A DNA stretch of 63,817 nt, the filler included, from Atractiella rhizophila (taxonomy: Eukaryota): assembly GCA_021432655.1 (NCBI GenBank). It is 11 parts of 11 records of this genome, joined end to end, with 100 filler letters (N's around TTAATTAATTAA, not from the genome) between each part and the next. Parts side by side here need not be neighbours in the genome. Positions count along the whole stretch, not along the records: positions 14,144 to 21,096 come from MU272254.1; 10 more parts are not named here. One strand, given 5' to 3'. A program made the position numbers and the translations under genes. Positions 1 through 63,817 of the stretch are shown one piece after another. Position 1 is the first letter of the stretch. Each line of letters begins with the position of its first letter. Below the pieces are notes generated by a model. That model was given only the letters and a program-made list of their open reading frames with translations, was not told the DNA's origin and did not search any database.

Positions 1-2108
1 TTCCCTCCTGCTCCCAGCATATTGACATCACTTCCCTCACCCAGCACTCTTGTGATCGTCACTCCGCTCGTAGCATTCAAGCTTTCCACCAACCAAGGCT
101 TGACCACAGTCACACAGACGCCAGCATCGAACCCAACGTCAATTGCTGGCCCATCCATGGTAGCCGGATAAGTCTTAGTGAGGGGAAACTCGCCAGATGG
201 TGTCACAGCCTCGCCAGTCGCAAGTCGTATGAGGATAACGTCCACAGAGACCCACCCGTCTCCCGCTGAACCATCTTTGAGCGGACGAGAAACGATGGAC
301 AGCGCAACGCCGTTCTGAAAGTAAGGGCCAGCGACAAAGGGTGGTGGATTTGTGTTCGCGCCTGCCGGAAGAGTAAACGTTGAATTCACTGACGACACAT
401 CAGTCGGTAAGAATTGCACTTGGTTAAGAGACGAAGTATCAATCGAGAGGTTGGCATAGAGATTGTCCAAGAGAGATTGGGGAACGAATAGAAAGGTACG
501 TTGGCTCGTTAACGCATCACCAGTCTCGACGAGGATCTGGTCAGTAAAGGAGCTTCCGTCGTCTCCCAGCTTCATGCAGGAGATCTGAGAGCCATAGGCA
601 GGATGCTGGATAAGTGTTGGCTGAGTCTCTCTCGTGGTCTACAAGCGACAGTTAATTAGAGGTGGCATACTGCTCGAAAGAAGTACTGACATCTTTAGCG
701 GCCCCTTTGTTCGTTGCCAAGCTCACAGGCAGAGTCCTGGCGCCCGCCTGATCGAACACATTAGAGGACCAGTTATAAGTACCATATCCTGCTGAATCAG
801 GGTCCTCAGAAAATGTTGTGAAAGTTGGTTCCGTGAAGAAAATATTTCTATCGTCAAACTCCATTGTCACAGAATTTGGAATCTGCAGGGCGGCGACCGA
901 ACGAATCGTCCATTCTGCTGGAAACGTACTGCCGTTGAAGGTCCCAGCAAGTTCTTGTTGGTATGCTAAGTCTTCAGGAGAAAGGTCCATTACAATCGGG
1001 ATGGGATGGAAGGTATTGCTCTGACGTTCAAGGAGTTCAAAGCGAGCAAAGAAATGAACAAAGGAATACGAACTTGTGCCACTGGTGCAGTGGTGAGATT
1101 TACGACACGACCGTAAATGAATCCACCTAATTCAGCAAGAATGACGACGCCAATGAAGTAGAAGATAAAGATGGCCCAAGGCGTTCGATCGTAGTTCCTA
1201 TACGCACCAAATCCTTTCATTAGCTGTGCTTCTGAGGGAAAATCGAGGGGGGCTTACCGAACTTTCCTGCCATACCATTCCGGGTGTGTGAAACGATGCC
1301 ACGCCAGGGTAACCGCTCCTATTGGTCCGCCATTCGTCCAAGTATCTAAATCCCCTACTTTCACTTCATAGTGGATGACAGTGCTCCAGATAATCCTCTC
1401 ATAAATCTTCGTCCCAATCCTAATCAACGCGAACGCGAGTATTAGATTAATGACTGTCCCGGTGATCGCAATGATCGCACGAGCTCCAAAGAGGGAAATC
1501 CCAGAAAGGAAGGCTCTGGGGACAAAGTAGCCAATAGGCCAACAAACTGCCACACAGATTGTAAGAAGGATGAAATTCTTTGGATCAGGAGCGTCGTAAC
1601 TGTCCCGCTCAAGAAACTTCTTTGATGCCATCTCAAGGTTGCGCATGTGCGAGCGTCGGAAATGTTTTGGATCGCGGGGAGAGTGGGAGGAATGAGGAAA
1701 CATAGGATGCCCTATGTCCTGATGATCTTCGATGGTATAGGTTGCCGGAGCCGTGGGATAGGAATCTTCCGTTGGGCTCGCGGGAGATAGAAGAAGCGTC
1801 ACTTCTTGATCTGGAGTTTCAGGACGTGTATGATCTGTGGCCGTCGAGAAACCCCTCTGCACCGGTGGCCTGGAAGACGAAGGGGGAAACTGTGGCGAGG
1901 AAGGCAGATTGAATGATGTGTAGTATGGGTTGTTGTCAGCGGTAGGAGAAGCAGATTGAAGTTCAATGTCGCTTTTCCAACTGGATGGAAGTGGAGGAGG
2001 GTTCTCCTGTGTAGGTGAGAACCGTTCTTGAAATCTTGAGCGAATAGAAGTGGATGACGGTTGTCGGGTCAGGTCAAGAGGCTCAGGACGCTTGTCTCTG
2101 GAGGCCAT
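1..2108 (-). CDS. Multi-exon hypothetical membrane protein; 3' end runs off the window
   Basis: ORFs 1254-2108, 990-1220 and 652-990 and an open frame from ~606 to 1 join through GT-AG introns (donors GTAAG ~1257, GTTCGT ~1073, GTATGC ~670). Ser/Pro-rich N-terminus followed by about three hydrophobic helices (FILLTICVAVCWPIGYFV; IIAITGTVINLILAFALI; WAIFIFYFIGVVILAEL). No family recognised. Confidence 0.75.
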
Positions 2109-4151
2109 TTTGTATGATGAGAAGGAAATCTTTAGGCACAGGGGTTCCGGGGTTATGTGGACGACTCGAAAGCTGAGCCCAATGGGAAGGCTGGCAAAGT
2201 TGAACAGCCCCTTCCTCGGGCTTTAAGTTGTTGTTGTCCGCAGGATGCGTTCTCCTTCAATTGACGGCCTGTCCGCTAAACGGAAGTTAGTAAGGGAAAC
2301 TTCCTCTGCACCTCCCTGAGCTCTCGACCCACAGACTCTCACCTTGATGATGAATTAGGCTGGTCCAGATGATGGATGTGGAACAAAGGGGTGATGGTTG
2401 TTTGGTTTCCTCAATTCTGCTTGTGGGTTGCGGCGGTTGGTCGGCTGTACTCGCTTGTACGCACGACGGAGATGGACAGCCAAATCCGACAAATGTCCAG
2501 CAAGCGAAAACAATCAAGCTCAACCAATCAAGGAGGTGAACAAGCGTTTGCCTGCGCCTTTACAGTAAGGAAAGGGCCAAAGGTGTATCAAGATATGCAG
2601 ACTTGAGGAATGGAGCTTGCAGAAACGAAAAGCGTCCTTCAACGTTCACCACGAACAAGACATCGGAGTGTGATTTTCACACTGGCGATGAACGATCTCC
2701 TGTGCGGTTACCTCTCTCCTGCATGCTAGTCTATGCGCATTGGCGCCTACGGAACTGTGAGAGGAACCTGATGCGGTTGGAGCTTTGCGGATTAATCGGT
2801 TCACATACAATAGTAGGGAGAACTAAGACAGCCATGTCCTGTACTTAAGCCCGTCAAACATCCCATACATGGAAGCAGCGGTGTATGTGAACGAAAGGGA
2901 GGCAAGTGAAGATGTTTGATCGAGGGAAAACCTCGTGGGGGCAGAAAGGGGTATCAGCAGCGACCTCACAAGTCTGAACTTGAAAGGCATGTCACTCTCC
3001 TTGCTCAATAAAAAAGGCGAGAAAGAGCATTTGCAGATCCCATCTCATTCTCGCTAGTTGTCATATATTTAAACGTCCAAACGGAACTGATCATCGAAAT
3101 TAATCATTCATTGAGACGATTCTCTGAACCCACGAAAGGTACAAGCAATCTGCGAAGCGGGCTGCAGCTGCTGACAGAGACGGAACACGCTATCCAGCAC
3201 GAGGATGAACAATTGTGTTCAGCACAATCAATGGAAAGGCAAGCGAGCTATGAAGCTTAAGCGCCAAATGCTTCGGGCCACATTCTTTCTCTTTCAGTCT
3301 TTGCTGGCTTCACCAGCTTCTCCGACGAGTGGTCCCAAAACGACACTTCCAGCATGCTTCTTCACCGCTGCATATAGCATCGACAAACTCACTATAACAT
3401 ATATGAGCGTTTCTCCTGGCATAACAGAGAAATGATTTTGACAGGAGAAAAGAGCTAGAGTAGATTCTGTGAGCGCACAGAAATTGTGCACGCTTCGGGG
3501 AGAATAATCCTTCTTTTCTCCAAAGCACATTTACGATTTCTTATTCTTTCCAATCGATTTCATGAACTGGCTAAACCGTTGGCGCATCGCCAGCAGGCTG
3601 CCCAAATACGCGATTTTGCGGGTTGTCCCGTACTCTAGGTGTTGATTCATAGGCAAGATGGCTTCGCTACTCACAGCCCCTGGGAGCGCGGAAAGACTCA
3701 CTTTCATACCAAGCTCACTTAATTACTTAGTCCACATCGTCCTTCAGGCCGCCTCCAAAAGATCCAAAATCTCCTTCGACCTCCTAGCATATCTGCAGCA
3801 CCATTACCACCTCGTCTCCCCCGTTTCTTCCCTCCCCAGTTCAAGCTCACGCCTGGAGATAAGGATGGTACTCTTGTTCCTTGTTTTAGTTCCAGTCGTT
3901 CGGAATACCTGCNNNNNNNNNNNNNNNNNNNNNNNNNNNNNNNNNNNNNNNNNNNNNNNNNNNNNNNNNNNNNNNNNNNNNNNNNNNNNNNNNNNNNNNN
4001 NNNNNNNNNNNNNNNNNNNNNNNNNNNNNNNNATTACAGAAATTACACAAGCTCAATTGTCCTAAAACAGTCTTCCAGGCCCGACTGAACTCGGAAGTTC
4101 ACAAAAACGGGTGGGATTATTACAACACTGGTTTTCACAAGCACGGAATGC

Positions 4152-5233
4152 TCAATTCTTCTGAGGGAGCGGCGGTGCTGGTGTGTAGGCAGGTGCGGCT
4201 GTTGTGGAAGTGGCGGGCACCTTACTGGCAAAAAACCAAGTATCCACTATAATAAGAATGTCAGCGGTCTCTAGCACATACTGCGAAGGAAAACTCACGG
4301 TCTGGTGCTGTATCACCTGCGCCATAGCTCATATCCACACTCCCAACAAGCTCATATCCCGCATTATCCATTGCACTGAGAATGTTGCAAGCCAACAGCT
4401 ACCATATGCTTAACCTCACGGAACGTGAACTTTTAAGAAAGACAGACTTTTGATCGGACCACTTGTTCGCCGTCACTGGTCCACCATGGGTTCTTTCGCA
4501 ACTTCATCTGAAAAGTGTCAGGTTCTTTCATTCGCGACTCCTGGATCCCGTATGACCACGTCTGAAACCAAGTCAGAACCTGACAACAACGCGGATATCA
4601 ATCATACTTGAATCGCCGCTGTAAATGCGGCGGTGACCGCATCACTTGGTGAGTCTATTATTCTCACTTTGTCGCTTTCGTTAAACGAGATGCTGAAGAA
4701 AATCCTCTGTGACCGTTCAGTTAGCGGGGGCGAACACAGAAGCTTTACCGCCTACATGAACATGCGGCGCCGCTCTGAAGAACATTGTGTCCTTGTCTCG
4801 TGCTTTCTTGGTGAGGTCGCACGAGGCGTGAAGAATCCAGCCTTCGCTCGAGAGTGTGGTGAGAACATGAATGATCAAGCGTCTCGCCCTGGCACGTCCG
4901 CACTTTCGTAAGTTCTCAGGGGGGTTAAAGCACATGAACTGACGATATGGCTTCGCTGCCTTGGCCATACCAAGGATTACCTAGTAGGAGGTTGGAGACG
5001 TTGATCAGAATGGAAAGAATGGAAAGAGAGCTGCCAACCGTACCGGACAGTTTCCACTCCCAAGTCCCTTCATACAGACCTTGTCTCTGGATGCCTCGTC
5101 CCCAAGCACGCTTCACGGTTTCGTTTACCGCATTGATCGTATCTTTGGTGAAGCCACAGAGACGAAGTTTGTCAGTGCTGCTAAGAAGCACACAAGCAAA
5201 GACGGCGGGATAGGGAGGAGGCGCTCCGCTCAT
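4152..5233 (-). CDS. Uncharacterised protein built from two homologous repeats
   Basis: Spliced translation MSGAPPPYPAVFACVLLSSTDKLRL...WGRGIQ...WKLSGNPW...GWILHASCDLTKKARDKDTMFF, then FSISFNESDKVRII...WSYGIQ...MKLRKNPWW...GYELVGSVDMS...DTWFF; stop TGA at 4152-4154; several short GT-AG introns. Confidence 0.75.
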
Positions 5234-6242
5234 ATCTAAACAAATCTGAAGCTGATGTAGCTGATGCAAAGACAGGGGTTGTTATCGAGGTTATCGCCTG
5301 CGCTTTAAGAAGGCTACAGGACATATACATGAGTGGGTTTCGTTCGGTCCACCCACTGCGCACAATGTCAATGTCTGCCGCCACCAAAGGTAATGTCCGC
5401 AGTAAATAAGAGCTGGATGTGTGCTTTGCTTTCCCAGCGAGGAGGAAATCGAGTCCGGGTGATGAGCGTGCTTTCCTTCTCGCTTCCCTTGCTCTTGTTT
5501 TCGCACAAAAGTGAATAAACCAACTCCAGATTCGGAAGCTCTCCACTGATACCGATAAGACTCGCTTCAGTGCAAACCATTCCACTCAACGCCAATCGCC
5601 AACCTATTTCAGAAACCAATGTCTTTGCTTGTCTTCATTAACACCGATAAAACTCTACCACATGCTGATACATATATTAGCACAACCGAACCGAACATCA
5701 GCGACAGCAAGTTGAAACCCCTGAGGGAGATGGCAGAAGCGCAGGCAACCGATGCTGTCACGGGATACTGCAAATATGCTGCTGCAGATACTGTTAGGTA
5801 GTTAGGACGATCGAGGCGTCTTGGTAAGCGTTACTCCTTGAGACTGACAATGTAAGAGGAGACAGGCTGAGGATCAACTTGGTGAAAGGAATCGAATTGC
5901 AGCACTAAATCCAGACGTTGAGGCATTGATTCTTGATAATTATCGTATCCATGTTGCCGCATTGTCGTCCAAGTAATGAAAGCAAACCTGGTTGACGGAC
6001 ATTCCCGCTAAATGGTCAAGACTCGCACTTGACGACGTTGTCAAGACCAGTCACCGCATTGGGACGCGAGCAATGGCGTGTTCTAAATGAACTTCCTGCC
6101 TTATCTGGACTTTCCATTCCCAATTCCCCATCCGTTGATTTCATTCCAGTCTTCTACGTGCCTAATCTTTGACTTGTCTGGCAGCTACGCCGAGTTCTTT
6201 AGTCTTTCTTTCATTACGGCCAGGTGCCCTCCACGGACAATC

Positions 6243-6554
6243 ATGAGCCGGTTCTTCCTTCTCTGGTGCTGCTGGACAAGCCTTTTGAGCATTTTCGCTT
6301 ACGCTCAGTTCGCTCCACCTTTACCGCCACGATCTCTTCTCTTGAACCCCATTGACCAGCCCATCCGCTTCACGCCATCTGGACTCCTAACTCTCGCTTT
6401 CAGTGGTCAGAAGAAGAATATATTTACTGGTGGAAGGGGTGTACCGGATGGAACAGCTGTTAGTAGCGCAGACGGTACGTTTAACTGCACGTGGAAGAAT
6501 ACAAGACATGTTGATTCTTTCTGTGTTCTTGGTGGATTGCTTGGACAGTCCTAA
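6243..6554 (+). CDS. Possible secreted protein N-terminus; downstream structure uncertain
   Basis: MSRFFLLWCCWTSLLSIFAYA-Q resembles a signal peptide. Sequence beyond ~6400 may be mirror-reversed (see findings). Confidence 0.3.
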   Translation: MSRFFLLWCCWTSLLSIFAYAQFAPPLPPRSLLLNPIDQPIRFTPSGLLTLAFSGQKKNIFTGGRGVPDGTAVSSADGTFNCTWKNTRHVDSFCVLGGLLGQS

Positions 6555-6979
6555 ACGATGAACCTTCCGCCTCTTTCACACCTTCACGTAATGCAACTAT
6601 CTCTGGCGGAGCATTGAGCTTCGTTACGCTCTCGACGATGAGCAGCATGAACAGCTCGTAGGTTCCCTCTTACAATGACTCACCGTTTCTATCAGTTCAT
6701 GTGATGGATAGCTACGTCCTTCTTTGGAAGAGTGTAACTGCTCTTCGTGGGCCAGAAAATAATGGGAGCTATGCAATTGAGTGGGGTGAAGGTGGCATGG
6801 AGTGGGAAAGTCCTGATGAGCAGAGTTCTAGGTGGGTGTTTCTCACTTGTGGCCTCTTTCAACTTTTCCTTCGTGTGAAGGAGTGAACGCGTCTGTTCAA
6901 TACAGTTTCCGCGTCTTTCCCTTCTATCTTATAGACAGAGCGCTCGCTGGCTAGCACAAAATGATTAGGAAGGACATAC

Positions 6980-7079
6980 NNNNNNNNNNNNNNNNNNNNN
7001 NNNNNNNNNNNNNNNNNNNNNNNTTAATTAATTAANNNNNNNNNNNNNNNNNNNNNNNNNNNNNNNNNNNNNNNNNNNN
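6980..7079. other. Artificial scaffold linker
   Basis: N44-TTAATTAATTAA-N44, stop codons in all six frames. Confidence 0.98.
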
Positions 7080-10000
7080 AATTTCGTTATATCCTTAGAA
7101 GAGTTGAACGCACCTCTTTCTCCGATCGAGTAGCACTTTCTTCAAAGCAGCCGCCAACTGAACCAACTTCTCCCCCGCTCAGTTCTTTTCAACCCCTCCT
7201 ATCGATCCCCCTCCACCCATCTTCGAGCACATAACCCCTGACTGTTATCCCTCCTCCTGACGCCGATTCTTTAAGGGAAAAGAGTGGGGACTTAGCAGAG
7301 TGCGGTTGATTTCGGTAGACCACGCGCAAACGTTGGAGCTTTGATGGGTGATTTAGTGGAATAGGACTGACGTCCTGGCGGATGATCGTGGACGAAACGC
7401 AGGGAGGACATCGATTCTTCTTGAAGCGATGAGAGCAATGGTTCTAGCGGCAAGTGAGCGTAAACGTGCATCCTGCGATATGAAGCTAGCAAGGTCAATG
7501 TAACTCCTGGTATACAGAGATCAAGATGATAGAAGAACCCGATGTTTGCCCACAAACTCCGGAATAGTGTCTTTGAACAACTTGACCTCTGCAGCCTCAG
7601 GTCATGACGCAGTCTTAGTCATCGGTGCCAGGCAGAGGTCAGGAAAGGCTCAATAGATAGACTTGAGCAATGACTTTCTTACCAAAGAGAGGAGGTAAAA
7701 GGGCAGTCTTCCTCCCATCACACTGCTGATGCATCTTTCGAGGGGCCGAAGGACTGAGGACTACTGACTAGAGCAGTAACGCGGACTGACCAGCGAAGGC
7801 GAGGAGGTCTGTGATGTTCGAGAGGACTGCGTCTAGCTCTATCTCTGTGAGCCGGAGCAGAAGTGCGATTGACATTTTGAATGCGTAGTTGTGCTAGCTG
7901 TGCGGTCATTCGATCAAAACTGGGGAGGGCAGGAATGCGGCAGTATTCTCTTCTTCCTTAAACGTGGGGAGATGAAGGTGTGGACGAGCTTGACCGGAGG
8001 AAAGCGTCTGTATCAAAATTGCCTCCAAAAGTAGTGACGCAGCCTCCTGAATTCAAGCTGTATGTGAACCAAGGTTCGTCCGCCAGCTCGCTACGTTCTT
8101 TGCGTAGAACGTGTCAGTCCGATTCCAGGACATTGTAGTTCTTGTCGCAGTCCTCGTAGGGTCGAGAAAGACTAGACAGGATGCCTGTGTGAGGAAGGTG
8201 ACTTAGTGTTTGCGGTGTAGGCGTAAAGGTGCTGGAATATCTGCACCGCATAATAAGCAAAGTTGTCAGGAACGTCGCACCAGTCGTTTGTTCAATTCAT
8301 ACCCGATTGGCGGCTTCCGCAACTGATATCGTGGTACTGTTCGACTTCCTATGCGAATCTGACTTCGTTCCACTGCTGTTACAGGCCGCCAACAATCGCA
8401 GCAGTTATTGAAAACCGATGGGAACATCTGTATCATCGCTCGGATAGTGGGTAAATAAGGACAGTAGTGGAGTTGCTATAGATGTCTGTAGATTCCAATT
8501 CTAAATTGCCAAAGACGTACTAAAAGAGTAGCACTGATTCCATCTGAATCGAGACATCAATTGACTGTCTTTGGTGCACCATTCCAAAGACGCCACTGCT
8601 CAGCTACAGTATTTTCAGCTACTTCCTTCCACACAGTGGACAGTCTAGTGTCCATTCCAAACGGAAACACAGGCACATTCAGGACATACGCCGACCAGTC
8701 AAAGAACAGCTGGACATGCCCATAATATGTCCTGAAAGGCCTGAACCCTGGTCAACAGCTCCGCTCCAAACGGTAAACATAGATGCATCTGTCTTCCTCC
8801 TTTTTATAAGGGGAAATCATGATTTCTTCAACGCGACGGAGGCATTTCAGTAACGGTAACAGTAAGTCTTGCGCTCCATCCCCAAACCTTGCTGTCGTGA
8901 ATCTTTCTGCTTGACGATCTCACTCATTCTTGACAGCCACAAACGGCAGACAAGATTGTCAAAAAGATATGTAGGACCTCAGGATAGTTCTCTCAGCCAC
9001 TTCTGTTATCAAAACAAAACGGCCATCTCAGAGCAACATGACGGACTTCTCAGCAGTTTCCTAGAGTGCCATGGCAATCTCTAAGACACTTTCCACATGT
9101 GCAACGCCTATCATGGGCGGAAAACCAATCATTGTGTCGGAGGAAGAGGTGAGCTTTTTTCCATCTTGACTGCTCCAGGCTGCTCGAAACTGATAGACCG
9201 ACCCAGTTCTGGACTAATTGTGCTAACTGACAGCACGACACTCGATACACCACACAATCTCCCTTCAAGGATGTCTGTAAACCACAGAAGGTTGCAGGCG
9301 CTGCTAGAGGTGTTTAATGCAGAATGAAAAGGGATGTAAAAAGTGCTGTGGTTGCGTCCCATTTTAATGCACTGGCAGATGTTGCGTGCCCAGAAAGGTT
9401 GACATCGTCGGAGACGATAATATTTGAACCATGGACCAGTTCGTGGCAATATTATACTACGCACCGCGATTAGTTGCTCTTCAGACCTGCTTGATCATCT
9501 CCAAAGAGAATAGGCGAAACATGTCCGCAAATCAACGGACCCAAAGTTTACTCACATCTGGCTTCTTCCTGTGATCGATATATACCAACGTCGGCAGCGG
9601 CCCATAAGGACGGACTGCCCACTTTGGTTCAACGGTTTCCATGAATATGATATGTCACAGTAGGGAATGGAAAGCTTGGACGTTCTCTGATGCATGACAG
9701 CGGAACTGAGTGGCATTCAGATTACCTAGAATATAGTTGTTGCCCGACACCTGTTCATATAGGACTCATTACGGGGAATCATGGAAAATGTCTCTTACGC
9801 TAGAAATTCTGTGACGGACTTGCCGCAAAACACAGGAACATTCAGGCCGTTGCGGACGCCCCACCTCCCCGTTACAAATTGCAAGACGGTGAAGCAATGT
9901 GTCTAGGACCGATTCTAGCCATAGACACAATTTGACTATCTTTGTCCCACCGCTGAACAGATGTCAACTACCAATCATCCGAGGAACACACCCCTCAAAG

Positions 10001-10485
10001 GTCAAAGAAACCATTTTACTCTGCCCCAGCGCTCCTTCCGTCGCAATGTCATTGAGCTACTGGTCCATTTCCTTTGTTTTTTGAGGTTTGGCGAAACCGC
10101 GAGAGCACCGCATGCATCCTTATTTCAAAAGCACGACGGGTTTTGACCATGACTCACGCATGTACTTTTGAGCCCTTATATCACCGCCCACAACAACCCT
10201 TTCAGAATTCTGAGTATACCACCAGAATACGCGTGTCGGCGCCTTTCGAACCGTATACAGCAAAGACTATTTGAAACATGAAAAAAAATTAGCTTCAAAA
10301 CTAAGTCAGGTGACTTCTCCCCGAGGGTTAGGTTAGTAGCTTTTGATGTAGAAAACATAAAAGCTCTCGATCCTGGTTGCTTCAGGACCAAGCTTTTCCG
10401 GTCAGAAAAGGGTACTCAAGAGTTCAAAAGAAAAACATGCAATTCTCTGTGATTTTCTACAGCGTCATGGCATTCTCCGTGATAT

Positions 10486-10766
10486 CACGACGGGCAAAAT
10501 TAGCTCCGCGAACCAAATTTCCCGGTCGCGGAGGTTATCTCCGCGACCAGCATTTCAATTAGCTCCGCGACCTGCCCCGCCCGGGCCATCTCAAAATGAT
10601 AGGCCGGGCAGATTCCGGCTCACCGGCTAAGCAACTCGAACTTGTTTCTAAGTGGCCAAAGTGGTGGCCGTGACAGCGTGGTCGCGGAGGTAATTCAAGT
10701 GCCGGTCGCGGAGCTTACCTCCGCGACCCGGAAATCCTGTCCGCGGAGGTAATTTTGCCCGTCGTG
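10486..10766. mobile_element. 281-bp MITE with ~87-bp imperfect terminal inverted repeats and 3-bp TSD (CMC/EnSpm-like ends)
   Basis: Left end CACGACGGGCAAAATTAGCTCCGCG; reverse complement of right end CACGACGGGCAAAATTACCTCCGCG; repeated CTCCGCGACC sub-motifs; flanked by TAT at 10483-10485 and 10767-10769. Confidence 0.8.
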
Positions 10767-11453
10767 TATCCTGCACTTCATCTGCCCCTGCAGTTCGTAG
10801 TGCTGGTCCTATCATGGTTTCCGAAGAGGAGGTAAGTTCCTGTTCCATTGAACCATCGAAACTGATAAGCAAGCCAAGTTTTGGACTAATTGGGCCACTG
10901 GAAACTTGACCATTGACACTGCTTTTAAGTCAAATTTCGACTGCCTCAATGTTGACTGAAATATGTCCACAGGTTACGGAGCGTGTTCTGTGGTAAGCAT
11001 TTTTCATAATCTGAGTCGTGGACACCAAAACGATTTCTACAGAGTTGCAGCAGATGCTGCTCTTGCGTTTCCTCCCAATGCACCGGAACTTGGTAAGAAA
11101 TCTCGGAGAAACTGAGACCACTTAATCAGTCAGTCAGATCAAGCAACCAGGCCTTCAACAACAAGGAAAAATCAGCCTTACTATTTCCACAGTGTTCACA
11201 ATGTGAAAGTTCTTCCCCTTAAGAAACTCTTTTGGTCTCTGTCAGGGTTCACTTATAGAGCATGACACACATTCTGGAATTTGTAGCAAATGGTCTGGAA
11301 CGTTCTATCAGACATGTAGCAAATACAGGTAATGGTGGAATACGCTGGAACATTCTGGAACCTGTGGCTGTTTGTGTATAAATACCCCTGCCAATGGAGT
11401 GAGATATCCAGATTGGTTCTCTTAGGATATCCACTCTACTTGGCAGGTTAGTA

Positions 11454-11577
11454 TCTCTCTTGTATCATTGTAATAACAAGTGTGTCATCGGCCTTCGTCC
11501 CTCAGGCCCCCCAACCCACTCGCAAGGGGCATGGCCCCTTGAACCCTAATGTGACTCTTGTGAGGGTTCAAGTCTAG
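11454..11577 (+). mobile_element. Possible tiny non-autonomous Helitron-like insertion
   Basis: A|TC...CTAG|T boundaries; hairpins CAAGGGGC-ATG-GCCCCTTG and CTTGAACCCT...AGGGTTCAAG just before the CTAG. Single copy in the window. Confidence 0.25.
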
Positions 11578-13545
11578 TATGAAATGCATTGTTTTTACCT
11601 CTGCAAAATAAAATTTCTTTGCAGGTTCAGAAAGGTGCAAGCATATTCAATAAGGTGGTGCAATTCATTTCATTTTAACATGCCTGCTGAGGGAGATATG
11701 AACGTTAAAAGTACGTTTTATGACTCATGCCAAGAACTGATGAATCTTAGAGGAATAGATATTTAGGATATCCACTCTTCTTCTTGGCAACCCCTTACTT
11801 GCAGAGTGACACTTCTTGAATGCAGTTTGTTCCTCATAGTCTCTATGCAAATATCTAACAACTGTGTAGACGATTACGTTATGATTAGACTTCTCATCAT
11901 CAGACCACCAATACTGCTCTACTTTGTGGGTGAAAGTGACAACTGTCCATTGCCTTTGGTAGTAGTGCACCTGCGAGCTTTCTTTTCAGTGAGCTTTGCT
12001 GTCTGTCAGGGTGGATGCAAAGGTGTATGAATGTGACATGTCAGGTTGCGTACTGTGAGGACAATGCTAAGTGGAAATCCTGAGAGAACAAACTAGGTCT
12101 CTTAGTGGCATTGTGCTTGCCTAAATACATAAAATGGTGCACAGCTACAAACAATAACTCTAACTCTATCTAGGATAGGGTATAAAGGTCACATGATATG
12201 TAGAGCAAAAAAGGTGGGGAAATAAGAACACCAATAAAGCAACACAAACATAGATTGAGCCTGTGACTCCAAATAAGCTAAAATAGGTGATCTGGGGTCG
12301 ATCCTGACACCGGCTTAGAATCACTGATTGATCTGGAAGAAGTCTTTGCTTCGTCCCTTTCTGTACCAGAAAACTTCTCTCTATCATCTTGTTTGAGCGA
12401 GCTTACGGCAGCTTCATAAGGAAGCAATGACTAACTAGGAAATCTTGACACCGTTTTGACTTTTCTTTGAAGACGCATCGCAAAAATGGTTCTCCAGGGT
12501 TGATGAAAACTTGAAATCAAGTAAGATTTGCGAAACAATAGCTTCTCACTTACTCTTGAAGGTCGATGCAACGAGGATATCTAACCTTGGACAATTTTTT
12601 CTACGGCCCAACAATTTTGACTCGGGCCCAGAGCCCGAGCCCAATAGCTAGAACGTGGATTTGGAGTTGAAATGTGACTTTTTTGAACCGACTCAGACTT
12701 CTACTAGTAGCCCAATATCTATCTTCTACTCATACATGTGGTACCCAGTACTCAATAACTAAAACGAGCCAGCTCCCCACACCCTAATTTTCACTTCGTA
12801 TCCTGCTGAAGTTGACGTCCCTCCGATTCCGGATTCCCTTTCACTGGCTTAAGCTTCTCCGGAGAAGATTTAATTCCTGTGCAGGTCGCGGAGAGTGTGA
12901 CAGCGCTGCGGTAAACCTAATTCAGAGGTCTGAGCGGATCAAGAGGAAGACAAACGTAGGCTCTGGAACGTCCCTTTCAGAGGAGTCAGAGTCATCCTCA
13001 GAGTCGTCTTCAGAGTCTCCAGCTGATGACTCGCCCTCACGGGCTGGTGGCTTGTCGTCACGGCCGCCACCCGATGATTCCTGACGCCAAATTGCGACCA
13101 TGACAGTGCTAGAAAGAGTAATGAATGAGAGGGAGGGGCAGGGACACGGAGGCAAGACAAACGTAGAACTCATATTTGTAAATATTACAGTGGCGGGCCC
13201 TTTAACAATGGTTTTCTAGGCGGCGCGCAAGGTCACGTCTTCAAGGTCACAGCTCAAACAAGGGACACACCTTAACCCCCAGTAAGCCGTCTTCTTCATC
13301 CACCTCCATGTCTCCCTCATCTCTCTTCACTGCTCCGTAAATTATTTTATACAGTACCTTTCCACCCTTAGCAGACACCTCCTCAGCGTCCTCCACTGCA
13401 TATTGCTGTGGTTTTTGGGGAAGGATCTTCAAACAAATCGGGGCGGAGGTCATTATCCTAAGACGTGCAGAGCGCGAGTAGGCCATTCAGGCGGGAGAGG
13501 GTCGCTTTATGAGGTGCCTTCATGGGCGGGTGAAATAAGCCTAGA

Positions 13546-13616
13546 GAAGGCCACAGAAGGCCACAAGGCCACAGAAGGCAGAGAAGGCAAATAAGGCCAG
13601 ATAAGGCCAGATAAGG
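13546..13616. repeat. Degenerate ~10-bp tandem repeat
   Basis: GAAGGCCACA / TAAGGCCAGA-type units, about 7 copies. Confidence 0.7.
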
Positions 13617-14043
13617 TAGACAAAGCTAGAAAATCTCTCAGGTTCATCGCTGCCGTGCCCCTTGTGGTGCGAATAAGAGAGAGCTGAGCTGAGAGACGCA
13701 GTACAACAGGACAAACCGCTCTTTTCCCTTCCTCTCCTTCAATTATTAGCCGACTATCCACCACTACACTATCCTTGCTCGGTCGTCATCAGTGAAAGTC
13801 GACTGTTAAGAGACAGCACTATGGTTGTTAAGATTGCAGCCACCCAACAGCGACTAAGGCAGGACGCCGTCGAGATGAAAGCCCGCCGCATCTCGCACAG
13901 ACACAGTATTCTGGAACTGTCCACCATCCACTTCTTTTGCTGGTTCTTCTCTCATTGGTACTTAGGGACGGATTTGTACCTGATGTTCCTGGTTCGTCGT
14001 GTCCTCTAGGTCTATACTATACTACAAGGCAAACTCAACGGAA

Positions 14044-14143
14044 NNNNNNNNNNNNNNNNNNNNNNNNNNNNNNNNNNNNNNNNNNNNTTAATTAATTAAN
14101 NNNNNNNNNNNNNNNNNNNNNNNNNNNNNNNNNNNNNNNNNNN
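14044..14143. other. Artificial scaffold linker
   Basis: N44-TTAATTAATTAA-N44. Confidence 0.98.
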
Positions 14144-17100
14144 CAGATCATGTCGCCTTTTCACCGTTTTAACCTCACTCTCCACCTCAATGGTCATCTT
14201 CACCGTCCACTCGATCCCATCCAGGGATCCCCCGTCTGCGAAATTAGTGAAGGAGACATCTCGACCGACGTGGCGCCCGTTGAGGTAGGACTCGGTTTTG
14301 ATCCGCATACATACTCGTTTGTCAGGATCTGAACTCGGATTGACGAAGACCGCCAAACGGTTACCTGTCCCGTCGAAGACCAGTCTGACGTTCTATCGCG
14401 AAGTCACAGGAGGATCAGTTACAGCTTTTGGAGGAGAAGATGAGCTACGTACTTCTCTCGGAAACATCTCCGTCGCCTCCACCAACACCCTCTCCAACAG
14501 CGCAGTACAGAGTCCAAAAGCCTGCTCAGCCTGCTGCACGCTCCCACAGGTAGCAGCGTCCATATCCTCGAGAGGTATGTACTGAAATCCAAACCACCGT
14601 TTTCCATTATGATGCGCACAAAAGATGCCATCCATATTCCCGAGACGGGCTTGAAAGGAGTATTTGAGGAAGGCGTTCCGGATGAGATCAAAGTATTCTC
14701 GCTCAAATGATTCAAGCTCGCCCTCGCGCGTTGCCAGGCGGTAATACATTCCGGTCTATATCGTCGCAACGGATTTGAGAGAAGGGAAAAGATGGATGAG
14801 GATAAAGGACGAACCTGGTAGTTCATTGGGTCTATTCGTAAAGGCATGACAGCTCGCGTTTTGACGTCGAAAGCGGCCTTGGGCAAGTTCGGATTCCAAC
14901 TGTCGAGCTGTGAGCGAACGATGAGTCGTCCTACCTGTCATCAATTTTATCAGTCTGGGATTGCCCAAGAGAAGAGGAGGAGGAGAATGAGCGCACTCTA
15001 GAATAGTGGTATACGTGCTCTAGCTTCTCTGGCTGATTCTCTTTCGGGCGGGTGAGCAGATAATCATCGAATTTATCCCCTTCTGAAGTCAAGAGAGCTT
15101 CACCCAGGGTGCCCTAAAAGACCCTAGATTTGAGACCTACGAGGACTGATCAAAGAAAGGAAACTGACAAATTTAGAGAGCATATTGAACCAATGAACAC
15201 CCGGCATGGCATCTGCATCCCTCTCCGTGTCCCACTTCGCCGCATCCACAGCGTACCTCCCTCCACCCTCTCCCTCTCCGCCAGATTTGATCCACACCAA
15301 CTCCACCGCCGCCGGCTTCAACGCTCCACTCCCAAACGGCGTCTTCGATTCCCTAAACGAGGCATGTTTCAACATGGAATAGTTCGGTCCGGCCCTACTG
15401 AGTGATATGAAGATCTGTTCGAGAGGTCCTCCGACCTGGCTCGTCGACGAGACGAACATCGGCCCTGCTTCCTGGCGCGTGTGCTCTTTAGACTGCGAGT
15501 CTGCTCCTGCTCCCGCTCCAGCTTCCCGTTCTGACGGACAGCCGACCGGGACGACGTCGAGGAGCTGCAGCAGTTTCTTGTCGCAAGATGGTTTGGTGAA
15601 GGATCCAATGACGTCCCAATCGACGTCCGCGAGCGGCGGTATCTCTACCGGGATATCAAAGTTCTTCACACCAGTCCTCGGGTCGACGAGCATGTGCAAG
15701 CCGGGATTGGTGAGGCAGCGTTCGAGGGCGTGTTTGAGTCGTGGGAGGGTGGGGAAGTTGGGATGGGGAAGGAGGGGTTCGAGCGAGAGTGGCTCCAGCC
15801 TCTTGTTGGTGCTATTGCCGTTCGTTCGGGATATAGTGGCCTTTTGAAATTCCATCCCTGGAGCTAGCGGCGGGAGAGACGAAGATGCTGGGTCCTCTGA
15901 TATAGAACTTGCGAGAGCACTACCATTGCGTTCCCGCTTCTGCTTCCCTGCCCTCGGATGCGATCCCGTCTCCGTCTCTCCGTCCACTCCCTTCACACTC
16001 AGCATCTGCTTCGACAGCTCAAACAAGAAGCTCGCAGCCATGGGATAACCCTCTCCTTGCTGTTGTTGCACCACGCCTGATTGGTGCCCAATTTCCGAAG
16101 AGGTGGAGGGGGTGGCTAGGTAGGAGGGATGCAGGGTCGCCTCAGTGCCCAAGTGGAAGTCGGCTATGGAAGTTTTGGGCGCGTTGAAGCGGTCTGTAGA
16201 CGACTGTTGTTCGGACATCCGTACGGCCTCAGCAAGGGAAGTTGAAGCGTCGTCTTCATGGCTATGGCTCGTACTCGCATTGTCCATCAATACCGTACCT
16301 GTTTGGACAGCCTTGAATAGGGACCTAATCAACCAACCAACATGTGGAGTTAAATGCTCTCAGTTTGAAGAGGAGAGAGAAAGTGAGAAAGAAAGGGGGA
16401 CAAACATTCCCCTCTCCCGCAGCGCTTTCCTACTCCTCCAAGACTCCGGCTTCAACCTGCTCTGCAGCGTGAAGATCCGACCCCTCAGCCTCTGTATCCC
16501 CTTGTCCTTCTCCGGCGCCACTATCTTCCCCTCCAACACCACTATCTGCTTCCTCAGTTTGGCTATTTTCTTGAGCACCGCTTCTTCGTACTCTTTATAG
16601 TCGTCACTTTCTCTTATTTCTTCCGCGTCTTCTCCTTCCGCCAATTGTCCGTTTTGATATTGCGTGGGAGGTGGCACCGATGTCGATGCTGATGCTGAGG
16701 GTGATGTTGATGGTGCTTGCGATGAAGGAGCGAGCGAATTGATACCCGTACCAAAAGCGCGATATGACGAAAGGCCTTCAGCTCTCCACTTTACCTCCTT
16801 CACTCCACTTCCCTCCTCCTCCAGCGCCTCCTTTTCTTTACTACGTTCGATACGACCTTCCTCACGCCCGCGCTCCACAGCATGAACCGCAAGCCTCAAG
16901 AACGACCTCATAGCCCTTGCCTCGGATCGAAGCTGTTTCTCTATCTGCCGAAGATCGCGCAGATCGCCCATGATGCGGTGGATGAGGTGTTGGATGTCTT
17001 GTCGTACGCTCCCAAGCTTTCCTCCTTCTCCAATTGCACTCCCATCTCCGATTTTATTCTCATTTTCCTTTTCATCTTCGTTTTCCTGTCTTCTCCCAAT

Positions 17101-17418
17101 CCCACTTCTACTTCGTTCTCCGGTAATCCTCCCAACGAATCCACCCCTGACCATCCTACTAGTACGCCGTCCGCCTCTTCCTCTTCTACTGCTACCAATG
17201 GCGGCCATGTGGCCCAGCGAAGAAACGGGAGGAGCAGATACCTGACTGGGGAGGGAGGTCGGCGTTGGAGCGAGGCTGGTGTTGGATGACGGAACTGGTG
17301 AGGAATGCAAGGAAGCGAGGGAGGAGGAATGGAACGCTCCATAGGTATACATTGCCGTTGATGTGCTACTGTGGATGGCGCTGGTCGACGCGTGGAGGAA
17401 GCTGGAGAGACGCTTCAT
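14144..17418 (-). CDS. PET127: Mitochondrial Pet127-family RNA 5'-processing protein; multi-exon, 3' truncated
   Basis: Motifs LKHALERCLTNPGLHMLVDPRT, FDVKTRAV and ESFEREYFDLIRNAFLKYSFQARLGNMDGIFCAHHN..WFGFQYIPLEDMD match the Pet127 family. Ser/Arg-rich, acid-poor N-terminus (MKRLSSFLHAS) is consistent with a mitochondrial presequence. Confidence 0.88.
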
Positions 17419-18238
17419 TACGCTTTCGACAAAATATAAGACGTGTATTATAATCTTTATGAAAACATTTGTTTCGCGTCCAAATATCAGAGATAGAGAT
17501 GAGATAGGAATAGCCCTGGATATAATAGCTAGGCACCACTGTGCAAAAATGTCAAGGAGTCATGGTGTTGAGCCCATGACTCATATTTGGAGTTCATTCA
17601 ACTTCAACTCACATTGTGCTTCTTTGACCGTGAACGTTGGAGGTGCTCACTCTACGCAAAGCAAACCAACTTCAACAATCGACGACGAGAGCTTTGTTTG
17701 TTAAGGAAAACCGTCATCTCAAATACTCAAGTGATTGGGAGAGTATATTTCCGTTGGCGAGCACGGAAAGTCTCTGGTTCCAGTTCCTCCGTCAGTATTC
17801 TCCTTTTATGGCGGAAAGGGATGCAAGTGGGAGCGATCTTAATAAACGCCTGACTACCGTTGAACTTTTTTATAGAGGTCGAAGCAGAGCAGTCTTGCGT
17901 TCGCGATCTCGAGTTTCATCTGTCACAGTGAACGTACGTGTGGAGGGAGGAATGGATTCCAAATAGCCTCTACGTCTCTTTGTGGAGAATATTAGTTGTG
18001 GTATCCATGAAATACCCAGATGGGAAATAATTGAGCGGCAAGGCGGTTTGATTGATGAACTCGCCAACATGCTATGCTTTTGAGGATTACCTGCAAACCA
18101 TGGAAGCTGATGAAATTGGTTCTAGGACCCATTCGAACTCACACATTTTTCTTCTTCCTTCAAATTGTGGCACTATTGACGCTTCCGACCCTGGATGTCA
18201 ACGATCGCCTTGCAATCTAACCCTTTACTGCCGCCCAT

Positions 18239-21096
18239 ATGTCTGCAGATCATTCTGTCAAGATCTTCAAGGACCCTGAGACCATCAAGAAAGTGAATCC
18301 CAAGGGATTGCGGATCCTTTGCATTGACAGCGGGGACATGTGCTCCTTTGCACCGTACATGCTGGAACACATCATGACTCAAGTTGCATATCTTCTCGAC
18401 GTGCCTCATGACGAAGAGCTTCGCCCCTGCGATATATTTGATCTGATCTGTGGAACTTCAACCGGCGGATGGATCGCGCTCATGCTCGGGAGGCTGGGAA
18501 TGACCGTTCGCCAGTGCATTACGGCATGTGAAGGGATCGCGCAGAAAGTGTTCCGCGAAAACGTCTCGTTCTCCAGTGAAGAGTATGCTTATTCGGCAGA
18601 AAAGTTTGAAGAAACTTTCATTTCTATTATCCAGCGGCATATGAACACTTCTCACGATTTTGCAAAATCCCTTTCCATGAAAGACTACTCCTTGCAAGAT
18701 CGATGCAGAACTTTTGTCCTTGCTACCTACAAGTCGACCGTCACTCTTTCCAAGGTGATGTGCTCTTACGATATTCGCGACGCTGCATCCTCTTCGGGCT
18801 CCCCTGCTTCCACTTGTATGGTCTGGGAAGCTGCAAGAGCGACTGCTTCCAGTCATCCCTTCTTTCCTCCTATCATCGTGGATTCCACTAGTTACGTTAG
18901 CCTAGGTCACGATAACCCTCCGGCAATAGCCCTTGAAGAAGCGAAGCGAGTCTGGGGACACAGTAGTGAGATCACCTGCCTTGTGTCTCTCGGCTGTTGC
19001 TTTACACCTTTCATCAAGTTGGGCCACACTCGAGATGATGTTGACCGAGCAGTTCAGGCGATAGCCATCGATTGTTCAAGAGTCTCGAAATGGGTGAGGA
19101 AGATGATGCAAGACCAGCAGACGGGGCACTGCTATTACCGTTTCTCGGTCGATACGTTTGGAGATTTCAAGCGGCAGGATTGGGAGCGAAAGAATGATGT
19201 TGTAGGCTGTACAAAGGCTTACATGGAAGAGATGAATCATGAAGTGTCAAGTGCTGCTCGATCTCTGGTGAAAGGTATATTCTTCATCCTTGGTACCTGC
19301 ATGCTAACTTTTGTTCATTAGAACACAAAGATCGTGTCATAGCATATGGGAAGATTCCTTTACCTCCTCCAACCGCTTGTTATGGGAGAGAAGAGGAAGT
19401 TGGGCAGGCCATAGAATTCATCCTTACCGACAAGAAACATCTTGCTATTATTGGTGGCGCAGGCACTGGCAAGTCTACCGTTGCATTGGAAGTCCTCCAT
19501 GCAGACCACATCAAGAATGCATTCACGACCGTAACAGATGGTAAGGAAGAAGACTTTCGCTTTTGGGCGAGATGTGATGCCTTCTCCACCTTCTCCTCTC
19601 TCTCGGCCCACCTTTGCAGGAACGTTTTTGGATTCGCTCCTCCATATGGTGACGATGAGCTTATGGCTGTCGCACAATATCTCAACTCTCATAATTGTCT
19701 CCTGATCTTGGATCATTTTGAGACCCCCTCACACTCTGATACCAATAACCTTCAACGATTCTTCCAGACTATTACCGAATGTGCTTCTGGTTCCATTCTT
19801 GTCGTCGTCCATCGTGGCCATCAAGTTGAACATGTAAACTCGACAGGAGTGAAATTTCAAGAGCTAGTGATTGGAGGCTTGAGCGAAACTAGCGTCCTCG
19901 ATATGTTCGAATACATGTACTTCGCGAAAAGAGGATACTATTCCCGGGAAGATGAACAGCTGGTCAAGACAATTGGTGCCAAGCTGGACCGTCATGCCTT
20001 GTCGGTTAAGCTCTTCATTATTCGTGCAAATGAGGAGTCGACTAAGACCCTAGCGGTTTTGGTGGGGGAATGGGAGGCAAAGAAGACCAGCATGCTCTGG
20101 GCCAAAGATAGTGAGGAGACACACGCTCTTGCGACTTCAATATCCCTTTCACTCAATTCACCGCTGCTTAAGAAGAATGAGGACCTTAGTGCTTTTTTCC
20201 TTGCCATTCTATCTTGGACCCCTGATGGTCTTCTTGAAGAAGACATCATAGCTATGGGGGATAATTCTGATGCTCATCATTTAGGACAATCATCCGAGGT
20301 CGTCACCGCAATCTTAGGTGTTGGACTTGCTGAAAATGTGCCTGACGTCCTAACGAATTCACTTCGACTGCGCATGCTGGCACCAATTCGTGATCACGTT
20401 AACAGTTTGGTCTTGTGTTCCACTCTACCTTTTACAGCCGTCACTTTATACCTTGAGAAGTTAATGGAAGCTCTCATTGATAAGGCTCGCAGAAATGCCC
20501 AACAGTTCAAAGATAGGGTTGAACAGACGGGACTGCTATCATTTCGCAACGATTGTTCGAACCTTGAACATGTCCTTATAGCTGCTTTCAAACACCTCGA
20601 AGATCCAACACCTGTTCTCAATTTCCTGGCAGAAATTTGGGAATTCATGCACCATCAACGCCTCCTCTCAGTAACATTGATACAGTGTGCACTGTCCTAT
20701 GCGGTGTCTCGTTGTACGGCTCCAATCACAGCTGAATTGACAAGGGCTCTTGGGACAGTTTTTCAACAGAGGGGAAACACACAACTGGCACTGAGTCAAT
20801 TTTTTGATGCGAGGGAGCTGTATCTGCAGGTGGAAGATTGGCACGGCATGGCCCACTGCATTCACAGTATGGGGCGGATTGAGCAGGATCGTGAGCGGTA
20901 TGAGGAGGCATTGAAACAGTTTGAAGAAGCGATGGAGCTGTATCTACAGGTGGAAGATTGGCACGGCATGGCCCACTGCATTCACAACATGGGGCAGATC
21001 AAGCAGGATCGTGGGCGGTATGAGGAAGCATTGAAACAGTTTGAAGAAGCGAGGGAGCTGTATCTGCACTTGGAAGATCGGCACGGCATGGCTCTC
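18239..21096 (+). CDS. Fungal NLR-type protein: patatin-like domain, STAND (NB-ARC-like) P-loop NTPase, TPR repeats; 3' truncated
   Basis: Exon 1 18239-19274: PCDIFDLICGTSTGGWIALMLGRLGM, VWEAARAT, CLVSLG, YYRF (patatin). Intron 19275-19321 (GT, GCTAAC branch, TAG). Exon 2 in frame: PPPTACYGREEE, Walker A GGAGTGKS (19453-19476), Walker B LLILDHFET, RMLAPIR, then 40-aa TPRs. Confidence 0.92.
20809..21096 (+). repeat. Near-identical 120-bp tandem repeats encoding 40-aa TPRs; array cut by the scaffold end
   Basis: Units start at 20809, 20929 and 21049. 20821-20940 and 20941-21060 differ at 9 of 120 nt by manual count. Confidence 0.95.
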
Positions 21097-21196
21097 NNNN
21101 NNNNNNNNNNNNNNNNNNNNNNNNNNNNNNNNNNNNNNNNTTAATTAATTAANNNNNNNNNNNNNNNNNNNNNNNNNNNNNNNNNNNNNNNNNNNN
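21097..21196. other. Artificial scaffold linker
   Basis: N44-TTAATTAATTAA-N44. Confidence 0.98.
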
Positions 21197-22008
21197 TTGG
21201 TATTCAAACTGTCCTTGATTATGATCTGATTAAACATAACATCTCGAAATATTAACACCCGAGTCGAATTTCGCTCATAGTATCAAAGAGCTTTGTGGAT
21301 GGTAAAACGTTACGTCCAGTCATATTACCACAATCACATCCCTTCAATAACTGCACAGTCAGGTAGGCTGGCCTGTTTAAAGCTTTGGGATGTTTTTGAG
21401 TCCGAAATCGTCAATAAATCGAGAACTTTCTCCGGTCAGAATCGCACCTCCAATTGACCACGACATCTGCGTTAAAGTTAGGCCTGTAATGGCAGCTGGC
21501 TGGGAGGACATAGTGGAGCGGCTCTCCCCTACCGTGACTTACTATTTTGCGTTCAAGTTGCTTTCACTTGGAATACAAGTACTGGACGTCAATCTGCGGC
21601 ATATTCCTGTGACTCGCAGGGACGAGCGTGACCGTCCCAAACGACCGAATCCAGAGCCGATCTGGATCGGACGGGAGGACGACTCACACTTTGAAACAAA
21701 AGAATTTAGCTTTTGTAATGCAAGTAGAAATGGGGCAGCAGAAATTCTGAGAGTTGCGAAGCGGAGCGCAGAGGATTTCATCCTAAAGGTTCAAAGATGC
21801 AGTTCCGCAGCGTTGAGACATATCCATGCCACATCCCTGCTAGAGTTGCAAAGTGAAGCTAGAGAACTCCGACGGACCTCTACTCCTGAAGTCAGCGTGG
21901 GTCTGAATGTCCTGTGTGAGACAACAGATTCGCTACTTTTGCGTCGTTCATGATATGCAGGTCGAGGTCTTTAGGGGAGTCGCGTTGAGCAGGTCTTCTG
22001 AGCCGCCT

Positions 22009-22015
22009 TATAAAA
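22009..22015 (+). promoter_or_regulatory. Candidate TATA box of the dynamin-like gene
   Basis: TATAAAA about 50 nt upstream of the ATG at 22063. Confidence 0.45.
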
Positions 22016-22062
22016 CCTCTGGTGAGTGCGAATTTTCCAGACACCGATCATCGAATCGAAAC

Positions 22063-24965
22063 ATGAATTCTCTCCAGGCCATTTACGAAAAAGAAACCAG
22101 CAAGCTCACTCAACTTCTGACGGAGTTGGGCAAACTGGGAATCAAGGATGAGAAGATCCCACTGCCCGGTATCATCGTGGTTGGAAACCAGAGCGCTGGA
22201 AAGAGCTCTCTAGTTGAAGCTATCTCCAAAGTACGCCATCCTCTCTTCCTCTCATAGTCCTCAATATGGTTGAGTAGATATCTTTACCTCGAGATGTGAA
22301 CACTTGCACTCGATGCCCCATCACGATTTCGATGTCGAATTGTCCTTCAATGGATACGGTCGAGTACAAGTTCAGCATCCAAATTCGATACGACCGTTCC
22401 ACCGGTGATGCCCTGACCGCTGCTGAATCTCAGACTGTGGATTTCGGGCAAAACAGCCAAGATCCCAGGGCTGTGCCTGAAAGGATTCTTCGCGCGCAAA
22501 TGTACCTGCGGCATTCGGATCTTTCCATCGATTACTGCCTCGAGACACCACTGGATACCCTGACGAACAAGTTCAACGACTTGGCAGGGAAGAAGCAATT
22601 CTCAAAGAACATCATCCATGTCGAGGAGATGGGCCCTTATCTTCCTAACCTTGTATTCACCGACCTACCAGTGCGTGTGTCGCCAAACAGCATTTGTTTC
22701 TACGTTGACCTTTGATTGTAGGGAATAATCAGCAACACTGGGAGCAATTCATCCGAGAACACTATCGAGTTGGTGCAGTCTCTCGTTGCTGAGCAGATGA
22801 GCGTAGAATCCAACATCATCCTGGTGGCCATGCCAATGACAGGTCCGTTCATTCTCTATCCGCTGAACGGAACTGAACTACAGACCTAGATGACATGAAC
22901 AACCAAGCTGCATTCCGACTTGCCGCTGCCGCTGATCCAGGGGGCAAGAGAACAATTGGTCCTTTCTTGTATTATGAATCAGGAGTCTGAGTCTGACTTT
23001 CAGTAGGAGTCCTCACTAAGCCAGACTGTGTGAAAAACCCAGCCGAAGCAAAAGCAAAGGGAAGTCAGCTTTGAGCCAAATGCAGCTGGAACTAATCCTC
23101 CAACAGTGGTTCCGTAGCACCAAGCAAAGGGGTTACGGCTGCTTCTCTAGGTGTAAACAATGGAGACTTCTGCCTCATGATGGAGGCCTAAGCCATCGGT
23201 TTGACTTTATTCCGCACACTGGTCTCTAGACGGAGAGTTTAACGAACATCTTGTGCAGTTACGAAACTTGGTTTGGGAGCAGAGGACCTACTGTCACACA
23301 CACCCGAGGACTTGACGGAGCGGTTCAGGACCGTATGGTACACTTCAAGCATATAGCCTAAAGGTCTTCCGAGTTGTCCTTCCCGAGACCAAAGCTCCAG
23401 CTAACTAAAACTCCGCTAGCTGATAGTAAACCGCTTAGCAACCTTCCGATTGCTGTGGAGTTAGTGTAAAACTATTGACCACTTCTTCATCTGTTTGCTA
23501 AACGCTTTAGCAAGCGACTCTTCGAAATCATGTATCGTAATCCCACAACTAATGTAGGCGAATTCTCTAGGCATGGAACTGGTTCATTCACTGTTCCCTA
23601 GGCTACGGGGTAGGCTAGTTGGAGTAGTACCAACGAGGTGCCGAGGAGCAAAACTTTCATGTTGGAAAGGAAAACCTAAGGTTGGACCACAGGAGAGAAC
23701 TAACATAGGACCAACGTACCACTACTTTATAGGTACGAACTCGCTTTTTAGGAACAACGACAACAACTTTTGCCCATCNNNNNNNNNNNNNNNNNNNNNN
23801 NNNNNNNNNNNNNNNNNNNNNNNNNNNNNNNNNNNNNNNNNNNNNNNNNNNNNNNNNNNNNNNNNNNNNNNNNNNNNNNNNNNNNNNNNNNNNNNNNNNN
23901 NNNNNNNNNNNNNNNNNNNNNNNNNNNNNNNNNNNNNNNNNNNNNNNNNNNNNNNNNNNNNNNNNNNNNNNNNNNNNNNNNNNNNNNNNNNNNNNNNNNN
24001 NNNNNNNNNNNNNNNNNNNNNNNNNNNNNNNNNNNNNNNNNNNNNNNNNNNNNNNNNNNNNNNNNNNNNNNNNNNNNNNNNNNNNNNNNNNNNNNNNNNN
24101 NNNNNNNNNNNNNNNNNNNNNNNNNNNNNNNNNNNNNNNNNNNNNNNNNNNNNNNNNNNNNNNNNNNNNNNNNNNNNNNNNNNNNNNNNNNNNNNNNNNN
24201 NNNNNNNNNNNNNNNNNNNNNNNNNNNNNNNNNNNNNNNNNNNNNNNNNNNNNNNNNNNNNNNNNNNNNNNNNNNNNNNNNNNNNNNNNNNNNNNNNNNN
24301 NNNNNNNNNNNNNNNNNNNNNNNNNNNNNNNNNNNNNNNNNNNNNNNNNNNNNNNNNNNNNNNNNNNNNNNNNNNNNNNNNNNNNNNNNNNNNNNNNNNN
24401 NNNNNNNNNNNNNNNNNNNNNNNNNNNNNNNNNNNNNNNNNNNNNNNNNNNNNNNNNNNNNNNNNNNNNNNNNNNNNNNNNNNNNNNNNNNNNNNNNNNN
24501 NNNNNNNNNNNNNNNNNNNNNNNNNNNNNNNNNNNNNNNNNNNNNNNNNNNNNNNNNNNNNNNNNNNNNNNNNNNNNNNNNNNNNNNNNNNNNNNNNNNN
24601 NNNNNNNNNNNNNNNNNNNNNNNNNNNNNNNNNNNNNNNNNGCAGCTACTACCTGACTCGGGCAATCAGTCTTTTCTCTCGTCGTTTCGAATACATACTG
24701 ACTGAAATATGCTGTGGACTTCTTCTGTAGTATTCGTTTTGGTGTTGTGCCGAAAACCATCACTCAGAAATACCTACGAGAACTCGGGGAGGCGATGAAT
24801 AGTGCTCTGATGAAAGAGTGCACGCCAGATCCAGATAACGGAAACTATGAAGAGTTGAAAGCCCTGGTAGCTGAGGACCCAGAAGTCACGCTAAAGAGGA
24901 AAGAACTCAAGGCGTCTAAAGAGAAGTTGGAGTCTGCTCAAGCGGAATTGAGAAAGTACACTTGA
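22063..24965 (+). CDS. Mx-like dynamin-superfamily GTPase; multi-exon, middle part in a mirrored block and a gap
   Basis: G1 VVGNQSAGKSS, G2 TCTRCP, G3 TDLP|GII, G4 GVLTKPD, split by short introns (e.g. 22231-22277, 22671-22721). C-terminal GED-like exon RFGVVPKTI...LVAEDPEVTLKRKELKASKEKLESAQAEL* ends at 24965. Confidence 0.9.
23110..23778. other. Mirror-reversed (reversed, not complemented) block holding dynamin middle exons
   Basis: Read right to left it continues the exon-start TGG at 23107-23109: W-LPVFNNSNKDFSLKHGYFITMQP...ERLYFQNEEPWS...LVTYLVK|LLSERFRK|..LPTIRQ...HPGDEGLVQSIDVFYKQFERQI, with GT-AG introns and a few single-base indels. Confidence 0.93.
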
Positions 24966-25094
24966 AATAGTTGCATGTGGATGTCCGAAATTATGTACGA
25001 GGCTGGCAAAGGTGAAAAAAATTCAATTGAAGTTAACGCCACTCGAAGATCTCAATAATTTATCCCAATCAACGACAAAAGCTGGTTTTCACAA

Positions 25095-26714
25095 TCAAAA
25101 GTCTTCAACCTCTCCTCCTTTCTCCTTTTGCACCTCGTAGAGACCCATGAAGACATCCGCATCATCCACAAGCTGGTCGAAAAAGGAAAGGGATGTCCAT
25201 TCAGCTTCTTCCCGACCTTCAAATAAATGGAAAGCCACATCTCGCCCTTTTGCAGTCAGACTGTCTTTGTACGCCAGAGCTCGTTGGAGCTCCAATGGAG
25301 ACCACTCTCCGAAAAACAATCTGATACTGAGCCATGCATCTTTGCGGGAGGCGAAGAACCAGTTTGCAAAATCGAGAAATCCGACGAAGGCGACGGAGCA
25401 ATAGCCGATGTCCAGAAAGCGCAAATTGGACAGATTGCGCAAGGAACGTTGGCTGAAAAATTGAATAGGAAGGACTTGGTTCCGGTCGTGTCCTCCATCT
25501 AGTGTAAGCACTTTCAGATTTGTGAGGTTTGAGATTTCGAGAGGATGATCCAGAGCGAAACGACCGGTTTCAAAACGTTCGCTCTGTTCGAAATCTAGAT
25601 TTAACCTTTCTAAAGTCGCCTGTAGCTCGGAGAGAGACTCCAAAGGTGGAGTTTGGCGAAGGTCAAAATCTCCAAGTGTCGCAAACACAGGCAGCTCCTT
25701 AAGGCGGAAGTGAAGGACGGAATTCTTTGCAGGAATATCACAGTCAGCACGTTCCGGAGTCGTGATTGTTTCGCTGAGGGACAAAGCGCTCGGAGTAATA
25801 CAAGCAAGTCCTAAGCGATAGAGCAACGGAGTTGTATAAGAAAGGAGGAAGTGGCAATCTTCTTCAGACCAGCCAATGAGCCCTAAGCTTCTTATCGATT
25901 CCATTGCAACCAACGCACTCAAGGCCGGCTTTTCATGCGCCGCTGGTGGACCACTGAGAACGACACAGGTAATCTTCTGATAGACTTTAAGGGCCCGAAA
26001 GAGAATGGTGAATTCAATTTTCCGTTGCCGTTCGTGCTCGGTGTAACAAAACTTGAACCAGAAACGACGCGGAGCAGGACATTGTTGCAACAAGCGAAGC
26101 TTCTGGTTCCCTTCCAATGGCTCGATTTCGCGGATAGCCATTTCTTCTCTCCAACTGCGACACACCGCCGAATAATTCAAGCGAGACGTTTGTTTCCAAT
26201 CGGCTGCGCGTAGGCAATCAAAAATCATTGCCAAAAGTTCAAAGGGTAGTTTGTCGAACGGCGAAGTTTGAGGCGCGATGTCCAATTGAAAGAAAATGGT
26301 ATGATGAATCAGACGAGATTCAGATTTACTTTTCCAGTCGATTTCAACCGTTAAAGCAGAAGGTCCTTCTTGCAAATCGAACGTGAATATCTTATGTTGC
26401 ATCTTCGCAGCCTGTGGTACATCGAACCTGGCCAGGTAACCGGTGTAGGGTGAAATATAAATAAACAAGTCGGTAGATTGAAAGGTGTCAAAAGTCGTTA
26501 GTTGAGGCACTGAAAGGCGAGATGATAGAATCCTTTCTCCTTCTCCAACAGCGGCCGTAAGAAGGAAGTGGACCTTTCGTACCGATGTCCATCTGCGAAA
26601 AGCTGGGGTCCAACTGAAAGAGACGGTTTCGCTTGTTCTGGGAATATCAGATGGTGGTTTGGAGACCAGATAGCTGTGCAGGAAAGGAACGCGCTGCTGA
26701 TCCGACAGCGCCAT
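25095..26714 (-). CDS. F-box and leucine-rich-repeat-like protein, 539 aa, apparently intronless
   Basis: F-box-like SPFDKLPFELLAMIFDCL...YSAVCRSWRE, followed by LxxLxL units (LERLNLD, LTNLKVLTLDG, LSNLRFLDIGYC). Confidence 0.75.
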   Translation of the reverse strand: MALSDQQRVPFLHSYLVSKPPSDIPRTSETVSFSWTPAFRRWTSVRKVHFLLTAAVGEGERILSSRLSVPQLTTFDTFQSTDLFIYISPYTGYLARFDVPQAAKMQHKIFTFDLQEGPSALTVEIDWKSKSESRLIHHTIFFQLDIAPQTSPFDKLPFELLAMIFDCLRAADWKQTSRLNYSAVCRSWREEMAIREIEPLEGNQKLRLLQQCPAPRRFWFKFCYTEHERQRKIEFTILFRALKVYQKITCVVLSGPPAAHEKPALSALVAMESIRSLGLIGWSEEDCHFLLSYTTPLLYRLGLACITPSALSLSETITTPERADCDIPAKNSVLHFRLKELPVFATLGDFDLRQTPPLESLSELQATLERLNLDFEQSERFETGRFALDHPLEISNLTNLKVLTLDGGHDRNQVLPIQFFSQRSLRNLSNLRFLDIGYCSVAFVGFLDFANWFFASRKDAWLSIRLFFGEWSPLELQRALAYKDSLTAKGRDVAFHLFEGREEAEWTSLSFFDQLVDDADVFMGLYEVQKEKGGEVEDF

Positions 26715-28133
26715 AGAGCGGTCGATAAAAAGCTATGTGCTGGTCAGCAAACAATGTGTGTATAACGATCAAGTTGGACAGGATACCAGGATATCACTAT
26801 CGCCAGAAAATCCAACTCGAGTGTTCTAAAAAGTCCTCTTTTGAATGGTTCTATGCATTTCCCGCATGTGTCAGCATTTAGCAATCAAAGGAAGTTTCAG
26901 GGTATCGATGGAAGAGCAAAAGCAATGGATAACGTTGGTCCCATGAAAGAGAAATTTGGAGTATTAACGAATCCTGGTCACAATGCTTTTCCTTCAAGCG
27001 CCAAGCTTCACATTGCAGGATTTAGATACTCAGCGTGCTTCGACCCCTCAAAAATCAACAGCGTGAAAAAACAGGCGCAGTTGGTAGCATAGGTACATTG
27101 ACCAAACACTCAGAAAGGTGAAAGAGAAAGGTAAAAGTCCAGTTGGAAAAGTCAAGCGCGTCGTCTTCCAAACCAATGCACGTGACCAAGTCCAGCTCAA
27201 AACTCTGCCAGCACCTTTCATCTCTCCAGCAGATCTCTAGTACAGGGATTGGGGCAATGAAGAACGAGTGTTAATGAGGAGCGGTATGGCGCTGAGACAG
27301 GCAGGAATTCCACGCGTTAGTACCAAGGAGTGAGACTCTGAGCATTAAGCAACTAGGAATTGGATGGGCCACTGCACACGGATAATGATTGCGTGATGAG
27401 CCTGCGATAGGTGAGTATCTACTCTGCCTTTCAAGTGGGAGCGGAATGGATGCTTGTTTGCCTCCTTGACATTCATTTGGCAAAGACTTAACAACAAACT
27501 GCATCCTTCCTGCGCTACATGAGATGTGTTGAATCGTGTATATTGGTTTAAGGACATTCCTCCAGGAGAGATTCTACGTCCGACGCTCGCTGTTGCTACC
27601 TGCTACTATACATGAGGGTAGCCCAGTAAACCTATGTTTTTTGGCTATAAAAGTAGGGCAGAGGCATGTTTTGTGCCCAGGCTTGAAATCCAAGCTTCTC
27701 TGTGCTGTCATGAAGCCACCGCCACAGTTGGAAGATGCTAAACACGGCTGCATATAGAAATAACGTTTGGTTTCCATGACTGAACGAACGCTTTATAGAG
27801 CTTATTCAACTTGAAGTATTTATTTGCTCCCCGTGCGCTCACGTCCCATGGTTGCTTCAAAGTAACCCAGCACTAACTGTAGACCTACATTGCCGGTACT
27901 GTCTTACTGTCTCCGGTAGTGTTTAGGTGAAGTCACCGGTGCTTTTCAAGCATACAAGGTCAAGACCGCTGCTGGTCTACATCACATTTTGCGGCGCCGA
28001 GCGGGCAACGAGACTTCTCAATGTGTGCAGCCGAAGTTTATAACTTTGTGATGCTGAGAATGAGGTTGTAAATTTGATGTCAATTCTCCGACATCCCCCA
28101 CTGTCCGAGCGAGTTTGTGCCACAGATGAAGCA

Positions 28134-28233
28134 NNNNNNNNNNNNNNNNNNNNNNNNNNNNNNNNNNNNNNNNNNNNTTAATTAATTAANNNNNNNNNNN
28201 NNNNNNNNNNNNNNNNNNNNNNNNNNNNNNNNN
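28134..28233. other. Artificial scaffold linker
   Basis: N44-TTAATTAATTAA-N44. Confidence 0.98.
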
Positions 28234-29410
28234 CGCTCTCTCCGACCTTCTCAACCCGTCTTCCTCCAATGAGGAAACGAGAGATGGACTCACAGGCGTC
28301 CTATGGTCTGCTTTGCTTAGGAACCTCGCTGTGGCAGCCATCAAGAGGTCAAATTGGGGAATCGCACTCATGTGTCTCAACAATCCAACCTTGGATGCGG
28401 AGGCTAGGGCCGAGGTTTTTCTTCATCTCTGGCGGGTGCTTCCACTCTCTACGGGCGACAGCAATGCGAGCGCTGAGATGAACGGGAAAGAAATGGAGGA
28501 TGGAAAAGGAGGACTGTCTAAAGAGCGACAAGCCATCCTCCATCTCCTTCCGCTCCATCCCCTCTCCGGCCCTTCCGTCCCTCCACTCCTCCACCTCCTC
28601 TGGAACGAGGGATTCGTGCTCGTCGTAGCCCGTCTCGCCCTCAAATACCCATCCGCCCTCTCCGGCGAAGGAAGGCTTGTGACCAAGTTGCTCAAACATC
28701 TGGTTCGCTCCCGTCGGCCGCGCATAGCAGAAAAGATCTTTCGATCAATTGACGAAGAGACGAGGGCGAGACAACACTTTGACGCCTTGCTCTCAACACA
28801 TTGTGTTGCAGTCGCCGATCGGATTTGGGACGAGATGAGGAATTCTCCGGAGTTCAAATCGAGGTTCATGCCGACTCTCGAGTCGTTTAATGCCCGTTTC
28901 CTACATTTGTCGAGGAAGGGAGACGTACAAGGAATATTGAAGGCTAGACGCGAGATGTCGAAGTGGGGACTAGAGCCCGACATCTCGAGTTATAACAGGT
29001 TGATACACTGCTATTCGAAGGCGGGTCGTAGGCATCTTGTCACTCGGACCCTCAAGGAGATGCGATGGAGCGGAGTGGAGATGAATGCCACCACTGCCAA
29101 TTGTCTGCTGTCACTCAGGAGAAGAGGAAACTTTCCAACGTTGAGGCAGGTTGAGAGACATTTGGAAAAGTGGAAGGGGAAGGAGGGGATGACGGATCAT
29201 GTGACGGAGAATATTTATTTGAAGGCTGTCCTTGCGAGTGGAAAGGTTCCGGGACAGGGGAAGCAGTGGATGGAGGGAGAGAGGGAAAACTTGATCGCAG
29301 CTGTAAAGTTGGAGACGAAGCATGAACTAGAGAAAAACGACAAGTGGTGGGTCGAGAGAATCGGAAAGGCGAGAATGAGCATTTTGAGGAGAGCGCAGAA
29401 AGGGGGTTAA
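28234..29410 (+). CDS. Pentatricopeptide-repeat (PPR) protein; 5' truncated
   Basis: 35-aa PPR units: PTLESFNARFLHLSRKGDVQGILKARREMSKWGLE / PDISSYNRLIHCYSKAGRRHLVTRTLKEMRWSGVE / MNATTANCLL. Confidence 0.85.
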
Positions 29411-30229
29411 GAGGAAATATGTTAGTATTTCCATTTTTCTTTATTGAGGATGTTGGCTAATGTGTCAGGAAGCGTCCATTGCGTTGCTAACGTCGCATAG
29501 CGCAGTGTAAGAAGCGTCTTCTTGTTGCGCGAGTCTCCTACCACGACCTGCCATTCGACGCCTCCGAATCTGCCGCCCCCCCTACCCACTCTCTGTGCTC
29601 GTTACTATGTCCTGGCACCCTACGTAGCATCAGCGACAAATGAACATGTCACCAACTACTACTCAGACCGTGCACTATTGTTACTTGTGAAGTTAAAACA
29701 CAGACCTACAAACCCCCCTTACACTCTATCCACGTGACCTTCCTTCACCCCACCCAGGAGACTATGTGACCATAGGTTCGATACAACTTTTCCTTCCTGT
29801 CGTGATTTAGGGAAGGTAGAGGCTGCTTGGACGTTCAACGGGTGCGAGTAGACGTGAGCCTTGAGGGGCAAGAGAAAGTAGCTACCAGGACCTATAAGAC
29901 CTACCAGAAAAGCAATAGCTGCTTTTCTTTAGTTGCACATAGGCTGCTGTCCTACGAAGTGAAGGTACGGCGTTGTAAGCGGAATAGGGGGCGCGTTTGG
30001 AAAGGTGTGGTCTTCCTGCAAGACAGTTCGAGGTGGAGCGGTAAAGAACTGCCATGCTTGAAGACTCTACCTCAAAGCCTGACATCTTCCTGCAAATGTA
30101 GGGAGGCAGGTAAAGCAGGCTGGCAAGCAGGTAAAAGACCGATTCAAGTAAATCGACGATCCAGACGTGGTTACTGGATGGGCAAAGACGGAGTGATGGT
30201 CTCGTTGTAGCGAAGCGCGGAAAAGTTTT

Positions 30230-30745
30230 TACTTATGACTCTCAGCTTGGAAGAAAAAGAAGCTTCTCCAGCGAGTGGGCCACTCGCTACTTAGCATATG
30301 AGAAGCGTACATTCAGAAGAAAAACAATGCGCATGTTTGACTGTGACTAACCTCGGATGTCGCGGCCGGCGCACAACCTTCGAAACCACTGGAAACTGTC
30401 TCCCTGTATATTTGAGCATAAGCTGAGACTTCCTCCTCTCGACAACGGCAGTTGCGTGACCTCCCGATTTCAAACCGAGGTTCCAAGACGAAAGTAGTCG
30501 ACAGCCTCTACTTTCCGATTGTCATCTAAGTCCTGTTCTAACAGGTAGAGGAACGTGGACCTCTATATTCCCTTTCTTCATAGTGCTTTCATGCGGAAAG
30601 TGCCAGTAAAACTCAGTGGTGACTGAGAGTCTACTGTCAAAACCGGGTACAGGACTGAACAGTTAAGTCTGCGCCAAAGTTGCTGGGGAACTTCCTCAAT
30701 ACGTCCGAGACCTTCCGTTTTCGGATAGGTCACTTCTGTCTTATT
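30230..30745. CDS. Hidden small protein, copy A (~120 aa, four exons); readable only as the complement left to right, true strand minus after correction
   Basis: MNTESRTFFFFEEVAHPVSDESYTLRI|AGRVLEALVTFDRGTYKLVFDSEGGELLPSTHWRAKVWLQG|QDCPSPCTWRYK(one extra G)ERSITK|MTVLAHVLTCQFRRGFNDPLKELCRLWKAKAYPVKTE*. Donors GTAAGT, GTTCTG, GTACGC with CTGAC/CTAAC branch points and CAG acceptors. Confidence 0.7.
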
Positions 30746-31293
30746 TACGGACTACGAGTATTTCACTTCCCAAATTATAGAGAAAGGCAGACATTGCCGG
30801 GTCCCTGATGTCCTCTGTGTAGGCGGCACCAGCAGACGCGCTGTTTAGTCTAGACTACTAGAAAACTGAAGTTCAAGCATGTGAGGACGAGGCCTAGTAA
30901 ATGTGGGAAAGAGACGGTGTTTCAGGTAGAAGACGGTGCAAACGTAACCGCTGGGTATAGTAGAATAAAGAAGATACTCGATCACCGTTACTTACGGTGT
31001 AACCCTTGCAAGTTGGGGTTCGCTACGACGGAAGCTGCGAACAGGTGTCTCACTGACACAAGAGCTGTACTAACGAAGGTCTGCAAATACTTGGTCTACT
31101 CGGTTAAAATAGTCCGACTAGTGAAAACAGTACCTCCAAGCCTGAGATGCTCCTGCTGCTGTGTAAAGCACTCATACCAGACCTGGCAGGCAGGGAAGCG
31201 CCGTTAGATGAACTTAGAGATAAATTCAAGACCGAGAGGGCTAACGGGATGATCGTGCGAGGCGAGTGTAAAGGGATTGATGTAGGGACGCTC

Positions 31294-31811
31294 TACTTAT
31301 GACTCTCCGCTCTGAAAAGAAGAAGGTCCTCCAACTAGTGGGGCACTCGCTACCTAGAATGTACTTTTACATTTGGAAAGCCAACACAAATCCGCCATAT
31401 TTAAATACGTCTAACCTCAGATGTCACGCCCAGCGCACAAACTTTGTAACCACTGAAAGTTATCACCTTGTATATTTGGGCACGAGCTGGATCGTCCTTT
31501 GCTCCATGATGGAAGTTGCGTCAGCTCCCGATTTTAGACCAACGTTCCATGACACAGTATTTTTGTGGACTTGAGTTATCCTGATTGCCAACACTGATCC
31601 GGTTCTAACAGGTAAAGGGACGTGGACCTCTATATTCCTTTCTTCATAATACTTTCATGCGGAGAGTGTCAGTAAAGCTCAGTGTTGAGTAAGAGTCTAC
31701 TGTCAAAACCTGGTACAGGACTGAACAGTTAAGTCTGCGCCAAAGTTGCTAGGAAACTTCCTTAACACATCCGAGACCTTCCGCTTTCGAAGAGTCCACT
31801 TGAGCCTTACT
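31294..31811. CDS. Hidden small protein, copy B; tandem paralog of copy A in the same mirrored orientation
   Basis: Same exon layout. Last exon MTVLDHVLTCQFRRGFNDPLKELCRLWKAKASQVNSE* differs from copy A by a run of seven synonymous third-position changes and has its stop in the same position. One indel in exon 1 (read error or decay). Confidence 0.65.
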
Positions 31812-32463
31812 TATCGACTATAAGTGTTTTCCTGTACTACAGAAGGAGTTAGACGTTCTGCAATTTATCTCTAACTCTCACCCCCTCTGACAAGGCGGTG
31901 ATAGCGCGTAGAAAAACTCCAACTTTCGCAACTCCTTCTTTATAAGCAGGTCCTCGAGCTCTAACCTAGAGCAGACTCACGGCACTATGGTAACCACGTA
32001 CTACGTATCCGGGACGAGAGACAAAACTAGAAACGTTGTCTGAGACACCACGTATTTGAGTGTAGGCAAGATTGTAGATCCGCTAACCTACGAACTCTTA
32101 CACTCTTTAACGGAGGTGGTAGTCGGGTGTGCTTAGCTTGCTGCGCGTAGCGTTGATGACGCTCAAAAGTCTTAGTTTGCACACACTTTCTTCCCTAGTC
32201 TTTGTATGAGGATCGGAGATGCTACCTTCGCAATTGGGTTCAGTGCACGTAAGCCACCGTCTGGAACCTTGGGACGTGTTGTTACCATTTGCCTAGCAGT
32301 TTTCCCTTTCCCTTTTCTAACGTGTGCGAATTTAACTCGCGGCCTAGGAGTAGAGCATAGGTGTATTAATCAACATGTTGTTGTTAGAGCAGTATTCCGA
32401 TGTTCAGAGATGNNNNNNNNNNNNNNNNNNNNNNNNNNNNNNNNNNNNNNNNNNNNNNNNNNN

Positions 32464-34265
32464 CTGTAATCGTTGCGTTACCTGCGAAGTCTCATGCTAC
32501 TACTGTCCCAATTGCCTCTTTGAGGTTCCCAACGCCAGCGTCCGAGGGGACAAGAACCGGTTCGCCCTAATCCCGGACCGTTCAAATGAAACCTAGCTGA
32601 CTATTCTCTGTAGATGTGCGCGGAATTGCTTTCAGTGTCCTCAATGCTTGAACACTCTCAGCGTCGTGGCCAGCGACCCTGTACACGAAGCCAGGCCCGG
32701 AGGTGTTGATTTGGCGTATCTAATGTCTCCTGCAAGCTCAGTTGGAGAGTCTCCTTACTACCTCTCTTGCAATCACTGTCGATGGAACTCGAAAGAAGTT
32801 GGTATCAGCTTTGAAAAGGCCACTGGCTTATCAGGTTCATTCTATCGTCAAAATTCACTATCTCTCTTACGTTTGTTGGATAGTTCAGCTACAAAAGTCT
32901 GAGGCGAACGCGCCCGATTTACTCGAGTTCGACCGCCTCAAAGACCACTTCGACGCCTACATTCGGTCCTCACTTTCCTCTCTGCAGGCAAGCGGACACA
33001 CAAGCAATCTCACTCCGTCTACCTCCTCGAACCCTGTTGTCAGTGCAGCATCAGCGGCTTATCACAACAGCATCTTGAAAGACTCTCGATACGGGAGTTT
33101 GTTAGGTGCGGCGAGGAGGATCGGAGGAGGCACCAAGGATGAACGGAAGGAGGAAGTTGAGGGATATAAAAAGATGTTTGAGCGGGAAGGAGATGAGGAG
33201 AGCGAAAAGGTGAAGTGGATCAGGGACGTAAAGGACGTGGACCTCGTCTCGAGACTACAAGGAAGATGGGGGGAGACTTGGGACCAACCTTTGCGCACTT
33301 CGTGTGTTGGTCCCCTCACTCCGAACTGACGGACTGATAAACAGCACAGAAATCTCCGTCCACAACGCATTCCACTCCTCTCAAAACGAATGAAACGCTG
33401 TCCAGCCTGCACACACATCCTCATCAAACCCGACCAAAAAGCCCAGTCTGTCAAATATCGCATTAAGCTTGTCGCATCCAACTATCTTCCCTCCATCTCC
33501 ATTAGCCGTCGTGCTCTCCCAATAATCGGCTCACGACTGTCCTCCGCCTCTGCCGCCTCTACTATCCGCCGCTCGCAACGATCAGCCGTATCTCGAGCGG
33601 CAGGAGAGGGAGAAGGAGAAGAGCCCCTACGTCCACAGCGAAGTTATACCTTTGAACTAGCGTTCACGAATCCGCTATACGAGCCAATCAGCGTGCGATT
33701 GGCAATCGCCAAACCAAAAGAGGGGGAGTTTGCTGCGCTGTCCCTTCCTTGTCCAAGTTTTGGGATTGAGGCGTATGCGGAAGTGTGGGAGTATGAAGAC
33801 GAGACTGTGACACTCGGAGGTGGTGAGATGGAGGAAGAAGGAAAAAAGAAGAAAAGAGGGTTGATCGAGAAGAAAGGAAATCGAACGACTGTCGCTCTCG
33901 AGGTAACGCCTGGAAAGGAAGCATTGGGAGTTCTGAATGTATGTCTCTTGATCATCCTGTTATTTGAGGAGGCTGAGAATCCGGTTTAGATGAACATGTT
34001 GGTTACATACGTCTACCAAGCAGACGACTCTCCTTCCGATGCAGACGACCCACCGTCAGCTCGCGCATCGAAGGACTTTAGCGTGTCTAAGGGGAAAGAG
34101 GACGATGACACAAAGTCTTTTGCATTCTGGACCATGGTCACGCTTGGCGTGGTCCAGCCACGTAATGAAGAGCGGATGCGCCGACCTCAAAGTGCTCTCT
34201 TCAACCCGAAAGAAGCTGTCCCTCAGACTCCAGTCACCCCAGCTCTCCAGACTGTCCAGGAATGA
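32464..34265 (+). CDS. DCTN4: Dynactin p62 subunit (DCTN4 family); first exon lies mirrored at 29469-29626
   Basis: CYYCPNCLFEVPNASVRGDKNR|CARNCFQCPQC, YYLSCNHCRWNS, LEFDRLKDHF, PQRIPLLSKRMKRCPACTHILIKPD, FTNPLYEPI; several short introns. Confidence 0.92.
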
Positions 34266-34759
34266 TGACGAGGGGAAGAAAGTTAGCCGTGCTCTCAGCT
34301 CATGCTTTGATTATATACATAAGTCACTGATCAGGTTTTAATGTATGAGATGTCCTACCCCTAAACATTAAATAAACTTGCTCAACACAACTTAATTGAG
34401 CTTATTGGAAAGGACAGAACTATGAGGTCCCCAATCACCTGACAATGTCTCGGAAATACGCAACTTGAAGCAAGTCGAAGCACATCACACCTCCCCAACT
34501 TACAATAAACCACAACACCACGACCTTCTTCTTCCTCCAACTCCTTCCCTCAGAAGCAAGCAATGCGTCTCAGAAAGCTCTCTACGTGCTGCGTGAGTGC
34601 CAACGTATATTCTGACGATGAAGCAGAGGATTTGGTTGTGAACGACCCCTTGGATGTAGCAACGACAGAGGTGTGCTCTCCTGTTGTCCGCTTCCTTGTC
34701 AGGACCCCAAGCTAATGTAGTAGTCAATGCAGAAACGAAAAGATACGGTAAAAACAAGA

Positions 34760-35153
34760 AATTGGATGTCTTTATTGCCTGACGAGCTGTCGTTGAGCGA
34801 CTTATTTATACCTGGAACACATGTGCAACCTCCTCTCCTGCTTCTCATCTCTGCTTAAAGCTCTGCAAATGATACTCATTTGGCTTGTGATAGGAATCCT
34901 GCGCGCTCTTTGGTTACCCTATCTCTCAATGCCAGCAAGACCGTTCGTACCTCTGCTCCCAATATGTGCGAATTCTTAAGTTTTCTTGTATAGGCTCTCT
35001 GCGTCAACAACTTCTTGATGGCATACGATTCTATGACGTTCGCCTCGCGAATAAGAAAGGTCAATTGTTGGCGTATCACGGCCTTCAACCACAGGAGATT
35101 GGATTTGAAGCGATATTGCTACAATGTTACGAGTTCTTGAAGAAGCACGATGG
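34760..35153 (+). CDS. Phosphatidylinositol-specific phospholipase C X-domain protein; recognised part only, true start upstream, 3' truncated
   Basis: NWMSLLPDELSLSDLFIPGTH|ESCALFGYPISQCQ|SLRQQLLDGIRFYDVRL...LLAYHG; both conserved His motifs present. Confidence 0.85.
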
Positions 35154-35253
35154 NNNNNNNNNNNNNNNNNNNNNNNNNNNNNNNNNNNNNNNNNNNNTTA
35201 ATTAATTAANNNNNNNNNNNNNNNNNNNNNNNNNNNNNNNNNNNNNNNNNNNN
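35154..35253. other. Artificial scaffold linker
   Basis: N44-TTAATTAATTAA-N44. Confidence 0.98.
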
Positions 35254-38133
35254 CGGAAGGCTCGAAGAAGCGAGAGCGGGAGAGGGAGCACGATGTCTTC
35301 TTCTCCTTCGACCAAACGTCCTCGGAAGCTTTTGACGACCTCGAGACCGTATCTGTTGCAAAAGAGCTCTCACAATCCAATCTACCTCACCTCCCACCTC
35401 CTTACGACGAAAGGAGACAGCCGCTCGTCTGTGCGCACGATTGGAGGCTGCGTTCGACATCTCAGAGTGAGTGGGGTAGTGCGCGCGGACGGCATTTAGG
35501 TATTGGAAGTCGCGTGGACAGTGTCGAGGGCGCAGGTGTGATCGGGAAGGGGAAAGAAGGGTTGGATGTTGGGAAGGGGTGGAGTCGGAAGGTACAGCCT
35601 GCGAATGAACGAGTGTGCGTCGGGGAGAGGTATTACGAGTCGATTGTCGCGTTTAGGAACAAGTACGATCGATTGATTGACCTCACGGAGAAGGCGGAGG
35701 AGGAGGCGGTGAGGAATAGGACGAGCGCGAGGGAGGGTGAGAGGATGAGGTTCGTTGCCAGGTGGAGGGTGGAGAGGGATAGGGGGAGGGAGGTGTTGGA
35801 TTTGAGGAGTGAGGAGTTGGTGGATGAGGGGAACATGGTGGATGAGGATGTGAGGAGGAGAGGGAGGGAGGGGAAGAAGCTGAGGAAGAAAGGGAGGAGG
35901 TGGAGGGTCGGAGACGGGGTTTTTGTAGAGCGGTATCCAGCATCTCAAGCTTCTGGAGGAAAGATGGTGCAAGACAAGAGGTTAGGGAGCGTGACGGAGT
36001 GTTCGCCAGATGGGACGCAGGTGTCCGTCGCTTTTGCGCGGCGGTTCGACATTGAAGGGAGGGGTGTCATGTGCGTCTTCTCATCCTATCTCTCTCTTGG
36101 TCTGGCGTGCATCGTTGAAGGGAAGTTTTGCAGGATATCACGAGGGTACGACGTGACGGTATACAAAAGAGAACGGGAAGCTCTCGACTCTCTCGAATTC
36201 GACGTCGCGAATCAGCGGCGACTGAACGAATATTACGTCTCCACTCACCAAACGACCAACCAGTTCGCATCCGCACCATGGCTCACAAAGACCCGACTGA
36301 ACCAAGTCTCCCTCCGCGGAACCGAGCTGCGAGACCTCCTCCTCCCTCCTCCACCGTCAGCGACGGGCGAAGAAGTGGTGGAAGAAGTCCAGGATGACAA
36401 CACCTTCTCCTCTCTCCTGAGCGAAAACCAAATGCTCCATTCCTGGATCACACGGTACTCGAGACCCGGTCCTCCCTTGACGGTGGAAGGGGATCCAGAC
36501 CTAGGTCTTAACGAATCCCAAACGCGAGCCATTGCCGTCTCCCTATCCAGGAGATTGTCTCTCATCCAAGGGCCGCCGGGGACGGGAAAGACGTTGACGA
36601 TCGTTCGCGCGCTCAAACTCCTCAAGGTCCACTTCCAAGTCCCCTTCCCCATCCTCGTCTGCGCACCCACCCACGTCGCCGTCGACCATCTCCTCCAATC
36701 CTGCGTCAACGAAGGCTTGGTCCCTTTGAGGGTCGGACGGCCCGATAAGATCGGAGAGGGAGCCCAGCCGTGGAGTGCGGAGACGAAGAGGACGGAACAT
36801 AGGCTTTTCGGAGTGATTGAGAATCTGAAGAGGAAGGCGGAGAGGGAGGGGAGGGAGTTGGAGAATGTGAGGAGGAGGCGGTTGGAGATGGAGGCTGAGG
36901 GTGTCGTCAGTGGAGGAAAGAGCGCGGCGGAACGTGAGCCTCTTCTCCCTTTTTCTTCATGGATCGATGAATGAGAAATTGTTGGATTGGGAACAGGGTT
37001 GATCGAGACGTCCCTACGCGAGACCTCGAAGAAGATCTTCAATCTATCGCAGACGATGCACGGCGAGATCCTGAGCAAGATCGACGTCGTCTGTTCAACC
37101 ACTTGGGGCACTTCTGCCCTCGAACTCCACACCGTCGACTTCCCTCTAGTATTCATCGACGAAGCGGCCATGTGCACGGAACCTATGACACTCATCCCCC
37201 TCATGAAGGGGAGCAGGCAGGCGGTTCTCATTGGAGATCATATGCAGCTGCCAGCCATTACCGTCGTTCGTACCCTCATCTCTTTCTCCAAGCTTTCTAA
37301 GTGGTTGCGTGTAGAGTCGGGATGCACGAAAGGATAACTTGAACATGTCAATGTTTGAACGTCTAGAAAGGACGGCTCATATACCCACTTCGCTCCTCGA
37401 CATCCAATATCGGATGCTACCCTCCATCTCCGCCTTCCCAAACCACTCCTCCTACTCTTCACAAATCAGAGACGACCGTTCCCTTCTCAAAGTCTATCCT
37501 CCCAAATCATCCTACCTCCCTTCTCCTCCCTCCCCAAAACGGCCAATCCGCCGTATTCATCAACCACGCATACCCGGAAACGGCAGAGGGCTGGAGTTAT
37601 TCGAATGAGCGCGAGGGCGGACATCAGCGCTCTCATCTTGGGCGATTTGCTGATGAAGAACCCGGAGCTGAAAGGTGCGGATATGGGAATCATCACTCCG
37701 TACGCTGCACAGACGACTCTCATCTGGGGAGAAAATTGAGGGATCCATTCTCTCTCCCAGCTCCTCTTTAAAGGGGACGTCCCATCCGATCGCATACAGT
37801 CTCTCGCTGACGTCGAAGTCAATACGGTCGATGGATTCCAAGGGAGGGAAAAGGAGGTCATTGTTCTGTCGACCGTTTAGGAGCAATAAAGGCGGACACG
37901 TTGGATTTCTGGAGGATAAACGTCGATTGAATGTGTCCTTGACGAGGGCAAAAAGGGCACTTTTTGTCCTTGGGAATCAGTTGACGCTCAAATTGAGGCA
38001 GAATACCGAGTTCTGGCTTTACATGAGGGACTTTGGGGATGTTCAAACCTGGAGAGGTAGTCGGGTTTGGGAGGAGTACCTAGCCTGGATGGAGAAGAGG
38101 GGACTGTTGCTGGATTGGAAGGAGTCGAATTAA
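35254..38133 (+). CDS. Superfamily-1 Upf1/Dna2/Nam7-like helicase; 5' truncated, local frameshifts probably sequencing errors
   Basis: LNESQTRAI, IQGPPGTGKT, LVCAPTHVAVD, FIDEAAM, IGDHMQLP, LDIQYRM, GIITPYAAQ, VNTVDGFQGREKE, GFLEDKRRLNVSLTRAK. Confidence 0.92.
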
Positions 38134-38505
38134 TTTATCGTGTCGTTATTTCTCTGTGCTTCAAACTACCGTCGCTTGATCACCTACATTGCTACAGACG
38201 TCTTATAACGATTTACACCACTCGGAATTGTTCGTTTTTCATGTCATTGTTTATTGCTCTTTTTTGCCGTTCGCGTAGATACTAATCATGTTCAAAAGTA
38301 CCATGCATACTCCATTGCAAAATAATACTACACTTCTTTCAAAAGAAAACTCATTGAGCTTCAGACTTTGTTGAAACTGATTCGTGTTCGTGTTCGTAAG
38401 CTAAGCATGATGGCGCAACGATAAAAATGAAGAAAAACCGACTAAGGGTAGCCTAAACAAAAGATTCAAGAAGTAAGGTTGCAAAGTTGGGGGGAACAGA
38501 GTTTA

Positions 38506-40326
38506 TTAACAAGCGGTGATCTCCCGATCTCTGTCCCAGAACTCGTTCCTCAACCTCTGGATCCTACCGCTCACTGTCAATGTCTTGAGGTATTGAATGA
38601 GCGTCCAAGCATCCTGAAAGTTGGATGACATTCCAAAGCTTGCTCGGCAGAGTCCAGCCGCTCTCTCGCCGCATGAGGCAAATGCAGTCTTCTTGGTATC
38701 GCCAGGTTTGATGTTAGCCATCAAGAATTCCGTGCCCATCAACACTGCCGATCCTCCTGCACAAACACAAGAAAATCAGTATGCAAAGGAGGTGGTGAGA
38801 AGCATGAGGAAAACATACCTGGATTGCACATACATCCGGCGCGGATGCAGATTCCTTGCTTTCCTGCTCCGAATTCCACAACATCGGAAGAAACGAAATT
38901 GCCTTCATCGTCGAGGATTTCGAAGGCGATCAATGCGCCATACCTCTCCTTCAGCTCCTCGAGCTTGATTCCTATTTTCGGGCTCCTTACAGCGACGAGC
39001 TCTTCTCCGTTGTTATGCTTCAACTCTTGCATCTGCGCTACCGTCCAAAGTACCAAGGTAGGAAGCCTTCTCCCCATCTCCGGCATAACGCTCGCCAATA
39101 TATCGAGACCTTTGGGAATGGGAAGCATGGAAAGAAAATCCGTAGTGCCATCCATGAACCTCTCCGCACCTTTTTCGAGAGTAACAACGTTTCCAGGGAC
39201 TTGGACCATGGACACGCTGCCACCAGAAAACCAAGGCTTCTTCAAGCCTTCGAGAACGGAGCAACGGATGACCAGAGCTCCTACACCGGTCGGAAAGCCG
39301 AAAAGTTTGTAGACGGAAAGAGAGAGGGCGTCGATACCTTTCACAGAGCGCAGCGAGAGGCGTGAGGTTGGAAGCAGCGCCGCAGCGTCTAGGAAGGTGT
39401 TGTATCCCGCAGAAGAAGCTGCAGCGAGCAAGGAAAGCGGGGCTTTCAGACCCGTGACGTTCGATTGACCCGTGAGGACGAACAAACCGTGAGACGTTGT
39501 CGTTGGTGAGAAAGATGAGAGCGCCGCGGATACGGATGGAGGAGATAGACCCTGGCCGTTGTTCTTGAAGGAGAGGTAATCAACTTTGGCTCCAGATTTC
39601 TCTGCGAAAGCTCGCATCCCGTTCACACTGTCTAGGAGGGTGAAAAAGTGTCAGACCTCTCCAAGCTAGGCTAGATAGAGAGTACGAACTGTGGCTGTCG
39701 ACACCAAGAAGAAGTCTTCCCCCTTCTCCATAATCAAATCCCTCTCCGATGATCCTCATCGCTCCACTGGCGTTCTGTGTCCAGACAACGTCGTATTCTT
39801 GCTTGTCCGCGTCCAAAAAGTCCAGTAGAGCATCCTTCGCAGTCTTTGTCGCAGCAGAAGCAGCCATGCTCGCAGGATTGGTAGAATGCGGGTTGCCGAA
39901 AACCCCATCCTGCAACTGGGAGGTGTAGAAACTGATCAAGGAAGCTGGATAGAGAGCAGAACCGGTGTAATCGACGTAGGTCGAGTTCTGAGCATCCAAG
40001 CGGGAGAAGTCCGAAAGCCTCAGAGCATCGAGAATTTGAGATTGATAAGAAGGATAAGAAGCAGCGAAAATTTCGAAATCTTGAGTTGATGGATGAGGCG
40101 CATTCAAAGACGCTTTCTTCTCGTCCAAAGCGGCGTCGTCTTCATGTTCCTGAGAAGCGAAAGAGCTGGAGTGGTCTCCCGCGTGTTTATCGACACTGAT
40201 AGCAGCGTCGCTCCCCTTTGACCTCCCATGCCCCAATTTTTTTATGACCTTCAGAAATCCAAAGCACCCACTACTTTTTAAGCCCGAATGAACGGATGGA
40301 GACAGGTCCTTTGTTGTTGTTGCCAT
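38506..40326 (-). CDS. PLP-dependent class V aminotransferase, molybdenum-cofactor-sulfurase-like, without a MOSC domain; three exons
   Basis: YVDYTGSALYP, FGNPHS, FLDAAAL, LSVYKLFGFPTGVGAL (PLP Lys), IRAGCMCNPG, CRASFGMSSNFQD. Confidence 0.88.
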
Positions 40327-40786
40327 GCTTTGTATTATATGACTTTATCGATGGTGAAATCCAGGATGGTTGTGGCGTGCTTTATTTTTGTAGTAAGCAG
40401 GGCCCGCGGTAGGGCCCGCATAAAGAGCCAATATTCCGCTCTTTTGGGTCTCGGGAACCAATAAGTCTGCGATAGGCGTTGCTGCGGTTCACATTACAGG
40501 AAACATTCAAACTTCTCTTCTGCTAACTCAAATCAAAGAAATCTTTGACCCCTTCAGCGGTGGACATACGTTTCAGGCGATAAGGAGGATTCAAGCATAC
40601 ATGCTGAAGGAAAGGACGAGATAAAGGGATATTGTCTATTCCATCATTGCACACGAACATAAATCACTACCACCAGAACACTGGTCGCCAAATCTATCCC
40701 TATTCATACACAGGTACGAAATAAAGCTCGAACGAGACGATTGGTATGAACTCCTATCATTAGTCAAAGGGCCATCACTTGTGTAT

Positions 40787-42164
40787 TTATTGGAATGAGT
40801 CGATCAATAGTCCGACTGTCACGAGAGCAATCGTCGTTGGTGGCCTAAAAGATGGTAGTGAATGTCTGAGCAGAGAACGAAGGCAGCACTTACGTTATGA
40901 ACGCGTATGAGATGAAGAGAGTCTTCGATATCATGCGCTCGAAAACGTCGCCTGAAGCGGCGGAGGTGATTTGTGCTGTCCGCCCGACATTCAGTATTAT
41001 TTTTCCAGATTAAAAAAGGGCACGAACCGAGCGTAATTGCAGGTGGAGAGCCGATAATGAGGGCAGCGGTAACGACGAATACGGGATCGTCATTCATGCC
41101 ACCAGTCTTGATGCAATACCAAGCAAGAAGTGGTAGGAGAAGAGCTGGTACCAGGACCATCCTGACAAGAATGGCGACAAAGATGGTCCTCCACTCCTGC
41201 ATTTCCACCCGCTTCTCCTCCTTCCTTTCACGTGTGCTGGCAGTCGTCATACTCCTGTTCTGCCCAAACTGTCTCGGTAACGCGAACGAAAGCTTCGGAC
41301 GGTTGTTGATTGATAATCGTTTCGTAAACGTCGGTCTTCGAATAGGTGCGGGTTGCAAAGGGGGTAACGCAGTTGCTGTTGTGCTGGGAATGTTGGACGC
41401 GCTAGTGGCCAGCTCTTTAGGTGGAGGGCGATAGAAATATGCACCCAGAGTGACCAAGGTCACTGGCACTGAACAATTCCCAGCTGAACGGAGAGCACTA
41501 TTCGTCACATCAGATTTGCGCTAAAGACAGAGGAGGACTCACTCTTTAACAGGTGGGAAATGGTCGATAAGGAAATGCTGAAATGGTGGAATGCACGCGA
41601 CAACAATACTTGCGAGCGCAGCCCACTGTGTTTCTGACGTTAGACCGAGACTCAGAAGGAAGCGGAAGACTACACACCAATGGGACAGTCATGAAACCAA
41701 CAAAACCCTTCCACACCTTCGCCAAAGGATGTCCAACCCAGGTGAATAGCCACATCCTGAATCCCTTCCACCTCTCTGCGAACTGCTCCTTCCTGATCTC
41801 CCACTTCGTCTTTCTCCTTCCATCCATACTAGCCCGACTTCCATAATCATTGAACGGATTATCGGGCGCCAGCCTTCTCCTCGACCTTGGCACACCCCAC
41901 ACTTCGTCAATATCCTCATCCTCCTCTACACTTCTATCATCCTCGCTATCCGTTTCCTCATTATTCGACAAGTCCGGTTCGGTCTCGTAAATAGACGAGG
42001 CATTCGAGGCTGCAGGCGTCATTCCGTTTGCAGGGGTGTTGGGGAAAGAATAGAATAGGCCAGGGGGACCTTCAGCTCGAAGATTGGGACGGCTCTTCTT
42101 CTTTTTCCCTCTTCTAAGGGACTCCACACTTCTCTCTCCTCTCAATTTCTTCCCCGTCGGACTC
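40787..42164 (-). CDS. Auxin efflux carrier (Mem_trans/PILS-like) membrane transporter; 5' truncated
   Basis: FMTVPL|WAALASIVVACIPPFQ, AGNCSVPVTLVTLGAYFY, AILVRMVLVP, DDPVFVV...IGSPPAITL|AQIT; stop at 40787-40789. Confidence 0.88.
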
Positions 42165-42264
42165 NNNNNNNNNNNNNNNNNNNNNNNNNNNNNNNNNNNN
42201 NNNNNNNNTTAATTAATTAANNNNNNNNNNNNNNNNNNNNNNNNNNNNNNNNNNNNNNNNNNNN
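42165..42264. other. Artificial scaffold linker
   Basis: N44-TTAATTAATTAA-N44. Confidence 0.98.
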
Positions 42265-44036
42265 TGTCATTGATTATCGTCGCAGAATCAAAAGGTACTC
42301 TCTTTCTGCTCTGGTCAACTTTATCGAATCAGCGACACCTGAAATCCTCGGTCCTTTCCTTGGAGGTCTTCTACAGCACCTCGTCAACGCCTTCAACACT
42401 GGCGACGAATACCTGCAGGAGGCAGCTCTGAATGTCATCAGCTCTATGGCCGAAGTTGCAGGTCCAGCCTTCAGGGACTTCTACCCTGCTCTTGCACCTT
42501 TATTATTCGCCGTGGTAGAAGACAAACATCAAAATTTGCATATGAAAGCGAAGGCTCTTCAGACGGCTACCTGTATCGGTCTGTGTTTTGACTCTGTGTT
42601 GGTTTGAAACTGAATATGGAAGCAGCTGCGTGCTGTGACATTAGCACAGCTCATCAAAGCTCAGTGGAGCAGATGGGCCATTCCCTGTTAGACCTTCTGC
42701 GTAAGCTTCTCGGCCCTGCTTCCTGTTCTTGTATCTGAATTGGGATACAGAAAATCTTCACCATACCGAAGAGGAAACGGAGACTCTCCGAATCGTCCTC
42801 ACTTCCTTCGGACAACTGGCACAGGCGCTCGGTGCTCATAATTTCAAACCATATCTACCCCAGCTCCTTCCTATTCTTCTAGAGAACGCTGCTGTTCGAC
42901 CAGACGTCTCCTTAACAGCCAAAGACGAGGCGGATGAAACGGAAGAAGAAGAGGGATGGATTTACCTCGATGTTCAAGGACAACAGGTATGCCATCTCTT
43001 GTTTAGGAGGCTCCTAAGACATCTGCGTAGGTTGGAGTGCAAACCACACATCTCGAAGCAAAAAGCCATGCATTAGACACGTTGAAAACTATCGGCGCTG
43101 TAGTGGGCAATGGGATGCAGCCGTGGTTGGATCAGTTGGTCGACATCTGTGTTCCGTTGTTGAAGTTTTATTGTATGTCCTGTTTCGCTGACAATGGGAC
43201 CTCACTCATTCTGCATTTTCTTAGTCGATGAAGGGATCCGCCTGGCCGCCATACAAATGATTCCAATCCTCGTAGCCGGTGAGCATACGGCTGAACCTCC
43301 TTTGCCAGAATTTGACACAGTCTTCAGGCTATAAAGACGAAAATTCAGAGGTCGATAACTTTCAAGTAAATTACATCAACCGTCTATTCAAAGGTCTGGC
43401 CGATTTGATTCAAATCGAAAACGACCCTGCGATCCTCGTGGAGTTGCTCCAAGCTTGGTTGGCGTCGTTTCTGGCATTCCCCCACGCCATCTCCACCTCC
43501 CAAGTCGAACTTATGTCGAAAGCGCTGAAAGTTCAACTGAAGGAGGTGATCATTCGAGCGGATCTCGAGCGGGTTGAGCTGCAAGCAGAAGGCTGCCCCA
43601 AATCAGCAGAAGATGGCCAACCTAGCGAATTCATGGTTGCTTATGAGCTCAATCGATGTTTGCGAGAGCTGTTGCGTTATCAACCCGATGGGTTTAAGCT
43701 AGACGAATTCCTGACGAACCTCACTCTGGCAACTCGAGAGGAGCCTTATCTCAGGCTCTTCGCCCTCCGACTGATGTGCGATCTCATCGAATTTACCGGC
43801 CCAGCATGTTTCTCTGCAATTTCTGAATATCTACCTCTTCTTCTGGCTGGCATACAAGATCCTGGTGCGTTAGTTTAGATTTTACACGCATTACTGATAG
43901 TGAAGTTTAAAGAACCTTTCACAAGAAGGGTATGCTCGTACGGCATTGGAATGATGGCTGCATTTGGAGGTGATCCCTTTCGTCCAGTCGCTGAGAGTAG
44001 GTGTGTCCGTTGTGTAGGCCAAATGCTAACAATGTC
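42265..44036 (+). CDS. Importin-beta family HEAT-repeat karyopherin (importin-5/Pse1-like, divergent); 5' truncated, last exons mirrored at ~46114-46456
   Basis: ALVNFIESATPEILGPFL, FRDFYPALAPLL, FKPYLPQLLPILL, EEGWIYLDVQGQQ|VGVQTTHLEAK, PLLKFY|FDEGIR, CSYGIG. Confidence 0.85.
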
Positions 44037-44201
44037 NNNNNNNNNNNNNNNNNNNNNNNNNNNNNNNNNNNNNNNNNNNNNNNNNNNNNNNNNNNNNNNN
44101 NNNNNNNNNNNNNNNNNNNNNNNNNNNNNNNNNNNNNNNNNNNNNNNNNNNNNNNNNNNNNNNNNNNNNNNNNNNNNNNNNNNNNNNNNNNNNNNNNNNN
44201 N

Positions 44202-46456
44202 AAATACCAAGCAGAAAGAGGGCAGAGTAAGAATAGAGTACAGCCAGCCACAACTTGAAAAAAAAAAAGGCCCCCGAGCCAGTCCGAAACCGTCTTCGAA
44301 ATGGAAGCTACCGCGTGCACTTCGCTGGCAGGTTCAGGTAGTAGCAGTTGTTTAGGGACCTTATGTAATTGCTCAGCTACTACGCTCTCGCTATGGAGCG
44401 GTTCCTCTTGGAGCTGGAAGCAGCACTCCAACTGCTCGAGGCGGTTGCTGATCCCTACGGCTGCGAAGGAGGAGGTGGCGGAGTGTAGCACAGGCGGGAG
44501 TGGGTGAGGGTTGTTCAGGTCGGAGCAAGAGGCTTGGAATGTCCACGTTAATAGCGTGGTAGCGGAGGGTAGTAGCAAGGACCGGTCTAACGTCAGGGCT
44601 GAGGAAGACCTCCGCAAAGTCGGCGACTTAAGCGGCGTCGGCAGGTTCGAGTCTTAGTTCGACGTCACGTTCGACCTATGCCAGCAGTTTAAGGCTGAGA
44701 AGAGCGCGTTTCTCCTGTCTTGTAGGTAAAACCTTAGGGACGGCCAGGACCGGAGAAGGTACTAGGACGAGTACCTGACTGTTGACGACGCAACGAGAGG
44801 GGACGACCTAAGGTAGGGGTAGGAGTTCCTGTGGGGCAAGCTCTTGGGTCGGCGCCGAGTCGAGATAAGTCGGTGACCAGTTAACAAGCCGCGACCTGGC
44901 TACAACTCACGGGGCCGAGTCAGTCGACGTGTACCGTTAAGGAAGCTGCGAAGTAAGCGCCCACACGTATAGTTCAGCCTTAGCCTACTACTCTTCTCGT
45001 TCCTCTACTTCTTCGGCGGAAGCTGAAGACCTAGCCTTTCGGAGTTCAGCGGGTTGTGGAGTTCGTGAGGACTTAGGCGGAGGAGCAAGTAAAGACGGAG
45101 GGGAGGGCAGAGGCAGCGAGTCGTCGTCGTCGTTTAACGGCGCTCGAACCCGTAGCTAAAACGCCGGCGATTAGTGCGACCAGAAACCCCGTCACTTCGG
45201 CGTTTTACCACTGCTACAAGAACGAAGCAGACAGAGAAGCCTTCCTTCGTCCTCTCCCAGCTAGCGCGTCGTCCGAGTTGGATTAACCATATTATACTCA
45301 GACCTACGCTTGTTATCACGAATACCAGAGAAGCGAACTAAGCAAAGGAAGCTAGAAGAACTACATGAGCAGGAGAAGAGTTAGACCAAGCCAAGCCATG
45401 CTATACGCTGTACGCTGTACGATACGCCACTAGAAAGTCATACTCTTCGGAAATAAAGTAGGACCGAAGTTTAACGAGGAGAAAAGAAGTCTAACTACAA
45501 ATTTCCGAAGCCACTTCTATTATTCACAGCCTGTAGACATTTCAAACCAGACGAGAAAGCATAGAAGAGTGAAGGCAGCCATCGCAAGACCAAGGGTAAT
45601 AATTGAGAATAATAGCTGAACTAATGGAGAAGAGCGAAGTGATTTTCTCCTACGAGAAGAGTCCAATGGGAAGAGTTGGGTCCTTATTTAGAAGTTGCCG
45701 AACGAAAAGTAGCAAGGAAATGGGCTTTGGGAAATAGGAGGTTACAGAATATAACTAGACAGCGACACAGATAGAAGTGGAGGTTGACCACTCCAACAAT
45801 AGGTTGCAGGTTGAAACCGCAAAGAGCTGAGAGTAAGGGGATGGCAAGAGATTAAACAATAAACCTTGACGAGGAGCAACAGCCTACAGCACACATTTTA
45901 AAGACGTATTAGTTATTTGTATGTATTTGTAATGAAACCTCGCCTAGGAACAACTCATCTCACTGGGGCTCTCCCGCTGCCTCGTACTTGTACTCCTACT
46001 GTAACCGTAGTTTCTAACTCTTGAAACTTTCCTTGCTGCGCTAACTGTTGAAGTTGACTTGCTAAACGTCGTCCATTTACTTGTGTAAAACTCCAGACCA
46101 CTGGAAAGGAAAGAGTTCGTCTGTTATGTCACCTCTACTTTTTTGAACTGGCTTAGACCGTCTGAAACTTTCCGCCGCCAACCCAGAACTTTAAACCACT
46201 ACATTCAGGCATTCGGGACGCGCTACCTTAGTGCCATCTCACGACCTTCCCGTCCTAACACCATCCGCTCCATCTCCGACAACTGCTACACCTCGGGGGT
46301 CATCAGCCACTGCGAACTCCCAGATGTCAACCCACAAGGGACAACGTCGTCAAATCCTCAAACCCACCCTCGTTGGCACCCTTGAGTGGCTTACTAATCA
46401 AGGTTGTTCTCAGGGGTCTGTCGTAGGTAGAGCAGCGATAGAACGAGCTACCCATC
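44202..46456. other. Mirror-reversed block holding the 3' part of the bHLH gene (44202-45212) and the 3' end of the karyopherin gene (~46114-46456)
   Basis: Complement read left to right from 44202: FM|intron|ALAEALPSMAHVKRPSKSIIVNKSLEYINESMMRERYLAKENLDLRREVDELRQRLG...GSEAAKW* (stop 45210-45212). Read right to left from 46456: LPIEQDSDEMDAVWGLLLELIIR|EHP. Confidence 0.95.
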
Positions 46457-46762
46457 TCGACCGTTCAATGACTCCCTCCTCGCTCTCTCAATAGCGTTAT
46501 GCGTTGCCCTCCTCTCTGCCGAGCTCAAACTGCTCTTCTTCACTTTGCCACTCTTGGGGTCCAAACCATCTTCCCCAATCGCCCCGTTTCCTGACAAGTC
46601 CATGGCTCCAAAGAGTCCTGAGTCGTTTAAGTTGGAGCCATTGTTGGGCGAATTCGAATCGGTTTCGGAGGGAGAGGAAGCAGGAGGGTCGGAACTGGAG
46701 AACGTGGCTCCGGAGATGATGGAGGTAGAATTGGCGTAGTACTCTGGATGAGGAATCGTCAT
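46457..46762 (-). CDS. bHLH(-zipper) transcription factor, first part; remainder mirrored at 44202-45212
   Basis: Basic region AERRATHNAIERARRESLNGR joins in frame to FMALAEALP..KRPSKSIIVNKSLEYI in the mirrored block. Confidence 0.9.
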
Positions 46763-49154
46763 CTTTGCTAAATGATTATTTTCTCGGTTGGGAAAAACTG
46801 GTTCGGAAGGGACAATTGGTACGAAATGATGTGGCGATCGGTTTTCGGGACGATGCGAATGAAAGTACGAGGATTATGAACTCTTCTTCTCGGGACTGAT
46901 TGAGAGGCGAAAATCGACGGATGGAGTGCTGAGCGTTGATGAATCGGAATGCTGTAGAATAACCCGATTAGGACCGACCCACCAAACCATCCCCACCTCG
47001 CCCAACCTGCTGAGTCAAGGAGGCAACTCACCTGGATTTTCACAAAGAATTATCAACAATATCTTCTCTTCTCTCGACTGCGAGAGAAATACTGCACTCC
47101 TCAACGGTTAAGGAAATCGACAAGGTTGATGACACAAAGAAGTGGCCGAAGGTTTTGAAGAATACTCCTCTTTCTTCGGTGCAAACTACTCAAACCAGCG
47201 ACAAATCACTGACGAGGTGCGCCTAGGATGTTGGAAGTACCCTGAGAGCTCTGGTATGGGGAGTCGAGGATATAATCGCCTGGGTCGTTTCTTGTTTCCA
47301 AGAGCAGGATGGAAATCCGAAATCGACAAGGGGTCGCTAAGGGCTAAAGGCTTGTTAATAGCTTGACGAAAGCTGGCAAAGGCTGGTATAGGCTGTAAAA
47401 CAGGCTGGTTAAGCGAGGAAAATGGCGGTAATAGCTGAATGTCAGGGAGGCTCGCGAGTCTAGGAATTGGCCACCGTCCCTAGTCAACATTTTTCCTGCA
47501 ACAAAGAGTAAGGACATACAAAACTCAAGCGGCACCTATGACGAGGGAAGGCGGATAGAAGAGGCGGAGGGGGAGGGGCGACCAGAGATCACTCTGACAT
47601 CCAAAGCAGGCTGATGGGGGGAAGAAGAAAGTTGAAGTGTCCCTCCCTAATAAGAGCTCACTCCGGCTCCGGACTTCAATTCTCCCGGCTTGAATGCGAT
47701 CGGCGGACACCAGAACGTTAACCTCAACCCAGCCGAATGGGCAAACCTTAATCCTGGGTATAGAAGTTGTCTTATTAATGTTTGTGGCCACCACCCAAAT
47801 TCCCAAATTGTGTGGTCATTACACTTCAACATCTCTCTGTTTCTCCTGGCGCTACAGTTGTGTTGTTACTGCAATGCCAGCACTCAGCATTCAACCAAAG
47901 GGAGGCAGGCTTGCAGCCGATGGGAGAACAGGGTTGTTTAATTGCTTCCATTAGCGTTGCACTAAAAAAAGCGGGTCCGAAACCGATACATCGGATATTA
48001 ATTGGCTCTATCAATGCCAGATTTGCGTTTGAGCTTTCCGAGCTGAGGAGCCAATCACTCTCAATCTCCATCCAAGACGAAGGAGAGTCAAGGACATCGC
48101 CTGTCGACACGTCTCTGTTCTTCGTTACGGACACGATCCGGCGGCGCGCAGGCATTCGTGGTCGCTTCGACATTTCTGAGGACGACAACCGGCCCTTCAC
48201 GTCAGCTTTGCCTGTTGCTGTTGTTCCTTTCGTTGCCACATCGCATCGCATCACCGCATCACCAGTCACCAGAAAGGAAGCTGAAGGAAGGAAACAGGAG
48301 AGGGATCAGAAACGGTCCGTATCAGCAAATCGATTAGAGCCCCGCTTTTTCTTGCTCCCTTCGTGTTAAGGACACAAGGAGAGGACATTTATGTAAGAGC
48401 AGAAGGACGAATCGGGAGCACGAGAACGCGAGGGCGGGGACAATGAGTGAGTCCAAGAACCTCGCTGCTGTTTCGCGTTGCGCGATCAGTTGATGGAAGG
48501 ATCTTGCTTCATCTTCATCAAATCTTGCAGCGGGGTAAGTAGTGAAGAGTACAAACAGATTCGACTGTGACATCTCGAAGAGACTGTGCCTGTTGTTGGC
48601 AATGGACTGCCGTCACCAACACCAAGGACTGTGCATCGATGCAAGCACTTCCCCGAGCTATCCGGCCCGCATCGTTCGATTGATGAGGAGGAGGACAGGG
48701 CGAAATCTACGGGTCTGAAACAATTCCCCCTTCGAAGTGTGGGCTAGTTCCTACCTCGCTCTCCGACGCACAGAGAATGACAAATGCCCATGGGTGTCAG
48801 GTCCAAGTAGTGATTGACGGCTTCCATCCTAGATTCCCCTTCCTTTCCGTGATATCACAAGTTACAGTTTGGAATGGCGAGGCGCGAGCAGAGAGGGATG
48901 AAGGATGTGCTAAAAGCAGCTAGATTGGCGGATACCGAAAAGATCGTTTCCACCGAGGTCACCTTGAGGCAATGACAGCTGGGGACGATTGGCAGAGGAG
49001 GGAAGCTGAGCAGAGCAGGCTGGGAAGAGATGGGTGGACGAAGCCCTTTTATTTATGAGCGCGGAGGGAGCAGACTCGCGCGCATGCTAGCTAGGTGCCA
49101 TCGAAGCATGGAAAGGCGCACGGCTACGTGACCGATCACACTGAGGAGGGTTGG

Positions 49155-49254
49155 NNNNNNNNNNNNNNNNNNNNNNNNNNNNNNNNNNNNNNNNNNNNTT
49201 AATTAATTAANNNNNNNNNNNNNNNNNNNNNNNNNNNNNNNNNNNNNNNNNNNN
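49155..49254. other. Artificial scaffold linker
   Basis: N44-TTAATTAATTAA-N44. Confidence 0.98.
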
Positions 49255-49769
49255 TTAATGTACTGCCCTTGCTTCATTCCATCAGACGTGAGCTGATACA
49301 TGAGACAGATCACTCTGTCGACCCAAGGAGGTGAGAACTCGACCTCGCTCTCAATTATGGTACTGAATGCTAGGGTCAGGTCATTCTTCTGTGCCACCAG
49401 TTCATACGGGTAGAGTTCTCTCCTTTTTATGCTCGAGCACAATGCTCACCTCTCCATGGCAGGGATTGGCATTATATCTCGCATCGTTACCACACTGGAA
49501 GCCAATCCTCACATCCCTGATCTTACACCCACCAACCCTTACTATACAATGCTCAAGTGTGGTGCCGAGCACAGTCCTGACTTCCCTCCCAAGCTGAGGA
49601 CCCTCGTGAAGAAGGCGGACACATGCCCTCACGCGAAGAAGCAGCTGGAGCGGGAAATCGTGAAAACCCAGCCACGGGCAACCGAGATGTTGTTTACAAC
49701 CAGTCAAGCTATTGGTCTGTTGGTCTATCTTTCTCCATGTACGGAGATCGTGATGAACCACGTTTAGAC

Positions 49770-50200
49770 ATTATTGGCGGCGGGGTGAAAGTCAATGCTC
49801 TCCCAGTACGCAACCGAATTCTCCCCTTGAAAGGCTCAAGTTGATTGTGTTACAGGAGCTCACCTTTGTTGTGGTCGACCACCGTATCAGGCCAGGAAGT
49901 ACACCTGAGGTGCGTAATTCTCATCATATCTTTCTGACTTCTCTGTGGTCGAGCGTAATGGAACTAGGACATCATGGAACATGTAGCCTCCCTTATCGAC
50001 CCGATTGCGCAAGAGTTCAGCCTTGATGTTGAAGCTTTTGGCATAAGCAGAAATCACTCGACTTCTGAAGAGTGGGGAGGAGCTCTCAAACTTACAGCAA
50101 TCAAGTGAGGCATTCAACTCCTCCAAAGCTTGCCTGCTCTGCTCATAACTTGAATGAAGGCCACTCAATCCTGCTCCGGTGTCTCCACCCAATGATGCTT
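49770..50200 (+). pseudogene. Possible decayed PP-loop (TilS-like) gene fragment
   Basis: IIGGGVKVNAL resembles a degenerate SGGxDSxAL loop and FVVVDHRIRPGSTPE resembles VDHxLRxxSxxE; stops follow downstream. Similarity judged by eye only. Confidence 0.3.
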
Positions 50201-50911
50201 GGGCCAAATTATCAGGTACTATCCGACATGTCTACGAGAATGATGAATATCCCAAGGTCATTGTTGCGCCGGCGATCATGACGGGTGAGCGCTAGGATCA
50301 ACATATGTGAAACTATTTTCTGATGAAAGAACTCTAATAGGAAACACTGATACACGTCACATGTGGCCACTAAGCAAGAGTATTTATCGCTTCTCTCCCT
50401 CCCATGCGTCCTCTACCTCGAGCGGCATCCCAGACGGGATTCACACTGTTAACGAGCGTTCATCTGTGGACGACCGTACGTAATCCCTAAGTCTTCGCGG
50501 TAGGGAGCTGATAAATATTGATTACAGTTGTTCGTGCCGCCTACTTCATTCACTCGCTGATCAAAAACTTCGATTAATCTGCGCCATTGTATTGATCGGC
50601 AGCCTGAAAGCAATATACATGTACCAGCCCAAAGTACCTTGTGCACCCCCTCGTTCTGCTAAACTTGTTGGACCTTGAGAATGAGGAGTCGCTGTCCCCA
50701 ATGCCTGTGCAGGAGTTTAGATCTCAGTCGGCATTAGCCTGAAAGCTGCAGGTTCAGGTTCACGCTATTGAAACTGTTAAAGAGACTCCCTCAATCAAGT
50801 TTACTCATCGCCGTTGAATAAAACCCGTGGTGGTCATGAGCGCGTATGGACACAGAAGATATAGATTTCAAAGCAATCCCAATCCCAATTCTACTGCATG
50901 CGGTAAGGTAC

Positions 50912-51517
<606 letters not shown>

Positions 51518-51617
51518 NNNNNNNNNNNNNNNNNNNNNNNNNNNNNNNNNNNNNNNNNNNNTTAATTAATTAANNNNNNNNNNNNNNNNNNNNNNNNNNN
51601 NNNNNNNNNNNNNNNNN
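51518..51617. other. Artificial scaffold linker
   Basis: N44-TTAATTAATTAA-N44. Confidence 0.98.
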
Positions 51618-53080
51618 GAATTTTGAAAGGACTGTTGTGGGCGGTGATATAAGGGCTCAAAAGTACATGTGTGAGTCATGGTCAAAACCCGTCGTGCTTT
51701 ATATATAAGGATTGTTTATCAGTAAATGCACCAATGTGATGTGCAAGTGCAACATTAGAAACGAGGGACAAGTTTGGAAAGAACATGAGCATCCGTGATG
51801 CTGGACCCAGTTGGTACGCGGTCTAAACAAAGAGGTAAGTGTTCATGTCACATCTTGAAGAGAGTATCATACCACTGGGGTATCCTGAACTCTGGAACGA
51901 AGGGTGGATCGGAATATCGGTGAAGCTGCTCAGTCTATCAGCTTCGTGAAAAGTAAAAGGAAAAGAATACGGGCTTTGATCCTGAAATAGAGCTTGCATT
52001 CTTCTTTGCATAACTTCGATTCTCTGCTCTTCGCTCCTTTCCTGTCGCAGAGGGAGTTAAATGCTGAGTCAAAGACAGAGCTGCTAGAGCTTCAAGAAGA
52101 GCAGGATTAACTTCGAACTTCAAACCCTTATTTTCCATTTACGTCTCAGTTTGAGATTCACTCTCTGCTTTTGATGTAGTCTGTGTTGCCTAAAGGAGCA
52201 ACTTGTTCAAGGGTTCTCTGATAAAACAATTGCATCTTCGATGAAAGGAAATGTGAAAGTCTGGTCACTGGGAATGTCCCTCCTCAATCACTCGAACAGG
52301 CTACGTCAAAGTTCCAATTCAGGTGCTAATGTTCTTTGTGGACTCATTCCGATCCCTCATGGTGTGTGTTAGAATGGACCGTTAATTTCGGACTACTTTC
52401 AAGCTTACATTATACATAGCAACTGAGCAGGACCATAAAGAGTGAACTCTTCAGTATTTACTATAGAGAACTCTTTCACAAATGCCTACAAATTTGTTTC
52501 TCAGTACTTCCACCTGAAGTAAAGACTGGGATGCCAATGGTTGGTCCTGATGGACAGGCACGAACCGTGACACCTGATATTCTCGATCAAGTTGATAAGC
52601 CTTACCTTGACCATATTGTCAAGTGGACATTTGCCCTTATTAAGCAGCGAGAAAAAGGCTCACGAAGTCTACGGTTAAAAGTCGAAATAGAGAACCGGGT
52701 GATATTTCAGTGGGGGAATCAATTTCACTCAATGGACTGCTAGCGATTCTCGAGATCTTCGAAAGGTATGTGCTGCTTAAGTCAGTTACACCACTGAATT
52801 ATACAACCTACCTAGATATTGATTGCCTGCCTGCCAAATCTTGATCTACCAGCCGACATTATTTGATCTCATAGAGTAGATGCCAACATATGTAATTACA
52901 TCCACTTCCGCCGTCATGATGAGGAGACAATCAATGATCCTGAAGAGAACATCAATTTCTATTACCAATTTCGATCGGCCTTTGATGCTGTGAGACAGGG
53001 TAAGAATGGGAAAGTTTTGGGATATTGTCTTCCGCGAAAGCATATCCATAATCATTACCCTGACCTCATTCGCCAGTTTG

Positions 53081-53160
53081 GAGTGTGTGTCCGAGGAGCG
53101 TGTGTCCAAGGAGCGTGTGTCCGAGGAGCGTGTGTCTGAGGAGCGTGTGTCGGACACACG
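53081..53160. repeat. 15-bp minisatellite (GAGCGTGTGTCCGAG, ~4.7 copies) ending in a near-palindrome
   Basis: Units at 53081, 53096, 53111, 53126, 53141; CGTGTGTC-G-GACACACG at 53144-53160. Confidence 0.9.
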
Positions 53161-53959
53161 ACAGACCAGCACTGAGCACATGTCTATTACAGATACTGGT
53201 AATGTAATGTACTGTAGTGCTTTTTTAATGTAATGTAATGCACTGTTTTTCTCCCATACTTTCCAGTACAAAGTAATGGAATTACCATTATCAGAATCCT
53301 GGACTGATGCCTAGTAATACATAATAATCATTTCTTACACATCACATTCTCCCACATGGCATAAAAATAGCCAAAAGTTTACATCCTACCACTGTAGTAG
53401 AACTGAAGGGGAAAGCAGACCCATGGGGAGAATCGACCATGACTACATAACAAATTAATCAGACTGAACAAATAACAAGTTATAAGGTCCTTGCTGCATA
53501 AAGCGATCTTGGAAGCCTAAAAAATGAAATAACCCAATTCAGTTCTAGGCATTAGGGTCAAACTACAAACTCCTGCTTATGCATTTCTCACCAAAAGACG
53601 ACAAGTTATAAGCTTCTGTGGCACAAAAGGATGTAATGGATTGGTTCTGTCGCGCTCGGAGGAGGTGCACCTTCCAACCGCTGGAACAGTTACAGAGATC
53701 CCACTTTCTTGCTCATGTTCCTTTTTTTTGCTCCTGTCGCTTAGAAGTTCCTCAAACCAGTTAATGTGATGTGTGACATATTTGCATAAAATGCCTCTCC
53801 AGATTGTAAGGCAGTACAAGCATCACACAATATCTCTCCCTTCTGCCATCTCTAGCTCTTCTACTGGCGGCACCTTTATACCCTCCTTACACCACCACCT
53901 ATTATCATCACCGGGGCTGCTTCCCACCTGTCAAAAGATTCCATCAACAATGACTTGCT

Positions 53960-55900
53960 AAGAAGAGAACCAACTGACCTGGACCCAAGTTCATGTTCTT
54001 TGCATTGCATGCATCACTTGCCATTGCACCATGCCTTGTGGGATTCTCAAAGACAACAAGAACTGTCTGCCCCGGATGCAGTCTCTCGAAAACTGGTATA
54101 AACTTTTTCTCCACCTGCAAAAAAGTCACCTTCAAAGCTCACAGCTGTATGTACCTGAAAAGCATACCTGTTCAATAAGCTTCACAGCATCCCAATAGCC
54201 TTCATGGCCCTTTCCATATTCCAGCTGCTCTCCTACATCTTCCAGCCAACCATATGTTGAACAATTAAAATCAGACCAATGAATCCCCTTCCTGTACCTT
54301 TCTTCCGACGCTTTGACTGACCACCCAAGCACCATGAATGGTGCTGACCGTCATTGGCAGTGAAGGTGAACTCACCATGGAAAATAACAACAACTTCGGT
54401 AACATCAGAAGGGAGGTCTTTCATGAGATCTTTTCAATATCATCGATGTAGTGTCGACGCATGTGAGGGAAGAAGCTTTCCCATGTCAGAATGAAGATGT
54501 TCTGATGGTAATTAACAACATTTGGTCATTCATGGCCATTGCAAAAAATGTCAGGTTCTCTTTTGACAGCACAGACATAAAGCCATTAACTCAACATAAA
54601 GACCTTTTTATGATTGGTTCACTTAAAGCCTTCTCTTTTCAACCATCGTCAAGCAGTGCTCCCAGCAATTCCTCACTTCCCTGGCTTATTTTTTCAAGGT
54701 AATGCTTTAGTCCTTTTGGCATCTGGTGTTCCAGCTCCATCTGAACATATTTACGGTGCTCCTGTGAGAAAAGTGTGGAGAGGATATAATTGCTGATCTT
54801 TGTTGGGTCCATGTTCCATTTCTGCTGACAGAGCCATGCTCGTATACCAGCACAAAGCTTTTCATCGTTCAGCGTCCTGTCGTCACAGTAATAAGGAATG
54901 AAGGTTAAGTTAAAGGCAGACCTCTATTGAGACCGGAACCTCTCCCGTCTCCTCATAATGTCTTACCCATACCCGAATACATCTTGCTCCATACATCCTT
55001 ATGAAACGATACTTTGATGCCTCAACACGTCCTCTCTTCCTACTCTTCAACAGATTATAAAATGATCCTAGTGTCCTCACTTTCCTGGCCTGCAGCTCTA
55101 CGTTAAATTTTCCCTTCCAAGACACTTCCCGATTGCCGCTGCTTGCTTCCTGTACTGCTCCATCACTTGCTCCTTCCATTTTGCACTCTCTTCCTTCATG
55201 CACTTATTAAACCACGATGTTTGCGGCAAGGTGGTGTCAGGTCTCCATCATCTTTTGTCTTCAAGCGCTTTCCATCTATTATTATGCTTTGAGTCAAGGT
55301 GGAATGAGAGGTGGAATGAGAGAGCGGAGCCAAGGTCGAATGTAGATGAGTGCAATCGGATGGGGAATTAGGTGATGAAGACAAAGGGAGGTGTTGACAA
55401 TCAATTTCATAATCGTTGTCTTCATCAGAAAGGTCTATGAAGTTGTCATTGAGAGAGTTTGGAAGGCAAGAAAGAGGAGCAAGTGAGGGGAAAGGAGTAG
55501 GGGATGGTGGTGATAGAGCAAAAGATGGTATTATAAAGCTGAAGCCATCGAGCTTCATATAATTTCTGCGAAGAAGCATCAGAGTCTGAAGCAATGACAA
55601 ACAGACATACTGTGCCCTCTTTATTCGCTCCTCCTCATGTCTCCATTTTGTTGTCCCCCCTTGCTTGTGCTCCAACTTCAAGTATCCAACACCGGCTGTC
55701 TTTGCTCTCTTGAACGGACCTGCTCCAACCTTCCACTGTTCTTTATCCTTTTCCTTCATCAATTCATCATAAACAGATCCTGGAAGCTCATCCAGACCAA
55801 TGAGGAGCTCCTCTCGACGCTCTCTTGTCAGCGGCACCACCTCATCCTCAAGTATCCAGTCCTCTATATCCTCCTCCTCCAATACTCTTCATTCTCTTCA
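53960..55900 (-). mobile_element. Degraded DDE transposase, IS630/Tc1-mariner-like fungal family; boundaries approximate
   Basis: Fragments in several frames: IRVWVRHYEETGEVP, NGHE*PNVVNYHQ, VIFHGEFTFTANDGQHHSW..KKGTGRG, IHWSDF, YGKGHEGYW, IPVFERLHPG..VVFENPTRH..ASDACNAKNMNLGPG. The expected catalytic HDES and FDN positions are mutated; many stops. Confidence 0.75.
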
Positions 55901-56319
55901 GCTTCATTTTCACCAATCACTGATTCCCGCTCCTCATCAGGGTCCACCTCTTCATCCCCTTCACATTTCACATCATACCATGAAAGAAGAACCGGGTCAA
56001 TTGGTCTGTTGGAGGATAAATTGGCAAGTCAGCCTGAGAAAGTGAATCGATTCTGATAACCGGTACTGATGGAAGCATTGTGAGCAGGTGAGAAGGAGCA
56101 TGAAAGTGATGAGGAGGATGAACTGACCACTGAACCTGCAGCCGTTAGTGCAACCTATGAATTGACCTTAGCTCAAGAAGAAGAGGCTGCCATGCAGCAA
56201 ATGGTGCTGCTGCTGCATTGTTTTCTTCTTTGTGATGTTGGCTTGTCGTGCATGAAGGGTTTGCTGCTTCTGTTGAGCCTGCCCTCTGGTGGGTCTCTAC
56301 CCTAAACGGCCTTCCCTTT

Positions 56320-57214
56320 TATCCTAAGGGTTCTGCTCGATCTCCCCAAATGGACCACGACGAGTGCTGATCTGAATGAGCTAGCTGAAAGAAGTGTTCA
56401 AAACAGTGTTGCTTTTTGTCATTGTCAGCAACCAGAGGAGCTTCAAAGTTATCCAAAATAAGAAGACATTTTTGACTTCTGAAGTAGATGGCCACGTTCT
56501 CAAGTGAGGTCTTACTAGACTGGGATGGCGTGAAGGTATCTTTGCAAATGTGGTCCAAGCCTAACCGTGGGTTCGATCCTACTCCTACTTTATGCTTCCC
56601 ACCATATGGACGGAAAAGCAATGGTAGTGATGTCCCAAACGTTGTTCTTGCATCATGATTTTCAGCTGATTAGCCACAGGATCCATCGTCAATGATGGCT
56701 TTCACAGCCCCCTCAATCTTAGCTATCGTATGACGCAATGGGACAGCCTGAGTGAACCCTGACCCCAAAGATACAAGACAGGCTACTTGGCTTCTTTGTC
56801 CCCAAATCCTTTGTGACACCTCAGTCGCTAATGCTGCTGGGTCATTTTTTCCCATGGCGAACGATGATAGGATGGAAGAAGTCAGGATCAGGAAGGTGCT
56901 CTTGCTGCCTTCCACACCACACCACACATTGAGCAGCAAAGGGAGCTGAATGCGGACGTCATGTGTGCGTGCCTCTGTCAAAACAATGGCGTCTGATGCG
57001 TATCTTGAGCCGATAGAACTTCTGCATCAATCCACAACAGTGCCATCCTTCTTAGGTAGTGAGACAATTGTTCTGATGATGGAGCGTGGCATGCAATGAT
57101 GTCAAAGAAGGCGGCTTGGAGCCTCTCCACGGAGTACACGCTGCCTTCTTTCGAGATTAGAGCTTCTTTGGAGAAAACCTGCTGTGCGATCTGCTCATAT
57201 GCACGTATGCATTC
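56320..57214 (-). pseudogene. Decayed paralog of the patatin-STAND NLR at 18239
   Basis: ECIRAYEQIAQQVFSKE..YSVERLQAAFFDII, D*CR, VWKAARA, FFHPIIV, RIWGQRSQVACLVSLGSGFT..AVKAI, then HICKDTF..VAIYFRSQKCLLILDNFEAP. Colinear with the intact gene but with stops, frameshifts and deletions; no GTSTG, Walker A or TPRs seen. Confidence 0.82.
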
Positions 57215-57883
57215 TTAAATAGTCATCCCCAATCGTCTGAGCATGAGGGCAATCCACCCTCCCATGGAAGTGCCGCTACATGCTCCTTTATCTCCAGATC
57301 CTCCTTAACCATCGTCACCCATTGCTTCCCCCGTACTGCTTCTTGGAACGAATCATCCTTTAACCCTTCTTTCTCCATCCATGACTCTGATATCTCCTTC
57401 CCAGCTGCTCCCACAGATGCTCCGGACATCATATTGCAGCAATAGTTCACACTACCTGAGACATATTCAATGCAGCAGATGTTTTGGGTGAATAGGCATT
57501 CCCTCCATCGCTCATGCACAGGACTCAACTTCTCATTTTTGAGAATGGTAATTGGTTTTGATGATAATTGAGAATCCCAAGGTCAGGTCTCTCCAACAGT
57601 CTAAGCTATATTTGAGACCTTCCAGTTCAAGCAGCGGGGCTGAATAGAGCGATTCGCTGGATGTTGTCTTTCGGGATGTATATCCGACTGGATGGATGAT
57701 GCCCGCGTCAAATCGTTGGCTGAGGTGGTTGCGAAACCGTGCCGACATGCATCTGATTGGACAATGAATCCTGAATCTGGAGCAAAGTGTGGAGAGCGTA
57801 AGACCAGAGCGCTGCATAACGCAAGCTTTAGGGAGCTAATAGCATGTCTATACTTGTCGGTTAACTTCCACCCAGGATGTAAC

Positions 57884-58475
57884 TAGGCTTGGTACACGGG
57901 GAACCCGTGGCCCCGTGGGTTTTTCCGGGAGGTTTTGGCGCTCTGATGCCATCCCATACCCGCCCTCGAACCCTCAAGGGTTTCCCCGTCGTTGCAGGGG
58001 CATTCCCGCAGGATTGCTGGAAGGGGACGGGAGCCAAAGGGTTCACGGGACACTGACGGGATGGGAGGGGCGATATCAATATTATTATCCATGTACTCTA
58101 ACCTCTCTGCACAGTTCAATAATCATTAATCATTCACCTATCAATCAATCAATCAATCATCATGCTTCCCTCCCCGCGCTCCGCCTCCGCCGCCGCCTTC
58201 TTCCTTGCCGCCTCTGCTCCCTTCCTCTTCTTCCTGTCATTCTGTTTCACAGCTCCAAATAACTCCTTCATGGGAGGCATGAATCCATCCTGCTCCCAGA
58301 GCTTGAGCATCATGGCCGAACGAAAGACGGGGTCCGACAATTGATGACGCAAGTAAGAAACCGTCAGACGACCCCCTGAAAAGGCACGCTCAACATCCAC
58401 CGAAGTTGCTAGCACCTTCAATCAATGTAAAAAACAGAGATGAATGAAGCTGCATACCTGGGACTGCCATAATAT
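57884..58475 (-). mobile_element. 3' end of a hAT transposon: dimerisation domain plus candidate terminus
   Basis: IMAVP|ATSVDVERAFSGGRLTVSYLRHQLSDPVFRSAMMLKLW (stop at 58149, one intron). GC-rich subterminal region with CCCGTG/ACGGG motifs; end starts TAGGCTTG at 57884. Confidence 0.85.
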
Positions 58476-58575
58476 NNNNNNNNNNNNNNNNNNNNNNNNN
58501 NNNNNNNNNNNNNNNNNNNTTAATTAATTAANNNNNNNNNNNNNNNNNNNNNNNNNNNNNNNNNNNNNNNNNNNN
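58476..58575. other. Artificial scaffold linker
   Basis: N44-TTAATTAATTAA-N44. Confidence 0.98.
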
Positions 58576-60764
58576 GCCATGTCCCAGATCGCGTCTGAGT
58601 GCCCGACGAGTGTCGTGATCTTCATGCTCGGGTCGTACGGAGCATATGTCTCCCGATCCCGTGATGGGATTGCCCAGACGTGCACGGTCGCGTCTAGGGA
58701 GGAAGAGTAGATACGTTCCTGTTGTGTAGACAGTGCTATACTTGTTACGGTGGAGGAGTGGCCACGGAATGTGACTTGGGGTTCTGTCTCTGGTAATGAC
58801 GACCGCATGCTGTATTCCAATGTCAAACAACGTGGCAAAAAAAATGGGAAAGGATACGCACTTGTTCGCTCCCAAAGACTGAGACGATAACCGCCAGAAT
58901 TTCACGGTACAATCGTCACCTCCACTCGCAATACTAAGATCTTGCCAATCGAACGCAATGCAGCGGACCGAATCCAAATGGCTGTCATCCATCGCATCAC
59001 ATTAGACTTTCAGAACCAATTCTTGCTCGAAAGCGAGGGATGAAAACACACCTTCTCAACGTCTTCCGTGCCCTCCACACCTTATGTCCAGTCCCATTAG
59101 TCTCCTCCTTCTCGTCCTCCCACTTTTCCTCCCCTCCCCTCTCCCCAATCTCATCTTTCTTCTTCAGCTTTTCACTCTTAACAGCCATCCCCATTCCTTC
59201 CCCCGCCTTCCTCAGACGCTCCTTCCACTCCTCACTACTCCCCGGCCTAAAAATGGCCGTCACCCTGTTCCCAACTTGCGACTCATCATATTCGCTAGCT
59301 GCAGCGGATAGATCCTCATAATCTGAGCCGGCAAAAGCGGAGGCGACTACACCAGCGGAAGAAGGAGGAGAGGACCGGTGCTCGTTCCCTTGTTGAGATT
59401 GGATCTGGGGAGGTGCAGCCTTCTCTTTCTCACGGAGCATGGTGAACATGTCGCCCGCAATGTGGCTCCCCGATCCATGTGGAGCTTCCGACCCTACGTT
59501 CGCGACTGGTGGTGCACCAGTATGGGGTAGAGGTTCACCAGTGGACATCGTGGAGGGAGGAGGGACGGAGTTGAGGGATTTCCGGATGCGAGGGATGCCG
59601 GACCATGTGTGGCTTGGTAAGGGATTGAGGGTCGCGTTCGAAGTGAGGTAGGTGATTTCTTGCAAACACCTTTCAACACCAAAACCGTTCACCTATGTCA
59701 TCTGAGGAGAATGGAAGACGAACTGCTTCAAATAATCCCTGCTCCTGGCCTTCCCCCGTCCTACATTCACCCCTCCTCCTCCCGCTCCTACTCCACCCCA
59801 AGTCCCACCAAAACGGTCCGCGACGTTGGGGAGGTCTCCATCACCTTTCAAGAGCGGGGAGCTAGCACCGGAGTCCGTTCCTCCGCGTTCTATGCTCGCA
59901 AGTGCAGCCACCTTGGAAGGCGGTATTGCGGACGCTGGATGAGCAGGTAAGGAAGCAGGGTGCGGTGGGACGGAGGTGGGAGGAGAGCTGTTAGGTCCAC
60001 CGGGGTGCGGAATGGCGCTGTTCAGGTTCGAGGTGAGGTACTTGGACCGCTCTTGTTTGAGCGCGAATTCGAGCATCTTCACCCGACGCATTAAATCCGT
60101 CTTGAGATTCTCCATCGACCGTCGTTCTCCTTCGAGCAACGCTATCCGTGCCTGCAATCAACGGTACATTAGTATTCACAGGTTATTTGCTAATTTCAAG
60201 AAGGATCAAGTGTGGCATTGACACTTGTAGCTCAAAAAGCCTATGTCTGTCTCTGCTAAACACCTCCTTCAATTTAGAATGTACGTCATTGAACCCTTCT
60301 GCTTCTCCCACGCGTCAAGGGGATCTAATATAAATGCATATGCAGTAGACTGGTGCAGAACGACGGTGTCCTCAGCACGCTCAGTTTCTTTCGAAATTTT
60401 TTTGCTCCAACCTGAATGTAAAGAAACGCAGTACCCTCATCTCAGCTCTCTCAATCTCCCACTCGTTCCTATCCCTCTCAAACTTCCTCCACTCCGCCTG
60501 CAAATAATGCAGCACGTTCCCCAGATTCATATGCACCATCCCTCCACCACCACCCATGCTTCCCACGCCAACTCCTGGGGGACCCATATGCTGGACATGC
60601 TGCTGCTGTTGTTGTTGTTGGCCCTGTCCCTGTTGCTGTTGCTGCTGAGGAGGGTTTGGGTTCTGGTCGAATATGGACGGCGGCTGTTCCTGCGCGGAAT
60701 AGGAAGGCTGCGAGTTCTGAGGCAGAGAAATTGAGAGGGACGAGGGTGGCTGCCACGGCAACAT
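58576..60764 (-). CDS. Striatin (STRIPAK scaffold, Pro11/Far8 family); 3' truncated
   Basis: LGNVLHYLQAEWRKFERDRNEWEIERAEMR|ARIALLEGERRSMENLKTDLMRRVKMLEFALKQER; SRDYLKQ|CLQEITYL; WD40 repeats SHLDSVRCIAF..SGGDDCTVKFW and FRGHSSTVTS; poly-Q N-terminus. Confidence 0.95.
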
Positions 60765-61460
60765 TGCAGAATCGAGGAGGGTATTACGGGGGATTAGCGA
60801 AAAGAGGAGAAGAAGTGTCGTGCGTGGTCGTGTTCAGTCGGGAGATAGGGTTAGGGCTCCTCAGAAAAACATGCAATTGCAATGTTTGTGAAATAACATA
60901 GCATTACGAACAGTTGTGCAGCAGTATGATATGAGAGCGATACCGTGTGGTGTTAGGCTGTTGCTTAAGACGTTGAGTTGCTCAATTACAGACTTCGCCC
61001 AGTGTGTCTCTTTCCTCGTTCTTCCAGCTCGGGTACAACCACTGGGTTAGTATGACGCTTCTCCTTCTTGTTCCCGTCTTCCTTACTATCCCCTCTTTAG
61101 CTTCCTCTTTTAATTGGCGCAGCTTAGAGGTATTTTCTTTCGTTCGCCAAAGTCACGTGACCTGACTGAACCTCAATATTTATCCTGATTTTTTGGTGTC
61201 ATTAACAATGCCTGAAGAGGGATGGTTCTGAATTCATGAAGATCTTATTCTCTCCTCTCTATTAACCTGAAAATCTTTTGTTCTCTTGGCATGCAAATGG
61301 AAATTATAATGATTCTTGCAGTGCTGTACCAAGTTTATGCTGAGGATATGACGGTACAAAATTGTGGAAACAAACAACATTACTGATACAACCACAGACG
61401 TTAGTTCTGTTGGCTATGTCACGCGCAGTGACTGCTGAGTTGGAGATATTATGGTCTTGT

Positions 61461-62588
61461 TCACGGATTTCGTTCTTCTGGAGGTCTGGCGCTATTTCTC
61501 AGCCACACATTCACAATAAATAGACAGGACGAACCTCCACTTGACGCCCAATATTCTAAAGATTTCTTCTTCACTTTCTCCCGCCACCTTCTCCCCATTC
61601 GTCGTCTTCGCTCCTCCCGCCTGCTTCCTCAGTACCTGTCCAATACGTGAGCCTCTGGTGTTTTGTTGCACCACACAATTTGATGAGACGAACCCCTTTA
61701 TACAGTCCACATTGGTTCAGACTGTACCCCATATGCCGAGCCTTCAAACGCAAGGATCGGTTGAAAATATCGTTTCCAGTGAAGTAGATCCACGCCGCAC
61801 CACGTTCATCCCAGGGAACACCAAGAATATCTACTCTTTTGTTAACACCTGGTCTTCTGGAGGCAACGGAAAGTAACAGACCAATGCGGCGCTGTTTGCC
61901 ATCAGGGGTCGACTTGCAGAGCCCCATGTAACTGGAGTCGCCGTCATACAAATTATATGAGGGAGGGGACACGCACCGAAAACTGAGCGATTCGTAGCAA
62001 TCCGGTTCACCCAGATCGAAGGTGATAATGCCAGCTTCCTTGAGCCTTCCGAGGAGCGGCTTGATCAGACCTACGAAGAAAGATCAGCTTCATTAGGATA
62101 ACTATGGGCGGAAATATGGGCGGAAACGGAGCTGCAAACCTCTATGATCTCTTCCGTGCGTTGGATTTCTCGTCAAACAAAAGTCAATATCCCCACTATC
62201 CTTCGCTCCTCTCCTGTAGGATCCCATGATGGTCAACTCCAGCCGTTTGTCCAAGCCCCTTGCTACTTCCTTCACCTTCTTCCCGATCAATTCGATCTCC
62301 TCTCGAGGAATGCGACACTTCAAATCTTCGTAAAACCTCAACCCGATCTCCTGCGCCGTACTCAGCTTAATCCCTTCAAATGTGCGCTCTCGCAAGTCTT
62401 CGATCGTTCGCGCTCCAGCTCGATACCATTTCGACGCCGTTGTCTTTCCCACTCCTACAGAATAACTGCATGAGTATGCATTCTTGGAGAGGCAGGAGCG
62501 AACCGTAAATGTCACTGAATACGGAGACCACCTTATCTTCCTCTGTCACCATCTCTAAACGACGATGATTACCGGTCTTGACAATCTC
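61461..62588 (-). CDS. DNA polymerase X family, Pol lambda-like; 5' truncated
   Basis: GVGKTTASKWY, IGLRFYEDL..RIPREE, MGSYRRGAKDSGDIDF, RRI|DIL, YFTGNDIFNRSLR, SEEEIFRILGVKW|RPPEERNP*. Confidence 0.93.
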
Positions 62589-62688
62589 NNNNNNNNNNNN
62601 NNNNNNNNNNNNNNNNNNNNNNNNNNNNNNNNTTAATTAATTAANNNNNNNNNNNNNNNNNNNNNNNNNNNNNNNNNNNNNNNNNNNN
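62589..62688. other. Artificial scaffold linker
   Basis: N44-TTAATTAATTAA-N44. Confidence 0.98.
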
Positions 62689-63817
62689 TCCAACTCGCCC
62701 CTCTCCAAAATCTGGCTCGCGTCCCATCTCTCCTCCAAGCTCTCCAAAGCCGCCTTTCTCAGTCTCTCCATACCAACGACCATACCCTCCATCCTAGAGC
62801 CGCCCCAGAACGAACTGCCGTCGCTGCGTGTGTCCGGGCAGCTTTTGTTGGGCGTGGTACGCGTGTATTCGAGGAAGGCAAAGTATCTCTACGATGACTG
62901 TGGTGATGCGTTGCAAAGGATAAAGGGCGTGTTCTTGGGGATGACGAACAAAGGTGGTGGGAAAGTGGACATGGAGGAAGGGGAGGAGAGAGCGGACAAA
63001 AGAGCCATCACGAGGAGGAATGAGGGAGGCGCTTGGGATTTGGATTGGGAATGGCAGGGAGGGTTTGAGTGAGTTCTTTTTTACTTTCGACTGGTGTGTT
63101 GGGACCCGATAGTCCTGCGTGGCTTTCAAAATGGATGCCTTTAGATTCCTCTAACCTCTGCCATTTTCTGTGGATTGACATAGATGTAGTCATATGTGTA
63201 ACATTGCATGTCTAATGGCATGGCAAGTAGAAAACATTTGGTATGGAAAATCCATGCCCACTATACCCTCGTACTATCCGATAGCATTTTCTCAGACAAC
63301 AAGGGTCCCATGACGCAGGCACTCTTTATTTTTATTTTCTCTTTTCCTCAAAGTACGGCTCGCTAACTCTGTCTACCAGGGATGAACTTCAAGCTGCCCA
63401 AGGACAGAAGAAGAAGAAAGTTGCGGGCACGGCGAACGAAGAAGACATCACTCTCCCGTCCACCGGTCTCGAGACCAGTCTGATGGACGACACATACGCA
63501 TACGGTATGGACATGTTTGATTCCATCGAAGGAATCGGCTCTCAGGACTACGGTTACGGCGATGGGCTGGACCTTGGACTGGGAGACGAATACGACCTGC
63601 CGGGGAAGAAGGATGGTGAAGGGGATGAGGACGAGATGGATGTCGAGTTGGGACGTGACGCTTCTGTTTCTGCGAGAAGGGGAGGGGAGTATGGAGACAA
63701 CAGTCTCTTGGATGGACTTAATGACGTCTCTGGAGATGGTGAAGGGCTCGGATTGTTCGATAAGAGCCTGAGTGAAGATGGGAGGGGGCAAGAAGGCTTC
63801 GAGATGGACCCGTTGGG
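62689..63817 (+). CDS. RAD21: Cohesin kleisin subunit, Rad21/Rec8 family, Rad21-like; both ends truncated
   Basis: PLSKIWLASH..KLSK, SLRVSGQLLLGVVRVYSRKAKYLYDDC; ~310-nt intron (GTGAGT ~63069, GCTAAC, CAG ~63379); then EEDITL and VELGRDA. Confidence 0.88.

Follow-up and report, generated by a model that had tools for sequence, protein, structure and literature searches.

A patatin-NTPase-TPR gene of Atractiella rhizophila and a family of related genes without the catalytic aspartate

The DNA analysed here (the window, 63,817 nucleotides of the A. rhizophila assembly GCA_021432655.1) is made up of 11 parts joined end to end, one of which, positions 14,144 to 21,096 from MU272254.1, carries a patatin-NLR gene that is cut at 21096 by the end of this short contig of 6953 bases. 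The lineage is Pucciniomycotina-like. Two ORFs upstream on the same contig gave a weak match to Pet127 and nothing else; the 7-kb contig showed no SNARE gene and is too short for linkage to be judged. The features are as follows.

18239..19274, plus strand: exon 1, patatin-fold head; 345 codons and one base, frame open throughout
18326..18346, plus strand: degenerate oxyanion (Gly-rich) loop, DSGDMCS for DGGGxRG; first Gly is Ser, third Gly is Asp, Arg is Cys
18452..18466, plus strand: nucleophile elbow GTSTG (Ser74), intact in the alignments
18893..18919, plus strand: shortened loop YVSLGHDNP; in the alignments Ser221 stands at the catalytic-Asp position and the next Gly-Gly is deleted
19275..19321, plus strand: intron of 47 nt with GT..AG ends
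19322..21096, plus strand: exon 2, STAND NTPase and TPR repeats; frame open to the run of N, 3' end lost at the contig end
19453..19479, plus strand: Walker A (P-loop) GGAGTGKST; G44, G47, G49 and K50 unchanged across all 9 aligned proteins
19696..19722, plus strand: Walker B-like CLLILDHFE, aligning to LLFFDNAD of Mycena NB-ARC proteins
20809..21092, plus strand: tandem 120-nt (40-aa) TPR units, 2.4 copies matching at 91%, broken off by the contig end (Tandem Repeats Finder)
56397..57274, minus strand: broken family member on a different contig of the window; tblastn finds it in pieces, with frames -1/-3/-1, 51–75% identical to protein P0222

With codon 1 at 18239, residues D30–S36 (DSGDMCS) fall at 18326–18346, G72–G76 (GTSTG) at 18452–18466, and Y219–P227 (YVSLGHDNP) from 18893, and the positions and motif letters given by an earlier sequence-only reading of this DNA proved exact to the base for all three. 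That reading had also described an open frame spliced in frame to a Walker A/B NTPase and TPRs, and the 47-nt GT..AG intron, the Pfam matches and the alignments bear this out. Exon 2, starting at 19322, completes the codon G|AA begun by exon 1, and the resulting 345 + 591 codons contain no stop or frameshift in all 936. The intron (19275–19321) is retained in DNA contigs of sequencing runs X1 and X2, and the exact joint 19274|19322 occurs in one contig of run X3, which bears another organism label and whose run type is not recorded. Among the matches listed, contigs of 100% identity span 18504–18829 and 19141–20879. Because these miss the motif codons, the motif letters private to the window gene are read from the assembly alone.

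The head matches the Pfam patatin family PF01734 with an E value of 1.2e-12 and 48.8 bits (cut-off 27.7); the match ends at residue 220, corresponding to profile position 177 of 191, just short of the start of the Asp motif. An AlphaFold2 model of the head has a pLDDT of 87.4 (about 91 in the shortened Asp loop) and a pTM of 0.89, and Foldseek aligned it to patatin (1OXW/4PKB) and to AbCapV with TM scores of 0.70–0.73. By profile and predicted fold, the head is a genuine patatin domain. A sequence search of the PDB with the head gave no match at E 0.01 or better, and a two-copy complex prediction for head residues 18–345, run without controls, scored 0.01.

Among Pfam families, exon 2 exceeded the cut-off for AAA_22 (28.9 bits, cut-off 27) and stayed below those for NACHT (25.4 against 26.7) and NB-ARC (17.0 against 23.5). 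It aligns with Mycena NLRs annotated as NB-ARC, and the Atlas clusters nearest to this nucleotide-binding region (NOD) carry NB-ARC/nSTAND1, which serves as a lead only; a PDB sequence search with the NOD gave no match better than E 0.026. Residues 514–580 of exon 2 match TPR_12 (Pfam, E 3.6e-18). C-terminal repeats with high internal identity are thus present, in an array cut by the contig end.

For the catalytic motifs, residues were counted column by column in 222 domain sequences aligned with MAFFT. At the position of the catalytic Asp, 155 rows have D, 32 have G and 11 have A, and the window gene has S; at the oxyanion Arg, 143 rows have R and the window gene has C; and at the third Gly of DGGG, which is G in 194 rows, the window gene has the sole D. 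The window head has thus kept its nucleophile Ser but has neither the dyad Asp nor the Arg and Gly expected in the oxyanion loop.

Loss of the Asp is common to 11 rows that group together, namely the window gene and 10 A. rhizophila paralogs, with a FastTree local support of 91 (208 rows) and an SH-aLRT of 97 in an IQ-TREE quick search (46-row subset). Among the window gene, P0001–P0006, P0079, P0081, P0082 and P0084, the Asp is absent in every row that covers the motif, and P0080/P0222, P0118, P0171 and P0093 are likewise without it. Clade members are 40–57% identical to the window head, and their frames are open. In the searches of this analysis the Asp-less family was found only in Atractiella; a metagenome scan for clade DNA returned 27 loci, the best segments of which were 25–58% identical to the query, and none was judged to be a clade member. 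As judged by alignment and trees, the Asp was lost once, in the ancestor of the 11-row clade, and the family has been conserved afterwards. Since the loss was inherited by a whole conserved family, it is not fresh damage to the window gene, and the recent decay that had been named as an alternative fails as an account of it.

The nearest relatives of the clade are the canonical A. rhizophila protein P0083 and the long-branched P0086. P0083 (323 aa) and P0228 (402 aa) are short patatin paralogs of canonical type, and P0083 groups with the Asp-less clade in the 46-row tree (P0228 lies outside the trees). This is the pattern that would favour an integrated decoy or sensor, in which the NLR would guard its head, an inactive copy of a patatin lipase of the cell that a microbial effector targets. 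We hold such an origin of the head's role to be quite improbable: the head is N-terminal, where, according to the portions of reviews consulted, fungal NLRs bear effector or signalling domains.

Conservation per site in the clade follows that in 121 canonical relatives with a Spearman coefficient of 0.56 (286 columns). Across the clade 57 positions are invariant, including 26 of the 28 elbow residues 63–90. Across the whole domain conservation is 0.76 in the clade against 0.51 in the canonical relatives, whereas in the oxyanion loop it is 0.79 against 0.85, and the oxyanion Arg is retained within the clade only in P0087 and P0088. An invariant nucleophile Ser and elbow would be expected equally from an enzyme that is still active. 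Coding differences between the window gene and contigs of 85–99% similarity fall at third, first and second codon positions 20, 14 and 3 times, respectively (chi-square p 0.0024), in a tally of the 37 coding among 40 differences listed, of 279, with several paralogs mixed.

The window gene differs from the other members of its family in several ways. Its loop reads DSGDMCS against DNGGIC(T/A)F in most members, its terminal branch measures 0.62–0.67 against 0.1–0.28 in the nearest subclade, and its best full-length identity to A. rhizophila members is only 51–56%. Because full-length identity peaks at this level, the window gene is either a paralog in its own right or a gene of a related genome. 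With private changes at near-invariant positions and a long branch, the window copy may be less constrained than its relatives are. One could go further and regard it as drifting into a pseudogene inside a functional family, open but damaged and perhaps not expressed. The unique Gly-to-Asp change in the loop and the longest terminal branch of its subclade would fit such drift, as would the facts that no RNA run among the runs listed holds the exact stretch and that the family sheds dead copies. The broken copy at 56397..57274 is the contrast case that displays decay: an in-frame TAA at 57217–57215 follows straight after its elbow, and by its frame changes and stop it is truly dead. The window gene, however, has its splice sites, Walker A/B motifs and TPR units intact and its 936 codons uninterrupted; its S221/D225 state recurs in P0093; and the joint in run X3 represents a spliced form of this gene or of a close paralog. 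We consider pseudogene drift unlikely.

A nearby Asp, in HDNP or IVDS, had been proposed as a possible stand-in for the catalytic acid. D215 (IVDS) is conserved, being present in 10 of the 11 clade rows, and was dropped as the replacement acid, as it is also found in the Asp-bearing Atractiella paralog P0083. D225 (HDNP) fared differently: it takes the place of the first Asn of NNP in the window gene and in its nearest fragment, P0093, only, and of the other clade rows shown, the six that cover the position have Asn. D33, a residue of the oxyanion loop, occurs in the window gene alone. An apparent clade-specific acid at position 269 turned out on inspection to be a probable one-column alignment shift, and the sequence alignment yielded no acid present throughout the Asp-less clade and nowhere else.

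These residues bear on whether the head might still be a hydrolase or acyltransferase with a rewired site, in which Ser74 would be activated by D225, by the window-private D33 or by substrate assistance. The GTSTGG segment and its flanks, invariant in the clade, and the D225 shared with P0093 speak for a rewired enzyme, as does the example of the plant pPLAIII patatins, which, in the part of the source consulted, bear a non-canonical GxGxG motif. Each candidate acid nevertheless fails as a family-wide solution (D215 by its presence in P0083, 269 as a likely alignment shift, D225 by the Asn of other members, and D33 by its restriction to the window gene), and the oxyanion loop, with its Arg kept in two proteins only, shows the poorest conservation of any region in the clade when set against canonical sequences. 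A conserved elbow is compatible with non-catalysis, because a Mycena clade that lacks Ser, Asp and Arg retains the elbow shape GGSGTGG; in that clade the shape persists even without the Ser. Overall, a rewired enzyme seems to us improbable.

Motif loss is common, at least one catalytic motif being lost in 66 of the 188 fungal relatives sampled. Loss of the Asp only was seen in Atractiella, Tulasnella, Hypsizygus and Gloeopeniophorella; loss of the Ser only in many lineages; and joint loss of Ser, Asp and Arg in the NB-ARC/TPR expansion of Mycena latifolia and in Rhizoctonia/Ceratobasidium. Degenerate heads occur in 45 of 111 long and 15 of 58 short proteins, and we do not claim an enrichment in long proteins, as the Fisher p is 0.064 and the rows are phylogenetically non-independent. 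Because 66 of 188 relatives are without at least one motif, the label 'Patatin' given by Pfam to a fungal NLR does not count as evidence of lipase activity. A broader generalization, that the patatin fold has been turned repeatedly and independently into non-enzymatic heads of basidiomycete NLRs, is tentative and in our estimate rather doubtful. If true, a large share of 'patatin' NLRs would signal or kill with no lipid being hydrolysed, through an as yet undescribed mechanism, for which membrane binding or disruption on clustering and the recruitment of a separate executor are candidates.

Our preferred reading, to which we give a probability of about 0.68, is that the window gene belongs to a conserved family of patatin NLRs lacking the Asp, in which the head most likely works without canonical hydrolysis and is kept for a non-catalytic job in output or sensing, with output the likelier. 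Canonical phospholipid hydrolysis by the head has most likely been lost, because the dyad Asp was lost in the family ancestor, most members are without the oxyanion Arg, and the head has been constrained since; the output role is likewise the most likely one. In the family ancestor, the head lost the dyad Asp, with a small residue in its place, together with the next two Gly, and in most members the oxyanion Arg went as well; expansion of the family followed the Asp loss, with the head still constrained. In the working protein the TPRs would sense a trigger, upon which the NTPase would oligomerise and cluster the heads as an output module, and the clustered heads might then bind lipid or membrane or recruit a downstream partner.

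An expanded and conserved family with the patatin fold and elbow but without the Asp raises the possibility either that patatin heads can dispense with canonical hydrolysis or that the site has been rebuilt, and either option would alter the sequence-based reading of N-terminal 'enzymatic effector' domains in fungal NLRs. The window gene alone is a modest gain, being one further truncated and somewhat more degenerate member of the family. To our knowledge, PLP-1 is the only patatin NLR that has been studied functionally. As judged by titles and abstract openings, we found no literature on dead patatin heads in fungal NLRs, and in the NLR effector-domain survey PMC9815663 the words 'catalytic' and 'inactive' each have 0 occurrences.

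The closest relatives among known proteins are the A. rhizophila 'FabD/lysophospholipase-like' proteins (P0001–P0006, P0079, P0222 and others; NCBI KAH89... records), which belong to the same family as the window gene, with 40–57% head identity. They share its Asp loss, Gly-Gly deletion and invariant elbow, and show the NOD-TPR continuation where the models extend; the window gene differs from them in D for the first Asn of NNP, in the DSGDMCS loop and in its longer branch. The Mycena latifolia NB-ARC/TPR proteins (e.g. P0020, P0022 and P0034) are also basidiomycete and NLR-type, with a motif-degenerate patatin head, but represent an independent lineage, a separate 27-row clade in which Ser, Asp and Arg are lost together (GGSGTGG, YIGG, GGAG).

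Plant pPLAIII patatins remain active. The part of the source consulted describes these patatin-related phospholipases as having a natural non-canonical catalytic motif (GxGxG for GxSxG); with the Ser lost and the Asp kept they are the reverse of the window head, and they are not parts of NLRs. The closest solved folds to the head are those of the CBASS effectors CapV/CapE (PDB 9jeh, 8zr9 and 9ion; Foldseek E 8e-14 to 5e-11, TM 0.64–0.71), immune effector lipases solved as filaments according to the entry titles. In contrast to the window gene, these are bacterial, triggered by cyclic nucleotides, only 14–16% identical and without NOD or TPR, and they are regarded as enzymatically active (there is an entry for an S58A mutant).

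In module order, the window gene is the same as the patatin-NB-ARC-TPR allorecognition NLRs PLP-1 (Neurospora crassa), HET-Z1 (Podospora anserina) and VIC2 (Cryphonectria parasitica). These are activated by oligomerisation in the sources as far as consulted, and presumably the same logic applies to the window gene. They belong to the Ascomycota, whereas the window gene is of Pucciniomycotina-like lineage, and its NOD falls short of the cut-off of the Pfam family NB-ARC (17.0 versus 23.5 bits). The consulted parts of a review and a preprint state that cell death by PLP-1 requires the activity of its patatin domain, as the sequence-only reading had held; in contrast, the window head, as read from its sequence (PLP-1 itself is not in the alignment), has neither the catalytic Asp nor the usual Arg and Gly of its oxyanion loop. 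To call the locus an undescribed immune-type system was an overstatement: by its predicted modules, the window gene represents a modified form of the patatin-NOD-TPR architecture already known.

The patatin-NLR gene of the window starts at the first in-frame ATG, at 18239, with an in-frame TAA at 18218-18220, and exon 1 runs for 345 codons to 19273 plus one base. The sequence-only reading's coordinates for this gene proved exact on re-translation, and translation together with the alignments confirmed its motif observation of an intact elbow, an altered oxyanion loop and an Asp motif without Asp. Features of the gene are as follows (residues are exon-1 codons from the ATG; motifs in exon 1 by translation).

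Features of the window gene
Residues 30-36, 18326-18346: DSGDMCS, oxyanion loop position
Residues 72-76, 18452-18466: GTSTG, nucleophile elbow
Residues 219-227, from 18893: YVSLGHDNP, Asp-motif position
19275-19321: intron, 47 nt, GT..AG ends
19453-19479: Walker A GGAGTGKST, exon 2
19696-19722: Walker B-like CLLILDHFE, exon 2
20809-21092: TPR units of 120 nt, 91% matches, the final 284 bases, running into the contig end

The exon-1 domain is Patatin by Pfam (E 1.2e-12, 48.8 bits, cut-off 27.7), with a match at residues 60-220 and profile positions 21-177 of 191 that lacks the oxyanion end and halts right before the Asp motif. An AlphaFold2 model of this head, built from 66 aligned sequences, has a mean pLDDT of 87.4 (around 83 in the oxyanion-loop block and 91 in the shortened Asp-loop block) and a pTM of 0.89. 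Foldseek matched it in the PDB to AbCapV (E 8e-14, TM 0.70) and patatin 1OXW/4PKB (TM 0.72-0.73), and also to iPLA2-beta and CapE. The head is thus predicted to be a well-formed patatin fold.

Exon 2 begins at 19322, completing the split codon, and the protein continues in frame into EHKDRVIAYGKIPLPPP. An in-frame splice to a Walker A/B NTPase and TPRs, as had been proposed, is borne out by the GT..AG intron, both Walker motifs and a Pfam match to TPR_12 (E 3.6e-18). Two DNA-type runs from one sample, X1 and X2, hold 75-77% of the sampled words of the stretch, and X3, of unrecorded type and labelled as another organism, holds 15%. In X1 and X2 the intron is retained in contigs that match the window with 0 differences over 19141-19357. 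One X3 contig (depth 110.9, shorter side 57 letters) lacks the intron, 19274 being followed directly by 19322 at precisely the GT..AG borders; another passes from 19274 to 19345 and has 23 letters replaced, the pattern expected of a spliced paralog. These contigs support the intron model. The X3 joints suggest transcription of the window gene, or of close paralogs, in a relative, and do not imply expression of the window copy itself. The family is multicopy, since contigs at 85-95% similarity are numerous (195, 225 and 95 records in the three runs). Among the matches listed for these runs, none of the contigs identical to the window reaches the motif codons, so that window-private letters come from the assembly.

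In the NOD, the P-loop STAND NTPase, AAA_22 scores above its Pfam cut-off, and NACHT (25.4; cut-off 26.7) and NB-ARC (17.0; cut-off 23.5) score below; the domain is divergent. By language model it falls nearest to NB-ARC/nSTAND1 clusters, a lead only. The NOD-TPR half (19324-20700; 11 matches at E 1e-10 or better) has close relatives in only two A. rhizophila proteins (36-39% identity); the next matches are 22-30% identical and mostly nameless, three named ones carrying prokaryote-style JGI annotations. From these matches the NTPase module seems restricted to the lineage to the same degree as the head.

The gene lies on the piece 14144-21096 and its 3' end runs off at 21096. Loose ends of reads near 21006 lead to several alternative continuations, and the TPR repeat array probably broke the assembly there. 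The window (1-63817) is not one chromosome stretch: 11 short contigs follow one another in it, separated by linkers in which a 12-base all-frame stop sequence has N44 on either side (e.g. 21097-21196, 28134-28233 and 51518-51617), so neighbourhood across linkers is uninformative. Upstream on the same contig are two ORFs.

15127-16359, minus strand: ORF with a weak match to Pet127, a mitochondrial protein (E 4e-4, below cut-off)
16363-17559, minus strand: adjacent 399-aa ORF, no family match

No SNARE partner gene is visible among these two on a contig too short to judge linkage. The next contig carries dynamin-family GTPase gene pieces (Dynamin_N E 4e-6 and 3e-5) and an F-box-like ORF (E 5e-6), at 21910-22715 (plus) and 25098-26732 (minus).

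In two very large searches the closest proteins to the head were all from A. rhizophila. The search among longer proteins gave 78 matches, the best six 42-54% identical to the window; the second gave 2870 at E 0.001 or better and 16 at E 1e-30 or better, and 15 further matches looked up by name were all from this species. In the alignments the Asp motif of canonical relatives is x-[FY]-[IV]-D-G-G-[LM]-G-x-N-N-P, and that of the Atractiella group is x-Y-V-[ATLS]-[MIVL]-G-x-N-N-P, with a small residue for Asp and two Gly deleted. The DGGGxRG position is DNGGIC(T/A)F in most group members, Arg being kept only in the fragments P0087 and P0088. The window gene and ten A. rhizophila paralogs (P0001-P0006, P0079, P0081, P0082 and P0084) form an 11-row Asp-less clade, monophyletic with support of 91 (FastTree, 208 rows) and SH-aLRT 97 (quick IQ-TREE search, 46 rows that we chose from the 208). 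Closest to it stand the canonical A. rhizophila protein P0083 and the long-branched P0086, with which it makes up a 13-row all-Atractiella group (SH-aLRT 98). A single loss of Asp, then expansion, is the simplest history of the clade. Two short A. rhizophila paralogs, P0083 (323 aa) and the fully canonical P0228 (402 aa), have the catalytic Ser and Asp; their length leaves no room for a NOD-TPR part. Coexisting with the Asp-less NLR family, they are candidate active partners or ancestors.

A census of 222 aligned domains, 188 covering all three motifs, gave 122 canonical rows and 66 without at least one motif, in a sample biased as matches to a degenerate query and with rows that are not independent.

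Motif losses among the 188 rows
All three (Ser, Asp, Arg): 27
Only Ser: 16
Asp and Arg, with Ser retained (class of the window gene): 9
Ser and Arg: 6
Ser and Asp: 5
Only Asp: 2
Only Arg: 1

Pfam domains are on record for 22 of the 27 triple-negative proteins: 20 are from Mycena latifolia with TPR families (nine also with NB-ARC), and the other two have GATA fingers. A large NB-ARC/TPR expansion was seen in M. latifolia (P0013, P0020-P0022, P0029-P0040, P0055, P0058-P0061, P0066 and P0070). Its heads are without all three of Ser, Asp and Arg (GGSGTGG, YIGG, GGAG), a loss independent of that in Atractiella. Motif labels on the 208-row tree need many changes, the starred branches forcing at least nine for the Ser-only class. 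Long proteins show no clear excess of degenerate heads over short ones (45/111 vs 15/58, p 0.064, rows not independent).

Members of the Asp-less clade are 40-57% identical to the window. Across 286 columns, the sites conserved in its 11 rows tend to be those conserved in 121 canonical relatives (Spearman 0.56 for per-site conservation). Invariant positions in the clade number 57; of the 28 residues at 63-90, which surround the nucleophile, 26 are among them. The whole domain is more conserved in the shallow clade (0.76) than in the deep canonical set (0.51), and the oxyanion loop is the sole region where the clade is less conserved (0.79 vs 0.85). This is consistent with maintenance of the fold and relaxation of the catalytic loop. 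Differences from similar contigs fall mostly at third codon positions (20, against 14 first and 3 second; p 0.0024), in a tally of the 37 coding differences among 40 listed of 279. Incipient decay of the window copy in particular is an unlikely account, as its frame is open through 936 codons, unlike that of a broken family copy on another contig.

56397-57274, minus strand: broken copy of the Asp-less patatin-NLR family, matching protein P0222 in three pieces

This copy (frames -1/-3/-1, 51-75% identity to P0222) has lost its N-terminal part, has an in-frame TAA (57217-57215) directly after a GTSMGG elbow, and is followed only by a short NOD remnant with a Walker B-like LLILDNFE. It is a really dead family member, in contrast to the open window gene.

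The Asp of IVDS or of HDNP had been named as a possible stand-in for the catalytic Asp. The first, D215, is present in 10 of the 11 clade rows and is no replacement, because it also occurs in P0083, which keeps the catalytic Asp, and lies between strands 212-214 and 217-220 in the model. The second, D225, replaces the first Asn of NNP; besides the window copy, only the nearest A. rhizophila fragment, P0093 (...YVSLSRDNP), has it, and the six other clade rows listed that cover the position have Asn there. D33 is private to the window. A rewired active site, in which D225 or D33 might reach Ser74 for residual catalysis, seems improbable, given that no acid both clade-wide and clade-specific was found in the clade alignments.

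The window gene is truncated at its 3' end but otherwise intact. It belongs to a conserved patatin-NOD-TPR family, confined to Atractiella in these searches, in which the head lost the Asp of its dyad ahead of the family's expansion. With a probability of about two-thirds, the window head has no canonical lipid hydrolysis and has been retained in a non-catalytic role, in output or sensing. A 2025 review (PMC12881547), a 2023 review (PMC10197012) and a Botrytis preprint report that PLP-1 cell death depends on patatin activity and the P-loop. In the literature searched, including the NLR effector survey PMC9815663, no fungal NLR was found described as having a catalytically dead patatin head. 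In plants, the pPLAIII proteins are a known non-canonical patatin subfamily; they have GxGxG at the elbow, whereas the window head has kept its GTSTG elbow and lost the Asp motif.

Follow-up and report, generated by a model that had tools for sequence, protein, structure and literature searches.

At the locus studied here, a gap of N's and a block of 2255 nt in which the letters have been reversed without being complemented (mirrored) lie between the middle exons of a predicted importin-5/Pse1-type karyopherin gene on the plus strand and the first exon of a bHLH gene on the minus strand. The window, that is the whole stretch of DNA analysed (63,817 nt), is a chain of separate Atractiella rhizophila scaffolds of about 7 kb each with spacers of 100 nt between them. 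The assembly (51.5 Mb, 1998 scaffolds) holds the locus in three copies, on scaffolds C1080, C196 and C91, with an identity of 97-99%, and other scaffolds of the window are likewise present in two or three copies. To judge from these sequences, the assembly seems to contain several haplotypes, and the strain is perhaps triploid or has mixed nuclei. The sequencing evidence consisted of four (X1-X4) of 24 listed runs, all as contigs rather than raw reads; X1 and X2 come from one sample, perhaps of DNA and possibly the source of the assembly, and X4 is RNA from a separate study. The features of the locus are the following.

42265-49154, unstranded: scaffold G000:C1080, 6890 nt, placed by assembly search
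42265-44036, plus strand: importin-5/Pse1-type middle exons in correct order, with five GT..AG introns spliced in X3 and X4 contigs
44037-44201, unstranded: gap of 165 N between the importin left flank and the mirrored block
44202-46456, unstranded: mirrored block, 2255 nt, reversed without complementing, matching C196 and C91 over its full length when reversed
44202-44207, unstranded: the Phe and Met codons that close bHLH exon 1, in the complement from left to right
44208-44284, unstranded: bHLH intron of 77 nt with GT..AG borders when complemented, removed by splicing in an X4 RNA contig
44285-45339, unstranded: bHLH exon 2, with the stop at 45337-45339 and the frame broken near 44836 and 45190 in the C1080 copy
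44379-45156, plus strand: two false 'exons' of the public protein P0003, 44379-44642 (with a short skip) and 44971-45156, residues 455-587
46114-46339, unstranded: last importin exon (EHP...TVLSA and the stop), readable right to left
46340-46388, unstranded: importin intron of 49 nt between the last two exons, readable right to left
46389-46456, unstranded: final part of the importin exon before the last (LPIEQ...IIR), likewise to be read from right to left
46457-46762, minus strand: bHLH exon 1 in correct order, opening with the first ATG (46762) and covering the basic region and the start of helix 1

Elsewhere in the window, scaffold G000:C1074 was placed at 7080-14043 by assembly search. 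The pieces at 49255-51517 (2263 nt) and 58576-62588 (4013 nt) are exceptions to the falling order of scaffold length, and the scaffold numbering leaves one out between C1077 and C1079.

As written, the block at 44202-46456 matches only itself within the assembly. Reversed, it aligns over all 2255 nt with E = 0 to C196 (98.6%) and C91 (98.9%), collinear with both flanks. The left flank (1772 nt) matches the two copies at 98% as written, and on the right, in a search with the letters as written, both copies resume matching at exactly 46457. The reversed block ends flush at the right flank, and the 15 letters before the junction in C196 are the first 15 of the reversed block. In place of the 165-N gap, the C196 and C91 copies have 215 and 217 nt, in which lie one importin exon and a portion of the following one. 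An order-3 strand-symmetric Markov model, trained on other scaffolds and blind to genes, also found that 44214-46453 is better read complemented. Loose contig ends at 46457 were observed in three of the four runs, and they carry the turned-round letters in 3/3 and the written letters in 0/3: in X1 and X2 they equal the beginning of the block in backward reading, and in the RNA run X4 the loose end is the spliced FM|ALAEALP joint, reading FMALAEALPS. At 44036, the loose ends in X1 and X2 are the letters present there in C196. Support for the written junction 46456/46457, named by the initial annotation as the observation that would speak against its reading, was found in no contig of the four runs. 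Depth is zero over 44105-46404 in all four runs with both sides covered, but this was not counted as evidence because the runs are contigs of which none joins across. Six private homopolymer insertions (7 nt), absent from both C196 and C91, and no private deletions were detected in the block, and in the left flank (1772 nt) there were 0 indels and 26 private substitutions; the C1080 copy is distinct from the other two. That the block is mirrored, as first proposed from the sequence, is borne out by the reversed match to C196 and C91, the loose ends and the exact boundaries, and the written order of 44202-46456 is a data error that does not belong to the organism itself.

The block interrupts the bHLH gene in the middle of a helix. 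In minus-strand translation, the frame as written runs to ...ESLNGR and then gives DG and a stop, just as the initial annotation had described it. The complement from 44202 onward gives FM, the GT..AG intron at 44208-44284 and then ALAEALPSMAHVKRPSKSIIVNKSLEYI, and exon 1 is tied to exon 2 because the RNA joint in X4 spans FM|ALAEALP, so that both translation and splicing agree with the continuation suggested earlier. The end of the tail had been put at 45212, which did not hold: in both gap-free copies the frame is open to the stop at 45337-45339, and the stop at 45212 is spurious because of a one-base insertion near 45190, the frame being already shifted near 44836 (two of the six private insertions, both in bHLH exon 2). 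In C196 the gene has 104 codons, an intron of 76-77 nt and 350 codons, giving 454 aa, and the 350 aa of exon 2 comprise the rest of helix 1, the loop, helix 2, a zipper-like stretch and a low-complexity tail. Exon 1 alone matches positions 1-20 of Pfam HLH with E 5.7e-4, just under the cut-off. The bHLH homologue P0002 reads RATHNAIERARRENLNGRFMTLAEALPSMADVKRPSKSIIVNK, unbroken across the junction that the block disrupts; it passes the Pfam HLH cut-off with 45 bits and also matches Myc/Max. The basic region and the two helices share one reading frame, as in bHLH proteins (PF00010). Other fungal proteins of the bHLH(-zipper) type, such as P0002 and P0013, carry the Pfam HLH domain (PF00010), but the sequence diverges outside the bHLH-zipper. 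The group is comparable to the Myc/Max-like fold (PDB 6g6j, 1r05), and the gene described here is a predicted bHLH factor.

The public bHLH model of the C91 copy (P0001, 341 aa) begins at a Met inside exon 2, and it is without the basic region and has no Pfam hit, though the C91 copy is in correct order; the cause of this loss is something other than mirroring. A search of public proteins with exon 1 gave 10 of at least 183 aa, none of them near-identical, which counts as weak evidence on how the copies of the gene are annotated. In run X3, contig depth reaches the thousands in the 5' region of the bHLH gene versus about 200 nearby, a measure that cannot rank genes, and splicing with CT..AC borders over 46951-47032 and 47459-47520 marks minus-strand introns upstream of the bHLH coding start.

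Read right to left from 46456, the block gives LPIEQDSDEMDAVWGLLLELIIR, the intron of 49 nt and then EHP, and the correct-order model of the C196 copy (P0004, 721 aa) ends ...IIREHP...TVLSA. Translation and P0004 together confirm the karyopherin C-terminus that the initial annotation had read there. P0004 matches residues 364-1026 of importin-5 (E 1.8e-66) and yeast importin beta-3 (4e-58), its match to importin-4 is far weaker (3e-17), and transportin-1 and importin beta-1 are also far behind importin-5. On the strength of this similarity, the plus-strand gene is a predicted importin-5/Kap121 (Pse1)-type karyopherin (PDB 6xte, 3w3t), this being the best match among solved structures over most of the chain. 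The comparison covers the C-terminal two thirds; C1080 begins inside the gene and the N-terminal Ran-binding part lies outside. The family has a length of about 1090 aa and P0004 is likewise without the N-terminal Ran-binding part; it is probably cut at the N-terminus, because a 39-N gap (L003:1490-1528) lies upstream of it on the same scaffold and its coverage spans only importin-5 364-1026. In the C1080 copy, insertions near 46295 (+2) and 46139 (+1) scramble about 50 residues of the last importin exon. The expectation that the block restores the ends of two genes stands in so far as the converging bHLH and importin ends lie within it, but reversal alone is insufficient and leaves both frames broken, because the fill has insertions, two in the last exon of each gene.

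The consequences can be seen in the public annotation. On the 6890-nt contig, a 587-aa 'ARM repeat-containing protein, partial' (P0003) tracks importin up to residue 454, and its residues 455-587 (133) are the mirrored block translated as written, i.e. the gene caller ran through the damaged copy and added an invented tail from mirrored DNA. The defect predates the annotation, because P0003 carries residues translated from mirrored letters. The initial annotation had held that the defect hides genes, and this is partly so: the damaged copy loses the true ends, but correct-order copies remain, and the importin end is annotated (P0004). The artefact thus both hides true sequence and creates false protein sequence.

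The defect is repeated in the window. Where three blocks in 64 kb had been proposed, we count four at three gaps, each supported by correct-order copies. Besides the one described above they are the following.

23110-23778, unstranded: mirrored block to the left of an 863-N gap (23779-24641), scaffold C1076
24642-24744, unstranded: short mirrored block to the right of the 863-N gap, C1076
29473-32412, unstranded: mirrored block to the left of a 51-N gap, C1077, 99.3% to C44 when complemented

The Markov model reads better complemented also at 29487-32365 and in the flanks of the 23779-24641 gap, and at the fourth gap (3913-4032) no mirrored block was found. The 51-N gap is truly closed, because the fill at 29473-32412 reaches 26 nt into the right flank. 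This block has 2 insertions and 2 deletions and hence no insertion excess. Within it, a sequence of about 540 nt is repeated with 77% identity. The last piece of the window (62689-63817) is the correct-order sister (95%) of a mirrored block on C60 (L092:1850-2983).

Sampling showed that the defect is systematic and assembly-wide, as the initial annotation had suggested from the window. We took 77 stretches by scaffold number, ignoring content, with 38 from C2-C335, 20 from C350-C910 and, from C960-C1160, 19 scaffolds in full length (L022, which repeats a piece of the window, was left out), and a two-state composition model found mirrored blocks in 12 of the 77. Blocks were carried by 11 of the 24 stretches with a gap versus 1 of the 53 without (Fisher p = 3.7e-6), and in the lone gap-free positive the block ended at the edge of the stretch and ran to a 532-N gap once the stretch was extended; since this exception reaches a gap just outside, the blocks are confined to gap edges. 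All six of the positives with a correct-order copy (L015, L018, L033, L042, L055, L092) held up when their complement was searched by BLAST, and the other six of the 12 are calls of the composition model. Mirrored letters make up 23,910 of 676,657 (3.5%) in the sample, and the size-weighted estimate is 1.34 Mb (bootstrap 95% 0.55-2.32 Mb) for the roughly 49.4 Mb in scaffolds down to the size of C1160, the smaller ones adding up to about 2.1 Mb. The edges given by the composition model are rough (L033 was overrun by about 1.2 kb and L055 begun about 400 nt late), it misses blocks below a few hundred bases, such as those of 58 and 113 nt, and L069 was called inconsistently. Mirrored repeats match one another as written, which reveals further blocks on C288, C121, C243, C147 and C51. 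The control scaffold G000:C196 has a mirrored block of its own (L004:2106-3927) beside a 172-N gap, called by the composition model only.

Every block borders on an N run at one end and meets a normal flank flush at the other. According to the model calls, 7 blocks lie to the left and 7 to the right, and a side bias was rejected with this balance. Likewise, a swap of the whole fill, with both extensions mirrored as one string, was rejected, as the two blocks at the 863-N gap each match the DNA of their own flank. The N run and fill together come within 2-11% of the true distance in all three filled gaps compared (2420 v 2463, 2991 v 2914 and 1635 v 1479). Gaps of exactly 25 N are 5 of the 33 sampled gaps and have a mirrored side in 5/5; outside the sample, one further 25-N gap (L081) has no mirrored side. 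In L015, the fill at a 25-N gap overshoots and duplicates about 2 kb of the far flank. Counting indels up to 2 nt, there are 31 insertions and 13 deletions in 18.2 kb of mirrored sequence, and 76 insertions and 50 deletions in 53.5 kb of normal sequence, where 31 of the insertions come from one raw-read-like locus; per base, short insertions are hardly more frequent in the mirrored than in the normal sequence. The skew to insertions is clear in 44202-46456 (6 v 0) and in two other blocks, and weak over all blocks. Fills are not all mirrored: beside a 25-N gap on G000:C1000, L015:3567-4240 (about 670 nt) is in correct order, insertion-rich and only 70-74% identical to its sisters, and has the appearance of one uncorrected long read that stayed in the assembly.

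With the true order of the DNA, the restriction to gap edges, the spread through the assembly and the insertion errors in the block observed, the mirrored blocks are almost certainly a software artefact of gap filling. The fill is very likely of long-read origin, and PBJelly, or a script around it, is probably the tool that was used. A short-read scaffold with a gap of estimated size would have been the starting point, into which a long-read gap filler would build a consensus reaching from one flank, and the N run would be shortened by the length of the extension. The extension would then be written with half of the reverse-complement operation (complement only or reverse only, which give the same text), presumably in a strand-handling branch striking only some extensions, and the mirroring acts on each extension separately, where it lies beside its own flank. 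The underlying DNA is ordinary, with the karyopherin gene and the bHLH gene convergent. Passages on PBJelly describe how flanks are extended, gaps reduced and overfilled gaps flagged, and they give PacBio errors as mostly insertions (PMC3504050); short gaps are set to exactly 25 (PMC6733440). The flank-into-gap fill, shortened N run, overfill and 25-N gaps seen here are the same as in PBJelly (PMC3504050, PMC6733440, PMC8848313), and the insertion skew, clear in three blocks but weak over all, may be another likeness; mirrored output is absent from the passages cited and the use of the tool for the A. rhizophila assembly is our deduction. No published description of a mirrored-fill artefact or bug was found in the literature covered, which has few subscription journals and no bug trackers or change logs.

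Alternatively, a scaffolder or format converter could have placed small contigs of minus orientation with half of the reverse-complement operation, which would also be expected to leave cleanly mirrored blocks in place, with high identity, and fits the lack of insertion excess in some of them. However, the blocks join one flank without gap or overlap and in every case meet N's at the opposite end, their sizes go down to 58 nt, and at 25-N gaps they overshoot into the far flank; the flush joins, the small sizes and the overshoot together indicate extension rather than contig placement, which makes misplaced contigs an unlikely source. Mirroring after deposition, during preparation of the sequence, might be suspected as the window is itself an artificial chain of scaffolds with spacers, but it is highly improbable, as the public P0003 already holds residues from mirrored letters. 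An ordinary inversion yields a reverse complement rather than a mirror. Least credible of all is a real molecule made in one haplotype by non-complementing copying or by a polymerase with A<->T + C<->G exchange ('swinger' DNA), for while such exchanges have been proposed with the same transformation of the text and sharp switches between regular and exchanged sequence (PMC7027195), and C1080 is a distinct copy with its 26 private substitutions in the left flank, the runs and sister copies show a regular molecule, the written junction occurring in 0 of 4 runs and the correct one in three, and the blocks lie only at assembly gaps, which are invisible to a cell.

A mirrored extension from gap filling, the reading preferred here, means that about 1.3 Mb (0.55-2.3 Mb) of the assembly is hidden from BLAST and gene callers, and read mapping would show false deletions there. 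Gene models may absorb nonsense from mirrored DNA, as with the 133 false residues of P0003. A simple strand-symmetric k-mer test detects mirrored blocks within seconds. It is conceivable, though we would not presume it, that a long-read gap-filling step in wide use has a bug that nobody has described, in which case many public drafts patched in the same way would contain kilobase blocks invisible in six frames, together with truncated genes and invented tails. If the cause is a common version of a tool, the same screen would clean many assemblies, and short-read fungal assemblies patched with error-corrected PacBio reads and PBJelly v12.9.14 (PMC12923307) offer a possible test set. If the bug is common, it would also be a plain explanation to try where 'swinger' DNA with A<->T + C<->G exchange has been reported, at least in some cases. 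For the biology of A. rhizophila, the locus holds two ordinary genes and nothing new, and odd features beside N gaps in its assembly should be checked for mirroring first.
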